Positions 1 through 64,000 of a stretch of DNA of 64,000 nucleotides are shown piece after piece. How positions within the stretch are numbered: position 1 is the stretch's first letter; each line of letters starts with the position of its first letter. The position numbers were made by a program, and so were the translations under genes. Below the pieces are notes generated by a model that was given only the letters and a program-made list of their open reading frames with translations, made no database searches and was not told where the DNA came from. The DNA is from Calditrichales bacterium. Lineage in GTDB: Bacteria > Calditrichota > Calditrichia > Calditrichales > J004. Where the stretch lies: assembly GCA_015493745.1 (NCBI GenBank), contig WGCN01000036.1, positions 9,799 to 73,798 of the forward strand, given 5' to 3'.

Positions 1-1
1 G

Positions 2-448
2 TCGGCCGGTTTATGGATTTTGGGTGACGGGCCGGAAGCGGACCGTTTACGGGAACAGGTGCGGGAATACGGGCTGGAGAGGCGGGTCGTTTTTTGCGGC
101 TATCAGACCAATCCCTACGCCTATTATGCCGCGGCGGATATTTTTGTGCTGCTTTCCGGGAACGAGGGGATCTCCAATGCTTTGCTGGAAGCCATGTACC
201 TGAAATGCGCCGTCATTACCACCGCTGCCGGGGGCGCGGAGCAGGTAATTACCAATGGGGAAGAAGGCCTTTTAATCACCAGAGCTCAGCGGTCCTTACA
301 TCAGGCCTTGAAGGAATTGTATGATAGGCCGGCCCTGCGGGATAAATTGGGACAACGGGCCCGGCGGAAGGTGGAAGACATGTTTTCCATGACACGAATG
401 CGTAACGAATTAACGCGTATTTTCCGGGAGGTCAGTGGTGGCGGTTAA
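2..448 (+). CDS. GT4 glycosyltransferase, 5'-partial (C-terminal half)
   Basis: Frame open from the window edge; motifs ILGDGP, ADIFVLLS, EGISNALLEAM (GT4 EX7E). Confidence 0.85.
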   Translation, partial: SAGLWILGDGPEADRLREQVREYGLERRVVFCGYQTNPYAYYAAADIFVLLSGNEGISNALLEAMYLKCAVITTAAGGAEQVITNGEEGLLITRAQRSLHQALKELYDRPALRDKLGQRARRKVEDMFSMTRMRNELTRIFREVSGGG

Positions 449-1493
449 TTTTGAAAAATATCAGGCCATGTTGCGGGCATATTTCCGGGTGCGTTTTTTT
501 AAAACGGCGCGCGTGGATCAAAAAAAGCTGTTGATCATTCAACTTTCCCCTTTGGGGGATGCCTGCACGCTGATCCCCTTTGTCCGCCAGGCCGTGGAGC
601 AGGGATATCAGACAGATTTACTGGTAGGGAAGGGGCTGGCGGAGTTGTGGCGCCATTTTACCGGGGTGGAGCGCATATGGGAAGCGCCACATCGGGATTG
701 GGAAAAGCTGCAGCGCGATCCGGTGGCCACAAAGCTGATGGAGCAGCAATATCATACGGTTATTTCCACCTCCATTCAGCCCCTGGCTGCCTGGTGGGCT
801 TCCCGGCCTTCCGCTTTAATACGGCTGGGCATGATTGAGAATAACCGCTATTATAAAGGGGCCAGGTCTCTTTATACGGCGGTTTATAACGCTGCGCCGG
901 AGGAACATGTGACCCGGCGTTTTCAGCAGCTTTTTAAGATGGCCGGAATTAAAACGGAACTTCCCGGAGACGACCCGGCGGTTTCCGGGAAGGGGTATGT
1001 GCTGTTACATCCCGGGGCCAAATGGAAACCCCGTCGCTGGCCCGCGGAACGTTTTTTGCAACTGGCGGAATATCTGGAAACACAGGACTTTGAGGTACGC
1101 ATGCTCATTCATGAGTCGGAGAAAGATATTCTGGATTTTTTCACCCGGGCCCTGGCGGAGAGAAAAGGAACGTCAATATTGCTTACACGGAGTATCGGTG
1201 ATTTGATCCGGGCCATGGAGCATGCCGCCTTTTTTGTCGGTAATGATTCCGGCCCCATGCATCTGGCGGCCCTGATGCGCAAGCCCTCGATTATTTTATG
1301 GGGGCCGGGTAATTTCGAACGTATTCGCCCCATGGGTTCAGGCATGCGGGTGATCCTTCATGAAATTGATTGCCGTCCATGCCGTCAGTATGATAACCGC
1401 GATGTGTGTGAACGCGGAATTAATGAATGTTTGTTGTCAATTTCTGTCGGGGAAGTGATTAAGGCCTTGAACGCTTTGACCGCGGACCGGTAG
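435..1493 (+). CDS. GT9 family (heptosyltransferase-like) LPS glycosyltransferase
   Basis: LGD near N-terminus, HPGAKWKPRRWP, VGNDSGPMHLAA, C-terminal CRPC...C...CL typical of GT9. Confidence 0.88.
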   Translation: MVAVNFEKYQAMLRAYFRVRFFKTARVDQKKLLIIQLSPLGDACTLIPFVRQAVEQGYQTDLLVGKGLAELWRHFTGVERIWEAPHRDWEKLQRDPVATKLMEQQYHTVISTSIQPLAAWWASRPSALIRLGMIENNRYYKGARSLYTAVYNAAPEEHVTRRFQQLFKMAGIKTELPGDDPAVSGKGYVLLHPGAKWKPRRWPAERFLQLAEYLETQDFEVRMLIHESEKDILDFFTRALAERKGTSILLTRSIGDLIRAMEHAAFFVGNDSGPMHLAALMRKPSIILWGPGNFERIRPMGSGMRVILHEIDCRPCRQYDNRDVCERGINECLLSISVGEVIKALNALTADR

Positions 1494-1550
1494 AATAGGT
1501 TTATAGCGACAGATTCCGGAAAGACGAAAATTAAAACGCAGGAAAGTATC

Positions 1551-2693
1551 ATAAAAAAGATATATATATTTTCGGAAGATTTCCCGCCCTATAGCGGCGG
1601 TATTGCCCAGTGGGCTTTGGGGATGGCGCAAAGCCTGGCCGAAGCGGGGCACCGGGTGAGCGTGTTTACCCGGCGGCGGGCCGATTTTCCCGTCCGGGCC
1701 ACGGGCCGGCCGTTTGAGGTCTGTTTTATCGAAGGGCAGAACTGGAAACAGGGGCGCAGTTACTATTGCCGTCAATCCCTGAAGAACCGCTTAAGAAGCG
1801 AGGTGCCGGATATCGTGATCGCCACCACCTGGAATGTGGCCCGCGGCTTGAAGCACCTGTGCCGCCGGCATGGGGTAAAGCTGGTGACGGTCATCCACGG
1901 CCTGGAGGTGACGCGCAAGATGCCGTTGATAAAAAGACGGTGGCTGCAAAGTACGCTGTTGGGCAGCCATAAGGTCATTGCCGTCAGCAGATTCACCCGG
2001 GAGGCAGCTGTCAGTCGCTATAACCTGCCTGAAGAACATTGCCGGGTTTTGCCCAACGGAGTTGATGCCGTCCGTTTTCAGCCGGGAATGGATATATCCC
2101 CGCTGAAAGAGCGTTATGGATTGGCGCAGGACGAAAAAGTGATCCTGACCCTGGCCCGGGTCATCCGCCGCAAGGGGCATGATTATGTGATCCGTGCCCT
2201 GGAGCCGCTGGTTAAAAAATATGCCCCTCTGCGCTATATCATCTGTGGCCCGGGCGATGAAGCCTTTATAAACGAACTCAGGGAGCTTGCCCGGAAACTT
2301 AAGCTGGAGCAGCATGTTACCTTTTCCGGCTATGTGGACAGCGCCGAGTTGCCGGTGTTCTACAATCTGGCCGATGTTTATATCATGCCCAGCCGGGAAA
2401 TCGCCGGAGATACGGAAGGTTTCGGTATCACTTATCTGGAGGCCAACGCTTGCGAAAAGCCGGTAATCGGCGGCGCCTCGGGCGGGGTGGTGGACGCCAT
2501 TGTGGACGGGGAAACCGGCTATCTGGTGCCGCCAACGGATGTGAAGGCGATTGAGGAACGGCTGGATATCCTTTTGGGTGATAAAGCCCGGGCCCGCAAC
2601 ATGGGAAGAGCCGGGCGGGAAAGGATATTGAATGAATATACCTGGCAAGCCCTGGCCGGCCGCCTGATGAAAATTATTGATGAGAAGGAATGA
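1551..2693 (+). CDS. GT4 glycosyltransferase (PimB/RfaB-like); probable non-canonical ATA start
   Basis: Conserved N-terminal IYIFSEDFPPYSGGI lies in frame upstream of the tracked TTG (1617); AGGA at 1540-1543 precedes ATA 1551; RKGHD and EGFGITYLEA motifs. Confidence 0.85.
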   Translation: MKKIYIFSEDFPPYSGGIAQWALGMAQSLAEAGHRVSVFTRRRADFPVRATGRPFEVCFIEGQNWKQGRSYYCRQSLKNRLRSEVPDIVIATTWNVARGLKHLCRRHGVKLVTVIHGLEVTRKMPLIKRRWLQSTLLGSHKVIAVSRFTREAAVSRYNLPEEHCRVLPNGVDAVRFQPGMDISPLKERYGLAQDEKVILTLARVIRRKGHDYVIRALEPLVKKYAPLRYIICGPGDEAFINELRELARKLKLEQHVTFSGYVDSAELPVFYNLADVYIMPSREIAGDTEGFGITYLEANACEKPVIGGASGGVVDAIVDGETGYLVPPTDVKAIEERLDILLGDKARARNMGRAGRERILNEYTWQALAGRLMKIIDEKE

Positions 2694-3829
2694 TGGGAAT
2701 ATTTAAGAAGAAGATTAAGGTTCGCGGTTTTGATGAGGCGCGGTCACTGCAGAAAATCGACCGGAAGAGCTATATCATCCACCACTATTGTCCGCACACC
2801 TTTAACGCGGGGGATCATTTCGTCATACGCTCTATCAGGCAGCATCTGACCCGTTTTTTACCCGGAGCCACTTTCATTCCCAAGCCCTGCGCTTTTAACC
2901 GGGGGTGGGGAAAGCCGGTGAGGCTGACAGGGGAAAATGTCAATTTCAGCAACCGCTATGCCGATGCCGTTATTGTCGGTGGTTCGGATCAGTACAACAA
3001 CTGGTCGCTGAGAATTCTGCCGGATGAGATCAGCAAGTTGCAACCGCCGCTCTATTTTATCGGTCTGGGGGTTTCTTCAAAAAACATAGACGCGCCGCCA
3101 CATATTGAAAAAAAAGAATATTATGAGCATATACGGCTGGCAAATGAGGCAACCCGTCTCTCATCGGTACGTGATAACTACACCCGGGATTTCCTGATAA
3201 AGCTGGGATATGAAAAGGCCGTGGTTACCGGCTGTCCGGCGATGTATCTGTTTGATGCACCCTTTGCACTGAATGAAAGCGACGATGTGGCCATAACTTT
3301 TCCTTTTCCGGTTGTTCGCCGAAACAACCGGGCAGAGTTTGACCGGCTGTTGGAAACGGTACGCCTGATAGTCCGGCTGGTAAGGGCAAGGGGACTCAAC
3401 CCCATCATCAGTTGTCATGATGACCGGGATGTTCCTTTGGCCCAAAACTATTTTCCCGAAGAGCGTATTTTCTTTTCCAACTATGTTGATGACTTTTTTT
3501 CCTTTTACCAACAGGTTAAGCTGGTAATCGGTTCGCGTTTGCATGCCTCCATTCTGGCCGCGGGCATGGGAAAGCCGTTTATAAATATAAATCTGGACGC
3601 CCGGGGCAAGGGATTCTCCGATACTTTTGGCTTATCGGATTGGAATCTGGATATTAACGATCCACGGTTGGAAAGGCATTTGCAAGACAGAATGGAACGC
3701 CTGTTGGGAGGCGATTTGTCTCCCCTGCAGGCCTTTTATGAAACAAAGAACGGATATCGCCGGATTTTTCTGAAATTTATGCAAGACGTTAGCCAGGATA
3801 TTGCCGGTCGTCTTCCGGGAAAAGGGTAG
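2690..3829 (+). CDS. polysaccharide pyruvyl transferase family protein
   Basis: NAGD, VIVGGSD, SSVRD, GCP and GSRLHA motifs. Confidence 0.8.
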   Translation: MMGIFKKKIKVRGFDEARSLQKIDRKSYIIHHYCPHTFNAGDHFVIRSIRQHLTRFLPGATFIPKPCAFNRGWGKPVRLTGENVNFSNRYADAVIVGGSDQYNNWSLRILPDEISKLQPPLYFIGLGVSSKNIDAPPHIEKKEYYEHIRLANEATRLSSVRDNYTRDFLIKLGYEKAVVTGCPAMYLFDAPFALNESDDVAITFPFPVVRRNNRAEFDRLLETVRLIVRLVRARGLNPIISCHDDRDVPLAQNYFPEERIFFSNYVDDFFSFYQQVKLVIGSRLHASILAAGMGKPFININLDARGKGFSDTFGLSDWNLDINDPRLERHLQDRMERLLGGDLSPLQAFYETKNGYRRIFLKFMQDVSQDIAGRLPGKG

Positions 3830-3830
3830 G

Positions 3831-4997
3831 ATGATGCGTATTGCCTATCTGAATAAAGTCAAGATGGATGAAGCTCTTCCGGCCGTCAATTTTACCTTTT
3901 TTAACGCGCTGGGGCTGGCTCAGGCCGGGGCGGAAACCCACCTTTTTGTTCAGGCGAACCACCCGGACTTTAGTTGCGGGGATGTGCAGAGCTTGTTTGG
4001 CATGGATTCACCGCCGCTATTGAACTGGCATATTTTACCGGTACAAAAAAAATGGGGGATACGTTCCAATCAGTGGTTTTACCGTGATGTTATTAAACAC
4101 CTGCGGCGCATGCACAATACAACGCCCCTGGATGCGGTTATCTCGCGCGATCCGGGCGCCTTACCCTATTTGGCGCGTCTCCGCTCCCGGCTGGGCATCC
4201 CCGTATTTTATCAGCCGCATAATTTTTATGTCGATCTTTCCCTGCGTCCCGATTTAAATCCCAGGAATGCCCGGAAGTATCATCTACTGGAAAAAAGGTA
4301 TATCGGACGATTGTCAGGCCTGCTTTGTCTGCAGGAGTCGCAGGCTGAACTGTATCGCCGTTACTTTCCCACGTTGCCTGTTATGGCCAGTCCGCCGGGG
4401 TTTGTACGCTTTGAGGATTACGATCCCGGCCGGTTCCGCCGGCGCTTGTTGGGCTATAGCGGGAGCCTGCAACTGAAAAAAGGGGTTAAGGTGCTGATCG
4501 ATGCCCTGGATATCCTCCAAAATGACGGCGGCGACTACCAGGTGATACTCATCGGTGGACGCAATCAGACAGAGATAAAGGAAATAGAGAGCTATATAAT
4601 CGCAAAGGGTCTGGAGAGCAGGGTGGAAATAACCGGATGGATATCGTTTAAGGAGGTTAACACACTTTTAAAAAAAATAAGCGTGGGGGTAATGCCTTTG
4701 ACGGATATCTTTTATAACCGCTATCTTACGGCGCCCAATAAACTTTTTGACTATCTCTCGCATACGACGCCGGTTATTGGTTCCGATCTTCCCTCTATTC
4801 GGGATTTTATAAAAAACGGCCATGAAGGAATACTGGTGGAAGCGGAAAACGGCAAGGCCCTGGCCGCGGCCATTACTGAAATATTTGCCGATGAGATGAA
4901 ATATAAGCAATTTGTTGATGCCTGCCGGCAAACGGGAGAGAAGTATCTGTGGAAAGAGCGCGGGCGGGCTATGCTGAACCTTATACGTGAAAGTTGA
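3831..4997 (+). CDS. GT4 glycosyltransferase
   Basis: YSGSL..KKG, PNKLFDY...PVIGSD; ATG immediately after the upstream stop. Confidence 0.8.
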   Translation: MMRIAYLNKVKMDEALPAVNFTFFNALGLAQAGAETHLFVQANHPDFSCGDVQSLFGMDSPPLLNWHILPVQKKWGIRSNQWFYRDVIKHLRRMHNTTPLDAVISRDPGALPYLARLRSRLGIPVFYQPHNFYVDLSLRPDLNPRNARKYHLLEKRYIGRLSGLLCLQESQAELYRRYFPTLPVMASPPGFVRFEDYDPGRFRRRLLGYSGSLQLKKGVKVLIDALDILQNDGGDYQVILIGGRNQTEIKEIESYIIAKGLESRVEITGWISFKEVNTLLKKISVGVMPLTDIFYNRYLTAPNKLFDYLSHTTPVIGSDLPSIRDFIKNGHEGILVEAENGKALAAAITEIFADEMKYKQFVDACRQTGEKYLWKERGRAMLNLIRES

Positions 4998-6871
4998 ATT
5001 TAGAGATGAAATTCTATTTAAGAGTCCTGCAATTTTTAAAGCCGCACTGGAGATTGATCTCCCTTTCCATTCTGTTGACTTTTTTCTATATCATCTTTAA
5101 CAGCGCCTCCCTGTGGATTTCCGTGGATTTCATTCGTGAACTGTTTGAACCTCAGGGCATACAGATGGAAAGCCAACCGGAGCAGAATAACCGTTCCGGA
5201 ACCGAGGGGCTTGAAAACCTGCTGGATGGGAAGAATTCTTTTTACAAAGAGATAAACCTCTTCATTAAGAAACTGATTGTACGGGATGATAAGTATGATA
5301 CGCTAAAAATGGTGTGTCTGCTGATTCTGGTTACCTTTTTGATGAAAAACATCATTGCCTATTTCAGAAGACTCCTTTTGAATTTTATCGAGCTTAAAAT
5401 AATCGTCGATTTACGCAATGCCCTGAACCGGGCCTTTCTGCACCTGCCGCTTTCATATTTTGAAAAGCATGATTCCGGGGAAGCCACCTCTATTTTGTTT
5501 AATGACGGCAAGGCCATGAAGGATATGCTGAACAACAGTTTCGGGCGTATGATGCTTGCCCCAATGCAGATCGTGACCAATCTGGTCATTCTGGTGATGA
5601 TCAGTTGGAAGCTTTCCCTGATTACGCTGACGGTCGTGCCGCTTATTGCACTGGTGATCGTCAATATCGGTAAGGTGATCCGTCGTCGCAGCCGCCGGGT
5701 GTTTAAACAGATAGCCCAGGTGCTGTCCGTTTTTCAGGAATCGGTAAACGCCATACGCATCGTCAAGGCTTTTACCAATGAAGAGAAAGAGATCGATAAG
5801 TTTGAGAAGGCCAATTACAAGTTTTTTCGCATAAATTTCCGGGCCAACCGCATAGGATATCTCACTTCGCCGCTAAACGAGTCCCTGGTGGTCATCGTCC
5901 TGATAGCCCTGTTATGGTACGGAGGGGGCATGGTGTACGAAGGAGAGCTGATGGCCGATGATTTCATGCGCTATCTGATCTTTCTGGTTACCCTGTTTCA
6001 ACCTTTAAAGGATGTTTCTCAGATGAACAGTGTCATCCAGGTGGGGATGGCGGCCGCGGAGCGTGTCTTTGGGGCCTTGGATGCCGTTCCCGAAGTCTAT
6101 GAAAAGCCGGGAGCGCTGGAAATCCGGGGATTTAAAAAGAATATCGTCTACAATCATGTCTGGTTTCGCTATAATGAAGAGGAAACCTATGCGCTAAAGG
6201 ATATCAATCTGACCATTGAAAAAGGGCAGTCGGTTGCTTTTGTCGGCCATAGTGGTGCCGGCAAGTCAACGTTGGTCGACATGATCCCACGCTTTTATGA
6301 TACGACACGGGGCACCGTTTCCATCGACGGTATCAATGTTCAGGATATAGCCCTAAAGTCTTTAAGACAGCAGATTGGTATTGTAACCCAGGAATCTATT
6401 TTGTTTAACGATACCATCCGGGCCAATATCGGTTATGACAAGCCGGATGCCAGTGATGAGGAGATCATTGAAGCCGCTAAGATCGCCAATGCCTGGGAGT
6501 TCATCCGTCGCATGGATCAGGGATTGGATACCATCGTTGGAGAACGGGGCAACAAGCTTTCAGGCGGACAAAAGCAGCGTCTTTCCATTGCCCGGGCGGT
6601 ATTAAAAAATCCTCCCATTCTTATTCTTGATGAGGCGACATCGGCCCTGGATACCGAATCGGAACGCCTGGTTCAAAAGGCCATTACCCGCCTGATGAAA
6701 AAACGGACCGTTTTGGTCATCGCTCATCGTCTCTCCACCATAACCAATGTGGACAAAATTGTTGTGATGCGGCAGGGGGAGATTGTGGAAACCGGTACAC
6801 ACAAGGAATTGCTGGAAAAATCCGGCATATACCGTTCGCTGACACAGTCGCAGTTTATCGAAACGGCTTAA
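4994..6871 (+). CDS. msbA: ABC exporter, MsbA-like lipid A flippase
   Basis: TM domain plus Walker A GHSGAGKS, signature LSGGQ, ILDEATSALD, IAHRLST; LPS gene context. Confidence 0.75.
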   Translation: MNLEMKFYLRVLQFLKPHWRLISLSILLTFFYIIFNSASLWISVDFIRELFEPQGIQMESQPEQNNRSGTEGLENLLDGKNSFYKEINLFIKKLIVRDDKYDTLKMVCLLILVTFLMKNIIAYFRRLLLNFIELKIIVDLRNALNRAFLHLPLSYFEKHDSGEATSILFNDGKAMKDMLNNSFGRMMLAPMQIVTNLVILVMISWKLSLITLTVVPLIALVIVNIGKVIRRRSRRVFKQIAQVLSVFQESVNAIRIVKAFTNEEKEIDKFEKANYKFFRINFRANRIGYLTSPLNESLVVIVLIALLWYGGGMVYEGELMADDFMRYLIFLVTLFQPLKDVSQMNSVIQVGMAAAERVFGALDAVPEVYEKPGALEIRGFKKNIVYNHVWFRYNEEETYALKDINLTIEKGQSVAFVGHSGAGKSTLVDMIPRFYDTTRGTVSIDGINVQDIALKSLRQQIGIVTQESILFNDTIRANIGYDKPDASDEEIIEAAKIANAWEFIRRMDQGLDTIVGERGNKLSGGQKQRLSIARAVLKNPPILILDEATSALDTESERLVQKAITRLMKKRTVLVIAHRLSTITNVDKIVVMRQGEIVETGTHKELLEKSGIYRSLTQSQFIETA

Positions 6872-6889
6872 ATTAAGCGGGAGATTGAA

Positions 6890-7708
6890 ATGAAAACAGT
6901 TGTATTGTTGCTGGGGGTAATGGCCGTTTCTCTTTTCGGCCAGGACAGCACGGCCCATGGGCGATACTTTACACCGGATGCCCTGCCGTTTCAAGACGGC
7001 GAGAAGCTCACCTTTCGCCTGCGTTATGGTTTTATCACCGCCGGTAAGGCCGTAATGGAGGTGCATAAAACGGTGATCCGGGATTCCGTCCCCGTCTACC
7101 GGTTTAAGACCTCGGCCAGAAGCGCCAGCGGCTTCGACTGGATTTACAAGGTGCGTGATGAAGTGAACTCCTATGTCATTCCCGGAAAGTTTTATCCCGT
7201 CCGCTTTGAGAAGAAACTGCGGGAAGGGAACTACAAGGCCGACCTTTTTACCGATTATTTTCCCGGGGATTCCCTGGCCCGGGTTGAAGAAATACGCTAT
7301 CATAACAATATGCGCGTGCGCAGCCGCAAGGTCTATGATGTGAAGGTGCCCCCGTTTGCTCAGGATGTCCTGTCGTCATTTTATTATGTGCGCCTGTTAC
7401 CCCTGGAACCGGGAAAACCGCAATATCTGATCAATCATGAAAAGAAAAAAGTCTATGACCTGAAAGTTGAGATTTACAGGCGGGAGACCATCGAGGTGGA
7501 AGCGGGCACCTTTCGCTGTGTGGTCATCGAGCCGAAAATAAAAGGCGAGGGGCTGTTCCAGAAAAAGGGCAATCTAAAAATTTGGCTGACCGATGACAGT
7601 TTGCGTATACCCGTGCAAATGACCAGTGAAATACTTGTGGGGCATATTACAGCGGAACTGATAAAGATCGAGGGTGTGACAGGAACCATTCCGGCGCGTG
7701 TCAAATAA
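6890..7708 (+). CDS. DUF3108-like exported protein
   Basis: Signal peptide; PF..GEKL.F...YGFITAG, YKVRD, WLTDD..RIPV patterns. Confidence 0.7.
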   Translation: MKTVVLLLGVMAVSLFGQDSTAHGRYFTPDALPFQDGEKLTFRLRYGFITAGKAVMEVHKTVIRDSVPVYRFKTSARSASGFDWIYKVRDEVNSYVIPGKFYPVRFEKKLREGNYKADLFTDYFPGDSLARVEEIRYHNNMRVRSRKVYDVKVPPFAQDVLSSFYYVRLLPLEPGKPQYLINHEKKKVYDLKVEIYRRETIEVEAGTFRCVVIEPKIKGEGLFQKKGNLKIWLTDDSLRIPVQMTSEILVGHITAELIKIEGVTGTIPARVK

Positions 7709-7820
7709 ACCTGTTGTGTGAAAAATATCGGTCTAATCGTCAGGCTTTTTTTTAGAACAAAAATATGTTATTGTCGTAAATATTTAAAAAACAACAGGAT
7801 GTAAAAAATATAGGTGGTTT

Positions 7821-7836
7821 TGGCACGGATATTGTA
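7821..7836 (+). promoter_or_regulatory. putative sigma54 (-24/-12) promoter
   Basis: TGGCACG-GATA-TTGTA versus consensus TGGCACG-N4-TTGCW; intergenic, about 40 nt before ATG 7873. Confidence 0.6.
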
Positions 7837-7872
7837 CATCTATTGTCAAAAAGTTTAACACGAGATAAGACA

Positions 7873-8385
7873 ATGACACAGGAAGCCCGTTACAAAAAAT
7901 TACCCTTAACGCTGGAGCAGGCTTTATCCGGGAAAAGTATAAAAATACAACTGCCCGGAGGGTCAAAGATAAAGCTCAACCTGAAAAAGGGTTTATACGA
8001 TGGACAACTGTTGCGCTTAAAAGAGCCCTGCTCCGGACAAGCATCCGGCCGGCAATCCGGTGAGCTCATTTTGCAGGTGAGTTTGCTGGATCATCCCTTT
8101 TATCAAATCGATCAACTGAACATAAAAGCGGAATTGCCACTCAGTCCGGCGGAGGCTTATTCCGGTTGTGTGCGCACCTTTGCCGGTCCGGACGGAAAGT
8201 CCCTGCGTTTGGAAATTCCACCGCGGACAAAGGATGGTGACTTCCTGCGCATAGAGCAGGGCGGTTTAAAAAAAGGGTCTGAGAGAGGAGACCTGGAATT
8301 CACAATCCGAATAGATGAAAATATGGCCCTTATCGAGTATATGGCCGTTTCATCCGTCTGGAACCAACCGACACAAATAAATTAA
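7873..8385 (+). CDS. DnaJ/CbpA C-terminal-domain-only protein (no J domain)
   Basis: LPLTLEQALSG, GQLLRLK, GELILQV...HPFY, LPLSPAEA..G, IPP.TKDG..LRI...G, RGDL; no HPD motif. Confidence 0.75.
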   Translation: MTQEARYKKLPLTLEQALSGKSIKIQLPGGSKIKLNLKKGLYDGQLLRLKEPCSGQASGRQSGELILQVSLLDHPFYQIDQLNIKAELPLSPAEAYSGCVRTFAGPDGKSLRLEIPPRTKDGDFLRIEQGGLKKGSERGDLEFTIRIDENMALIEYMAVSSVWNQPTQIN

Positions 8386-8395
8386 AGGAAACAAA

Positions 8396-8605
8396 ATGAG
8401 AAAAACATATCGGGGTAACTTTTCAAATTTCGGCCAGTCCTTTCCCTGGGTTGGGCTGGGGCTGGTTTTATTTGGTATAACCGTTATTATCTTTCCGAGA
8501 ATATTAGTGGCCCTAATTGCCATTCCCATCATCTTTTCGGGAATACTTTTCCTGAGCAGATGGTTTTATAACCGTAGCAACCGAAACGGTTTTATAGAAT
8601 TTTAA
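8396..8605 (+). CDS. small two-TM membrane protein (DUF3096-like pattern)
   Basis: AAGGA RBS; hydrophobic GITVIIFPRILVALIAI hairpin; fits tightly between neighbours. Confidence 0.6.
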   Translation: MRKTYRGNFSNFGQSFPWVGLGLVLFGITVIIFPRILVALIAIPIIFSGILFLSRWFYNRSNRNGFIEF

Positions 8606-8625
8606 AATTATAACAAGGAGATATT

Positions 8626-9246
8626 ATGCCTTTCACTTTACCGGATCTGCCGTATGACTTCAATACGCTGGAGCCGCATATTGATGCCCGCACCATGGAA
8701 ATTCACCATGGCAAGCACCACGCCGGCTATGTAAACAATCTGAACAATGCCATTAGCGGCAATGTGGGACTCGAAGGCAAATCATTGGAGGAGCTTATCG
8801 GCGCTCTGTCCGCCGTGCCTTCGGAAATTCAAACCGCTGTCAGAAATAACGGCGGTGGTCACTGGAATCATTCCTTCTTCTGGAAAATCATGTCCGGTAA
8901 CGGTGGCGGCCGTCCCGAAGGTGACCTGGCCAAAGCCATCGATGAGGCTTTCGGGTCTTTCGAAAGTTTTGCCGAAGCCTTTAAAAAAGCAGGGGCGACC
9001 CGCTTTGGTTCCGGCTGGGCCTGGCTGGTGGTTGATGCCGGCGGAAACCTGAAGGTGGGTTCCACCGCCAATCAGGACAATCCCCTGATGGATATTTCGG
9101 ACTTCAAAGGGACACCGGTACTGGGTGTTGATGTGTGGGAACATGCCTACTACCTGCATTATCAGAATCGCCGTCCGGACTACCTGAATGCCTTTTTTAA
9201 CGTGATCAACTGGGAAGCAGTTGCTGAAAACTTCAAAAAAGCATAG
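8626..9246 (+). CDS. sodA: superoxide dismutase, Mn-type signature
   Basis: [29 protein letters not shown]. Confidence 0.92.
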
Positions 9247-9263
9247 TGTCTTAATTCTACCTT

Positions 9264-9294
9264 ACACACCCGGTATTTATGCCGGGTGTGTTTT
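9264..9294 (+). terminator. intrinsic terminator after sodA
   Basis: ACACACCCGGTA-ttta-TGCCGGGTGTGT stem followed by a T run. Confidence 0.8.
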
Positions 9295-9375
9295 ATTCTT
9301 TTTGACCTTGCGGCCCGTATAAAAAAAATTACCTCGTATCCCCTTTTATTATATATTAAGGACTGTTCTAAAAAT

Positions 9376-9404
9376 TTGCATAAGCAGGATTGGTAGCTTA
9401 AATT
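9376..9404 (+). promoter_or_regulatory. putative sigma70 promoter of the rimP operon
   Basis: TTGCAT-17 nt-TAAATT, upstream of the leader hairpin. Confidence 0.5.
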
Positions 9405-9431
9405 CAATGCTTGCTTGAAGTTATCGACTTG

Positions 9432-9455
9432 AAGTGGGTTCTGCCCACTTTTTTT
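9432..9455 (+). promoter_or_regulatory. rimP leader attenuator (short intrinsic terminator hairpin)
   Basis: AAGTGGG-ttctg-CCCACTT plus T run directly before the GGAG RBS of rimP; matches the known rimP-leader GUGGG/CCCAC stem. Confidence 0.75.
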
Positions 9456-9470
9456 GTTTATGGAGTAGCC

Positions 9471-9920
9471 ATGTCCCTCCGGGAAAAAATAGTACCGCTT
9501 GTGGAAAAAGCCTGCGAAAGGCAAGGGGTTATCCTGGTGGATGTTGAAGTGAAAGGTGACGGTAAACGTCCGGTCTACATGGTTTATGCCGATACGGAAG
9601 AAGGTATAACCCTGGATCAGTGTGTTAAGCTTTCACGGGCCTTGCAGGATGAAATTGATATTGATGAAAATTTTCCCGTACAGTACCGGATCGATGTTTC
9701 ATCACCCGGGCTTGACCGGCCGCTGATAAAGGACTTTCAGTACCGGAAGAATATCGGTAGAAATTTAAAAGTGAAGTACAAAGCGGATGAAATAACCGAA
9801 ACGGTTAGCGGAAAACTGATCCGTTTTGATGAGAATGAATTGGAACTGGCGGATAAAAAAAAACGAATGATTATTAACCGCCGGGACATTATAGAAGCAA
9901 AGATAAAGTTACAATGGTAA
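9471..9920 (+). CDS. rimP: ribosome maturation factor RimP
   Basis: GITLDQC, Y.IDVSSPGLDRPL; GGAG RBS supports ATG 9471 over the tracked 9411. Confidence 0.92.
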   Translation: MSLREKIVPLVEKACERQGVILVDVEVKGDGKRPVYMVYADTEEGITLDQCVKLSRALQDEIDIDENFPVQYRIDVSSPGLDRPLIKDFQYRKNIGRNLKVKYKADEITETVSGKLIRFDENELELADKKKRMIINRRDIIEAKIKLQW

Positions 9921-9943
9921 CCTGCTGGAGGTAATCAACCCTG

Positions 9944-11191
9944 ATGAATCTTGAGATTATGGAAGCTATCACACAGATAGCAAAAGATAAAAAAATCGAA
10001 AAAGAAAATCTGCGCGATATGCTGGAAAACATTTTTATCGCCATGATTGAAAAAAAATATGGCAGCGCGGAAAATTTTGACGTCATCGTCAATATTGACA
10101 AAGGCGATATCGAAATCTACCAGGAAAAAACCGTGGTGGAAACGGTGGAAAATCCGGTAACGGAAATTACGCTTGAGGACGCCCTGAAAATCGATGAGGA
10201 CGCCGAACTGGGAGAAGAAATCGTTGAAGTTATCGATCCGGAAGAGTTTGGGCGCCGTTTGATCATTTCCGCCAAGCAGAATCTGAATCAGCGTATTCGT
10301 GATTTTGAGCGTGAAAATATTGTCGAAGAGTATGAAAACCGTATCGGTGAAATCATCATCGGCGACATACATCAAATCCATAAGCGCGGCATTTATATCA
10401 ATGTGGATAAAACCGAGGTCTTTTTACCCCGGGAAGAGCAGATATATAACGAGCGCCTGCGCCGGGGCAATACGGTACGTTCCATCATCAAGGAAGTACG
10501 CAATGACGGGCGCGGTCCGGAGATCATTGTCAGCCGGGGAGACAGTAAGTTCCTGATCCGTCTGCTCGAGCTGGAAGTCAATGAGATTGATGACGGCATC
10601 GTTATCATACGCAATGTGGTTCGTGAACCCGGTGACCGCGCCAAGGTGGCCGTGGAATCCATTGACCGCCGTGTCGATCCGGTTGGCGCCTGTGTGGGAA
10701 CCAAGGGCAGCCGTATTCAGGCGATCGTTCGTGAGCTTAATAATGAAAAGATCGATGTCATCAACTACTCTTCGGAGCCGGAAATCTTCATCATGCGTGC
10801 CCTGACACCGGCCAAGCCGATAAAAATCATCGTGAATCGTGAAGAGAAGATGGCCGTGGCGGTATTGCCGGATGATCAAATGGCTATCGCCATCGGGCGT
10901 AACGGGCAAAACCTGCGTCTGGCATCGCGATTGACCGGCTATCAGATTGAACCGATCAAGGAGTCGGAATACGATTCCGAAAGCGCGTCGATCGGTATGC
11001 CCACCGTCGATGAACTTGAACTGGCGGATTCCATCAAGACCAAGTTGATCGATGCCGGTGTGACCGATGTGCAGAAAATTTTAGAATTAGAAATGGAGGG
11101 CCTTTTGGCCCTGCCCGGTATCGGGCCTAAGACAGCAGAAAAAATATGGGAAATTATTCAAGAGTTCGCAACGGATGATGCCGGCGAATAA
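9944..11191 (+). CDS. nusA: transcription elongation factor NusA
   Basis: S1/KH domains, REPGDRAKVAV, DPVGACVG.KGSRI, AIGRNGQN; C-terminal HhH. Confidence 0.97.
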   Translation: MNLEIMEAITQIAKDKKIEKENLRDMLENIFIAMIEKKYGSAENFDVIVNIDKGDIEIYQEKTVVETVENPVTEITLEDALKIDEDAELGEEIVEVIDPEEFGRRLIISAKQNLNQRIRDFERENIVEEYENRIGEIIIGDIHQIHKRGIYINVDKTEVFLPREEQIYNERLRRGNTVRSIIKEVRNDGRGPEIIVSRGDSKFLIRLLELEVNEIDDGIVIIRNVVREPGDRAKVAVESIDRRVDPVGACVGTKGSRIQAIVRELNNEKIDVINYSSEPEIFIMRALTPAKPIKIIVNREEKMAVAVLPDDQMAIAIGRNGQNLRLASRLTGYQIEPIKESEYDSESASIGMPTVDELELADSIKTKLIDAGVTDVQKILELEMEGLLALPGIGPKTAEKIWEIIQEFATDDAGE

Positions 11192-11211
11192 TGGATATGT
11201 TTGGAGAATAA

Positions 11212-13881
11212 ATGGCGGCAGCTAAAAAGTATAAACTATTTAAAATATGTAAAGAGCTAAACGTTGGCCATGAAACGGTCAGTCTGTTTTTGCAGGAAAA
11301 AGGCGTAAAGGTCAGCGGGCCGAACTCGTCGGTTTCGGAAGAAGATTATCTGGAACTGGTGGAGCGTTTTGCCACGGATAAAGCAAAAGCGGAAAAACGG
11401 CGTGAGAAGAAAAGCCGGGCCGAGGAAGAAAAAAAGGCCGAAGGTGAAGCTGTCCCGGAAACAGGCAAGGAAAAAGAGGCCGAGTCCGACTATCTTAAAG
11501 CGATAAAAGAGTCCATTGAGGTGCGGGCCGAAGAACTTTCCCGGCCGGAACCGGAGCCGGAACCTGTGCCCGAACCTGAGGTGGCGCCCGCGCCCAAACC
11601 GGAAAGCACGCCCGGGGAAGAGCCGGAGAAAGTTGTTGCCGTCGCCCCGGAAGAGCCGGGCGAAAAAGAGATTGACAAGCCCAAAGAAGCCGAAAAAACT
11701 GAAAAACCGGTCATCCGCAAACAGGTACCTTATACCGATCCCACCAAAAGAGCTAAACCCGCTCCTGAAAAAGTATCTCCTCCGGCAGCTCCGGTAAAAC
11801 AAGAGGTAAAGAAGAAAAAAGAAAAAGGGCATGAAGCCGAAAGTCTTTCCGAGAAAGAAAAGAAAAGACAAAAAGCCCTGGAAATGATCCGCAAGGACGG
11901 CAAGAAGAGAGGCTCGAAAAAGCCCGATCTGCGTGTTCTGGGTATTGATGGCGACGGCGCCGCCCGTAAGCGTAAAAGTAAAAAACAGAAGCGTAAAAAT
12001 ATTGATGCCAAGGCCGTTCAGGATACCCTGAAAAAAACACTGGCCTCCCTGGATACCAAGACTAAAAAGCCTAAGCACAAGAAAAAGGTTAAAGAGGTCG
12101 AAGGGGAACTGATTGAAGAGAATATTATTGAGGTGACCGAATTCATCTCGGCCAATGATCTGGCCAATTTGATGGATGTTCCCGTTTCCGAGATTTTAAT
12201 GAAGTGCCTTGAACTGGGGCTGGTGGTATCCATCAATCAACGGCTGGATATCGATACGATCCAGTTGTTGGCCGAAGAATACGGTTACAAGGTTGAAGAG
12301 CACAAGGTCACCGAGTTTGTCGATGACGAGGAAGAAGAAGAAGAGGAAGACCCGGCCCTGCTGGAACCGCGTCCGCCGATTGTAACCATTATGGGACATG
12401 TGGATCACGGTAAAACATCACTTCTGGACTATCTGAGAAAATCGAATGTGGCCGCCGGAGAAGCCGGTGGTATAACCCAGCATGTGGGCGCCTATGAAGT
12501 GGAATACCAGGGCAAGAAAATTACCTTTCTCGATACTCCGGGTCACGAAGCTTTTACGGCCATGCGTGCCAGAGGGGCCCAGGTAACGGATATCGTTATT
12601 CTGATTATCGCCGCCGATGACGCCGTCATGCCTCAAACCGACGAAGCTTTGGATCATGCCAAAGCCGCCGGTGTGAAAATTGTAATCGCCATAAATAAAA
12701 TAGATAAGCCCGGCGCCAACTCCGAGCGGATCAAACAGCAACTTTCCGAGCGCAATGTGCTGGTGGAAGATTGGGGCGGCCCTTATCAGTCGGCGGAAAT
12801 ATCCGCCAAAACCGGGCAGGGCATACCGGAACTGCTGGAAAAGGTTTTACTGGAAAGCGAATTGCTGGAACTCAAGGCCAATCCCAATAAGATGGCTCAG
12901 GGTTTTGTTATCGAATCCCGTCTGGATAAGGGCAAGGGCCCCATCGCCACGGTGCTGATACAATCCGGAACCCTGCGCGTGGGTGATAATTTCGTGGCCG
13001 GGCAATACTACGGAAAAGTGCGCGCCCTGCTGGACGAGCACGGAAAGAAGCTGAAAAAACTGGCGCCGGGGCAACCGGGTGTCGTGGTCGGCTTTACCGG
13101 AGTGCCGCAGGCCGGTGACAAGTTTGTGGTGCGCAAGGATGAACGCAGTGTGCGGGAAATTGCCACCAAGCGGCAGCAGTTGCACCGTGAGCAGGAAGCC
13201 AAGACCCACCGTCATAAAACACTGGCCCAGATTTCCGAACAGATTAAGTTGGGTGAAACCCAGGAACTCAATATTGTGGTCAAGGCCGATGTGGACGGCT
13301 CCGCCGAAGCCCTGTCCGACGCACTTATAAAGCTGAACACCCAGGAAGTGGAAGTGAATGTCGTGCGTAAGGCCGTCGGGCCCATTTCCGAAGGGGATGT
13401 GCTGCTGGCCTCGGCCTCCAATGCCGTGATTATCGGTTTCCATGTGCGGGCTAATGCCAAAGCCAAGGAACTGGCCGTCAAGGAAGGGGTCGATATACAT
13501 ATCTACCGCGTGGTTTACGATGCGGTTAATGACATACGTCTGGCTCTGGAAGGTATGCTACGGCCGGAAGAAAACGAAGTGGTTCTGGGACATCTGGAAG
13601 TACGCGAGACCTTCAAAGTGTCCCGCGTGGGGACGATTGCCGGCTGTTATGTGACCGATGGTAAAATCCTGCGCCAAAACAAGGTGCGCATCATCCGTGA
13701 CGATGTGGAGATTTATACCGGAAATATCGCCTCTTTAAAGCGGTTTAAAGACGATGTGAAAGAAGTGGCCTCCGGATTTGAATGTGGTGTGCAGATTGAA
13801 AATTACAATGACCTGAAGGTTGGTGATGTGATAGAATCCTTTGATGTTACCCAAACCAAGCGTAAACTTGAGAATGCATGA
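11212..13881 (+). CDS. infB: translation initiation factor IF-2
   Basis: MGHVDHGKTSLLD, DTPGHEAF, NKID, ECG near the C-terminus. Confidence 0.98.
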   Translation: MAAAKKYKLFKICKELNVGHETVSLFLQEKGVKVSGPNSSVSEEDYLELVERFATDKAKAEKRREKKSRAEEEKKAEGEAVPETGKEKEAESDYLKAIKESIEVRAEELSRPEPEPEPVPEPEVAPAPKPESTPGEEPEKVVAVAPEEPGEKEIDKPKEAEKTEKPVIRKQVPYTDPTKRAKPAPEKVSPPAAPVKQEVKKKKEKGHEAESLSEKEKKRQKALEMIRKDGKKRGSKKPDLRVLGIDGDGAARKRKSKKQKRKNIDAKAVQDTLKKTLASLDTKTKKPKHKKKVKEVEGELIEENIIEVTEFISANDLANLMDVPVSEILMKCLELGLVVSINQRLDIDTIQLLAEEYGYKVEEHKVTEFVDDEEEEEEEDPALLEPRPPIVTIMGHVDHGKTSLLDYLRKSNVAAGEAGGITQHVGAYEVEYQGKKITFLDTPGHEAFTAMRARGAQVTDIVILIIAADDAVMPQTDEALDHAKAAGVKIVIAINKIDKPGANSERIKQQLSERNVLVEDWGGPYQSAEISAKTGQGIPELLEKVLLESELLELKANPNKMAQGFVIESRLDKGKGPIATVLIQSGTLRVGDNFVAGQYYGKVRALLDEHGKKLKKLAPGQPGVVVGFTGVPQAGDKFVVRKDERSVREIATKRQQLHREQEAKTHRHKTLAQISEQIKLGETQELNIVVKADVDGSAEALSDALIKLNTQEVEVNVVRKAVGPISEGDVLLASASNAVIIGFHVRANAKAKELAVKEGVDIHIYRVVYDAVNDIRLALEGMLRPEENEVVLGHLEVRETFKVSRVGTIAGCYVTDGKILRQNKVRIIRDDVEIYTGNIASLKRFKDDVKEVASGFECGVQIENYNDLKVGDVIESFDVTQTKRKLENA

Positions 13882-14159
13882 TTGTCGGAACGCTTGAGGT
13901 AGAACTCTATCTTTCCGGAAGCGATTCCCTGAAATATAAAAGGATGATCATCCGTTCGTTACGCGACCGGTTGAGAAAGAAATTTAACGTGTCTGTTGCG
14001 GAAACAGACCTGAACGATAAGTGGCAACGGGCCCGATTGGGCATTGCCGTGGTGGGAAATAGCCGGGCTCATGTGGATGAAGTGCTGCAAAAAGCCTTTG
14101 TACTGATAGACGCCCTGCCCGAAGCGGAAATTGTTGATCACGGATTTGACTATACATAA
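13878..14159 (+). CDS. DUF503 (YlxP-like) protein
   Basis: SLK.KR, KFNVSVAE, D.WQRA.LG; conserved position between infB and rbfA. Confidence 0.85.
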   Translation: MIVGTLEVELYLSGSDSLKYKRMIIRSLRDRLRKKFNVSVAETDLNDKWQRARLGIAVVGNSRAHVDEVLQKAFVLIDALPEAEIVDHGFDYT

Positions 14160-14527
14160 TGCAAACAAACAGAAGAGCCACGCAATTCGCGGGCCTGCTT
14201 AAAAGAGAGATTAGTATTATCATCGACCGAAAGGTGCAAGACCCGGATAAGGGCTATGTTACCGTAAGCATGGTAAAGGTGTCCCCGGATTTGAAGATCG
14301 CCAGCGTCTATTATACCGTGTTGGGCGATGAGGAACAGAAAAAAAAGAGCGCGGCTGTTTTAAAGCGGTCGGCGGGCTTCATCCGAAATGAGCTGAAACC
14401 CAGTATCAAGTCCCGCTGGTTGCCCGAAGTGCGCTTTTTCTACGATGATACGATCGATCAGGCGGAAAAAATCAACCAACTGATTCACAAAATCCATGAT
14501 GATTCCGCTGATAACAAAGAGGACTGA
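14159..14527 (+). CDS. rbfA: ribosome-binding factor A
   Basis: V.VSPDLKIA.VY, GFIR, PEVRFFYD. Confidence 0.93.
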   Translation: MQTNRRATQFAGLLKREISIIIDRKVQDPDKGYVTVSMVKVSPDLKIASVYYTVLGDEEQKKKSAAVLKRSAGFIRNELKPSIKSRWLPEVRFFYDDTIDQAEKINQLIHKIHDDSADNKED

Positions 14528-15215
14528 TTTCCGGGATCTGGACAAGCTGCCGGGATTTTTAATATTGATTGACAAGCCGGAGGGATGGAGTTCTTTTGAC
14601 GTGTGCAAAAAAATCCGTCACATCACCGGCGTGAAAAAAGTAGGACATGGCGGCACCCTGGATCCCTTTGCCACAGGGCTGATGACCATCGGCGTGGGCA
14701 AGGGAACCAAAAGCCTGACAGCGATAACGGCCCGGGATAAACGCTATCTGGCCGGAATCCGGTTTGGCTATGCCACCGACAGTTTTGACATTACGGGTAC
14801 AATCACGGATGAGCTGGCGGATTTTGATCTGTCGCCGGAAGAAATCGCCGGAAAACTGGAGGAGTCTTTTAGCGGGAAGATCATGCAGCTTCCTCCCATG
14901 TTCAGCGCAAAAAAGGTAAAGGGCCGGCGTCTGTATGCCTCCGCGCGAAAAGGGATCGAGGTCGAGCGGCCGGCGGTGGAGGTACATGTGTACCGGGCGG
15001 ACATTCTGGAGTGGAAATCTCCGCATCTTGTCGTCGATTTCCACGTGTCCAAAGGGACCTATATCCGGGCTTTGGCGCATGATCTGGGCCGGGCCGTAAA
15101 TGTCCCGGCGGTATTGGAGAGCCTGAGACGGACGCATATCGGCGACTACGATCTTGAAGAGGCGCTGACCATGGAACAGTTTAACGACTTTTGGAAGCGG
15201 CAGGCAGCAGACTGA
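14496..15215 (+). CDS. truB: tRNA pseudouridine(55) synthase
   Basis: IDKP.G.SS, KVGHGGTLDPFATG, PPMFSA.K..G, SKGTYIRAL. Confidence 0.95.
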   Translation: MMIPLITKRTDFRDLDKLPGFLILIDKPEGWSSFDVCKKIRHITGVKKVGHGGTLDPFATGLMTIGVGKGTKSLTAITARDKRYLAGIRFGYATDSFDITGTITDELADFDLSPEEIAGKLEESFSGKIMQLPPMFSAKKVKGRRLYASARKGIEVERPAVEVHVYRADILEWKSPHLVVDFHVSKGTYIRALAHDLGRAVNVPAVLESLRRTHIGDYDLEEALTMEQFNDFWKRQAAD

Positions 15216-16138
15216 TGAAAATAGTTCACGGATTTGATAAGAAGCTGAGCCCGGATCGCGTTGTTACCATTGGTACTTTCGACGGTGTTCATACCGGTCA
15301 TTTGAAAATTTTGCAAACTTTGCGCGCCGAGGCTGAAAAGCACGGGGCGGTAAGTACGGTTTTAACCTTTGAACCGCATCCGCGGGTGGTTCTGGCCCGT
15401 TCCGGCAAAGCGCCGGGGGTACGGCTATTGACCACCTTCGATGAAAAAATGGCGCTGTTGGCGGCGCAAAAGGTGGATGACGTTGTGGTCATCCGTTTTG
15501 ATGAGGCTTTTTCACAGCTGTCATACAAAGCGTTCTTTGAAAAATATATCGTTTCTCAAATGCGGTTGAAAAGTCTGGTTGTCGGTCATGACCACGCCTT
15601 TGGCCGGGACCGGCAGGGCAACTTTGACGCCATCGACGCTTTGAGTAAAACGCAACATTTCGATGTGGTACGTGTCGATGCTTTCCATCTGGACGGCGTG
15701 GCGGTCAGCAGCTCTAAAATTCGCCGTTTACTGGCGGAAGGGCGCGTGGCCGAGGCCAGGCCTCTGCTCGGTTATGCCTATGGCCTTAGCGGTGTGGTGG
15801 TTCCGGGTGACGCCCGGGGAAGACTGCTCAATTTCCCCACGGCCAATGTTAAGCCGGACAACCCGGATAAACTGATCCCCCGGGAAGGTGTTTATGCCGT
15901 GGATGTGCTGCACAAGGAAGACACGTATAAGGGAATGATGAATATAGGATATCGCCCCACGTTTAATAAAAATGCCTTCGCTCTGGAGGTGCATATCCTG
16001 GAATTCAGCGAAACGATATATGGAGACACATTGACCATCCGCTTTAAAAAACGCTTGCGTGATGAAAAAAAGTTTGCTTCGAAAGAGGCGCTCATCGAAC
16101 AACTGAACATAGACAGAAAACAGAGTTTAATCTTATAA
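15215..16138 (+). CDS. ribF: bifunctional riboflavin kinase/FAD synthetase
   Basis: [30 protein letters not shown]; ATG overlaps the truB TGA. Confidence 0.95.
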
Positions 16139-16151
16139 TTTTGGAGGAATA

Positions 16152-16421
16152 ATGGCTTTATCAGAAGAAAAAATGAAAGAGCTTATTCAAAAATTTGGTG
16201 ATAATGAAAATGATACGGGTAAAACAGAGGTTCAAATCGCTCTGTTGACCGAACGTATCAAATATTTAACCGAACATCTTAAAACACATAAAAAAGATCA
16301 TCATTCCCGTCGTGGTTTGTTGAAACTGGTCGGACAGCGTCGCCGTTTGTTGCGCTATCTGACAAAAGTGGATATTATGCGCTATCGTAATGTGATCAAA
16401 GAACTGGGTCTGCGTCGCTAA
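16152..16421 (+). CDS. rpsO: 30S ribosomal protein S15
   Basis: [23 protein letters not shown]; GGAGG RBS. Confidence 0.98.
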
Positions 16422-16444
16422 GCCGTAGTCCACTTGGAGGATAA

Positions 16445-18553
16445 ATGATTCAAAAAAGTATAGAGATAGGTGGCAAGACCATTACGCTGGAAAGCGGAAA
16501 ACTGGCCAAACAGGCCCATGGAGCGGTCACCGTAAGTCTGAATGAAACGGTTGTACTGGTAACGGCCGTTTCCGCGGAAGAGTCGATGAGAGATCCCGGC
16601 TTTTTCCCCTTAAGCGTTGATTACCGGGAGAAGTTCTATTCCACCGGTCGTATTCCCGGCGGATTCTTTAAACGCGAAGGTCGCCCCACGGAAAAGGAGA
16701 TCCTCTCCGCCCGTGTCATCGACCGGCCCATTCGCCCCTTGTTTCCGCCCCATTACCGTAACGAAACGCAAATCATGGCCATGGTTCTTTCCATGGATAA
16801 TGAAAACGACGCCGATGTGCTGGCCGGTCTGGGCGCTTCCGCCGCTCTATCCATCTCGGATATTCCTTTTTACGGTCCGATTGCCACCGTGCGTATCGCC
16901 CGCGTGGAAGGACAGTATGTTATATTCCCTTCCCTGTCGGAAGTGGAACGTTCCGACATCGAGCTGATCGTTGCCGGGTCGCAGGAATCGATCATGATGG
17001 TGGAAGGCGAAGCCAAAGAGGTTTCCGAGCAGGATCTGCTGGAGACCATCACCACCGCCCATGAGGCTATCAAACAATTGGTGGATGTTATCCTGGAAAT
17101 GAAGCAGGAAGCCAATGTGCCCATGCGTGATGTTGAGGAAAAAACATATCCCGAGGGTTTGCAGGAGCGGGTGACCGAATTGGGTAAAAACCTGATCACG
17201 GACGCCATCCGTCTGACGGAGAAAAAAGAGCGGCGCACGGCCCTGAAAGCTGCCAATACCACGGTTATGGAAGCCTTGGAAGAGGATTTTCCCGAGTGTG
17301 AGGATGACATCAAGGAAATTATGCATGACATCGAAAAAGATGAAGTGCGTAAAATGATCCTTGAAGAAGGCAAGCGTCTCGACGGGCGCGGTCTGCAGGA
17401 TATCCGCTCCATCAGTTGTGAAGTCGGCATATTGCCGCGTACACATGGCTCCGCGCTTTTTACACGCGGCCAGACACAGTCGCTGGGTGTGGTTACCCTG
17501 GGTACCGGTTCCGATGAGCAGATTATCGATGCCATTGAAGGCGAATCCAAAAAAGACTATATGCTGCATTACAACTTTCCGCCTTTCTGTACGGGTGAGG
17601 CCAAGCCTATCCGCGGGGTAAGCCGCCGCGAAGTGGGTCATGGCAACCTGGCGGAACGCGCTTTGCGTCCGGTATTACCCAAGGACGGCAGTTTCCCCTA
17701 CACCATCCGCATCGTATCCGAAGTACTGGAATCGAACGGCTCCTCCTCAATGGCTACCGTATGTTCCGGTTCCATGGCCCTGATGGACGCCGGTGTACCC
17801 GTAAGCAGTGCCGTGGCCGGTATCGCCATGGGATTGGTGAAAGAGGGCGATAAGGTAGCTGTCCTGTCCGATATTCTGGGTGATGAAGACCATCTGGGTG
17901 ATATGGACTTTAAAGTGGCCGGTACCCGCAAAGGTATCAATGCCGTGCAGATGGATATAAAGATCGACGGTATTTCCCGCGATATCATGGAACAGGCGCT
18001 GGAACAGGCGCGTGTGGGGCGCTTGCACATTATGGATGAAATGGAAAAAGCCATCAGCGAGCCCAGGGAAGATATCAGCCCCTATGCACCGAAGATTTAT
18101 GAATTTAAAATCAAGGTGGATAAAATCGGCATGGTTATCGGGCCGGGTGGTAAAACCATTCGTCACATTATCGAGGAAACAGGCGTTACCATTGATATCG
18201 AAGAAGACGGAACGGTACGCATCGCCGCCGTTGACGGCGAAAGCGCCAATAAAGCGCGCGGCATGATCGACAAGCTTCTCGAAGAGCCTGAGTTGGGTAA
18301 GGCCTACAAGGGTAAGGTGAAGCGTGTTAAGGACTTCGGCGCCTTTGTTGAATTCCTGCCCGGAAAAGAAGGTATGGTGCATATTTCCGAATTGGATCTG
18401 GCCCGTACCAACAAAGTAACGGATATTTGCCAGGAAGGTGATTTTATTGACATCGTAGTGAAGAACATCGCTCCCGATGGGAAAATCGCCCTCAGTCGCA
18501 AAATGTATCTGATGCGTGAAGAGAAGAAGAAGCAAGACAACGCTTCCGAATAA
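16445..18553 (+). CDS. pnp: polynucleotide phosphorylase
   Basis: GFFKREGRP, RREVGHG, SNGSSSMA, DHLGDMDFK, KH and S1 domains. Confidence 0.98.
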   Translation: MIQKSIEIGGKTITLESGKLAKQAHGAVTVSLNETVVLVTAVSAEESMRDPGFFPLSVDYREKFYSTGRIPGGFFKREGRPTEKEILSARVIDRPIRPLFPPHYRNETQIMAMVLSMDNENDADVLAGLGASAALSISDIPFYGPIATVRIARVEGQYVIFPSLSEVERSDIELIVAGSQESIMMVEGEAKEVSEQDLLETITTAHEAIKQLVDVILEMKQEANVPMRDVEEKTYPEGLQERVTELGKNLITDAIRLTEKKERRTALKAANTTVMEALEEDFPECEDDIKEIMHDIEKDEVRKMILEEGKRLDGRGLQDIRSISCEVGILPRTHGSALFTRGQTQSLGVVTLGTGSDEQIIDAIEGESKKDYMLHYNFPPFCTGEAKPIRGVSRREVGHGNLAERALRPVLPKDGSFPYTIRIVSEVLESNGSSSMATVCSGSMALMDAGVPVSSAVAGIAMGLVKEGDKVAVLSDILGDEDHLGDMDFKVAGTRKGINAVQMDIKIDGISRDIMEQALEQARVGRLHIMDEMEKAISEPREDISPYAPKIYEFKIKVDKIGMVIGPGGKTIRHIIEETGVTIDIEEDGTVRIAAVDGESANKARGMIDKLLEEPELGKAYKGKVKRVKDFGAFVEFLPGKEGMVHISELDLARTNKVTDICQEGDFIDIVVKNIAPDGKIALSRKMYLMREEKKKQDNASE

Positions 18554-18577
18554 TTCTTACCCTTTCCGGCAGAAATT

Positions 18578-19798
18578 GTGTATAAAAAAAGTAAAACCTC
18601 TCAAGGCATTACCGTAATAAGTAATGCCTTGTCTTTTTATCAAAGCGTTACGCTCGGTGTGTGGGTGAAAACCGGCAGCAGGTTTGAGCGTACCGGACAA
18701 ATGGGTATGGCTCATTTTATTGAGCACATGCTGTTTAAGGGCACCCAAAAGCGTACCGGACAGGAAATCGTGCTGACACTTGAACAACATGGCGCCAACC
18801 TGAATGCTTTTACCTCCCGTGAGCAAACCTGTTTTTACATTCAAACACCGGCCTCCTTCCTGGAGCCCGCGGTGGAAGTTTTGGCCGATATGCTTACCGC
18901 TTCCCGTTTTTCCGTGACGGATATTGAAACCGAACGCCAGGTTATTCTGGAAGAGATTGCCGCGGTGGAAGACACGCCGGATGAGTATGTGGTGGATTTG
19001 TTTCAGGAACACCTGTTTCCCGGAAATACCCTGGGGCATCCCATCCTGGGAACACGGGAAAGTGTGGCCGCCCACAGCCGCGCGGGACTCACGGCCTTTT
19101 GGCGTGAAAATTATGTCGCGGAAAATATGGTGGTGGTGGCCGCCGGGCAGTTGGACCACCAGGCCTTGCATGACTGGGTAGAGCGTTACTTTACAGGCGA
19201 AAACAGGCCGGTGCCCGTTGAGACAGGGATGTCGGCAGCTGTTGCCGACCAGGGCCGCCTCTTTGAACATCAAAGCGGTTTTACCCAGACTCATATCTGT
19301 TGCGGCGCGGCCGTGTGTGCCGCGGCGGATGAACAGCGCTTTGCGCTTGAAGCTCTGCATGTCTATCTTGGTGCGGGCATGAGTTCGCGGCTGTTTCAGC
19401 TAATGCGCGAAGAAAATGCCATGGTATACAGTGTATACAGTTTTCCGGAATTTTTCTCCGATACGGGCATCTTTTGCATATATTTGGGAACCGATGGTTC
19501 CAAAAGTGTCCGGGCTTTGGATCTGTTAAAAAGCGAACTGGAATGTTTAGTGCGCGATGGCATTGACCGAGATACCCTTGAGAGGGTTAAGCAGCAAATG
19601 CGCGGAAGACTGATGTTGAGCCTGGAAAGTACCTATAACCGGATGATACGTCTGGCCAAAAATGAAATACTTTTCGGCAGGGCCTATGAACCGGAAACCA
19701 TTTACCGGCGGATTGACAAGCTCCGTACCGCTGACATCATAAAAACCGCGCACGATTATTTTAATTTTGAAGACTGGATCATTACAAAGCTTCAATAG
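18578..19798 (+). CDS. M16 family zinc peptidase
   Basis: Inverted zinc motif HFIEHMLFKGT, NAFTS, GMSSRLFQ..RE; common pnp neighbour. Confidence 0.9.
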   Translation: MYKKSKTSQGITVISNALSFYQSVTLGVWVKTGSRFERTGQMGMAHFIEHMLFKGTQKRTGQEIVLTLEQHGANLNAFTSREQTCFYIQTPASFLEPAVEVLADMLTASRFSVTDIETERQVILEEIAAVEDTPDEYVVDLFQEHLFPGNTLGHPILGTRESVAAHSRAGLTAFWRENYVAENMVVVAAGQLDHQALHDWVERYFTGENRPVPVETGMSAAVADQGRLFEHQSGFTQTHICCGAAVCAAADEQRFALEALHVYLGAGMSSRLFQLMREENAMVYSVYSFPEFFSDTGIFCIYLGTDGSKSVRALDLLKSELECLVRDGIDRDTLERVKQQMRGRLMLSLESTYNRMIRLAKNEILFGRAYEPETIYRRIDKLRTADIIKTAHDYFNFEDWIITKLQ

Positions 19799-19831
19799 TA
19801 TCAGTACGACATAAAAGAAGGCCTCACCATA

Positions 19832-20959
19832 ATGAAATCCGTGGGCGTTGTTAAAGAGATAAAAAATTTTGAACGGCGTGTCAGTCTTTGTCCGGAAGCG
19901 GTGGCATTGCTGACTGAGCAGGACATTCCCGTTTTTGTGGAGCGCGATGCCGGAGAGCCCTCGGGATATAGTGATGAAGCCTATGCCCAGGCCGGGGCCA
20001 CAATCGTTCCCTCCGCGGAAAAGGTTTTTCGCAAAGCGGATATCATGGTGAAAGTGCAGCCCCTCTCTTCGGATGAATGTGAACTGACCCGCGAAGATCA
20101 AATCTTTTTCTCCTTTATCAACCTCTACCAGCACCCGGATCGCCTGCTGCAACTATTAAAAACCAAAACCATATTTTTTTCGGCGGAACTGTTGACCGAC
20201 GATCAGGGGGAACATCTTGTTCTTAAGGCGATCTCGGAAATAGCCGGCCGTCTGGCCCTGCATGTGGCCGCGAACCTGCTCACCGTCAGTCAGGGGGGAA
20301 AAGGTATACTGCTCTCCGGAATCAGCGGGGTGGTGCCGGCGCGCGTGCTGGTTGTCGGCTCCGGATTGGTGGGTAAGGTGGCCGCGGTTCAGGCCTGGCA
20401 CACCGGGGCGGATGTAACCCTGCTTAGCGTTAAGAACCTGAACGAAGAGGCCATGACCATGGAAAAGGACGGGCTTTCGGTGGAGATGTTCTCCCGGGAA
20501 CGCCTGGAAAGCCTGTTACCCGGGACCGATGTGATGATTGTGGCCGTGCAGGCGGTAAAATCGAATCTGCCCGATCTGCGTATTTCCGCGGAACAGGTGG
20601 CCATGATGGAAAACGGTAGCGTCATTATCGATCTTTCGGTCGAACATTCGCCGATAGTGGAAACTTCCCATGTTACCAGCCTGAGTCAGCCGACATTCGT
20701 ATCACAGGGCGTCATCCATTATGGCGTGCCCAATATCTCGGCCACCATACCCAAAACGGCCACCCGGGTATATGCCCGCACCATTTTACCGTTTATAATC
20801 AAGCTGGCCAGGGAAGGGCTCTCCACCTCGCTGGACAGTTCGCCCGAACTCCTTTCGGCCCTGGCTTCCTACAAGGGCAAGGTGACCAACCGTGTTATAT
20901 CCAAGCGTTTTGACACCGCTTTCTTTAATATTTTTGACCTGTTGGAATTAAAACTGTAA
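19832..20959 (+). CDS. alanine dehydrogenase-fold protein with substituted catalytic residues
   Basis: KEIK..ERRV, SEIAGRLA, GGKGILL.G..GV.PA; KVKEP is KVQPL and LHL is INL. Confidence 0.75.
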   Translation: MKSVGVVKEIKNFERRVSLCPEAVALLTEQDIPVFVERDAGEPSGYSDEAYAQAGATIVPSAEKVFRKADIMVKVQPLSSDECELTREDQIFFSFINLYQHPDRLLQLLKTKTIFFSAELLTDDQGEHLVLKAISEIAGRLALHVAANLLTVSQGGKGILLSGISGVVPARVLVVGSGLVGKVAAVQAWHTGADVTLLSVKNLNEEAMTMEKDGLSVEMFSRERLESLLPGTDVMIVAVQAVKSNLPDLRISAEQVAMMENGSVIIDLSVEHSPIVETSHVTSLSQPTFVSQGVIHYGVPNISATIPKTATRVYARTILPFIIKLAREGLSTSLDSSPELLSALASYKGKVTNRVISKRFDTAFFNIFDLLELKL

Positions 20960-20963
20960 ATCC

Positions 20964-21782
20964 ATGCTAACACCTTCCATCCCGATCCTGGCCTATCACA
21001 AAATTGATGACCGTCCGGATTTTGGTATCACCTCCCGTAAAATTGCCCACTTTAAAGAGGACCTGCGGCTGCTTGAAGCGCGGGGCTATCACAGCATCAC
21101 CTTCAAAGATCTGGATGCCGGAATATCCGTGCCGGAAAAGGCGGTGATTATCACCTTTGACGACGGCTATGCCTCTTTTCATGACCTGGCCCTGCCCCTG
21201 TTGCTTGAGCGGGGCTTTCGCGCGGTGGTTTTTATTCCCACGGCCTATGTGGGGCGCGAGAACAGTTGGGATGTGCAATGGGGACAACACCATTATAAGC
21301 ACATGGATGTTGAACAAATCGTAGCCTGTCACCGTGCCGGAATTGAAATAGGTTCCCATTTGGTGCAGCATCTCTTTCCGGGCCTGTTGAGCGACGCCGT
21401 TCTGGAGTATGAGATGGCGGCCAGTAAAAAACAACTGTCGGAATGGACGAATGAGGAGGTGATCTCACTCAGCTATCCGTTTGGCAAGTATGATCCGCGA
21501 GCCATCAGGGCCGCCCGCGGACACTATCGCTACGCGGTCGGGCAAAGCAGCCCCGCTTTTCCCGGGGAAGAGCTGAGCGCGCTGTTCCTGCCGCGTATAA
21601 ATGTTTACCGGATGGACAGCTCGGCGCGCATCATCAAAAAGATGGAGCAAGCCGTACAAGGGCACTTTTCCCTGAGGGACCGTTTAATCCAAAAAGGGGC
21701 CTGGGCCACCGTGGCCCTGCAATATTTGAAATTCTCACAGAAAAATGTAAGGAAGATTAAGAGACATGCGGAAATTAACTAA
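20964..21782 (+). CDS. polysaccharide deacetylase (CE4/IcaB-like)
   Basis: ILAYH, ITFDDGY, EIGSHLVQH, SYPFG, LPR. Confidence 0.85.
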   Translation: MLTPSIPILAYHKIDDRPDFGITSRKIAHFKEDLRLLEARGYHSITFKDLDAGISVPEKAVIITFDDGYASFHDLALPLLLERGFRAVVFIPTAYVGRENSWDVQWGQHHYKHMDVEQIVACHRAGIEIGSHLVQHLFPGLLSDAVLEYEMAASKKQLSEWTNEEVISLSYPFGKYDPRAIRAARGHYRYAVGQSSPAFPGEELSALFLPRINVYRMDSSARIIKKMEQAVQGHFSLRDRLIQKGAWATVALQYLKFSQKNVRKIKRHAEIN

Positions 21783-22110
21783 GTGGCTTCCGTTTATGGC
21801 CCTTATGGCCACCATTGCCGGCAGTTCCCTCTATCTGTTTTTCGGTGGAGGAAACGGCTATTATAAACCGGCGACGGCCGATCCGGCGGTAATCTACCGG
21901 CAGGCCTGCGTTGAGTGCCACGGAAAGCGTGGCGAGGGAAAAGGAGTGCTTTATCCCGCTTTTGACAAGTATATGGATGAAGAAGATGTCTTGCGTGAAA
22001 TCAGGGAAGGCAACTGGCGCATGCCCGCTTTTCGTTATATCCGGGGAGATACCCTGATGATACTGGCCCGTTTTATCGCCGATCACGGATATCTTAAGCA
22101 TAAAGAATAA
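21766..22110 (+). CDS. monoheme cytochrome c, membrane-anchored or exported
   Basis: N-terminal hydrophobic segment, CVECHG heme motif, distal MPAF Met ligand. Confidence 0.85.
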   Translation: MRKLTKWLPFMALMATIAGSSLYLFFGGGNGYYKPATADPAVIYRQACVECHGKRGEGKGVLYPAFDKYMDEEDVLREIREGNWRMPAFRYIRGDTLMILARFIADHGYLKHKE

Positions 22111-22142
22111 GCAAAGGTCTGTTTAATGTCCGGTATCACACA

Positions 22143-22160
22143 TAGATTCATATAAATCTA
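22143..22160. promoter_or_regulatory. 18-bp palindrome TAGATT-N6-AATCTA, putative operator
   Basis: Perfect 6-bp arms in an intergenic gap; similar to the palindrome at 23883-23900. Confidence 0.35.
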
Positions 22161-22218
22161 ATTAAATTTTTTGAGCTACCGAAATAAGCTAACGATGTAT
22201 CTGTTTGGAGTACCATAA

Positions 22219-23121
22219 ATGAGATTAGTTACGCGTGGGGATTTTGACGGTTTGGTCTGTGGCGTTATTTTAACGATTGCCCGGGATATCGATGCCTTTC
22301 TTTTGGCCAAGCCCCATGAGATACAGGAAAATATTTTTACCTTTTCCAAAAACGACATCATCGCCAACCTGCCGTACCATTCGGATTGCGGTTTATGGTT
22401 CGATCACCATATCAACGAAGTAAAGCTGGCCGCTGAAATTCAGTTTGAGGGAGCTTTTAAAGTAGCTCCCAGTTGCGCGCGCGTGGTGCTGGACTATTAT
22501 CTGAAAGACATTCCCGAACTGGAGCGCTTCGAAAAGATTGTTCAGGTGGCCGATAAAATAGACTCTGCCCAACTGAGCCTGGAAGATATTAAGAATCCTC
22601 ACAAATGGTTTATTATCGAGCGTACCCTGCATGCTTATGATCCCGCCGGACGGCTGGGCAATTTTCAGGAATACTTTACCGATATGATCGAATGGATCAA
22701 AACCTATCCCCTGAGTACGATCCTGATGATGGATGAAGTGCAAAGCCGCATAGAACACGTCCGCTCCGAACATAAGATATTTATAAACGCTCTCCGGGAA
22801 AGTTCCCATGCCGAGGAGAATGTGGTGCTTACCGATACCCGGAGCTATGACTATTTCCCCAACGGAAACCGCTTTCTAATCTATACGCTGTTTCCGGAGC
22901 AGAATGTCTCCTTAAGCATCTTTAATGCCCGCGGCTCCCACCAAAGTGTTATTTTTTGCGGTCACAATATCTTTAATAAAACCTGCGCGACCGATGTGGG
23001 CGAACTGATGAAAAATTATGGCGGCAGCGGGCGCCTTTCCGCCGGAAGCTGTGTTGTGGATCAATCCGAGGCGGATACGGTTTTTCAGGAAATCTGCGAT
23101 ACCCTCAAGAAAAACGGATAA
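22219..23121 (+). CDS. DHH-family phosphoesterase (exopolyphosphatase/nanoRNase-like)
   Basis: RLVTRGDFDGL, NLP, WFDHH, DKIDSA; DHHA1-like C-terminus. Confidence 0.8.
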   Translation: MRLVTRGDFDGLVCGVILTIARDIDAFLLAKPHEIQENIFTFSKNDIIANLPYHSDCGLWFDHHINEVKLAAEIQFEGAFKVAPSCARVVLDYYLKDIPELERFEKIVQVADKIDSAQLSLEDIKNPHKWFIIERTLHAYDPAGRLGNFQEYFTDMIEWIKTYPLSTILMMDEVQSRIEHVRSEHKIFINALRESSHAEENVVLTDTRSYDYFPNGNRFLIYTLFPEQNVSLSIFNARGSHQSVIFCGHNIFNKTCATDVGELMKNYGGSGRLSAGSCVVDQSEADTVFQEICDTLKKNG

Positions 23122-23126
23122 ACGGA

Positions 23127-23774
23127 ATGAAAATATTTCTCAGCCTGCTGGCGCTTTTCGTCCTTTTGGCCGGTGGCGCCTGGTATTATTTTGACAGCAC
23201 CATGCACTACCTGCCGCCGGATGTGGAAACCATGCAAGAGGTACGACCGGAGGATTTTCATCAACAGGCGCGGCAGATCAAAAAACGTATGTCCCGGGAA
23301 TTAAAAGCCGGCGGGCAAACCTCTGTTTCCGCCGGGGATATTGAAAAAATCACCTTTGCCGCTATTGCCCGTAAAAGTAAAATTCCCCCGGAAGAGCTGA
23401 TTAAAAGATATAAAGTGGATATTCAGCCCGAGGGTGTGCGCCTTTCGGCTCTGGTCGACCTGCGAAAGGTGCGCCAACTAAGGCTGCCGGCCAAAATGCG
23501 AACGGCCCTGGAAACCGTTACCGGTTTTATTCCCGATGACATGTTGGATGAGGTCTATGTTTCGGTTAACGGCTTGCCGCAAAGGGTCGGGGATAAGGTG
23601 GCCTTCAGTGATGACGCCCGCGTTCAGATCGGTGGCTGGAGCAGAAAACTTAACGACCTGATGGATGATGCGCGTATCATTTTGGGGCGTGATATTTTCC
23701 AAAAGCTGTCATTCAATACCATCCGGATCGAAAAAGACCGCGTGATTATAAAACGGCAGGACAACCGTCCCTGA
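23127..23774 (+). CDS. hypothetical protein with N-terminal membrane anchor
   Basis: 215 aa ORF 5 nt after the DHH gene; hydrophobic N-terminus; host-like codon usage. Confidence 0.65.
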   Translation: MKIFLSLLALFVLLAGGAWYYFDSTMHYLPPDVETMQEVRPEDFHQQARQIKKRMSRELKAGGQTSVSAGDIEKITFAAIARKSKIPPEELIKRYKVDIQPEGVRLSALVDLRKVRQLRLPAKMRTALETVTGFIPDDMLDEVYVSVNGLPQRVGDKVAFSDDARVQIGGWSRKLNDLMDDARIILGRDIFQKLSFNTIRIEKDRVIIKRQDNRP

Positions 23775-23882
23775 AACCCACAGGCCGGTCATTCCGCATA
23801 TTCACGGGACACAGTTTGGCAGTTTTTTTATAAGTGTTGTATTAACAGGGGGTTATGTAATTCCACAAAGCCTAAATGATGG

Positions 23883-23911
23883 TTGATTTAGAAAAATCAA
23901 AGTTGTAACTT
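23883..23911 (+). promoter_or_regulatory. putative sigma70 promoter of arcC overlapped by the palindrome TTGATTT-N4-AAATCAA
   Basis: TTGATT-17 nt-TAACTT; the inverted repeat starts exactly at the -35. Confidence 0.45.
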
Positions 23912-23944
23912 TTAAGTCTTTAATATTTTTGGACGGAGCCGAAA

Positions 23945-24889
23945 GTGTCAATAAAAACCTATGTGGTTGCTCTTGGCGGAAATGCCATTACCCGTGAATC
24001 CGAAGAGGGGAATATTACCGAGCAGTTTGAGAATACGCGCCGCAGCCTTTCCGGGGTTGTTCATTTAATCGGCCAGGGGCACCGGGTGATCATCACCCAT
24101 GGAAACGGCCCCCAGGTGGGTAATGCCCTGATCCGTGTGGAAGAAACCCGGGGGATCGTTCCTCCCTTGCCACTGGGTGTGATTGTCGCCGATCTGGAAG
24201 GCGGCATGGGCTATATGATCGAACAGTGCCTGCAAAATAAGCTCAGCGATGCTCGTCTGCACCGTGAAGTGACGACGGTTTTAACACAGGTGGTGGTGGA
24301 CCCCGGGGACCCTTCCATAAAAGAGCCCAGCAAGTTTGTGGGCCCTTTTTTCAAAAAGGAACAGGTCGAAGAATTGCAGAGAACCCGCGGCTGGATAATG
24401 AAGGAAGATAAAGGACGCGGATACCGGCGGGTGGTGCCTTCGCCGTTTCCCCGTGAAATCGTGGAAAAAAATGTGATCAAGACCCTGCTGGAAGCGGGCG
24501 GGGTGGTGGTGGCCGCCGGAGGTGGCGGCATACCGGTTTACCGGGATAAACGCGGCTGGCTGGAAGGGGTGGATGCGGTCATCGATAAAGACCTGGCCTC
24601 GGCACTGCTGGGTAACCAGGTGGGTGCGGATATTTTGATGATTTTGACGGGGGTGGATAAGGTGGCCGTGAACTTCGGCACACCGCAGCAAAAAGAACTG
24701 GACAGTCTTTCCGTTGATGAGGCGCGGCGCTATCTGGAGGCCGGAGAGTTCCCCAAAGGCAGCATGGGTCCTAAAATCGAAGCGGCAATCAATTTTATCC
24801 GCGGCGGCGGCCAGGAGGTCATTATCTCTTCCATAGAAAATGCCGTTTCCGCCCTGGAAGGAGAAACCGGAACGCGCATACATCCCTGA
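23945..24889 (+). CDS. arcC: carbamate kinase
   Basis: ALGGNA, THGNGPQVG, RRVVPSP, GGGGIPV, VIDKD, GSMGPK. Confidence 0.95.
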   Translation: MSIKTYVVALGGNAITRESEEGNITEQFENTRRSLSGVVHLIGQGHRVIITHGNGPQVGNALIRVEETRGIVPPLPLGVIVADLEGGMGYMIEQCLQNKLSDARLHREVTTVLTQVVVDPGDPSIKEPSKFVGPFFKKEQVEELQRTRGWIMKEDKGRGYRRVVPSPFPREIVEKNVIKTLLEAGGVVVAAGGGGIPVYRDKRGWLEGVDAVIDKDLASALLGNQVGADILMILTGVDKVAVNFGTPQQKELDSLSVDEARRYLEAGEFPKGSMGPKIEAAINFIRGGGQEVIISSIENAVSALEGETGTRIHP

Positions 24890-25070
24890 TCCCGACCGTT
24901 TCCGGAACATGGAACCGTCCGGAAGCATCGAAAACGGGATGGCTGTCTTTGCGGAAAAGAGACCTGAAAACAGCATGGTTTTGATATATAAACACTGTGT
25001 TTAATTAACGATTAAAGGGTGATAACCGAAATAGGGGATACCCATAAACATATCAATTTAGGAGAGCCTT

Positions 25071-26231
25071 ATGAATATTCATGAATATCAGGCTAAAGAA
25101 ATTCTGAAAAAGTACAACGTACCCGTACCGCAAGGATATCCCGCATTTTCGGTGGACGAGGCTGTTGAAGCCGCCAAAAAGCTGCCGACGGAAGTATGCG
25201 TGGTTAAAGCGCAAATCCATGCCGGGGGCCGGGGCAAGGGGGGCGGTGTCAAGATCGCCAAAACAAAAGCGGAAGTAAAAGACCTGGCCGAACAAATTCT
25301 CGGAATGAATCTGGTGACCCATCAGACCGGGCCGCAGGGCAAAGTGGTTCATAAGCTTTTGGTGGAGCAGGGCGTGGACATAGCCCGCGAGCTCTATCTG
25401 GGTATGGTGCTGGATCGTGGTTCCTCGCAATTCGTGATGATGGCCAGTACGGAAGGCGGCGTGGAAATTGAGAAAGTTGCCGCCGAAACACCGGATAAAA
25501 TATTAAAGGTGTGGATTGATCCCGGCGTCGGTCTGCAACCGTTTCAGGCGCGACAACTGGCCTTTGGCCTGGGAATGGAAGGCAAGCAGGTGGGTAAAGC
25601 CGTGAAATTCATGATGGCCCTTTACAAGGCTTTTATGGCCAATGACTGCTCGCTGGCGGAAATCAATCCCCTGGTCGTCACCGGTGACGGGGATGTTCTG
25701 GCTCTGGACGCCAAGATCAATTTTGATGACAGTGCCTTGTACCGTCATCCCGAAATCACCGAGCTGCGCGATCTGGATGAGGAAGACCCGCTGGAAGTGG
25801 AAGCGTCCAAATACAATCTGAACTACATCAAGCTGGACGGGAACGTCGGCTGCATGGTTAACGGCGCCGGTTTGGCCATGGGAACCATGGATATCATCAA
25901 ACTGGCCGGCGGAGAACCGGCAAACTTTTTGGATGTGGGCGGCGGCGCCAATGTGGAAACGGTGCGCAATGGTTTTAAAATCATTCTCGGCGATCCGAAT
26001 GTCAAGGCCATTTTAATAAATATCTTTGGCGGCATCGTGCGTTGTGACCGTGTGGCCCAGGGTGTAATTGAAGCGGTGAAAACCATCGACGTTAATGTTC
26101 CTGTTGTGGTGCGCCTCGAAGGAACCAATGCCAAAGAGGCCAGTGTGCTTCTTAAAGAATCCGGTATGGATTTTATTGTTGCCAGTACCATAGAAGACGC
26201 TGCTGAAAAAGTAGTTGGCGCTATTAAATAG
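25071..26231 (+). CDS. sucC: succinyl-CoA synthetase beta subunit
   Basis: [32 protein letters not shown]. Confidence 0.97.
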
Positions 26232-26251
26232 CGATAACCGAGGAGAAAAAA

Positions 26252-27127
26252 ATGAGTGTACTATTAAATAAAAATACAAAAGTCCTGGTTCAGGGTATCA
26301 CCGGTTCCGAAGGTTCCTTCCATGCGGGTCAAATGTTGGAGTATAACACCCAACTGGTGGCCGGGGTTACCCCGGGCAAAGGCGGCCAGACCTTTAATGG
26401 CAGCGTGCCTGTTTTTAACACCGTCCGTGAAGCGGTTGCCGCCACCGGCGCCAACGCCTCGGTGATTTTCGTACCGCCGCCCTTTGCCGCGGATGCCATA
26501 ATGGAAGCCGCCGAAGCGGGTCTGGAACTGATCGTCTGCATTACTGAAGGTATACCCGCCGGGGATATGGTTTCCGTTTATGATTACCTGAAAGATAAAA
26601 ATACCCATTTGGTGGGCCCCAACTGTCCGGGGGTTATTTCTCCGGGAATCGGAAAGATGGGCATCATGCCGGCCTTTATTCATAAAGAGGGGCATGTGGG
26701 GGTTATCAGCCGTTCCGGTACCCTGACCTACGAAGCGGTGGGGCAGCTTACCGCCAGAGGCATCGGACAGTCGACCTGTATCGGCATAGGCGGGGATCCC
26801 GTGATCGGGACGCGTTTTATCGATGCCCTGAAGCTGTTTAACGAAGATGACGATACCCATGCCGTGGTCATGATCGGAGAAATCGGCGGAACAGCCGAAG
26901 AGGAAGCCGCCGAATGGATTAAAGAGAATTTCAAAAAACCGGTGGTGGGTTTTATCGCCGGGCAAACCGCTCCTCCGGGAAGGCGCATGGGACATGCCGG
27001 CGCCATTATCAGCGGGGGACAGGGGACGGCCAGGGATAAAATGGCCGTGATGGAAGCGGCCGGTATCCATGTATGCAAAAGTCCGGCGGATATTGGAAAA
27101 ACAATGGAATCTGTACTTAAAAAATAG
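26252..27127 (+). CDS. sucD: succinyl-CoA synthetase alpha subunit
   Basis: [27 protein letters not shown]. Confidence 0.97.
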
Positions 27128-27138
27128 AAGGAGAAGAA

Positions 27139-27564
27139 GTGAGCGAAAGGACATTGGCAATCCTTAAACCGGATTGCGTGCAAAACAACCATATCGGTAA
27201 TGTACTTGACCTGCTGTTAAAGGCCGGTTTTAAAATTGTGGCGATGAAGATGACCAGGCTGACACGGGAAGTGGCCGGCGCTTTTTATGAAGTGCATAAG
27301 GAACGTCCTTTTTATGGGGAGTTGGTTGATTTTATGACCGAAAGCCGTGTCGTGCCTTTGGTTCTGGAACGGGAAAACGCCGTGGCGGAACTGCGCAAGG
27401 TGATCGGCGCCACCGATCCCGCGGAAGCCGAAGAGGGAACCGTGCGTAAGCTTTATGCCGAAAGCAAGGGGCGCAATACCATTCATGCCTCGGACTCCGA
27501 TGAGAATGCCCGGCGTGAAATCGGTTTTTTCTTCGCCGAGTCGGAAGTGATTGCCAACGGTTAA
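27139..27564 (+). CDS. ndk: nucleoside diphosphate kinase
   Basis: [24 protein letters not shown]. Confidence 0.95.
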
Positions 27565-27588
27565 TCCTGTTAAGGGGAAAATAATTTC

Positions 27589-27616
27589 AGGTCGCCTGAA
27601 AGGGCGGCCTTTTTTT
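27589..27616 (+). terminator. intrinsic terminator after sucCD-ndk
   Basis: AGGTCGCCT-GAAA-GGGCGGCCT followed by T6. Confidence 0.85.
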
Positions 27617-27626
27617 GTGCTTTAAT

Positions 27627-27655
27627 TTGAATTGCAGTAGCTAGTTTTTTATATT
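27627..27655 (+). promoter_or_regulatory. putative sigma70 promoter of the yceD-rpmF-plsX-fab operon
   Basis: TTGAAT-17 nt-TATATT right after the ndk terminator. Confidence 0.5.
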
Positions 27656-27666
27656 CGACGATTCTA

Positions 27667-28161
27667 ATGAAAATACTAATTGCCGGTCTTAAGCAAGGCC
27701 TGACTCATCTCTCTGAAGAAATCAACCCGGATTTTCTTGAATCCCGCTGGCACGAGTTTTATCCCGAGCCCATAAAGTGCGAAGTGGATGTGGATCGTTT
27801 TCTCAGGGAGCTCAGGGTGAGAATCACGTTGAGCACCACAGGGCACTATTCCTGTGACCGTTGTCTGGAAAAGTACAGCACGGGGCATAGCGCCGAATAT
27901 GAGCAGATTTATAAAATCGGTGAAGGGCCGGACGCCGTTGATGATGAGGTTATTCAACTGCCCGCGGATACGGTGGAAATCGATTTAAGAGAATTGATAC
28001 AGGAGATACTGATCCTGCATCATCCGTTGAAAATGTTATGTAAGGAAGACTGCGCCGGTATTTGTGCCGGGTGTGGGGTGGATTTAAACAAAGAAGCCTG
28101 CACCTGCCGGGATGATGATGATGATCCTCGCTGGGCGCGGTTAAGAAAACTGATAAAATAG
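27667..28161 (+). CDS. yceD: YceD/DUF177 family protein
   Basis: [22 protein letters not shown]...C.C, DPRW; upstream of rpmF. Confidence 0.9.
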
Positions 28162-28172
28162 GAGAAACTAAA

Positions 28173-28361
28173 ATGGCTAACCCGAAACGTAAAATTTCAA
28201 AATCTAAACGCGATCACCGCCGTGCACACTGGATGGGTGGTTTAAGCGCCTCTAACCTGGCGGAATGCCCCAATTGTGGTGAAAGCATGATGAGTCACCA
28301 TGTATGCCCCTCCTGTGGGTATTATAAGGGTGACAAGGCCATAAAGGTTGATAACGCTTAA
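28173..28361 (+). CDS. rpmF: 50S ribosomal protein L32 (zinc-ribbon form)
   Basis: PKRKISK, CPNCG...[10 protein letters not shown]. Confidence 0.96.
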
Positions 28362-28384
28362 ACTCATTTATAGGTTACATATAC

Positions 28385-29404
28385 GTGCGTATTGCTTTGG
28401 ATGCCCTGGGAGGGGATCACGGACCACATTATACGGTGGAAGGGGCTTATCAATTCCTGCAGCATAATCCCGGTCATACGGTTGTCCTTGTAGGTGACCG
28501 GGCCCAGATTCAGGAGGAACTGAATCATATCCCGCCAAAATATCATACCTTTTTACCCATCGTTCATGCTCCGGAGAACATCGGCATGAGCGAAGCGCCC
28601 ACGGAAGCGGTCAAAAAAAAGAAAAACTCTTCGATGGTGGTTGGCCTTAAGATGCATGCCAACGCCGAAGTGGACGCTTTTGTCTCCGCCGGGAGTACCG
28701 GCGCGCAACTGGCGGCCAGTTTTATTCATTTAAAACGTATTAAGAATGTCCGTCGTCCGGCTATCGGCGCCTTTTTGCCCTCGGAGCGCGGCATGGTATA
28801 CCTGGTGGATGTGGGGGCCAATGCCGAGGCCCGGCCGGAGCACCTTTTGCAATTTGCCATCATGGCCGAGATTTTTGTCTCACATGTTTTCGAATCCGGC
28901 CATTTAAAGGTGGGCTTGCTGTCCAACGGATCGGAGCCTTCCAAAGGTAATGAGATGACCGTTCAGGCCCATAAATTGTTGAGCCGTGAATTGCCCAACT
29001 TCGCCGGCAATGTGGAAGGCTATGATATTTTTAAGGGAAAAACCGATATCATCGTTTGTGACGGCTTTACCGGCAATATCCTGCTCAAAATGGCCGAAAG
29101 TGTTATGCATGTTATACTGAACCAGATACGGACCAACATCGGAAAAAATATCATCAAAAATTTTGGCGCCATGCTGGTTAAACCGGCCTTCCGTGCCTTA
29201 AAGCAGAGTTTTAACTATGAGGAATACGGGGGGGTGCCTTTGTTGGGAGTTAACGGTATCTCCATTATTTGTCACGGTAAGTCCTCTCCACTGGCTATCC
29301 GCAATGCTTTGAAGGTGGCCATGCAGATGAAAGAGAAAGATGTCAACAAACATATTGAACAACAACTTATGATTGAGGAAAAGATTAATGAGCCCGCGAG
29401 CTAA
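28385..29404 (+). CDS. plsX: phosphate acyltransferase PlsX
   Basis: IALDALGGD, SAGSTGA, DVGAN, DGFTGN, HGKS. Confidence 0.95.
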   Translation: MRIALDALGGDHGPHYTVEGAYQFLQHNPGHTVVLVGDRAQIQEELNHIPPKYHTFLPIVHAPENIGMSEAPTEAVKKKKNSSMVVGLKMHANAEVDAFVSAGSTGAQLAASFIHLKRIKNVRRPAIGAFLPSERGMVYLVDVGANAEARPEHLLQFAIMAEIFVSHVFESGHLKVGLLSNGSEPSKGNEMTVQAHKLLSRELPNFAGNVEGYDIFKGKTDIIVCDGFTGNILLKMAESVMHVILNQIRTNIGKNIIKNFGAMLVKPAFRALKQSFNYEEYGGVPLLGVNGISIICHGKSSPLAIRNALKVAMQMKEKDVNKHIEQQLMIEEKINEPAS

Positions 29405-30389
29405 GATTAGTGCTGTTGCGCACTATGTACCGGATAAGGTTTTGACTAATTTTGATTTGGAAAAGATGGTGGATACCAGCGATGAGTGGATACGCAGCCG
29501 GACCGGAATAAGCGAGCGTCGGATTTTGGAAGATGGCAGGGCGACATCCGATATGGGCGCCGAAGCGGTAAAAAGGCTGTGCGAACAGCGGGGCATCCAT
29601 CCGGATGAGATTGATCTGATCATCGTAGGGACGGTTACGCCGGATATGTTTTTTCCCAGTACCGGAAACCTGATTCAGGAAAAGGTGGGAGCTAAAAACG
29701 CCTGGTCTTATGATGTGGCAGCCGCCTGTTCCGGCTTTTTATACGCCCTGGCTTCCGGGGCGCAGTATATCACTTCCGGGATGCACAAAAAGGTGGTGGT
29801 GGTCGGTGGAGACAAAATGAGCTCCATTGTAAATTACAAAGACCGCAATACCTGTGTCATTTTCGGTGACGCCGCCGGAGCGGTTTTGCTGGAACCGGAT
29901 GACGAATACGGCATTATGGATTTTATTTTACACTCCGATGGCAGCGGCGCGGAGTATCTGCGTATGAAGGCCGGAGGAAGTCTCTACCCGGCCAGCCTGG
30001 AAACGGTGACACAGGACTGGCACTTTTTATATCAGGATGGCAAGCAGGTGTTTAAATTTGCCGTGACCAAGATGGCCGAGGTATCGGTTCAGATTTTAGA
30101 AAAAAATAATCTCACGGGTAATGATTTATCGCTATTTGTACCCCATCAGGCCAATCTGCGCATTATAGATGCCGCGGTGAAACGGTTGGGAATCGACTAT
30201 GAGAAAGTGATGATCAATATCAATAAATACGGGAACACCACGGCGGCAACCATTCCGCTGGCCCTGTCGGAAGCCTATCAGCAAGGTAAGCTGGAGAAGG
30301 GTGATCTGGTATTGTTTGCCACCTTTGGAGGAGGTTTTACCTGGGGCAGCACATTGTTGAGTTGGGCGCTGGACAAGCCGTCTGTTTAG
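29388..30389 (+). CDS. fabH: beta-ketoacyl-ACP synthase III
   Basis: AACSGF, PHQAN.RI, YGNT, FGGGFTWG; GAGG RBS before ATG 29388. Confidence 0.95.
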   Translation: MSPRAKISAVAHYVPDKVLTNFDLEKMVDTSDEWIRSRTGISERRILEDGRATSDMGAEAVKRLCEQRGIHPDEIDLIIVGTVTPDMFFPSTGNLIQEKVGAKNAWSYDVAAACSGFLYALASGAQYITSGMHKKVVVVGGDKMSSIVNYKDRNTCVIFGDAAGAVLLEPDDEYGIMDFILHSDGSGAEYLRMKAGGSLYPASLETVTQDWHFLYQDGKQVFKFAVTKMAEVSVQILEKNNLTGNDLSLFVPHQANLRIIDAAVKRLGIDYEKVMININKYGNTTAATIPLALSEAYQQGKLEKGDLVLFATFGGGFTWGSTLLSWALDKPSV

Positions 30390-30454
30390 TTTTCGGGAAT
30401 CCGGCAGGGATGAGTCCCGACGGATGATAATATGGAATTGAATTTGAGCAGGAT

Positions 30455-31390
30455 ATGAACAATCAGGATTTAGCATTTGTTTTTCCGGGACAGGCCTCCC
30501 AATATGTGGGGATGGCTGCCGATTTTATAGAAAATTTTGAACTGGCCCGCGACTATTTTAAACGCGCCAATGACATAATGGAAATGGATCTGCAACAGGT
30601 CTGTTTACACGGCCCGGAAGAGGAGCTGAAAAAAACATTTATCACACAACCGGCTATTTTTGTACACAGTGTTATTGCGGCCACCTTGCTGGAAGAGCAC
30701 GGCATACAACCGGTAGCCGTTGCCGGACATAGTCTGGGTGAATACAGCGCCCTGGTGGCGGCGGGTGTTCTTGACTTTGAAAGCGGTTTAAAGCTGGTTA
30801 AGCAACGCAGCCGTCTGATGTTTGAAGCCGGTCAAAAACGACCGGGATCCATGGGGGCCGTTATCGGTCTGGAACGGGATGTGGTGCTTGGCATTTGCGA
30901 ATCATTGAAAGATGAGGGCATTATTCAGCCGGCCAATTTCAATTCACCGGGGCAAATTGCCTTGTCCGGAGAAAAAGAGGTGTTGCTCAAAGCCTTGCAA
31001 CTGGCCCGTGAAAAAGGAGCGCGTAAGGCCGTGGAGCTCGTTGTTTCCGGCGCTTTTCACTCGCCCCTGATGCAAGCGGCGGAAGAGGGGCTGGCTCAGG
31101 CTTTGCAACAAACCGAATTTGCCGATTCGGCCATCCCTTTTTATTCCAACGTCACCACGGAGTCCAACACTTCCGGTGAGGCCATTAAAGAGTTGCTGTT
31201 GCATCAATTAACCAAGCCGGTGCGCTGGGAAGGGATCATAAAGAATATGGCCACGGACGGTTTTGTCCATATGGTTGAGGTGGGGCCCGGAAAGGTACTG
31301 AAAGGTTTAATCAAACGCATTGACCGTTCGGTGACCTGTGAACTGTGCGGGACTGTGGATCAATATAAAGCAGTAACAGGAGAAAGCTGA
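30455..31390 (+). CDS. fabD: malonyl-CoA-ACP transacylase
   Basis: FPGQ, TQPA, GHSLGEY, SGAFHS. Confidence 0.96.
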   Translation: MNNQDLAFVFPGQASQYVGMAADFIENFELARDYFKRANDIMEMDLQQVCLHGPEEELKKTFITQPAIFVHSVIAATLLEEHGIQPVAVAGHSLGEYSALVAAGVLDFESGLKLVKQRSRLMFEAGQKRPGSMGAVIGLERDVVLGICESLKDEGIIQPANFNSPGQIALSGEKEVLLKALQLAREKGARKAVELVVSGAFHSPLMQAAEEGLAQALQQTEFADSAIPFYSNVTTESNTSGEAIKELLLHQLTKPVRWEGIIKNMATDGFVHMVEVGPGKVLKGLIKRIDRSVTCELCGTVDQYKAVTGES

Positions 31391-32133
31391 TGTCCTTGAG
31401 TGGAAAAGTCGTGATCGTTACCGGTGCCTCGCGCGGTATTGGCAAGGCCATAGCCGCAATGTTTGCCGGTGAAAATGCCCATGTGGCCATTACCGGCCGG
31501 AATATGTCGGCCCTGCAAGAAACGGCTGCCGGGCTGAGCCGGTTGGGAGAGGGAACCATTGTGCCTCTCAGTGGGGATGTGGCCCAACCCGCCGCCGCCG
31601 CGGATATGGTGAAGGCGGTAGTGGATCAGTTTGGCAAAGTGGATGTTTTGGTAAATAATGCCGGTATTACGCGGGATAACGTTTTGCTGCGTATGAGCGA
31701 AGAGCAGTGGGATGAGGTTCTGGACACCAACCTGAAAGGGGCTTTTAACTGCATCAAGGCGGTTACCCGGCCGATGATGAAAAAACGCAGCGGATGTATT
31801 ATTAACATTACCTCCGTTGTCGGGCAAATGGGAAATGCCGGTCAGGTAAACTATGCCGCTTCAAAGGCGGGAATGATCGGTTTGACAAAGTCGGTAGCCA
31901 GGGAACTGGCGGGAAGAAATATCCGGGTTAATGCCGTGGCTCCCGGTTTTATTGAAACGGATATGACCGCGGAGCTGCCGGAAAAGGCCCGCGAAGAACT
32001 TATAAATGGTATTCCGCTCGGTACATTGGGGCAGCCCGATGATGTGGCCGGATTGGTTTTGTTTTTATCTTCCGATAAAGCAAAGTATATTACAGGGCAG
32101 GTCGTCAATGTAGACGGCGGAATGGTAATGTAA
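31390..32133 (+). CDS. fabG: 3-oxoacyl-ACP reductase
   Basis: TGASRGIG, NNAGITRD, YAASK, PGFIETDM. Confidence 0.96.
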   Translation: MSLSGKVVIVTGASRGIGKAIAAMFAGENAHVAITGRNMSALQETAAGLSRLGEGTIVPLSGDVAQPAAAADMVKAVVDQFGKVDVLVNNAGITRDNVLLRMSEEQWDEVLDTNLKGAFNCIKAVTRPMMKKRSGCIINITSVVGQMGNAGQVNYAASKAGMIGLTKSVARELAGRNIRVNAVAPGFIETDMTAELPEKAREELINGIPLGTLGQPDDVAGLVLFLSSDKAKYITGQVVNVDGGMVM

Positions 32134-32172
32134 ATAAACTTAACATGATAAACATTGGAGAAGGAGGTTCTC

Positions 32173-32406
32173 ATGTCAGTAGAAGCACGTGTGAAGGAAA
32201 TTATTATCGATCAATTAGGTGTGGATGAGGGACAGGTTAAACCGGAGGCGTCGTTTATTGACGATCTGGGCGCCGATAGTTTGGATACCGTTGAACTGGT
32301 AATGGCCCTGGAAGAAGAATTTGATATCGAAATCCCTGATGAAGAGGCCGAGAAGATTCAATCCGTGGGCGATGCCATCAAGTATGTTGAAAAAGCAACC
32401 AGCTAA
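32173..32406 (+). CDS. acpP: acyl carrier protein
   Basis: [14 protein letters not shown]; AAGGAGG RBS before ATG 32173. Confidence 0.97.
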
Positions 32407-32430
32407 TAGATTTTACAACAGACCTAACTT

Positions 32431-32470
32431 AAGAATAAGCAATTCGGCGTACCGGGTTGCTTATTCTTTT
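32431..32470 (+). terminator. long hairpin after acpP (terminator or processing stem)
   Basis: AAGAATAAGCAATTCGG-cgta-CCGGGTTGCTTATTCTT, 17 bp including G-U pairs, followed by TT. Confidence 0.6.
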
Positions 32471-32666
32471 AAATGACCCGGGTTAGGCCAAAACTTTTGT
32501 CTCTTGGGAAATTGTCAAAATAGTTTTAAATAACCGAAGACCATGAGAATGGTTTTATGCCGGGAAATATCCGGCAGTAAGACTTTTTTGACCGTTTCAT
32601 CACGGTATAGGCCGGGTGTGTTTTTCACCCGGAACCCATGTTAAATAGAAAGAACAGGAGATATAC

Positions 32667-33911
<1,245 letters not shown>

Positions 33912-33919
33912 TAAAACGA

Positions 33920-34693
33920 ATGCTTCGGAGTATACTGCAATATTTTCGTCCTGCTCAAAAGGAAAAGGAGTATCCCATAGATATTGAGCGATTGCAGAAA
34001 ACAATCGGTTATACCTTTGACCGGCCGGAACAATTGATAAAGGCCGTGAGCCACCGTTCCAGCTTTGCCCGTTCGTCTACGCAAACGCGTTATTCCAATG
34101 AGCGGCTGGAATTTTTGGGAGACGCCGTGCTGGGGCTCATTGTCACCCGTTATCTTTATGACAATTTCCGGGATGAAAATGAAGGGGTTCTTTCCCAGAA
34201 AAAAGCAATACTGGTCAGCCGTAAAGTTTTAGGGAAAATTAGCGATGATCTGAACTTTGGCGAATTTCTCATCCTGAACAAGGGCGAGGAAAAAACGGGA
34301 GGACGCAAGAAACTCTCTAACCTGGCCAACCTGTTCGAGGCCCTTCTTGGCGCGATCTATTTGGACGGCGGATACGAAGCCGCCGAAAAATTTGTCCATA
34401 GCCATGTTTTGCAACAGACGGAGCGGTTTTTAAACGAAGAACGTTTTTTTAACTATAAATCTCATCTGCTGGAATTCTCACAGGGTAAGGGTTGGGGCGT
34501 CCCAAAATATTCGATCATTGATGAAAGCGGTCCGGATCACCAAAAGGTTTTCCGGGTGAAAGTGGAAGTAAAGGATGAATATGAGGGAATCGGTGAAGGC
34601 AGTAACAAGAAAAATGCCGAACAGCACGCCGCCCGTGACGCCATCGCCAATATGAGCAGTAAATATCCTGAAATTAACCTGAAAGAGAATTGA
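33920..34693 (+). CDS. rnc: ribonuclease III
   Basis: NERLEFLGDAVL, FEALLGAIYLDGG, C-terminal dsRBD (GPDH, KKNAEQ.AA). Confidence 0.95.
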   Translation: MLRSILQYFRPAQKEKEYPIDIERLQKTIGYTFDRPEQLIKAVSHRSSFARSSTQTRYSNERLEFLGDAVLGLIVTRYLYDNFRDENEGVLSQKKAILVSRKVLGKISDDLNFGEFLILNKGEEKTGGRKKLSNLANLFEALLGAIYLDGGYEAAEKFVHSHVLQQTERFLNEERFFNYKSHLLEFSQGKGWGVPKYSIIDESGPDHQKVFRVKVEVKDEYEGIGEGSNKKNAEQHAARDAIANMSSKYPEINLKEN

Positions 34694-34699
34694 GAAGAT

Positions 34700-35794
34700 A
34701 TGAAGATTATTAATGTGGTGGGCGCCCGTCCGAATTTTATGAAAATTGCACCGATTCAACGCGTTATGGATGCCACGGAAGGTATCGAGCCCTTTCTGGT
34801 TCATACCGGCCAGCATTATGATGAGCGCATGTCCAAGTTTTTCTTTGACGACCTGCAACTGCCGCAACCGGATGTTTATCTGAATATCGGCTCCGCCAGT
34901 CATGCCGTGCAAACGGCTAAAATCATGATCGAGTTTGAACAGGTGCTTCTTAAGGAGAAACCGGATGCCGTACTGGTGGTGGGGGATGTTAACTCTACCG
35001 CCGCCTGCAGTATTGTCGCTTCCAAAATGGGTATAAAGATTATCCATGTGGAGGCGGGGCTGCGTTCCAATGACCGCCGCATGCCCGAGGAGATTAACCG
35101 GATTCTGACCGATTCCATATCCGACCTGCTGTTCATCACCGAACAAAGCGGCCTTGACAACCTGAAACGGGAAGGCATTCCCGATGAGAAGGTGCATCTG
35201 GTGGGCAATGTGATGATCGACTCGCTGATTTTTTTCAAGGAAAAGGCGGCGCAATCAACCATGCTGGACGATTTGGGGCTGGAAAAACAGTCCTATGCCT
35301 TAATCACGCTTCACCGTCCCAGTAACGTGGATGATCCGGATGTCTTCCGGCGGCTGATTTCTACCTTTCAAAAGATCGAAAAAGAGCTTAAATTGATTTT
35401 TCCGATACACCCGCGCAGCCGCAAGCGGATATCCGAGTTTGGCCTGGACGAGATGATCGCTTCCATGCCTAATTTGAAACTGCTCGATCCGCTGGGGTAT
35501 CTGGATTTTATGAACCTGATGCATAACGCGCGCGTATTACTGACCGATTCCGGCGGCATACAGGAGGAGACCACCTATCTGGGGATTCCCTGCATCACCA
35601 TGCGTGAAAACACCGAACGGCCGGTAACCATGGAGGTGGGTACCAATGTGCTGGTGGGCAGCGATACGGATATGATCTACGAAGAATTTAAAAAGGTGAT
35701 TAACGGCCGGGCCAAAAAGGGCAGCATTCCGCCGATGTGGGACGGCCACGCCGCGGAACGGATTGTGGATATTATAAAGAAGGAATTGATGTGA
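34700..35794 (+). CDS. wecB: UDP-N-acetylglucosamine 2-epimerase (non-hydrolysing)
   Basis: GARPNFMK, HTGQHYD, HVEAGLRS, TDSGGIQEE, TERP. Confidence 0.93.
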   Translation: MKIINVVGARPNFMKIAPIQRVMDATEGIEPFLVHTGQHYDERMSKFFFDDLQLPQPDVYLNIGSASHAVQTAKIMIEFEQVLLKEKPDAVLVVGDVNSTAACSIVASKMGIKIIHVEAGLRSNDRRMPEEINRILTDSISDLLFITEQSGLDNLKREGIPDEKVHLVGNVMIDSLIFFKEKAAQSTMLDDLGLEKQSYALITLHRPSNVDDPDVFRRLISTFQKIEKELKLIFPIHPRSRKRISEFGLDEMIASMPNLKLLDPLGYLDFMNLMHNARVLLTDSGGIQEETTYLGIPCITMRENTERPVTMEVGTNVLVGSDTDMIYEEFKKVINGRAKKGSIPPMWDGHAAERIVDIIKKELM

Positions 35795-37041
35795 TTAGGT
35801 TACTTCTATTAGTCCTTATTTTTTCCTCCTTTCTCTGGGGGCAAACACAATCTATTTTATACATACCTTCTGCATCTGAACAGGGGCAAAAGAAAACCAA
35901 TGCCCTGGACTTGATGTACCAAAAGCGTTCTTTAATTGACAATATACCGGTAACACAGGTACTGGAGGCTGAGTTAGAAAGCTCAAATTATAGGGTTGGC
36001 CCGGGAGATACCTTTAAATTTATATTCTTTGACCAGACAGGAACAAGTTTTAAATTCACCATATCACCGGAAGGTAATGTAATGATACCTACGGTGGGGG
36101 CCTTCCACCTTTCCGGGATGACTTTACAAAAGGCCAAGGAAACTTTAAATAAAGAAGTAGCTAAATTTTATGATCGTGAGCAGTTTGCTATTAACCTGGA
36201 TCAATTAAGAAAATTTCGTGTCTATTTAACCGGTGAGGTAAGAGCCCCGGGTACATATTTTGTTCAAGGTTCTGATCGTCTGGCAGATGTTTTGGAGGCA
36301 TCCATAATTCAATCCTTGTCATCCAAAGAGGCATCTTCCAGTTTAACTGATTGGGCTGATAATTCAAGAATTGAGATACGTCATAAAGACTCAACGGTAA
36401 GTATTATAGATATATCATCCTTTTATAAAGAAGGAAAAGAAGAGCAAAATCCGTATCTGCAAGGCGGGGATATTATCTTTGTCCCTTCAATTGACCTTTC
36501 AAAGGACTATGTTGTTATTGAGGGTAATATTGGTTTTCAGGGATTGTATGCCCTGAAAAAGAATGAAACCCTTTTTGCTTTTTTAACACGTGTTTCGGCC
36601 TTAAGTAAAAAGTCTAACCTTCAAAACATAGTGCTTGTCCGGGATGGTAGGAGGCAGGTGCTTGATGTTTTAAATCAGGAAGATATTCGAAACTCTTTCC
36701 TTTTACAGAAGGGTGATAAAATTATCATACCAACGATATACGAAAATGTATATGTCAGAGGTGAGGTGAGAAGGCCGGGCGCATTCCCGTACAAAGCAAA
36801 TTATACGGCAAAGGATTATATCGGTGAGGCTGGGGCAATGGACTCTGCGGATGATATGGAATCCATTATTGTCCTGCGGCAGGGTGGCGATGAAATTGCA
36901 TTAGGACCTGATATTATTATTCATAAAGGGGATACGATAATTTTACCGCGTCGTGCCCGTGAAGTGTTTAAAGATTATATCCGCATTTTACTGCCGATTC
37001 TAAGTTTAGGGATTTCTGTTTATTCCATAGTGACCCGGTAG
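35791..37041 (+). CDS. SLBB-domain polysaccharide export protein (Wza-like)
   Basis: Signal peptide from GTG 35791 (overlaps the wecB stop); YRVGPGD, repeated V.GEV..PG SLBB units, C-terminal hydrophobic helix. Confidence 0.8.
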   Translation: MIRLLLLVLIFSSFLWGQTQSILYIPSASEQGQKKTNALDLMYQKRSLIDNIPVTQVLEAELESSNYRVGPGDTFKFIFFDQTGTSFKFTISPEGNVMIPTVGAFHLSGMTLQKAKETLNKEVAKFYDREQFAINLDQLRKFRVYLTGEVRAPGTYFVQGSDRLADVLEASIIQSLSSKEASSSLTDWADNSRIEIRHKDSTVSIIDISSFYKEGKEEQNPYLQGGDIIFVPSIDLSKDYVVIEGNIGFQGLYALKKNETLFAFLTRVSALSKKSNLQNIVLVRDGRRQVLDVLNQEDIRNSFLLQKGDKIIIPTIYENVYVRGEVRRPGAFPYKANYTAKDYIGEAGAMDSADDMESIIVLRQGGDEIALGPDIIIHKGDTIILPRRAREVFKDYIRILLPILSLGISVYSIVTR

Positions 37042-37075
37042 TCTGTAATTTTCATTTCAACACTGAGATTTTAAT

Positions 37076-38320
37076 ATGACAAACGATCGTCAAGAGAAGG
37101 TTGATGAGCTAAGTATTCTTGATCTGCTTAGTACTTTGATTAAACACAGAAAACTTATCATTACCTGGATAGTATCAGTTACCTTATTCATGGTAGTATT
37201 CAGTCTGATTATGCCTGAAACCTATAAAGCCCGTGCCGTACTTTTACCATCTTCATCTGAAACCAGTTTTTTTGACGGAATAACCCAATCTCTGGGAATT
37301 GAAGGAGTGGGGGACCTGTTAGGCGCTGGTGGAAGTGACCAGTCCTATCGTTTAAAATCCATTCTTGAAAGCCGGACTATGGCTGAAAAGGCTATTGCAA
37401 AGTTTAATCTCCAAGAGCGTTATGGGGAGTTTTTACTTGATGATGCTATTAATGTTTTTGCCGGGCGCATAGACGTTTCGATCAATGAGGACGGGACAAT
37501 GAGCATTGTTGCCAGTGCCAAAACGAAGTACTTTTCTTTTGGATCGGAAAGTCGGGAAACGAGTAAGCTCTCTGCGGATATTGCTAACTTTCTTGTAGAT
37601 CAGTTAGATTTTTTGAACAAAGAGTTGAAATTGCAGAAGGCCCGCAATGAAAAGAAGTTTATTCAGGGAAGATTTGATAAAACAAAACATGATCTCGATA
37701 GTGTTTCCCTAAAACTTAAAGATTTTAGTGAAAAACATGGACTAATATCTCTGCCAGATCAAGTAAAAGCACTGGTAGAGATATCGGCGCAACTGGATGC
37801 ACAGATTTTAATTAAAGATGTAGAATTAACAACCCTGAAGAGTCAGCTAAATAATAAACACCCCATGGTTCTTCAACTGGAAAATGAAATAGAGAAATTG
37901 CGAAGAAAACTGAATGAGTTAAAAGGTGATGTAAACTCTACAGACATGGGTACACTTCTTCCTGGTTTTAAGGCCGTTCCTTCTCTTGCCATGCAGTTTT
38001 TTAATCTTAAGCGTGATGTTGAGGTACAAGGATTATTATATAAATTTTTAGTACAGCAATTAGAGCAAACAAAACTGCAGGAAGCACGCAATACACCAAC
38101 TATTCAGGTATTGGATTATGCGCGTGTCCCTCAAAGACGTACCAGCCCCTGGCGTACTCTGATGGTATTGATTGCCGTTTTTGTGGGTGGCATATTTGGG
38201 GTAAGCCATGCTCTTCTCAGAAATAAAATACAGTTTTTGCAGGATTCGGGAGATAAGAGTTATCTAAACCTGAAAAATACACTTGCATCTATGAAGACTG
38301 GTTTTTTCAAAAAAAAATGA
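37076..38320 (+). CDS. Wzz/GumC-type polysaccharide co-polymerase without kinase domain
   Basis: Two terminal TM helices, coiled-coil middle, IQVLD.A..P....SP motif. Confidence 0.82.
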   Translation: MTNDRQEKVDELSILDLLSTLIKHRKLIITWIVSVTLFMVVFSLIMPETYKARAVLLPSSSETSFFDGITQSLGIEGVGDLLGAGGSDQSYRLKSILESRTMAEKAIAKFNLQERYGEFLLDDAINVFAGRIDVSINEDGTMSIVASAKTKYFSFGSESRETSKLSADIANFLVDQLDFLNKELKLQKARNEKKFIQGRFDKTKHDLDSVSLKLKDFSEKHGLISLPDQVKALVEISAQLDAQILIKDVELTTLKSQLNNKHPMVLQLENEIEKLRRKLNELKGDVNSTDMGTLLPGFKAVPSLAMQFFNLKRDVEVQGLLYKFLVQQLEQTKLQEARNTPTIQVLDYARVPQRRTSPWRTLMVLIAVFVGGIFGVSHALLRNKIQFLQDSGDKSYLNLKNTLASMKTGFFKKK

Positions 38321-38426
38321 ATAAGTAAATATCAAAATTTTTAAGAGAAAACTTTTCAATGAACGATAGCAATTTCCTTTCGGCCATTGTTATATACAAA
38401 CAAATAGCTTAAAAGTTATCTGAACA

Positions 38427-39938
38427 ATGACTCTTGCTCACAAAGCTTTATCCAAACTTTCCATCCAGGCTGTTTCTCTTTCGATACAGGCTATTTTTCA
38501 AATTATTACATTAACTGTTTATGCCAGATACATAAAACCGGAGGCCTTTGGTGTTTTCGCTATTGCCGGCTTAGTCCAAAACTTTGCGGAAATGTTTTCC
38601 AGTACAGGCATTTCTTCTGCCCTGGTTCAACGAAAAAAAATTACCGGTGGACATATTTCGTCGGCACTTTATAGTGTCAGTCTGCTTAGTATTTTTTTCT
38701 ACCTTCTTATCTATTCCTTTTCCGGGTCTATATCCGAGTTTTATCAAAGCAAAGAGTTAGAGAGTGTTCTGAAAATGGCTTCACTCTCATTGATTATTCT
38801 TAGTATAAGCAGTGTACCCCGGTCTATATTGCAAAGGTCACTTCGTTTTAAGGAAATGATGATCTCGGATATTATACCTTATTTTATAGGTTATATCCTG
38901 TTAGGGATTTATTTGGCAATGAATGGATTTGGTGTTTGGACACTCGTTTATGCTATTTTACTAACTTCAACTTTAAAAATGTTTTTTCTGTTTTATTTTG
39001 CCCGTATAAAAATTTCATTTAAACGATTAGTTGTTTCGGCAAAAGAATTGGTATCTTACAGTGGCGGTATTACCTTGCTGAACTTGACAAATTCCCTTGC
39101 GCAATATATGGATAAAATCATTATCGGGCGGTTGCTCACAATGGAGCTGTTGGGTTTATATGAACGTATTTCTCATATTGTACTATTAATGAGTAAATAT
39201 TTGGGGAATACATTTGACTCCGTTTTATTTCCGCTTCTTTCGGGCATACAGGATGAAAAAAAGCGTGTACAGTCTGCATTTCTTAAAGCCTCTGAAGCAC
39301 TAAATGTTTTAATCCTGCCATTAACTGTTTTTATGATATTCTATAGCAGAGATATTTTACTTCTTGTTTTAGGTGAAGCATGGCTGCCTGCGAATATGGC
39401 TTTTAAAATACTGCTACTATTACCGGTTATTCGTTTAATTACCCGATTGTCGGATTCACTTGTCCGTTCACTTGGTGCTGTATATAAAAGTGTTTTTAGA
39501 AAAACAGGGTTCTTGTTGACAATTGTGATCAGTTTATTTCTTGGAGCCAGGTATGGCCTAACTGGTACTGCCTTTGGAGTATTGGTTGCCGTTATTGTTC
39601 ATTATCTTTTGATGCTTACACTTTCTTTATCCCTAATAGATATTTCATTTGTACGCTTTATAAGGATCTATGTGCATGGTATAGTTTTGGGAGCAATAGC
39701 AACTATCTTGTCGCTTATATCGTTTGGGGTAATTCAAATGATGGAAAGCTGGGATCACAAATATAATCTCTTTGTTTTGTTTCTTGACATTGTTTTATAT
39801 CTCATTATTATCTACAATTTCCCAAGGTTGTTAGGGGAGAATGTGATAAAGATTCTATATACTTTATTATTAAAAGTACCCCTTAAAGGGTCTGCTTATA
39901 ATAAGCTGAAAAAACGTTTAGAATTAACAGAAATATAA
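38427..39938 (+). CDS. wzx: Wzx flippase (PST family)
   Basis: Many TM segments; AR...PEAFG, G.GVWTLV, D.IIIGR......LGLY. Confidence 0.88.
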   Translation: MTLAHKALSKLSIQAVSLSIQAIFQIITLTVYARYIKPEAFGVFAIAGLVQNFAEMFSSTGISSALVQRKKITGGHISSALYSVSLLSIFFYLLIYSFSGSISEFYQSKELESVLKMASLSLIILSISSVPRSILQRSLRFKEMMISDIIPYFIGYILLGIYLAMNGFGVWTLVYAILLTSTLKMFFLFYFARIKISFKRLVVSAKELVSYSGGITLLNLTNSLAQYMDKIIIGRLLTMELLGLYERISHIVLLMSKYLGNTFDSVLFPLLSGIQDEKKRVQSAFLKASEALNVLILPLTVFMIFYSRDILLLVLGEAWLPANMAFKILLLLPVIRLITRLSDSLVRSLGAVYKSVFRKTGFLLTIVISLFLGARYGLTGTAFGVLVAVIVHYLLMLTLSLSLIDISFVRFIRIYVHGIVLGAIATILSLISFGVIQMMESWDHKYNLFVLFLDIVLYLIIIYNFPRLLGENVIKILYTLLLKVPLKGSAYNKLKKRLELTEI

Positions 39939-39942
39939 TATT

Positions 39943-40923
39943 ATGCCGGTATTATTTCTTGGGGACTTTTTTGTATCTCAACCAATAAAATGTGAAATCC
40001 CGTTAGACACATTTATTTTAAACCTGGAAGCACCAATTACCGGCAAGGGCCAACCGGCAAAAAATAAAATCAATTTGTGTTTTAATTCCGATTTTGATTT
40101 TATAAAGTTTATCGGTAGAAATCCCCTGGCTGTGAACCTGGCCAATAATCATATTCTTGATTTCGGAACCGAAGGCCTGCTTGAAACAATACGCTTTCTT
40201 GAGGAAAAGAAGATTCATTTTTTTGGAGCAGGTAAGGAAAAAGATAATTATAACAACCCTTACCTGTTTAAATACAAAAACAATACTATTGCCATGTTAG
40301 GTTATGTTAGCTCCGAAACAAATCCAATTTCCGGAGACCCGAAAATTGCTGACTGTGCTCTCTTTTCAGGTGAAAGAGTGAAAAATGACATCCAAAGCTG
40401 TCGCGGTCGTGCGGATATTATTGTGGTTAATCTGCATTGGGGAGACGAAGAGATACCCTTTCCCAGACCAGATGCAGTATCCGTGGCACATAAAATTGTG
40501 GATTGGGGAGGACATTTGGTGGTTGGACATCACGCACATGTAATTCAAAGTGTTGAACACTATAAAAACGGACATATTTATTATGGACTCGGGAATTTTG
40601 CTTTTAGTGATCTGGATGTACCCTATATGTTTGATGGGGTAAGGTATAATGGGCGTTATATAAAAAAATTAGACAAGTCTAATAAATACTCCATTGTCGT
40701 TGCGTTAGAGTATGATGGTGGTATTACCCATGCAACAACTTATTTTAATGGAGAATCCGTTGTTTTTAAAAAGAAACCTATTCCGTCCTGGATACCTGAG
40801 ACCTTTTTACTTTATAACTTTGCAAAATGGTTCCAACTACGCAAACGGATGCTGTACCGCTTTTTAAAATCACCTAAGAGAATAAATAGGTCTCATGTTA
40901 AATATTTTATCCGGGGAAAGTAA
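39943..40923 (+). CDS. CapA/PGA_cap family metallophosphoesterase
   Basis: LGD, NLEAP, LANNHILDFG, LHWGDE, GHHAHV, YGLGNF. Confidence 0.88.
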   Translation: MPVLFLGDFFVSQPIKCEIPLDTFILNLEAPITGKGQPAKNKINLCFNSDFDFIKFIGRNPLAVNLANNHILDFGTEGLLETIRFLEEKKIHFFGAGKEKDNYNNPYLFKYKNNTIAMLGYVSSETNPISGDPKIADCALFSGERVKNDIQSCRGRADIIVVNLHWGDEEIPFPRPDAVSVAHKIVDWGGHLVVGHHAHVIQSVEHYKNGHIYYGLGNFAFSDLDVPYMFDGVRYNGRYIKKLDKSNKYSIVVALEYDGGITHATTYFNGESVVFKKKPIPSWIPETFLLYNFAKWFQLRKRMLYRFLKSPKRINRSHVKYFIRGK

Positions 40924-42281
40924 TGGACGGCCTCCAAAAAGCCTTGAACTATCTGTTTACAGACAGGAAGAAAGCACGTTTTCAGATTTACCGTCGTCTG
41001 TTAGAAGATCAATTTGCGGAACCTCGAAAGCAGGAGACAATGCTAAAGGAGAATATTCGCACATTGCTGGATCATAGTTTTAGTCATGTGCCCTATTATA
41101 AAAAAATAATTAAAAATATGGATGTTAAAGCCACAGAATGGCAAACAGACCCTATTCGTTTTTTAAAGAACTTTCCAATTTTATCCCGACAGCAAATACA
41201 TAATAACCGGAACGAGTTGCTATCCACAGACTATCAAAAGCGCAATCCATATCCAAATGCCTCCGGCGGTTCCAGTGGTATGCCGGTTCACATTATTCAG
41301 GATGAATTTTTTTTTGAAAATGGGATCGCCCATCAACTTCTTGCAAATCATTGGCATGGAATGGATCCTTTTGACAGTATCGTTAAAATATGGGGAGCTG
41401 AAAAGGAGACATACAGCGGACGTAAACCTTTACTTTCATTTATCAAGGATTTCCTTAGAAATCGGTACGTGCTAAATAGTTTTGACTTGTCTCCATCACG
41501 GATGTATGAGATAATTAGGATTTTAAATAAAAAAAAACCAAAACTTATTTTAGCATATGTGGATTCAATTTATCAAATCGCCCGCTTTGCACGGGAAAAA
41601 AATATTAGGGTTAAACCACAACAAGCCATTCACTGCGGTGCCGGAACCCTGTATGATTTTATGCGGAAGGAAATAGAGACAGTATTTCAGTGTCCGGTTT
41701 ATAATCATTATGGTACAAGAGAAATGAGTTCAATTGCCTCTGAATGCAGGGAAAAACATGGTTTGCATTTGTTTGTTCAAAATGTTTATACAGAGATAGT
41801 TGATTCTAAAGGGAATCCTTGCCCGCCAGGCAAAGAAGGGCGGATTCTGGTAACGGGGTTAAATAATTTTTCCATGCCGCTTATTCGTTATGAGATAGGA
41901 GATATTGGTGTTTTGGAAAACAGTGGAACATGCTCCTGTGGCTGTACCTATCCTAAAATACGAAAGGTAATCGGTCGAAGTACAGAGTTAATCAAAGCTG
42001 CAGATGGTAAAATTATAATACCAGAGTTTTTTATCCATTTAATTGGTGTAAGCTGCAATGATGGCAGTATTCATTCGTTTCAGGTTATTCAAAAAGATTT
42101 GAATATAATAGAGGTGAAAATTGTAAAACATGAACCTTTTAAAGATTCGATTTTGAATAAAATAAAGTCAAAAATTAAAATTGTAATGGGGTCAGAATGT
42201 AAAGTGATTTTCAATTTTGTTGAAAATATTCCCAAAACCCCAACAGGTAAATACAAATACGTTATAAATGAAATGGTCTGA
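40923..42281 (+). CDS. phenylacetate-CoA ligase/CapK-like adenylate-forming enzyme
   Basis: VPYY, SGGSSG, NHYGTRE, MPLIRYEIGD, TGK. Confidence 0.85.
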   Translation: MDGLQKALNYLFTDRKKARFQIYRRLLEDQFAEPRKQETMLKENIRTLLDHSFSHVPYYKKIIKNMDVKATEWQTDPIRFLKNFPILSRQQIHNNRNELLSTDYQKRNPYPNASGGSSGMPVHIIQDEFFFENGIAHQLLANHWHGMDPFDSIVKIWGAEKETYSGRKPLLSFIKDFLRNRYVLNSFDLSPSRMYEIIRILNKKKPKLILAYVDSIYQIARFAREKNIRVKPQQAIHCGAGTLYDFMRKEIETVFQCPVYNHYGTREMSSIASECREKHGLHLFVQNVYTEIVDSKGNPCPPGKEGRILVTGLNNFSMPLIRYEIGDIGVLENSGTCSCGCTYPKIRKVIGRSTELIKAADGKIIIPEFFIHLIGVSCNDGSIHSFQVIQKDLNIIEVKIVKHEPFKDSILNKIKSKIKIVMGSECKVIFNFVENIPKTPTGKYKYVINEMV

Positions 42282-42282
42282 T

Positions 42283-43371
42283 ATGACAATGAAACGTATT
42301 GTTTTTTTTATAAATTCTTTAAAAACCGGGGGGGCTGAAAGGGTTTGTGTGACTTTAGCAAACAATTTTGTGGAAAAAGGTATACATGTTGTAATTATTG
42401 TATTACACTTAAAAGATTCTATCCTTAAGTCTGAGTTAGATCCGAGGGTTGGAGTTATCGATCTTAAATCTGACCATGCCAGATATGCCATATTTCGATT
42501 GTATAGATGGATTTGGAAGCTTAATCCCTCAAAAATTATTTCCTTTAGCTCTCAATTAACGGCGCTATTGGTTTTAGTTCGTTGGATTAGCCGCAATTCC
42601 TTTAAGATAATTTCACGAAATGTAACCAATCTTTCAAAGGCAAGAGGGCTACAAAAAAGTGTATGGCATAAAAATATAGTCTTTTTTTTCTTAATGAGAA
42701 CATACGCATATGTGGATAAATATATTGCGCAAACAGAAAAGATGAAGATGGATATGGTGAGAACGTTTTCGTTAAACCCGCAAAAAATAGTTGTGATACA
42801 TAACCCCGTAAATCCTAATTTACTGAAGCAATATGGAAGTAATGTGACTCGAAATAAGGAAATCTTATTTGTAGGAAGACTTTGTTCAGAAAAAGCTATT
42901 GATGAACTGTTAAATATTTTTAAGGATTTTCATAAAGTTTTGCCTGAGTATAAGTTACGTATAGTGGGGGATGGGCCCTTGAAAGAAAGCTTACAGCAAT
43001 TAGCGAGCACGCTGGGTTTTGAAGATGCTGTTATTTGGGAAGGGGCTCAAATAAAATTAGCCCCGTATTATCAACAGGCGAGGGTTGTGGTTTTGACTTC
43101 TATTTACGAGGGGTTTCCCAACGTGCTTATCGAATCAGTCTCACTGGGCACTCCTGTTGTTGCCTACGATTGTATCAGCGGGCCATCGGAAATTATTATC
43201 GATGGTCTGAATGGTTACCTTATTGAGAACCTAAATAAAAAAATGTTTAAGGAAAAACTTCTACAAGCTGTAAATGATAATTGGAATTATGAACTCGTAA
43301 AAGAAAGCGCCAAGGAGTTCTCTGCGGATAAGATCGCTACGGTTTATTTGAAAGAAATACAGAATGCATAA
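42283..43371 (+). CDS. GT4 glycosyltransferase
   Basis: GGAERV, VGRL..EK, YEGFPNVLIES. Confidence 0.88.
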   Translation: MTMKRIVFFINSLKTGGAERVCVTLANNFVEKGIHVVIIVLHLKDSILKSELDPRVGVIDLKSDHARYAIFRLYRWIWKLNPSKIISFSSQLTALLVLVRWISRNSFKIISRNVTNLSKARGLQKSVWHKNIVFFFLMRTYAYVDKYIAQTEKMKMDMVRTFSLNPQKIVVIHNPVNPNLLKQYGSNVTRNKEILFVGRLCSEKAIDELLNIFKDFHKVLPEYKLRIVGDGPLKESLQQLASTLGFEDAVIWEGAQIKLAPYYQQARVVVLTSIYEGFPNVLIESVSLGTPVVAYDCISGPSEIIIDGLNGYLIENLNKKMFKEKLLQAVNDNWNYELVKESAKEFSADKIATVYLKEIQNA

Positions 43372-44638
43372 TGAAAAGTTAAGTTTAACAGATATTTTGT
43401 CACTGAATATCATCTCTGTGATAATTCCTGTTTCTCTCATATTATTTACATTTGGCACCGATACGAGTTTATTTTATATAAACTGGGTTGTTGGTGTTTT
43501 GGTTTTGGGCTCGGTAACCATAAGCATATTATTTATAAAGCTTAAGATTAATAAAACCAGCCTAAAGGTATTTATATTTATGAATATGTGGTTGATTTAT
43601 GCTATTATTATTACACCTGTGGCTAAGAATCTCTCTTATCATATATCTTTCATTTTGTTAACAATTTTTTACAATGGATTAGGATTATACTTTATAAATA
43701 AAATAATCGAATCTCCTCAGAGATTTGCATTAACTATTGTCGGACTTAATATATTGTGGGTGTTTATAAATACCTTTGCCATGATATTTTTTTTCCTTAC
43801 TTCCGTAAATCAGGCAGATCAATCTTTTTCCGGTATTTTCGCCAATAGGAATCAGTTTGCTGTAGTTACTACTCTTCTGTTTACCTTTACGTTGTTTTAT
43901 AAAAAGTATTTTCGGAGCAGCATTCCTGTTAATATTTTAATGATTATTAATATCATCATGATTTTTACCAGCTTATCGAGGAAAGGATTCATTGGAATAA
44001 TACTGATCCTGTTTTTATATAATTGGCAACGATTAAAAAGGGTTAAGAAGCTAATGGCAATCTTTGCCATTTCTATTCTGATAATTGTTACATTTATAAC
44101 AGACAATCCTCTGAAAGAAAGGTTTAAGCTCGTAAAGGAAAAAACACCCGCCTTTACTTCGGAAAGGGTTGAGTTAAGTGCTTTTGAACGTATGTGGTTG
44201 TTGATTAATGGGACAAAGTTGTTCCTTGAACATCCATTGACAGGGGTAGGTGTTAATAACTCTCTGGTTTACCTAGAAACGCCTATGCAAAAATTAGAGC
44301 GGGCCCAGGGAGACAAAATGGACAAAGAGGGCAAATATACTCATATCAATTATCTGGAAATGTTGGTAAATGCAGGCATTCCAGCCTTTATATTATACTA
44401 TGTCCCAATTTTACTTATTTTTGGACGTGTTATTTCAAGAACTAAAGAATCCGATAGATACAGTATGATAGCTATCCTGCTTATTTATAAGTTATTTTTA
44501 GATATGGCGATGGTAAGCTATTATGATTTTGCACACTCATTACTGCTGGCCTATGTGTTTTTAGCTTATTTAAAAGCGAAGCCTAATAGTGAAAATATAC
44601 CCCGTCTAAATTCAACAGGTGTCCTTGCCGGTGAATAA
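43364..44638 (+). CDS. O-antigen polymerase/ligase family (Wzy_C)
   Basis: Many TM helices, GIFANRN, SLSRKG, HPLTGVG, THINYLE...G. Confidence 0.8.
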   Translation: MHNEKLSLTDILSLNIISVIIPVSLILFTFGTDTSLFYINWVVGVLVLGSVTISILFIKLKINKTSLKVFIFMNMWLIYAIIITPVAKNLSYHISFILLTIFYNGLGLYFINKIIESPQRFALTIVGLNILWVFINTFAMIFFFLTSVNQADQSFSGIFANRNQFAVVTTLLFTFTLFYKKYFRSSIPVNILMIINIIMIFTSLSRKGFIGIILILFLYNWQRLKRVKKLMAIFAISILIIVTFITDNPLKERFKLVKEKTPAFTSERVELSAFERMWLLINGTKLFLEHPLTGVGVNNSLVYLETPMQKLERAQGDKMDKEGKYTHINYLEMLVNAGIPAFILYYVPILLIFGRVISRTKESDRYSMIAILLIYKLFLDMAMVSYYDFAHSLLLAYVFLAYLKAKPNSENIPRLNSTGVLAGE

Positions 44639-45731
44639 AATAAAAATACTTCATTTCTTCTCTTCCTGGGAAAAGGGGGGTGCTGAAATATGGTTGCTTA
44701 GATTTCTGGAAAAATTTATTAAAGACAATCGTTTTGAAAACCATGTCGGTGCTTTATATGCCAAGGGTGTCCTGAAGGATAAATTTAAAGCATTGGGCCT
44801 GCCTGTAATTAATCTAAATATGAAATATCTTTTCGACCCGAAAGGAATCAGTGATTTAAAGAGGTTATTAAGAACGGAACAATATGATATAATACATACA
44901 CACCTGTTAAAAACAGATTTAGTATTTCAATACGCGACCCTTAATGGAGGGGCTAAGCTTGTAACAACCAAGCATAATAATTTCTATAAAGCTGGATTTT
45001 TAAATTCGATTATCGAGAATAAAATAAACAGGAATTTTGATTATATTTTTTGTGTAAGCCGTGATGTGTATCAGGCTGTAACTCAGGCCATACGCGTTCC
45101 GGAAGAGAAAATAGGCATAGCTTATCCGATTCCTGTATCTAAGGAATCCATTCCGGTAAAGCGGTTAACTAAAGATAAGACCAGCCTGATTATAGGAACT
45201 TTGGGAAGGCTTCATCCGGTTAAAGGTTTAAAATATCTATTAGAAGCCTGGCCTCTTGTGCTAAAGAAGGCTCCACAGGCAAAGCTGTTAATTGCCGGGC
45301 CGGATAGCTATAATTATAAAAAGGTGTTGTTAAAAAAAATACAAGATAAATATATAACCGAAAGCATCAGTTGGTTGGGGGAAATTGAGGATATCCCGGC
45401 ATATTTCTCTAAAATTGATATCTTTTGCACTCCTTCCATATCCGAAGGCTTTCCTCTTAGTGTTATCGAGGCCATGAGTGCCGGAAAACCGGTCATTGCT
45501 TCTGAAACTGGAGGCATTCCCGAGCAGGTTATACATATGCAAAACGGACTATTATTTAAAGTTGGTGATATAAATGCCATTGCAGATGCTGTTTTGTATT
45601 TTGCCAATAATCTATATAAAATAGAAGAGATGGGAAAAAAATCCATTGAGCGGGTAGTCGAAAATTTTAATATTGAAAATAGTATTGAAAAAATAAAACA
45701 AGTTTACTTGAATCTTTGCCCCGGGGAATAA
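44619..45731 (+). CDS. GT4 glycosyltransferase
   Basis: GGAE, DIIHTH, GRL..VKG, EGFPLSVIEAM. Confidence 0.88.
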   Translation: MSLPVNKIKILHFFSSWEKGGAEIWLLRFLEKFIKDNRFENHVGALYAKGVLKDKFKALGLPVINLNMKYLFDPKGISDLKRLLRTEQYDIIHTHLLKTDLVFQYATLNGGAKLVTTKHNNFYKAGFLNSIIENKINRNFDYIFCVSRDVYQAVTQAIRVPEEKIGIAYPIPVSKESIPVKRLTKDKTSLIIGTLGRLHPVKGLKYLLEAWPLVLKKAPQAKLLIAGPDSYNYKKVLLKKIQDKYITESISWLGEIEDIPAYFSKIDIFCTPSISEGFPLSVIEAMSAGKPVIASETGGIPEQVIHMQNGLLFKVGDINAIADAVLYFANNLYKIEEMGKKSIERVVENFNIENSIEKIKQVYLNLCPGE

Positions 45732-45735
45732 GACT

Positions 45736-46905
45736 CTGAAAAACATAAAAATAATCCGCATTCAATCGCGCATTGTTATTGGCGGCCCCTCTTTGCAAAC
45801 TATTCTGCTTAGTAAATACTTTAACAATGATCATTATACTAGTTTATTGGTTGGTGGCGGTGAGGATACCGATGAAAAAAGTATGCGTCTGATTTTGGAA
45901 AGGGAGCAGATACCCTATCTGATACTTCCTGATATGGGAAGGGATGTGTCTCCATTTTCTGATATAGTGTCCTTATGGAAAATCTACCGGCTGTTGCGCC
46001 GTGAAAAACCTGATATTGTTCATACGCACACTGCAAAGGCAGGAGCAATTGGCCGGATGGCTGCTTTTATGGCAGGTGTGCCTGTAATTATCCATACCTT
46101 TCACGGGCATATTTTTCATTCATATTTTCCTAAGTGGAAAAGCCGCTTGTTTTCTCAGGTAGAACGTTTCTTGTCAAAGCTATCCAATGCTATTATTGTA
46201 ATCAGCAAAAGGCAGTATAATGATATTGTCAACATTTTTAAGATTGCACCTGCACAAAAAGTATATACCATTCCATTAGGTTTTGACTGGGATGCATTTG
46301 ATAAAGAAGAAGCAGAAATAGATATCAGGAAAAAGTATAATATCCCGGAAAATAAAAAAATCATTACCATTATTGGTCGTCTCGTACCGATAAAAAATGT
46401 TTCAGCTTATATTAGGATTGTTCGTAAGATCGAAGAATTGGCCCCGGACTCTTTTCATTTCCTGATTATTGGTGATGGTGAACTTCGTGGTGACTTAGAG
46501 TTGCTAGCCCGTCAGGAAGGAATAAGTGATCATCTTACATTTACGGGTTGGTTGCATCTTTCAGCATCAGTCTACCATCAGCTTGATCTGGTTATGTTAA
46601 CCTCGCTCAATGAAGGCACACCGGTAACGTTAATTGAGGCTCTCGCTTGCGGTATTCCTTGCCTGGCTACAGATGTAGGTGGTGTTGGTGATATTTTTGA
46701 ACTTTACAATAGTAAGAGTTTTATTGATCTCAACGCGCCCGGGCAGGTAGCGAAGCACGTTATTGATATATTAAAAACCGGAGAAAAACCCGATAGTGTA
46801 AAACAATCCCGGATTCGATCTTTTTATTCAGCCAAAAGATTGGTGGTGGATATTGAAAACCTCTATCTGAAACTATTGAGTCATAATAATCAGCGGGGGA
46901 GATAG
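45736..46905 (+). CDS. GT4 glycosyltransferase; probable CTG start
   Basis: In-frame KIIRIQSRIVIGGP upstream of the tracked TTG; GGGGA RBS 8 nt before CTG 45736; HTHTAKAG, NEGTPVTLIEA. Confidence 0.85.
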   Translation: MKNIKIIRIQSRIVIGGPSLQTILLSKYFNNDHYTSLLVGGGEDTDEKSMRLILEREQIPYLILPDMGRDVSPFSDIVSLWKIYRLLRREKPDIVHTHTAKAGAIGRMAAFMAGVPVIIHTFHGHIFHSYFPKWKSRLFSQVERFLSKLSNAIIVISKRQYNDIVNIFKIAPAQKVYTIPLGFDWDAFDKEEAEIDIRKKYNIPENKKIITIIGRLVPIKNVSAYIRIVRKIEELAPDSFHFLIIGDGELRGDLELLARQEGISDHLTFTGWLHLSASVYHQLDLVMLTSLNEGTPVTLIEALACGIPCLATDVGGVGDIFELYNSKSFIDLNAPGQVAKHVIDILKTGEKPDSVKQSRIRSFYSAKRLVVDIENLYLKLLSHNNQRGR

Positions 46906-48621
46906 GTGCTTAGTTCGGTAAAAAAAATATTTCATCTAGTAATATTATTTACTTTTTTCCTATCAACATCATTCCTATTTGCTCAAAACCCGGCTTCCGT
47001 GGCGGTGCATCACCCCGTTTACGACTTTATCGACCGCATGGAAGCCCTGGACGTAACCGGTAACCTGTTAAGCGGCGCGCGGCCCCTCTCCCGGGGAAGG
47101 ATTGCCGCGATTCTCGGTGAGGTCGATAAAAAGCGCTCCATGCTTACAGCCATCGATCGCCGGAGGCTGGATGACTATCTGCTCGACTTCCGCTATGAAA
47201 TCGACGCCCATAAAAAATATGATCTGATCCCCGAAGGCCAGACATGGTACAGCACATTGGCCTCCTGGGAGAACTTTAAAAAGGATGTGCGCCGCAATCT
47301 GAGTCAACCCTATCCCGAGGAGGAAAATCATCTCTTTATCTGGGAACAGGGCGACAGCAGCTTTTATATGGACTATCGTCAGCTTTTTAGCTATGACGGT
47401 CGCATCAATGGCCCCTCGCGCAACGCCAATGAGCAAACCTACCAATTCCGGGGCACGGTCGGTAACTTTTCCTTTCAATGGCAGCTCAGCACACAGGCCA
47501 TTCGCGGCGCTGATCTGGAATACCGTCGGCAAGACCCCCTGCTTAAGGGCACCTTCAGTCAGGAAAGCGAAAGCGGGGCTACCACCTTTGCCGACCGTAC
47601 CGGTGGTGAGCTGGCCTGGCATACACGGGCCTTCGACGTCTCCTTTGCTCAACAACCCCTGCGCTGGGGGGCGGGAGCCTCGGGGCAGTTGACTCTCTCC
47701 GATTGGGCCGAACAGTATCCCTATATCAGTATTAATAAAAATTGGGGATGGGGGCGCTTTACCATGATCCACGGAAAGCTGCAATCCTTTCAACAGGGCG
47801 CCCTGGAAGACGGTACCCGTCTCTATCCCGATAAGTGGCTGGCCGCCCACCGGCTGGAAATTAGTCCTTTCGGCAACTTCTCCTTTGCCCTGAACGAAAT
47901 GTTTATCTATGGCAACCGCTATGCCGACTGGAGCTATCTTTTTCCTCTCAATTTCTACCGCGCCGTGCAACACAAACTGCGCGACCGGGACAATGCCACC
48001 ATTGCCCTGGACGCTAAATGGATAGTCCTGCCCGGTGTTAAACTATACGCAACCATTTTTCTGGATGAAATGAAGTTCGATAGCCTGGGCACCAACTGGT
48101 TCGGCAACAAGCAGGCCCTGCAAACGGGACTGGATTGGTATGACCCCCTGGGCTGGGCCAACAGCCGCTTCACCGCCGAATATGTGGCTATCATGCCCTG
48201 GGTTTATACCCATAGGTTTGCCGTTAATCGTTATGAGTCCGATGGACGCTCCCTGGGGTACTGGGCGGGGCCCAACAGTGAGGTGCTCTACTTTAAACTG
48301 GAAAACGAGCCCCATGCCCGTTTACGGCTGGGGGTAAGCTGGCGGCAGTTAAAAAAAGGGCACAACACGGAAAATGAAAATATAGGCGGCAATATCCTGC
48401 AGGGGCGCAGCCTGTTACTGGGCACGCAAACCGAGCCCCGGGAAAAGCGCTACTTTCTGGAAGGTGATCTGGAAATACGCCGCGAACTGACTTTGATGGC
48501 CCGGTATGAAATTTTCAACGATTTATATCTGTCCGCTTCGTATATTTTTACCCACGGGGAGCGGAAACAGATCAACGAAAACTATCAGTCCCTGCACTTC
48601 GGTTTCCTGTTTGATTACTGA
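46906..48621 (+). CDS. capsule assembly Wzi-like outer-membrane beta-barrel
   Basis: Signal peptide, HPVYDFIDR, AAHRLE, YL.P..F......DN, C-terminal aromatic FGFLFDY. Confidence 0.65.
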   Translation: MLSSVKKIFHLVILFTFFLSTSFLFAQNPASVAVHHPVYDFIDRMEALDVTGNLLSGARPLSRGRIAAILGEVDKKRSMLTAIDRRRLDDYLLDFRYEIDAHKKYDLIPEGQTWYSTLASWENFKKDVRRNLSQPYPEEENHLFIWEQGDSSFYMDYRQLFSYDGRINGPSRNANEQTYQFRGTVGNFSFQWQLSTQAIRGADLEYRRQDPLLKGTFSQESESGATTFADRTGGELAWHTRAFDVSFAQQPLRWGAGASGQLTLSDWAEQYPYISINKNWGWGRFTMIHGKLQSFQQGALEDGTRLYPDKWLAAHRLEISPFGNFSFALNEMFIYGNRYADWSYLFPLNFYRAVQHKLRDRDNATIALDAKWIVLPGVKLYATIFLDEMKFDSLGTNWFGNKQALQTGLDWYDPLGWANSRFTAEYVAIMPWVYTHRFAVNRYESDGRSLGYWAGPNSEVLYFKLENEPHARLRLGVSWRQLKKGHNTENENIGGNILQGRSLLLGTQTEPREKRYFLEGDLEIRRELTLMARYEIFNDLYLSASYIFTHGERKQINENYQSLHFGFLFDY

Positions 48622-48641
48622 CATACGGGTAGATACGTCTT

Positions 48642-51095
48642 TTGGAGCCATCTAACTACTATATCATCGCGCTTGTCTTTGCCGCGGGCACCCTCGTTTC
48701 GCTTGGGTTGACACGGCTGGTGCGGGCCTGGGCCATACAGCGCCGGATCGGTGTTTTCCCCAACGAACGCATGGTTCATACCGGTTTTATACCACGCATG
48801 GGCGGTATCGGCATCATCGGCGGCTTTTTGGTCGCGCTTATCCTGTCGGCTTTGCTGTTTCACAGTTATCTGCAATGGGAATGGCCGTATGTGCTGATTG
48901 TTAGCGGAGCCCTGCTGATGGGCGGGCTGGGCATCTATGACGACCGTTACGGACTGAATGCGCCGCAGAAATTTGCAGGTCAGTTTTTGGCCGCCACCCT
49001 GGTCATTCTGGGCGGCTGCCGCATAGATGTGCTGGTGAATCCCTTTGGTCTGGATCTGAATCTGGGTTGGTTCTCCATACCGCTGACCTATCTATGGCTA
49101 ATAACCGTTACCAACGCGGTTAATCTGCTGGACGGGCTGGATGGACTGGCCGCCGGCGTCAGTTTTATCGCCGCCCTGGTGTTTGGTTTGATCGCCTTTC
49201 TGCATAACAATATGATCATCGTTGTTTTTAGCGTAAGCCTGATGGCCGGTCTGTTGGGCTTTTTACGCTATAACCGTCATCCGGCTTCTATTTTTATGGG
49301 GGATACCGGGTCGCTTTTCCTGGGTTTTCTGTTGGCCGCCCTTAGCCTTAAGGCCTTTACCACGGCCGGAAATCATATCGAGATGCTGTTGCCGGTTATT
49401 GTGCTGGCGGTGCCCATCGGCGATACCACCGTGGCTTTTTTCCGCCGCTTGAACAACGGACGGCACCCTTTTAAACCGGACAAGGATCATTTGCATCATC
49501 GCCTGCTTTACCTGGGGCTTACCCACCGGCAGGCCGTGCAGATCATCTACTTTGCCGCCGCCGCATACGGCCTGGCTGCGATAATACTGGTGCTGGAAGC
49601 GGAAATCAGCGGACTGATATTGCTGCTTCTGGTTATTGTCCTTTCCGTTTTCGGCTTAAAGCGCCTGGGCTATCTGGAGGCGCGCAAGTTCAAAACCGTT
49701 ACCGGCAGCGAGGATTTTTTACGCATCCAAAAGGAATTGGCGCCCATATCCATCAAGCGTTTTCTGCACCGGCTTCTGCTGGGTCTCAGCGATGTGCTAA
49801 TGGTTAACCTGGCCTTGTACGTTTATGTCTGGTTACGTCATCACTATCATATCGGTCAGGGCGGCGTATTGGACCCGGGCGAGATCCTGACCCCCGTTCC
49901 CATGCTGATCGTTACCCTCTACTGGATCGTGCTGTTTATTTTAAACGATCTGTACAGTATGCGCTGGGACATCTCCCGTTTTGACAAGATGCGCCGTATC
50001 AGCAAAACCATTCTTGTGGGTATTTTGCTTTGGTTTATCATCACCTGGGATGGCGCCCTGTCCATCTCCGAAGGACGCATGGCCATTCTGCTCTATGCCG
50101 GTCTGTTACTGCTTTTTGTCAATGCGGGGCGTCTGCTGGTGATCAGCGTGGAAAAGCGATGGCGCATTCTGGAATACGCGCCGCAAAACACCCTGTTGAT
50201 CGGCGCCACATCCCGGGGGCACAAGCTGCTTAAGGATATCCGTAAAAATCCACACCTGCTCTATAATGTGGTGGGTTTTGTAACACAGGACGGCCGACCG
50301 GAGCGCTTCAGCAACCTGAGCTGCCTGGGTACCTATGAGGATATACCATCGCTCATCCGCAACCGGGGCATACATGAGGTGATCATCGCCATAAACGAGC
50401 AAACCCACGATGAACTGATCGGTTTGATCGCCGCCATCGATGACATGAAGGTGGTGTTAAAGATTGTGCCGCAATATTACGATATTCTTTCCGGCCATAA
50501 AACCGAGGAGATTACCGGCCATCCGCTGATACGCCTTTTTCCAGATCATATGCGTATGTGGCAATGGCTGCTTAAACGCCTGGCCGATATTGTCCTGTCC
50601 CTGTTTTTTCTCACGCTCTTTTTCCTGCCGGCCCTGCTTTTGGCCCTGTTGTTAACGCTTACCGGGGTTCATCCCCCGTTAGTTATCGAAAACCGTATGG
50701 GCAAGAACGGCCGGGTTTTCGGACAGCTTAACTTTAATGTGCAGGGGCGTTCCCCCTTGCAGCGCTGGTTGTACAAAACCAATATCTACAAACTGCCGGA
50801 ACTGATCAATATACTTCTGGGCTCCATGAGCTGGGTGGGGCCGCGTCCGGAAAGTCCGGACAAAGTGGAACGCCTGCGCAGCCGTATAAAATTCTATAAC
50901 CGCCGTTTTCAGATACGGCCCGGGTTAACCGGCTGGGCGCAGGTGCGTTACCGTTACGATGATTCCATGCGTTCGCATCGGGATCAGCATAAACAGGATC
51001 TCTTTTATCTGGAAAATATGTCCCTTACATTTGATTTGCGTATTTTATTGCGTTCGCTGGTCATCTTCTTTTTTAAACGATCAAAAAGTAAATAG
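48642..51095 (+). CDS. fusion of a WecA/MraY-family polytopic phosphoglycosyltransferase and a degenerate WcaJ/WbaP-type module
   Basis: N-half: PRMGG, YDD, NAVNLLDGLDGL, FMGDTGS, HLHHRL. C-half: TM helices, LLIGA Rossmann-like domain, KRLAD, SWVGPRPE, RPGLTGWAQV. Confidence 0.88.
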   Translation: MEPSNYYIIALVFAAGTLVSLGLTRLVRAWAIQRRIGVFPNERMVHTGFIPRMGGIGIIGGFLVALILSALLFHSYLQWEWPYVLIVSGALLMGGLGIYDDRYGLNAPQKFAGQFLAATLVILGGCRIDVLVNPFGLDLNLGWFSIPLTYLWLITVTNAVNLLDGLDGLAAGVSFIAALVFGLIAFLHNNMIIVVFSVSLMAGLLGFLRYNRHPASIFMGDTGSLFLGFLLAALSLKAFTTAGNHIEMLLPVIVLAVPIGDTTVAFFRRLNNGRHPFKPDKDHLHHRLLYLGLTHRQAVQIIYFAAAAYGLAAIILVLEAEISGLILLLLVIVLSVFGLKRLGYLEARKFKTVTGSEDFLRIQKELAPISIKRFLHRLLLGLSDVLMVNLALYVYVWLRHHYHIGQGGVLDPGEILTPVPMLIVTLYWIVLFILNDLYSMRWDISRFDKMRRISKTILVGILLWFIITWDGALSISEGRMAILLYAGLLLLFVNAGRLLVISVEKRWRILEYAPQNTLLIGATSRGHKLLKDIRKNPHLLYNVVGFVTQDGRPERFSNLSCLGTYEDIPSLIRNRGIHEVIIAINEQTHDELIGLIAAIDDMKVVLKIVPQYYDILSGHKTEEITGHPLIRLFPDHMRMWQWLLKRLADIVLSLFFLTLFFLPALLLALLLTLTGVHPPLVIENRMGKNGRVFGQLNFNVQGRSPLQRWLYKTNIYKLPELINILLGSMSWVGPRPESPDKVERLRSRIKFYNRRFQIRPGLTGWAQVRYRYDDSMRSHRDQHKQDLFYLENMSLTFDLRILLRSLVIFFFKRSKSK

Positions 51096-53176
51096 TGATG
51101 TTGCCTGAAATTTCAATAATTATCGTCAACTACAATGTCCGGGATTTTCTGGAACAGTGCCTGCTTTCCCTGAGGCGGGCCCTGGCTCATATCCCCTCCG
51201 AGATCTGGGTGGTGGACAATAATTCCGTGGACGGCAGCGTGAACATGCTCCGGGAACGTTTCCCCGAAGTGCGGCTGATCGCCAGCAAAAGCAATCTGGG
51301 CTTTTCCGGCGGGAACAATCTGGCCCTGAAACAGGCGCGGGGACGTTTTATCGTGCTGCTCAACCCGGACACGGTGGTGCAGGAGGATACCTTTAGCAGC
51401 CTGCTGCGGTTTTTTGAGGAGCATCCCGATGCTTCCGCCGCCACCTGCAAAATTCTGAATCCCGACGGTAGTTTTGCCGTGGATTGCCGCCACAGCATTC
51501 CCACACCCAGTACCGCCTTCTGGAAGCTGTTGGGGCTGAATCGCCTTTTTCCCAAAAGCAAAATCTTCGGACGCTATAACCTCACCTATCTGGATGAGAA
51601 CGACACCTATCCGGTGGAGGCCATTTCCGGCTCTTTTATGATGATCAAAAGGGAAGTGGTGGAACAGGTGGGGCTTTTGGATGAAACTTTTTTCATGTAT
51701 TGCGAGGATATCGACTATTGCCACCGTATCAATCAGGCCGGCGGTAAAATCTACTATACCCCCCAAACACAGATTGTTCATTATAAAGGGGAAAGTTCCA
51801 AGGCCAATAACCTCGATTATGTAATCACCTTTAACCGGTCGCTTTATCAGTTCTATAAAAAACATTACCAGCAAAAATACATCTATCCCTTTAAATGGCT
51901 GATCTTACTGGGGGTAATCCTGCGCGGCGCCTTTATTTACATGCGCAATGTACTGCGTAAATATTTTACGGTGCTTATGGATGTGGCCATGCTTAACCTG
52001 GTGCTGCTGTTTACCTTTTGGCTGCGTTTTGAGATGAAAGGCGGCTTTTCCTGGGACAGTTTCTTCAGTCAGTATATCATCATCCATCTGCTGACCACGG
52101 TAACCTACCTGTTCAATGCCTTGCTGTTTGATATGATCAAGCAGGATCGTTTTTCGCCGGAAAAAGTGCTGAAGGTACTGGGGGCCACCTTTCTCTTTGT
52201 ATCGGCCCTGACTTTCTTTTTTAAGCAGTTCGCCTTTTCCCGTCTGGTGGTGGCCATGGCCGCCATCGGCGGATTTCTGGCCATTGTGGGTTGGCGTTTG
52301 CTGTTTAACCGCTACGGGGCCAAATATTCCGGTGCGCTGGAAAAAGAGTTCTTTCATAAACGGGCGCTGATCGTGGGCGATGACCAGGAGACCGTGGAAC
52401 TACTTAAAAAACTGGATCGCCAGCCCCTGGCCGGCATGAAGGTGGAAGGGGTGGCCGCCATAGACGATGACCGTATCGGGCATAAACTGGATGCCTATCC
52501 CATTGTTACCTCGATCGGTCAAATCGATGAATACGCCCGTCTGAAGCGCGTTAATCTGATTATTTTTTCCACCCACAACATCGCCTATGAACGTATTCTG
52601 GAAACCATGACCCGTCTGCATGATTTAAACGTGGAGATAAAAATGGTGCCCGGACATCTGGAATATATGATCGGCAAGTCGAATATCGAGCGTTTTGAAA
52701 GCGTACCGCTGGTGGAGATTGATTATGCCTATAATAAGCCGTTTAACCGCTTTATCAAGCGGTTTATGGATATCGGGCTGACCCTGACTCCCGTACTGAT
52801 CCTGACCGTGCCGGTACTGTTTGCCTTACCCTTTAACCGGCAAAAATATTTCCGCCGCCAGTTAGCGCCCAGGCTGGGCAAAAAATTCCATTTTCTCGAT
52901 TACCGGGAAAAGGGTCTGTTTCGTTCCTGGGCGCGTCTCTTTTCCGTGCTTTTGGGCAGAATATCCCTGGTAGGCGCCCCGATACAGGACGATCCGGTCG
53001 CCTCGCCCCTGTTTTACAAACCCGGACTGACCGGTATTGTCCAACTCTATCCCGAAAGGGTAGCGCGCCTGGGTAACAGCCATGAACTGGAACTGAGCTA
53101 TTTAAAAAACCATTCGCTTTTTCTTGATATGGAACTGTTGTTGAAATCCCTGTTTCGAAAGGGACGCGGGGAATAA
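51095..53176 (+). CDS. fusion of a WbbL-like GT2 glycosyltransferase and a degenerate WcaJ/WbaP-type module
   Basis: SIIIVNYN, VDNNS.DG, NLGF..GNN, LLNPD, FFMY.EDID; then TM helices, ALIVG domain, KRFMD, SLVG, KPGLTG. Confidence 0.88.
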   Translation: MMLPEISIIIVNYNVRDFLEQCLLSLRRALAHIPSEIWVVDNNSVDGSVNMLRERFPEVRLIASKSNLGFSGGNNLALKQARGRFIVLLNPDTVVQEDTFSSLLRFFEEHPDASAATCKILNPDGSFAVDCRHSIPTPSTAFWKLLGLNRLFPKSKIFGRYNLTYLDENDTYPVEAISGSFMMIKREVVEQVGLLDETFFMYCEDIDYCHRINQAGGKIYYTPQTQIVHYKGESSKANNLDYVITFNRSLYQFYKKHYQQKYIYPFKWLILLGVILRGAFIYMRNVLRKYFTVLMDVAMLNLVLLFTFWLRFEMKGGFSWDSFFSQYIIIHLLTTVTYLFNALLFDMIKQDRFSPEKVLKVLGATFLFVSALTFFFKQFAFSRLVVAMAAIGGFLAIVGWRLLFNRYGAKYSGALEKEFFHKRALIVGDDQETVELLKKLDRQPLAGMKVEGVAAIDDDRIGHKLDAYPIVTSIGQIDEYARLKRVNLIIFSTHNIAYERILETMTRLHDLNVEIKMVPGHLEYMIGKSNIERFESVPLVEIDYAYNKPFNRFIKRFMDIGLTLTPVLILTVPVLFALPFNRQKYFRRQLAPRLGKKFHFLDYREKGLFRSWARLFSVLLGRISLVGAPIQDDPVASPLFYKPGLTGIVQLYPERVARLGNSHELELSYLKNHSLFLDMELLLKSLFRKGRGE

Positions 53177-53367
53177 ATCCCGAAACCTATGAGCCTAAGA
53201 GCCGGTGTTCAACCCGGACCGTCATCTTCTGTCTTTTATTGTTACCCAGGTTTTATCTCTGGCAAATACCGTCCGGGAAAATAAATCCTCCTCCGGGTAA
53301 CTTTCGGTTAAAAACTTCATCAAACCGGCTGCTTTACGCATAACACGCCTTTTGTGGAGAAAATTCA

Positions 53368-54696
53368 ATGGAAGACCTGATTTTATACCACCGTCTGCAA
53401 TTTGCCTTTACCATTTCGTTTCATTACCTCTTTCCCCAACTGACCATGGGACTCTCGGCGCTGATTGTCTGGTTTAAATGGCGCTACATCCGTACCGGAG
53501 ATGAACTCTATAACCGTTCATCGCTCTTTTGGGCAAAGATATTTGCCGTCAATTTTGTATTGGGCGTGGTAACGGGGATTCCCATGGAGTTTCAGTTCGG
53601 CACCAACTGGGCTAAGTTTTCGGAGCTTACGGGCAATGTCATCGGCCAAACCCTAGCCATGGAGGGGATGTTCTCCTTTTTCCTGGAGTCTACCTTTCTG
53701 GGGCTGTTTTTATTCGCCGAAAAGAAAATGTCCAAAAAGTTGCACTTTTTGATGGCCCTTATGGTCTTCACCGGTACACAGGCCAGCGGTCTGTTCATCA
53801 TTGCCACCCATTCCTGGATGCAGCATCCGGTGGGTTATGAGATTCTTGAAAATGGAAAATATGTTTTAAATAATTTTGCCGCCTTATTCTACAACTCATG
53901 GTTGTGGCCCTCTTATTTGCACAATCAGATGGCTTCCATGGTTACCTCGGCCTTTGTCATGACCGGTGTGGGTGCGTTTTATATGCTGAACAAAAAGAAC
54001 AGGGATTTTGCCGGGCTTTTTATAAAAACAGGTGTGGTGGCCGGGGTTATTTCATCCACGCTGGTCATCGTTCCTTTTGGTGACATGCTGGCCCAGCAGG
54101 TGGCCACCCATCAGCCGGTAACCCTTTCGGCCATGGAGGGCTTGTTTAAAACGCAGGAAGGGGCGCCCATGGTGCTCATCGGGCAACCCAATATGCAAAC
54201 CCGCTCCATCGACAATAAAATTGAAGTACCCTATGCTCTGAGTCTGCTTACCTATAAAAGATGGAATGCCCATGTCAAGGGTCTGGATGCCTATGATGAA
54301 AACCTATGGCCCACCAATGTTCCGGCGCTTTATTACGCCTACCATATGATGGTCGGTCTGGGAACCCTGTTCCTGGCACTGATGGGGCTGTCGGTTTTCT
54401 TTTTATGGAAGAAAAAGCTTTTTGAAAAGAGGTGGATACTGTGGGCTTTGCTACTGGCGATTCCCTTTCCCTATATCGCCAATCTGGCCGGATGGTACAC
54501 GGCGGAACTGGGCCGGCAGCCCTGGCTGGTCTACGGGCTGATGCGCATGGTGGACGGGGTTTCGGCCACGGTATCCGCCGGGAACACTCTGTTTACCCTG
54601 TTGGGCTTTATCGGGCTTTATTTTTTGCTGGGTGTTTTATTTTTATTGTTGGTAGGCAAGGTCATAAAGGAGGGGCCCGCGCCGCTAAAGGCATAA
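53368..54696 (+). CDS. cydA: cytochrome bd ubiquinol oxidase subunit I (short Q-loop)
   Basis: RLQFA...FHYLF, GI.MEFQFGTNW, AELGRQPW. Confidence 0.95.
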   Translation: MEDLILYHRLQFAFTISFHYLFPQLTMGLSALIVWFKWRYIRTGDELYNRSSLFWAKIFAVNFVLGVVTGIPMEFQFGTNWAKFSELTGNVIGQTLAMEGMFSFFLESTFLGLFLFAEKKMSKKLHFLMALMVFTGTQASGLFIIATHSWMQHPVGYEILENGKYVLNNFAALFYNSWLWPSYLHNQMASMVTSAFVMTGVGAFYMLNKKNRDFAGLFIKTGVVAGVISSTLVIVPFGDMLAQQVATHQPVTLSAMEGLFKTQEGAPMVLIGQPNMQTRSIDNKIEVPYALSLLTYKRWNAHVKGLDAYDENLWPTNVPALYYAYHMMVGLGTLFLALMGLSVFFLWKKKLFEKRWILWALLLAIPFPYIANLAGWYTAELGRQPWLVYGLMRMVDGVSATVSAGNTLFTLLGFIGLYFLLGVLFLLLVGKVIKEGPAPLKA

Positions 54697-54753
54697 AATG
54701 CCTGGCCGGAGTTAACCTGAAATGTTCATAACTTAAAACGGAAGAGTAGGGCT

Positions 54754-55824
54754 ATGGAAATTTTTTGGAGTATCGTACTGGTATCCATGCTGACCATGTT
54801 TATTCTTTTGGACGGCGCGGATATGGGAGCCGGAATTATTCACCTGTTTGTGGCTGAAAATGAGGATGAGAAGCAGCGCATCATCCGGGCCATCGGTCCT
54901 TTTTGGGATGGCAACGAGGTGTGGCTTATTGCGGCCGGAGGTGTAATGTTTTTTGCCTTTCCAACCCTCTATGCCTCGGCCTTTAGCGGATTTTATCTGC
55001 CGCTGATTATGGTTTTATGGTTGTTGATATTCCGGGCCATCGGCCTGGAATTCAGAAACCTGGTGGCTAATGATTTATGGAAGACCGCCTGGGACAAAGC
55101 TTTCGGTTTGGCCAGTTTACTGTTAACGGTATTCCTGGGCGCGGCTCTGGGCAACGTGGTGCGCGGTGTCAACCTGGGGGGTGTGGAGAATGGCCTGGCA
55201 CGGCACGGGGCTGTTTACTTTTTTAATCCCTTGTGGAACGACAGCTTTTCTCCCTTGAGCAGCCAGCCGGGTATTCTGGATTGGTTTACCGTTATCCTTG
55301 GAGTGGTGGCCGCGGTTACCCTGACCATACACGGCGCCCACTGGATCATCTTTAAAACGGACAGTCCGTTGAATGCACGGCTTAAAAAGCTGGTTGTCCG
55401 CCTGAATATGGTTTTAACTTTTTTGATCGTTCTTTCACTTGTAGCCTGGCTGTTTGTACGTCCCTCGGCCATGGATAACTATTTCAATCACCCCTGGTTG
55501 TGGATTTTTCCCCTATTGATGCTGTTTGCCCTGATTTTGATGTTTCGGGTTCCCTCTTTTAAAAAAGACCATAGTCCCTTTGCCGTATCATCCTTGTTTA
55601 TTGCCAGTGCCTTCGGTTCCACGGTGGCAGCTTTGTTCCCCAATCTGTTACCCGGTACCAACAGCCATTTTCCGTCCCTTACCATATATAATGCCGCCGC
55701 GGAACCCTACGGTCTGCAGGTGGGCCTTGTCTGGTGGCTGATCGCCCTGGTTTTGGTGATAGCTTATTTTTTCTATCTGCACAAGGTATTTGGCGGTAAG
55801 ATGGACGACGTGCACTATCACTAA
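54754..55824 (+). CDS. cydB: cytochrome bd ubiquinol oxidase subunit II
   Basis: LDG.D.G.G, IGPFWDGNEVWL, FAFP..YA..FSGFY, SLTIYNA. Confidence 0.95.
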   Translation: MEIFWSIVLVSMLTMFILLDGADMGAGIIHLFVAENEDEKQRIIRAIGPFWDGNEVWLIAAGGVMFFAFPTLYASAFSGFYLPLIMVLWLLIFRAIGLEFRNLVANDLWKTAWDKAFGLASLLLTVFLGAALGNVVRGVNLGGVENGLARHGAVYFFNPLWNDSFSPLSSQPGILDWFTVILGVVAAVTLTIHGAHWIIFKTDSPLNARLKKLVVRLNMVLTFLIVLSLVAWLFVRPSAMDNYFNHPWLWIFPLLMLFALILMFRVPSFKKDHSPFAVSSLFIASAFGSTVAALFPNLLPGTNSHFPSLTIYNAAAEPYGLQVGLVWWLIALVLVIAYFFYLHKVFGGKMDDVHYH

Positions 55825-55920
55825 GGGCGTGATGCCCGGGCGGGAGCAGAGCGGATGGCTGTGAAAGATAGCCGGGGCACGGACAGGCGTTATTTCAACT
55901 GTTTGGAGCGGAAAACGCGC

Positions 55921-55944
55921 GGGCGGGGTTAGTTCCCCGCCTTT
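55921..55944 (+). terminator. possible intrinsic terminator after cydAB
   Basis: GGCGGGG-ttagtt-CCCCGCC followed by only TTT. Confidence 0.45.
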
Positions 55945-56099
55945 AGTATGATTGTGCGCTTTTATCGTTTTTATCCGGAATGACGGCAGTTTTATTATCA
56001 CCGAGGCTTATCCCGGTAGCGGGAAAAACCCCGATTCACGCACCGTGCCGCAAGGGGCATCTTTTGCCTTTCCCCGCCGGCGGGCGGAGGATACAACCG

Positions 56100-56360
56100 T
56101 TAAATTCCGAAATCGGCCAGCTCTTCTTCCAGAACTTCCTGACGCTGATAGATAATTTTACGAATGGTTTCATATTGCAGATAGGGATATTCATCCTGCA
56201 GCCGTTCTATGATAACCGATGTGGGCAGGTGGTGACGCATTTCATTAAAGCGGCAACGGATCACATAGTCGCGAATACCCTTGGAACGCAATAATTTATT
56301 TTTGACAAGGAATTGATAAACATCATCCGCAAGATGAGGGGAAAGGGGATTGGGCATCAT
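56100..56360 (-). CDS. small hypothetical protein, possible HTH-like DNA binder
   Basis: Strong AGGAGG RBS on the minus strand; IRDY.IR..F and C-terminal YPYLQYETIRKIIY; occupies a gap free of other genes. Confidence 0.75.
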   Translation of the reverse strand: MMPNPLSPHLADDVYQFLVKNKLLRSKGIRDYVIRCRFNEMRHHLPTSVIIERLQDEYPYLQYETIRKIIYQRQEVLEEELADFGI

Positions 56361-56542
56361 TACGTACCTCCTGATTTATTTGTGATGTAGAAGATAGTAA
56401 CAATGTTCGGGCGGGAATTCTCCTTGAATTGATTAACCGTGCCTATGATAACTAACAAATTATCCATAGGCAAGGGAAAAAAACGGTAGCTTGTTTTTTT
56501 TAGGGAAAAAAGTTGCCGCAGCCTCTGCCGGTATTCTTCGGC

Positions 56543-56571
56543 TTGCCTGAAAAGAGGCAAGTGGCTAAATT
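56543..56571 (+). promoter_or_regulatory. putative sigma70 promoter of serS overlapped by the palindrome TTGCCT-N6-AGGCAA
   Basis: TTGCCT-17 nt-TAAATT; the inverted repeat begins at the -35. Confidence 0.45.
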
Positions 56572-56601
56572 CAATCTTTGCACTTAAAAACAGGAAATAA
56601 A

Positions 56602-57876
56602 ATGCTGGATTTGAAATTCATACGCGATAATACGGAACTGGTAAAGCAGGCTGTGGCCCATAAAAATGAAAAAGCGGATATCGATGCCCTGCTTGAAAAA
56701 GACAAGGAGCGCCGGGAGCTTATTTTTAAAAGCGAGGAACTAAAAAAACAACGCAATGAAAACTCGGCGCTGGTGGCCCAATACAAACGGGAGAAGAAGG
56801 ACGCCTCTGCATTGATTGAAACCACAAAGGATTTATCCCGGCAAATTAAAAGCCTGGATCAACAGATCAACGAGGTACAACAGACCGTCAATGATATATT
56901 GAGCAGTATTCCCAATATCCCCCATGCCAGTGTGCCCCTGGGAAGGGATGAAAGCGCCAATGTAGAGGTATCCCGGCACGGAACCCTGCCTGCATTCGAT
57001 TTTAAGCCCAAAGACCATCTGGAGTTGGGTGAACAACTGGATATTCTGGACTTTAAAAGGGGCGGCAAGATCAGCGGCAGCGGATTTCCCGTCTACAAGG
57101 GGCTTGGCGCCCGTCTGGAACGCGCCCTGATTAACTATATGCTTGATCTGCATATTGACAAGCACGGCTATACGGAAATTTATCCGCCTTTTGTGGTCAA
57201 CAAGGAGAGCATGTACGGCACCGGGCAATTGCCTAAAATGGCCGATGATATGTACCATATGGAAAAGGATGACCTTTATCTGATTCCCACGGCCGAGGTT
57301 CCGGTAACCAATTTGCACCGCAATGAAATATTGGACGAGGCGCTGCTTCCGGTAAAATATGTGGCTTTTTCCGCCTGTTTCCGGCGCGAGGCCGGTTCCT
57401 ACGGCAAGGATACGCGCGGCTTTCAGCGTGTACACCAGTTTAACAAGGTGGAAATGGTGAACTTTGTTCATCCGGAGGGTTCCTATGAGGCGCATGAAAC
57501 GATGCTGGGCGAGGCCACGGAGATTCTGGACGCCCTGAAGCTGCCCTATCGCGTGCTGCTGCTGGCCAGCGGCGACCTGAGCTTTGCCGCCGCCAAATGT
57601 TATGATATCGAAACCTGGTCCTCCGCCGATGAAAAGTGGCTGGAGGCTTCTTCCGTCAGCAATTTTGAGGATTTTCAGGCCCGCCGGGCTCAGATCCGTT
57701 TTAAGGGAAAAGAGGGTGGCAAACCGCAATATGTACATACGTTGAATGGCTCCGGCCTGGCCACCTCACGTTTGATGGTTTCCCTGCTGGAACATTATCA
57801 GACGGCGGAGGGTGCTGTTGTCATACCCGAAGTGTTGCGCCCATATATGGGCGGGCTGGAAAAGATAAGTGGCTGA
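56602..57876 (+). CDS. serS: seryl-tRNA synthetase
   Basis: [39 protein letters not shown]. Confidence 0.97.
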
Positions 57877-57877
57877 T

Positions 57878-58609
57878 ATGTCTGTTATACGCTGGATACA
57901 CACGATCCTGTTATATCTGATCACCTTTGTGGATACACTGGTTTGCTCCGTACTGGCTATTTTCGGCGGAATATTCAATCCCTATTCCGCTTTTAATGAC
58001 GGGGTGATCCGTGTTTGGGCGCGGATAATTTTGTGGGTTTCCGGCGCGCGGCTTACGGTGGAAGGTCTGGAAAATCTGGATAAGGACGGCGTGTACATTT
58101 TTACCGCCAACCACAAAAGCGCCTATGATATTCTGGCCATGGTGGCGGCGATACCCGGCACGGCCCGTTTTATCGCCAAAAAGGAGCTGTTCAAGGTTCC
58201 GGTTTTTGCCCAGGGTATGAAGATGAGCGGCATGTTGCCCATCGACCGGGCCAACAGCGCCGAAGCCCGCCGAACCCTGGATCAGGCCATCCAGACCATA
58301 AAGGACGGTTGCTCGGTCATCATTTTCCCCGAAGGCACACGTAGTAAAAGCGATGAAATCCGTCCCTTTAAAAAAGGCGGCTTTGTGCTGGCGGTTAAAG
58401 GCCATATTCCCATTGTGCCCACGGTGATCGAGGGTTCACAGCATATGTTCCCGCACGGGCGGCGGACGGTACGCCCCGGTAAAATACGGGTGCGTTTTTT
58501 GCCCCCGCTGGATACCAGGGATATGACCCTCGAAGACCGGAATCTTTTGATAAAACAGACCCGTGAGCAGATTGCCACTCATTTTGATCCCGCCTTTAAC
58601 AGGCCGTAA
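57878..58609 (+). CDS. plsC: 1-acyl-sn-glycerol-3-phosphate acyltransferase
   Basis: NHKSAYD (NHxxxxD), FIAKKEL, IDR, FPEGTRS. Confidence 0.9.
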   Translation: MSVIRWIHTILLYLITFVDTLVCSVLAIFGGIFNPYSAFNDGVIRVWARIILWVSGARLTVEGLENLDKDGVYIFTANHKSAYDILAMVAAIPGTARFIAKKELFKVPVFAQGMKMSGMLPIDRANSAEARRTLDQAIQTIKDGCSVIIFPEGTRSKSDEIRPFKKGGFVLAVKGHIPIVPTVIEGSQHMFPHGRRTVRPGKIRVRFLPPLDTRDMTLEDRNLLIKQTREQIATHFDPAFNRP

Positions 58610-58622
58610 CCGGAGAGACCTT

Positions 58623-59249
58623 ATGCAAAATCTCTATATTCTCAATCATCCTCTCATTCAGCAAAAACTTTTTTATCTGCGCGACAAGCGTACCAATAAC
58701 CTGCACTTCCGCACCATGCTGAATGAAATTGCCGGGTTGATGGTCTATGAAATTACGCGTAATTATCCGGTGAGGGCCAGGGAGTTGGAAACGCCGTTGG
58801 AGAAAACCGTCGGCTATGTTCTGGCGCGTAGTGTAACCCTGGTACCCATCCTGCGTGCCGGTTTGGCCATGTGTGACGGTGTACTTAGCCTGATTCCCCA
58901 CGCCCGGGTGGGGCATGTGGGGCTTTACCGCGACAAGGAAACACTATCGCCGGTGGAGTATTATGTGAAGTTTCCAACCGATATGCAGGAAAGCGACATT
59001 CTGGTGATCGATCCCATGCTGGCCACGGGGGGCAGCGCCGCCGCTGCTATCGATGTGGTGAAAAAGCACGGTGGACGGGCCATCACCTTTATGTGCCTGG
59101 TGGCCGCGCCCGAGGGCGTTAAGGCGCTGAACAATGCCCATCCCGATATACCCATCTACACCGCCGCGCTGGACAGAGAGCTTAATGAACACAGTTATAT
59201 CCTTCCCGGCCTGGGTGACGCGGGCGACCGTATCTACGGCACGGAGTAA
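58623..59249 (+). CDS. upp: uracil phosphoribosyltransferase
   Basis: HPLI, VPILRAG, DPMLATGGS, YILPGLGDAGDR; GGAG RBS before ATG 58623. Confidence 0.96.
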   Translation: MQNLYILNHPLIQQKLFYLRDKRTNNLHFRTMLNEIAGLMVYEITRNYPVRARELETPLEKTVGYVLARSVTLVPILRAGLAMCDGVLSLIPHARVGHVGLYRDKETLSPVEYYVKFPTDMQESDILVIDPMLATGGSAAAAIDVVKKHGGRAITFMCLVAAPEGVKALNNAHPDIPIYTAALDRELNEHSYILPGLGDAGDRIYGTE

Positions 59250-59414
59250 AAACGGCCGACTTTTTCATAATCGCCGTACCGGCATTCGGGGAGAAATGCA
59301 CCGGTCTGAAGATTCATATCCATAAACGCTATAAAGTACCGGCCCAACCCGGCTTGGATATTTACCATTTTTTTGTATTTTACTCCATCTCACTTACCTA
59401 CCTATGGGGAAATC

Positions 59415-62400
59415 ATGAAACTAATTTTGTTCCTGCTCTTTGGCGGTCTGTTTTTGGCCGCGGAAGCTGCGCAACCGTTCGATTCACTTTATAAGGATTT
59501 AAGCTGGCGTGAGCTGGGCCCCTTTCGCGGGGGGCGTTCGGCGGCGGTGGCCGGTGATCTTACCGATCCCATGCGTTTTTACTTTGGCGCCACCGGCGGT
59601 GGTGTTTGGCAAACGGATAACGGCGGCCAAAGCTGGCGCAATATTTCCGATAAATTCTTCGGCGGTTCCATCGGGGCCGTGGCGGTCAGCCCTTCAGACA
59701 GGAATGTGATCTATGTGGGCGGGGGAGAGGTAACGATACGCGGTAATGTGTCCCATGGCGAAGGCATGTGGAAAAGCGATGATCGAGGTAAAACCTGGAA
59801 ACACATCGGTTTGGAAGACAGCCGTCATATTCCGCGCATACGCATCCATCCGCAAAACCCGGATATCGTCTATGTGGCGGCCCTGGGCCATCTGTTTGGG
59901 CCCAACAGACAGCGCGGCGTTTACCGTACCACCGACGGCGGCAAGAGCTGGAAGCGCATCCTCTTTGTCGATGAAAATACCGGCGCGGTGGATATTGCCA
60001 TGGACCCCCATAATCCGCGCATTCTCTTTGCCTCTTTTTGGCAGGTCAGGCGAACGCCCTATAGCCTAAGCAGCGGCGGCCCGGGTTCCTCTATCTGGAA
60101 ATCGACCGATGGCGGGGATACCTGGAAGAATATCACCCGCAATAAGGGATTGCCGCGCGGCGTAATCGGCATCAGCGGCCTTTCCGTTTCCGGGGCCAAT
60201 AGCGACCGTGTTTACGCCATTGTGGAAGCAAAGGATGGTGGTGTTTTCCGTTCCGATAACGGGGGCCATAGCTGGAAACGCATCAATAAGGAAAGAAAGC
60301 TGCGCCAACGCGCCTGGTATTACACGCGCATCTATGCCGATCCGCAAAATGCCGACGTAGTCTATGTGCTCAATGTGCGTTTCTGGAAGTCGAAGGATGG
60401 GGGTAAATCCTTCAATGCCATCCGCACCCCGCATGGCGATCATCACGATCTGTGGATTAATCCCCAAAAGCCGGATGTGATGATTGTGGGAGATGACGGC
60501 GGGGCGCAGGTTACCTACAATGGCGGAAAGGATTGGTCCACCTATTATAACCAACCCACGGCGCAATTCTACCGGGTAACAACGGACAACCATTTTCCCT
60601 ATCGCATCTATGCCGCCCAGCAGGATAACTCGGCCATCCGCATTAGCAGCCGTTCGGACGGTTGGGGCGTGGGCGAAGAGGACTGGGAAAGCACGGCGGG
60701 AGGGGAAAGCGCCCATCTGGCGCCCAAGCCCGATAATGACAATGTCGTATTCGGCGGCTCCTATGACGGCTTGTTAACGCGCTACAATCACGCCAACGGG
60801 CAAAGACGCGTGGTGGATGTCTGGCCCGATAATCCGATGGGCCACGGGGCGATTGATCTTAAATACCGCTTCCAGTGGAATTTTCCCATACTATTTTCGC
60901 CTCATGACGCCAATACCCTTTACGCCGCGGCCAATGTGCTGTTTAAGTCCGTCAACGAAGGACAAAGCTGGCAGGCCATCAGTCCCGATTTGACCCGTAA
61001 TGACACGACCAAGATGAAATCCTCCGGCGGGCCGATCACCCAGGACAACACCAGCATCGAGTATTACGGCACTATTTTCGCCGTGGCCGAGAGTCCCCTT
61101 AAAGCGGGTGTGATCTGGAGCGGTTCCGATGACGGCCTGATCCATGTGACCCGCGACGGCGGTAAAAGCTGGAAAAATGTTACACCGCCCAAAAGAATGA
61201 TGCCCGAATGGATACAAATCAACAGTATTGAGGCCGATCCCTTTAACGCGGGCGGATTATATGTGGCGGCCACCATGTATAAGTGGGATGACCTCCGTCC
61301 CTATCTCTATTATACCGCCGATTACGGCCAAAGCTGGAAAAAAATTACATCCGGTCTGCCCCGGGATCAGTTTACGCGCGTTATTCGTGCCGACGGGAAG
61401 CAACCGGGCCTGCTTTTCGCGGGGACGGAGAAGGGCGTCTGGTTTTCCCTGAACAACGGCGGGAAGTGGCGCCCCCTGCAACTGAATCTGCCCGTGGTTC
61501 CGGTCACCGATATGGCCGTAAAGGGTAATGACCTGATCGTGGCCACGCAGGGGCGTTCCCTGTGGGTGCTGGATAATTTCAGTCCCCTGCGGCACCTGAA
61601 AAGTCCGGCTCTCAAAAAGAACAGCTTGTTGCCGGTGGAAGCGGCTTACCGCGTTAACGGCAGCCGGGGCGGTTCATTGCTGCGCGGCCAAAACCCGCCG
61701 AACGGCGTGGTTATGGACTATATTTGGCAAACCCTGCCGGACAGCGCCGGCGTCATGTTGAAAATCCTGGATGGCGAGGGCCGGCTGATCCGCTCCTTTA
61801 AGCCGGGAGACAAGAAGAATACAATGCCGCTTAAACCCGGACATAATCGTTTTGTATGGGATATGCGCTATCCCGATACGGAACGCTTTAAGGGAATGAT
61901 TTTGTGGTTTGGCAGTACCCGCGGGCCCAAAGCCGTTCCCGGAAAGTATAAGGCGCGTCTGGTTTTCGGCAAGGATTCCCTGGAGCAGGATTTTACCATA
62001 TTAAAGGATCCCCGTGTGGCCGCCGAAACGGCCGATTTTCAGGAGCAATTTGAGTTTCTGTCGGAAAATAACCGGCGGATGGAACGCATTATAAAAAATA
62101 TCAAAAGCATCCGGGCAGTGCGGGCGGATATAAAAAGGTTTATCTCTTCCCTGTCTGAACATAGCAGCGTCACCGACAGTCTGAAAAAGAAAGGGCAATC
62201 CCTGGTTAAAAAGCTGACCGCTATCGAGGAGAAACTGTACCAGACCAAAAACCGCAGCCCGCAGGATCCGCTTAACTTTCCCACGCGGCTGGTAAGCAAA
62301 ATGGCTACGCTGACGGCTATGATGGGTATGGGCGACTTTAAACCGACCGATCAGGCCTATGAAGTACGCAATGAACTCTGGAAGCAGATTAAGCCGTTAT

Positions 62401-62507
62401 TGAAACAGACCGAGCGCCTTTTGAATGAAGATATTCCGGCATTGAACGCATCGATCCATCAGTGGAAGATACCGGTGATCGTTGTACCGGACGGGGGGGA
62501 CTCCTGA
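59415..62507 (+). CDS. large secreted BNR/Asp-box (VPS10/sortilin-like) glycosyl-hydrolase-like protein
   Basis: Signal peptide; WR.LGP.RGGR; many S/TxDxGxS/TW Asp-boxes; C-terminal FVWDMRY and coiled-coil. Confidence 0.85.
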   Translation: MKLILFLLFGGLFLAAEAAQPFDSLYKDLSWRELGPFRGGRSAAVAGDLTDPMRFYFGATGGGVWQTDNGGQSWRNISDKFFGGSIGAVAVSPSDRNVIYVGGGEVTIRGNVSHGEGMWKSDDRGKTWKHIGLEDSRHIPRIRIHPQNPDIVYVAALGHLFGPNRQRGVYRTTDGGKSWKRILFVDENTGAVDIAMDPHNPRILFASFWQVRRTPYSLSSGGPGSSIWKSTDGGDTWKNITRNKGLPRGVIGISGLSVSGANSDRVYAIVEAKDGGVFRSDNGGHSWKRINKERKLRQRAWYYTRIYADPQNADVVYVLNVRFWKSKDGGKSFNAIRTPHGDHHDLWINPQKPDVMIVGDDGGAQVTYNGGKDWSTYYNQPTAQFYRVTTDNHFPYRIYAAQQDNSAIRISSRSDGWGVGEEDWESTAGGESAHLAPKPDNDNVVFGGSYDGLLTRYNHANGQRRVVDVWPDNPMGHGAIDLKYRFQWNFPILFSPHDANTLYAAANVLFKSVNEGQSWQAISPDLTRNDTTKMKSSGGPITQDNTSIEYYGTIFAVAESPLKAGVIWSGSDDGLIHVTRDGGKSWKNVTPPKRMMPEWIQINSIEADPFNAGGLYVAATMYKWDDLRPYLYYTADYGQSWKKITSGLPRDQFTRVIRADGKQPGLLFAGTEKGVWFSLNNGGKWRPLQLNLPVVPVTDMAVKGNDLIVATQGRSLWVLDNFSPLRHLKSPALKKNSLLPVEAAYRVNGSRGGSLLRGQNPPNGVVMDYIWQTLPDSAGVMLKILDGEGRLIRSFKPGDKKNTMPLKPGHNRFVWDMRYPDTERFKGMILWFGSTRGPKAVPGKYKARLVFGKDSLEQDFTILKDPRVAAETADFQEQFEFLSENNRRMERIIKNIKSIRAVRADIKRFISSLSEHSSVTDSLKKKGQSLVKKLTAIEEKLYQTKNRSPQDPLNFPTRLVSKMATLTAMMGMGDFKPTDQAYEVRNELWKQIKPLLKQTERLLNEDIPALNASIHQWKIPVIVVPDGGDS

Positions 62508-62599
62508 TCGTACAAAAACGGAGCGCGTGGGGGAAAGCGTTAAAGTAGAGGAAAAAAAAGACCGACAAACACGATACATCATTAGTGGGAGAATCTTAT

Positions 62600-64000
62600 A
62601 TGTATCGTTATTTACTGATTGTGTTGGTATCCGGTTTAATGTCGGTCGTTTCCGCGCAGCATGGCGTGGGCGCCGGTTGGGGCGATCGGGTTGAACTGCC
62701 CCTGCCTCAGGGCTCCAATAGTGTCCGGGGTTTTTTATATAAAAATTCCGTGGCCTTTAGCAATAATAAGCGCGTCATCTTCATGAACAATGAGGACACC
62801 GGCGGCGGCATCTATTATACTTATAGCTACGATGGCAAAACATGGTCGGACCCGGTGCAATTCAAGCCGGTGAATGTTCCGGGCATTAACAGCACCAAGA
62901 TATACCGGGATAACCGGGACCGGCTGCATGTTGTGTGGGCCCGTCCCAAACCAAAGGCCCTCTACTACACGCAAATGGACAGCGCCCTGAACGTGGTTAT
63001 CGATTCCATGAGGATAGCCTCATCCCCCCGCAATAACAGTTATAACGGTGTTTACCTCACCGTAGACCTGAATGACCGTCTGCATGTGATGTGGCATGAA
63101 GGAGATTCCAAAACCGAAATAACCGAATGCTACTACAGCCGTTCCACCGACTCCGGCGAAAGCTGGAGCGCGCCGCAACTGATCAGTAAAGATGACGGCA
63201 AGGCTTCCGCCTTTCCCCGGGGACAGTTTGGCGCCTATGGCGGTGATTCACTGATGATTGCCTGGAGGGACAATGTGAGCTTTTCGCCGGAAAACTGGGA
63301 CCTCCATTTTGTAACCAGTACCGATGGCGGCGTTTCCTGGTCGGAAGTAACAAATCTCAATTCCAGTTCCGATTTCCAGGGAGACCCCGATGTTGTGGTT
63401 GACCCGGGCGGCCGTATTCACATGGTTTATCATCAATACCCGCAAAGCGATCCCTACAATGGCATGCGTATTGTTTATGGGTATTCGGATGATTTTGGAA
63501 AGAGCTGGAAACCTTCCCCGCAGTTTAAGAACGTTATCTCGGACGACTCACGAAGTGAACTGGCCGAGGGAACGCATTACCAGATATCCACCGGTACTTT
63601 GTGGACTTTCTGGAAGGATGAGTCCGAGCGCAAGGACGGCGGGGGAATAAATATAAAGACGGCTTATTCCACCGACAGGGGAGAAAGCTGGTCCACCCCC
63701 GAATATATTACCGATTTTGGCAACAGCCCGATTGGCTTTAAGGCCATACTAGTATTGCCCGACGGCTCCGTGGGCCTGAACTATGAAGTGCCCAACTATC
63801 CCGACTCGGGTCTCTATCGTGTTTTTTACCGTGAGCGCACCCCCGTGGTTACCGCCATAAAAGAGCCCGATGTCAGGCAGCCACGATCCTTCACTTTGGC
63901 GCAAAACAGCCCTAATCCCTTTAACCCCTCCACCGTATTGTCCTTTACCCTGAAACGGGCGGGCGAGGTGCGGCTATCCGTTTACGATGTACGCGGCCGA
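62600..64000 (+). CDS. secreted sialidase-like Asp-box protein with T9SS-type (Por secretion tail) C-terminal domain, 3'-partial
   Basis: Manual translation from ATG 62600 (GGGAG RBS) is open to the window end: signal peptide, five Asp-boxes, then FTLAQNSPNPFNPST...VRLSVYDVRGR; absent from the ORF track because it has no stop. Confidence 0.85.
   Translation, partial: MYRYLLIVLVSGLMSVVSAQHGVGAGWGDRVELPLPQGSNSVRGFLYKNSVAFSNNKRVIFMNNEDTGGGIYYTYSYDGKTWSDPVQFKPVNVPGINSTKIYRDNRDRLHVVWARPKPKALYYTQMDSALNVVIDSMRIASSPRNNSYNGVYLTVDLNDRLHVMWHEGDSKTEITECYYSRSTDSGESWSAPQLISKDDGKASAFPRGQFGAYGGDSLMIAWRDNVSFSPENWDLHFVTSTDGGVSWSEVTNLNSSSDFQGDPDVVVDPGGRIHMVYHQYPQSDPYNGMRIVYGYSDDFGKSWKPSPQFKNVISDDSRSELAEGTHYQISTGTLWTFWKDESERKDGGGINIKTAYSTDRGESWSTPEYITDFGNSPIGFKAILVLPDGSVGLNYEVPNYPDSGLYRVFYRERTPVVTAIKEPDVRQPRSFTLAQNSPNPFNPSTVLSFTLKRAGEVRLSVYDVRGR

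Follow-up and report, generated by a model that had tools for sequence, protein, structure and literature searches.

In the linker-unit logic of WecA and WbbL, a polytopic HexNAc-1-phosphate transferase acts first, and a glycosyltransferase (GT) then acts on the lipid-linked monosaccharide. Pairing of an enzyme with a pseudoenzyme paralogue is a general concept. The large monotopic phosphoglycosyl transferases (Lg-PGTs), such as WbaP, WcaJ and CpsE (PF13727 plus PF02397; structure 8T53), combine a four-helix bundle, a DUF and a hairpin with a monotopic PGT (monoPGT) domain. According to PMC10942596 and PMC12802240, WbaP is an obligate dimer with the hairpin of its DUF at the interface, and the DUF is a binding site for UMP or UDP; PMC10942596 adds UTP as a ligand and states that inhibition by UMP extends beyond the active site. 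A class of bifunctional monoPGTs (Bi-PGTs), in which a monoPGT is fused to a GT, an acetyltransferase or a similar enzyme, is described in PMC10942596, PMC11626204 and PMC12776464.

We analyzed two adjacent genes, A and B, in a 64,000-nucleotide stretch of Calditrichota DNA (the window; all positions refer to it, and all features lie on its forward strand). Both proteins have the four-helix bundle, DUF and hairpin of the Lg-PGTs, together with their re-entrant helix with KRxxD and a Pro kink, their PGxTG and their C-terminal motif. However, neither has the Asp-Glu dyad or the KFRSM lysine, B also lacks the central PGT part and the PRP motif, and each bears a second enzyme at its N-terminus.

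Architecture and context of the gene pair

Gene A (48642..51095; 817 aa) encodes a WecA-like polytopic PGT followed by a dyad-less large monoPGT body, and gene B (51095..53176; 693 aa) a GT2 of GT-A fold followed by a degenerate Lg-PGT body, as determined from ORFs, Pfam, AF2 and Foldseek. An overlap of the two genes by TAG/GTG at 51095, claimed in a preliminary description of this DNA, agreed with both the ORF coordinates and the letters of the junction, TAGTGATG (51093..51100): the A stop, TAG at 51093-51095, overlaps the B start, GTG at 51095-51097, and an in-frame ATG follows 3 nt on, at 51098. Upstream, Pfam outlined a Wzx/Wzy-type polysaccharide cluster (34700..48621) containing a UDP-GlcNAc 2-epimerase, Wza, a Wzz/Wzc-like protein, Wzx, PGA_cap, an AMP-binding protein, three GT4-family GTs, Wzy and Wzi, and the A-B pair ends this cluster. 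A low-GC island lies at 36-46 kb of the window. A Wzi-like gene was present upstream of A in 3 of the 6 other genomes examined, one of these being a weak match.

Pfam placed Glycos_transf_4 at residues 85-237 of A (6e-42), CoA_binding_3 at 436-610 and Bac_transf at 645-809 (2e-34, 118.9 bits, profile positions 1-177 of 179). The AF2 model of A (pLDDT 88.4, pTM 0.86) matched WbaP 8t53, MraY and PglC in Foldseek, with 8t53 as the top structural match. The polytopic PGT domain (residues 1-345; 48642..49676) has its motifs intact, namely D100-D101, N158..D164-G165-L166-D167-G168-L169, F218-M219-G220 and H283/H285/H286, and these residues were invariant among 130 sequences; the domain was also aligned to MraY structures. 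The TIGR02380 score of A was 135.9 against a cut-off of 326. A and MraY are the only Glycos_transf_4 genes of the source genome, which leaves A as its sole WecA-type protein besides MraY. The four-helix transmembrane (TM) bundle (residues 381-500; 49782..50141) was delimited by AF2 (helices 371-402, 418-434, 446-467 and 477-507) and by TIGR03025/03023, whose match begins at residue 383. It is followed by the Rossmann-like DUF (CoA_binding_3, PF13727; residues 501-612; 50142..50477) and by the counterpart of the WbaP beta-hairpin (residues 613-644; 50478..50573). The pseudo-monoPGT domain (residues 645-817; 50574..51092), assigned from Bac_transf, alignment to PglC and conserved residues, retains KRxxD, the Pro kink, GPRP, YNRR, RPGLTG and the C-terminal D..Y..N.S...D.

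In B, Pfam detected Glycos_transf_2 at residues 7-192 (5e-25), CoA_binding_3 at 362-519 and Bac_transf at 614-686 only (1.6e-8, profile positions 93-174 of 179 only). The AF2 model (pLDDT 84.7) matched GT-A folds in Foldseek, with WbaP 8t53 at rank 3. The GT2 catalytic domain (residues 1-260; 51095..51874) was defined by invariant columns and by alignment to solved GT2 enzymes, and its invariant residues are D41, N90-P91-D92 and E204-D205-x-D207. With these and the WecA motifs invariant, both N-terminal enzymes look active, as had been proposed. The GT2 assignment also stood, but the likeness to WbbL was weak (50.4 bits with TIGR01556, whose cut-off is 200.55). The TM bundle and DUF of B (CoA_binding_3; residues 291-520; 51965..52654) were located by Pfam and AF2, which modelled helices within 291-411 and Rossmann-like strands at 422-518. 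They are followed by a hairpin-equivalent segment (residues 521-553; 52655..52753) and a PGT remnant with a partial Bac_transf profile (residues 554-693; 52754..53173), which retains KRxxD, LVGAP and KPGLTG, its middle part being lost or variable. By sequence, the monoPGT body of A is complete and WbaP-like, and that of B is a more degenerate copy.

Loss of the dyad and constraint on the modules

The former active sites were aligned to the solved structures of PglC (8g1n, 8e37) and WbaP (8t53). In A, the Asp-Glu dyad of PglC corresponds to Y716-K717 (50787..50792), and LNFNV (50727..50741) replaces (Y)KF(K/R)(S/T)M, so that the catalytic-site lysine, that of YKFKTM in PglC, has become N697. 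In B, R610-S611 (52922..52927) aligns with the WbaP dyad, and GAPI stands in place of GPRP. The preliminary description had quoted IYKLPEL at 50784-50804 in A and FRSWARL at 52919-52939 in B, both of which were found there; its claims that both C-modules have lost Asp-Glu and that A has lost KFRxM were upheld by this alignment and by the homologues. For comparison, KFRSM, RIDELPQ and GPRPERP are intact in L001, the source genome's own active monoPGT.

At the dyad site of the A homologues, Tyr was found in 120 of 131 (92%) and Lys in 117 of 131 (89%), and only one sequence (P0119) has D-E. None of the 134 B homologues has D-E; the site shows 107 distinct heptads among them and no conserved pair. 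A conserved-column scan of the PGT domain revealed no new invariant acidic pair in another position. On this sequence evidence the loss of the dyad is far beyond chance and is fixed over 131 A and 134 B homologues; it is not decay.

The dN/dS values, taken only from comparisons with unsaturated dS, were 0.05-0.18 for the C-module segments versus 0.06-0.20 for the catalytic domains. The C-modules are thus under purifying selection. The pseudo-PGT of A was conserved as strongly as its WecA domain and as its DUF, and the former active-site residues Y716, K717, P719, GPRP, R754-R755 and RPGLTG were near-invariant. In pairwise comparisons the hairpin segment was the most conserved piece of both proteins, with 78-100% identity in A and 73-85% in B, where the PGT remnant evolves fast (35-42% identity, versus about 80% for the GT2).

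Such constancy in A might point to a new reaction, in which the fixed Tyr-Lys would act on a polyprenyl-linked or nucleotide substrate. The two residues are not drifting, the pocket with GPRP, YNRR and RPGLTG is near-invariant, and the domain folds confidently in AF2. However, other dead A-type lineages have different pairs at this site (NK, QK, EK, ER, KY), the family itself also has HY, YR, HK, FR, VN and AK, no pair is conserved in B, and we know of no chemistry tied to a Tyr-Lys-type site in the monoPGT fold. We therefore consider a new catalytic function very unlikely.

The fast-evolving remnant of B, which is shorter still in the sister-phylum orthologues, raises the question of decay, in which the modules would be leftovers of bifunctional enzymes with no present function. 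In one genus (genome G042 and probably G043) a short B has neither TM bundle nor PGT remnant, so the B module is dispensable. Decay as a general explanation is hardly credible, however, being contradicted by the dN/dS values, by frames that stay open over their full length in each of the 53 high-quality genomes, the phylum having members down to 37% identical, and by the confident AF2 folds of both modules.

The short B of G042 retains a DUF-like piece. Proteins with WecA, TM bundle and DUF but no PGT domain are common (11 representatives; 21 of 401 sister-phylum genomes), which suggests that the DUF rather than PGT-PGT contact may matter. The DUF could then be a sensor for UMP or UDP-sugars that exerts feedback on the GT2 and on WecA, itself a source of UMP, and the PGT-like domain would be retained only as a structural need of the DUF. 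The nucleotide binding and inhibition reported for WbaP in PMC10942596 are in line with such regulation. However, a pseudo-PGT in A as conserved as the DUF, with a near-invariant pocket, exceeds the need of a passive support, and regulation as the main role appears improbable.

Distribution of the pair and order of events

A and B were each detected in 77 of the 86 genomes of Calditrichota, including 53 of the 53 high-quality ones, and 76 genomes have both. A lies directly 5' of B on the same strand in 68 of these 76 (median gap 41 nt); in the remaining 8 the genes are on different contigs, and they were never separated on one contig. The expected co-conservation and adjacency of the two fusions across the phylum was thus observed.

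In the sister phylum, 247 of 401 genomes have a B-type fusion, versus 4 with an A-type. In each of the 6 loci scanned, an active Lg-PGT (232-240 bits) was encoded no more than a few kb away from the B-type gene, and in 3 further loci the neighbor, at 2-4 kb, was an A-type fusion whose monoPGT is intact. Intact-looking counterparts exist for A (P0119, P0241, P0243, P0246 and L150-L153) and for B (P0273, with GT2, DUF and Bac_transf at 233.8 bits). The B-type fusions are one old, widespread family, and the B module had already died at a stage when the monoPGT of A-type relatives was intact; the A dyad was lost later. To call the modules twins, as the preliminary description did, is therefore misleading: outside Calditrichota, B-type fusions mostly lack an A-type companion (247 versus 4 of 401 genomes) and usually have an active large PGT as a neighbor.

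As B-type proteins are common without A-type ones, the B module needs no dead A partner. This fits an arrangement in which each dead Lg-PGT body pairs with itself and thereby anchors the catalytic domain fused to it in the membrane, makes it dimeric and keeps it close to polyprenyl carriers, while A and B act sequentially with no contact. WbaP itself is a homodimer through its DUF hairpin according to PMC10942596, homodimers would explain the conservation of the modules equally well, and identity between the C-modules of A and B is only about 23-25%. Nor did their rates co-vary specifically: the correlation (partial r 0.17) is no stronger than that of other domain pairs (0.23-0.46). On the other side are the strict adjacency and translational coupling of A and B across the phylum, and the repeated finding, in other phyla, of B-type genes next to a gene that carries an Lg-PGT, an enzyme/pseudoenzyme paralogue pattern; both are compatible with homodimers. 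We hold separate homodimers to be rather doubtful, yet a serious alternative.

Proposed role and comparison with known systems

Our preferred reading, which is tentative, is that A and B are a conserved two-step initiation module whose dead bodies serve as scaffolds, most economically in an A-B heteromer. In Calditrichota the module would serve the synthesis of a surface polysaccharide by a pathway of Wzx/Wzy type. The WecA-like PGT of A would transfer a sugar-1-phosphate, probably HexNAc-1-phosphate, to polyprenyl phosphate, and the GT2 of B would put a second sugar on the lipid-linked first. With other residues in place of the nucleophilic Asp, the Glu that partners it and the lysine of KFRSM, the WbaP-like bodies are expected to perform no PGT chemistry; folded and membrane-embedded, they may be membrane, dimerisation or nucleotide-sensing scaffolds. 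By analogy with the WbaP dimer interface, bundle, DUF and hairpin could keep the enzymes in a dimeric membrane assembly. An A-B heteromer would set the GT2 beside the site that makes its lipid-linked acceptor, and, again by analogy, a DUF binding UMP or UDP may add product sensing. The sister-phylum B-type genes beside an active Lg-PGT or an intact A-type fusion, an enzyme-plus-pseudoenzyme pattern, count in favor of the module. Our confidence in this reading as a whole is somewhat short of even.

Like the Bi-PGTs, A and B join a monoPGT module and an enzyme of the same pathway in one polypeptide; unlike them, the monoPGT half here is predicted to be catalytically dead, so that the proteins would be monofunctional. 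No description of pseudo-PGT fusions was found in the literature searched, the coverage of which excluded the 2021 network catalogue of fusions, and no enzyme-pseudoenzyme pair among phosphoglycosyl transferases was described in it. Preserved enzyme bodies without catalytic residues point to a structural or regulatory rather than a chemical job. As in WecA or TagO with a second-sugar transferase, a polytopic PGT is followed by a GT, here with both genes closing a Wzx/Wzy cluster; however, the known systems consist of separate proteins without Lg-PGT bodies. As in enzyme-pseudoenzyme pairs, a dead paralogue is kept under selection beside an active or formerly active relative.

Architecture and catalytic sites of the gene pair

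ORF calling gave two genes on the + strand, A (48642-51095, 817 aa) and B (51095-53176, 693 aa); the TAG stop of A (51093-51095) overlaps the GTG start of B (51095-51097), and the next codon of B, at 51098, is ATG. Pfam matches in A were Glycos_transf_4 at residues 85-237 (6e-42), the Rossmann-like CoA_binding_3 (PF13727, hereafter DUF) at residues 436-610, and Bac_transf (PF02397), the catalytic domain of monotopic phosphoglycosyl transferases (monoPGTs), at residues 645-809 (118.9 bits, profile 1-177 of 179). Those in B were Glycos_transf_2 at residues 7-192 (88.8 bits), CoA_binding_3 at residues 362-519, and the last half only of Bac_transf at residues 614-686 (34.8 bits, profile 93-174 of 179). 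The NCBIfam models of WcaJ/WbaP/EPS sugar transferases (TIGR03025/03023) matched both proteins from the transmembrane (TM) bundle on, far under their cut-offs. Pfam, NCBIfam and AlphaFold2 together showed the order of a large monoPGT (Lg-PGT), a four-helix TM bundle followed by the DUF and the PGT domain, in both A and B; this part is called the C-module. The AlphaFold2 models were confident (A, pLDDT 88.4 and pTM 0.86; B, pLDDT 84.7 and pTM 0.68). Foldseek returned WbaP (8t53) first for A, then MraY (TM 0.74-0.81 on target) and PglC (TM-score 0.78), and returned GT-A enzymes and 8t53 for B; structural alignment with 8t53 spanned 442 columns for A and 433 for B. The linker between the WecA domain and the TM bundle of A (residues 346-380, window 49677-49781) was predicted to form a small beta-hairpin with strands 350-354 and 359-363. 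R341, G343 and E346 are invariant in the linker region, which may therefore form a structured hinge that joins the two membrane domains.

The N-terminal enzymes had been described as active-looking, and their invariant catalytic motifs agree with this. All polytopic PGT signatures tested in A (DD, NxxNxxDGxDGL, (V)FMGDxGS and the His cluster) were present, in agreement with the alignment to MraY structures, and D100, D101, N158, N161, D164-L169, F218-G220, H283, H285 and H286 were invariant (n=130). The only other Glycos_transf_4 gene of the window's genome is MraY, between murF and murD. A scored 135.9 bits against TIGR02380, the model of UDP-GlcNAc-specific WecA proper (cut-off 326), and a UDP-GlcNAc 2-epimerase gene in the neighborhood is only circumstantial evidence for this specificity. 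In the GT2 domain of B, to which structural matches assign a GT-A fold, the nucleotide-binding Asp, the DxD-type motif and the acceptor-side ED..D motif were present; D41, N90-P91-D92, E204, D205 and D207 were invariant (n=134), and the DxD-type motif reads NPD in alignment to solved GT2 enzymes. The label WbbL-like was not upheld for this domain, which scored 50.4 bits against the rhamnosyltransferase model TIGR01556, under its cut-off of 200.55.

Canonical monoPGT chemistry requires an Asp nucleophile. The position of the catalytic dyad, which we take to be Asp93-Glu94 in PglC numbering, was fixed by alignment to solved PglC (8g1n, 8e37) and WbaP (8t53). In A, the dyad stretch aligned with I-Y716-K717-L-P, and an Asn within LNFNV occupied the lysine position of the YKFKTM motif of PglC. 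In B, R610-S611 stood at the dyad position, GPRP was changed to GAPI, and the KF(K/R)(S/T)M region lay outside the Bac_transf profile match. The loss of the dyad and of the KFRxM motif, claimed in the preliminary description for both modules, thus stands. The sole other monoPGT of the window's genome, L001, keeps the canonical KFRSM, RIDELPQ and GPRPERP. L001 (G000:C54:26996-30550, - strand) is a 335-aa stop-to-stop frame with a DUF-like N-terminal part and no four-helix bundle in frame, an architecture midway between small and large PGTs.

The A family examined (n=131) comprised 111 database proteins with a length of 780 aa or more and 20 sequences taken from the phylum's most distant genomes. 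The Asp position was Tyr in 120/131 and the Glu position Lys in 117/131, and Pro719 was retained in 128/131; it is possible that this Tyr-Lys pocket of A was re-purposed. Asp-Glu was found in one of the 131, P0119, which also has KFRSM and PRPER. A repositioned acidic dyad is disfavored, since no new invariant acidic pair was found among the PGT domains of the A homologues. The B family (n=134) had 107 distinct heptads at the dyad stretch, and Asp-Glu in 0/134. Scaffold motifs were kept in both families. In the A family, GPRP, YNRR, RPGLTG and the C-terminal D..Y..N.S...D were invariant or near-invariant; in its re-entrant helix and PGxTG segment, K645, D649, P760, G761 and G764 were invariant, and R646 and P662 were conserved in at least 90%. 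The B family retained KRxxD, LVGAP and KPGLTG, with K555, D559 and G644 invariant and R556, P643 and G647 conserved in at least 90%. Because the Asp nucleophile is needed, and on the alignments to PglC and WbaP, neither C-module can start glycan synthesis as a monoPGT. Within the pair, initiation falls to the WecA-type domain of A alone, with the GT2 of B as the natural next step.

Selection on the C-modules and distribution in Calditrichota

Codons of the window were compared with those of five related genomes, with values taken only where dS was unsaturated. The dN/dS of C-module segments was 0.05-0.18, in comparison with 0.06-0.20 for the catalytic domains, so the relaxed selection that would have spoken against retained C-modules was not seen. 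The pseudo-PGT of A was as conserved as the WecA domain (identities such as 96 vs 89%, 72 vs 68% and 62 vs 61%), and the PGT remnant of B diverged fast, with 35-42% identity where the GT2 had about 80%. The segment equivalent to the WbaP hairpin, which forms the dimer interface of that enzyme, was the best-conserved piece in A and in B. The C-modules are therefore pseudoenzyme domains, in which the catalytic residues are lost, selection is purifying and the fold is retained.

Rate co-variation between the two C-modules was analyzed by a partial Mantel test over 26 genomes. The partial r of 0.17 was lower than that of other cross-domain pairs (0.23-0.46), and a rate signal specific to the A and B C-modules was thus absent among these genomes. 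Complex prediction for A 380-817 with B 290-693 gave an ipSAE of 0.01 in a run without controls and weighs neither way. It is possible that the dead bodies are homodimeric anchors.

Between window 48642-53176 and G032:C228 (L136, the pair of a related genome), dS in A fell from 0.76-0.85 (WecA domain, TM bundle) to 0.1-0.3 (DUF, PGT) and was only 0.01-0.08 across B. The drop along A indicates a recombination breakpoint inside this gene, with the upstream glycan cluster swapped among close relatives.

The source names on the homologues were all Calditrichota or Caldithrix. Among 86 species genomes of the phylum, A was present in 77 and B in 77, and each was found in 53/53 genomes that were at least 90% complete. 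Both genes were missing from 8 genomes, each 52-87% complete; genome G041 had A alone, at a contig end, and G039 a partial GT2 match only. In 68 of the 76 genomes with both genes, B was the next gene after A in the same orientation (71 pairs, with a median gap of 41 nt), and the remaining 8 had them on separate contigs; A and B apart on one contig were found in 0 of 76. Co-occurrence and adjacency, which had been put forward as a check on the pair, were thus confirmed within Calditrichota.

The pair closes a Wzx/Wzy-type cluster in the window, with UDP-GlcNAc 2-epimerase, Wza, Wzz/Wzc-like, Wzx, three GT4-family transferase, Wzy and Wzi genes, and is followed on its 3' side by cydAB, serS and an acyltransferase gene. 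The glycan genes upstream varied among six other genomes, in which the pair was the only constant; a Wzi-like gene was upstream of A in 3/6 (one match weak), and serS with the acyltransferase gene came after the pair in 2/6. Window 36000-46000 is a low-GC island (33-39% vs about 50%) carrying Wzc-like, Wzx, PGA_cap, AMP-binding, GT4-family and Wzy genes, a pattern typical of serotype-type clusters that spread by horizontal exchange. A search for RNA sequencing runs that contain the sequence listed none.

Several single genomes departed from the common form. An apparent split of A in G078 was rejected as an assembly break with overlapping contig ends. At L141 (G042:C22:653900-659500), A was frameshifted in the linker joining WecA to the Lg-PGT body, and B was a short 417-aa form with the GT2 and a DUF-like piece, lacking the TM bundle and PGT remnant, with serS directly after it; G043, of the same genus, had only a short B match. 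The G015 bin contained two A-B pairs (G015:C17, G015:C139), one of them 99-100% identical to the window pair, which may reflect bin contamination (4% reported) or very recent transfer.

Related fusions outside Calditrichota and origin of the modules

An exhaustive search of 1.84 billion representatives for WecA-LgPGT fusions returned P0119, P0241 (source label Ignavibacteriota), P0243 and P0246 with an intact monoPGT, and other dead-site fusions with KY, NK, QK, EK or ER in place of the dyad. The 821-aa protein P0250 is a reverse pseudoenzyme, with a degenerate WecA (motifs lost, 33.6 bits) and an intact large monoPGT (223.9 bits). P0273 joins GT2, DUF and a Bac_transf domain with an intact site (233.8 bits). 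Many proteins carried WecA, TM bundle and PF13727 only, among them P0247, P0257, P0270, P0271, P0300, P0320, P0334, P0342, P0353 and P0379, three of which (P0270, P0271 and P0353) also matched PglD_N. A peptide scan of named genomes yielded WecA genes of the plain kind for the most part, because the peptides with the highest conservation belong to WecA motifs; the informative loci were only L061, L108 and L124.

The sister phylum, which contains G086 (a Chlorobiaceae record), was sampled with 401 genomes. A-type fusions were found in 4/401 (L150:5953-8436, L151:6123-8603, L152:5955-8429 and L153:6024-8495), in each of which KFRSM and Asp-Glu were intact (Bac_transf 220-234 bits). To judge by their motifs, these four fusions and P0119, P0241, P0243 and P0246, which have both PGT types with all catalytic motifs, look like double initiating enzymes. 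The form with WecA, TM bundle and DUF and no PGT domain (L108:6941-8881) occurred in 21/401 genomes, not beside B. A B-type gene lay 2-4 kb downstream of the A-type gene, in the same cluster, in 3/4 loci, and the fourth ends with its contig. These B-type proteins (667-681 aa) were 39-42% identical to window B over the full length, had no dyad, and had a PGT remnant even shorter than that of window B. B-type genes were found in 247/401 genomes (E 1e-60 or better), most matches being full length among those listed. Among the 401 genomes, B-type was thus usually present in the absence of an A-type fusion (247 vs 4).

Domain scans of six B-type loci showed an active large PGT of 460-488 aa (232-240 bits) within a few kb, together with a small GT2 and accA, and four further loci (of L154-L163) matched them by gene size and order. 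B-type thus recurrently adjoins an Lg-PGT-body gene, active in other phyla and dead in Calditrichota, which fits an enzyme-pseudoenzyme partnership. At one of the six scanned loci, L155, a PorZ-like (type IX secretion) gene was directly upstream of B-type. In the window's genome, the C-terminal sorting domain of type IX secretion was matched 78 times, across many contigs, and one PorZ-like gene was found (G000:C199:5938-6396); a type IX secretion system serving many cargo proteins is thus very likely present. The single annotated PorZ neighbor, together with the sorting domains and PorZ-like gene of the window's genome, suggests a possible link between B-type and this system. No named P. gingivalis glycosyltransferase was matched to B-type, the publications consulted on them describing no domains.

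A tree of 68 Lg-PGT-type modules was built by quick search with SH-aLRT support only. All B-type modules grouped in a single clade with a support of 100 and a long stem, and the B module is accordingly old and of single origin. The Calditrichota A modules and some other dead ones formed a clade (99) beside the intact-dyad fusions; there was a second, separate dead clade, so the A-type dyad was lost at least twice. The B clade fell among the WecA-fused modules (SH-aLRT 95), but its placement with the P0273/module-PGT clade was not rejected by an AU test (p 0.39). The two fusion genes had been called twins, but for their C-modules this was not established, given this alternative placement; the identity of the two modules is only about 23-25%. 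A join of B with L061 in the first tree was flagged as long-branch attraction. Orthology of the A C-module with the sister-phylum Lg-PGT beside B was not supported by the tree, which groups those enzymes with P0273 and P0376.

Possible role of the dead bodies and comparison with known systems

WbaP is described as dimeric through its DUF hairpin, with a DUF that binds UMP/UDP (PMC10942596), and EpsZ as acted on by a response regulator through the same region (PMC12802240). A purely regulatory DUF is possible. The most economical reading of the dead bodies, which are under selection, have a WbaP-like fold and preserve the WbaP dimer-interface segment best, is that they would be non-catalytic membrane scaffolds assembling the enzymes of A and B, and they might also sense uridine nucleotides. 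The monoPGT chemistry of the partner would later have been replaced by the fused WecA in Calditrichota. We infer contact between A and B on this scaffold reading. A wider proposal, which we consider unlikely, is that B-type would be an obligate heteromeric partner of an Lg-PGT body throughout the FCB group, the first enzyme-pseudoenzyme pair of the PGT superfamily, whose product would be a conserved lipid-linked glycan, for example an anchor or linker for type IX cargo. The Calditrichota partner would have gained WecA and then lost monoPGT chemistry, and the complex would run on the polytopic PGT, with the two dead monotopic bodies as a scaffold handing the lipid-linked sugar between enzymes.

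Phosphoglycosyl transferases initiate nearly every bacterial surface glycan. The pair bears on how the first glycan steps are organized at the membrane, and is an example from nature, found across a phylum, of a large PGT body retained after loss of chemistry. It separates the non-catalytic roles of this body (dimerization, nucleotide binding, carrier-lipid handling and partner docking) from catalysis, and the C-modules of A and B are clean constructs for probing them. A PF02397 match is not proof of an active initiating enzyme. The GT2/pseudo-PGT (B-type) family, seemingly uncharacterized, occurs in about 60% of the sampled sister-phylum genomes, with an active WbaP-like enzyme adjoining in the loci examined.

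A catalogue of monoPGT fusions was reportedly compiled by O'Toole et al. in 2021. In the literature searched, no description was found of dyad-less PGT modules, polytopic-monotopic PGT fusions or this gene pair, of which O'Toole et al. may make mention. Good descriptions exist of both large and bifunctional monoPGTs (PMC10942596, PMC11626204, PMC12776464). A Bi-PGT has two competent catalytic domains per chain; intact-looking fusions of a polytopic and a monotopic PGT exist, and A and B have the fusion architecture with a monoPGT half that lacks the dyad, so they are not Bi-PGTs in this sense.
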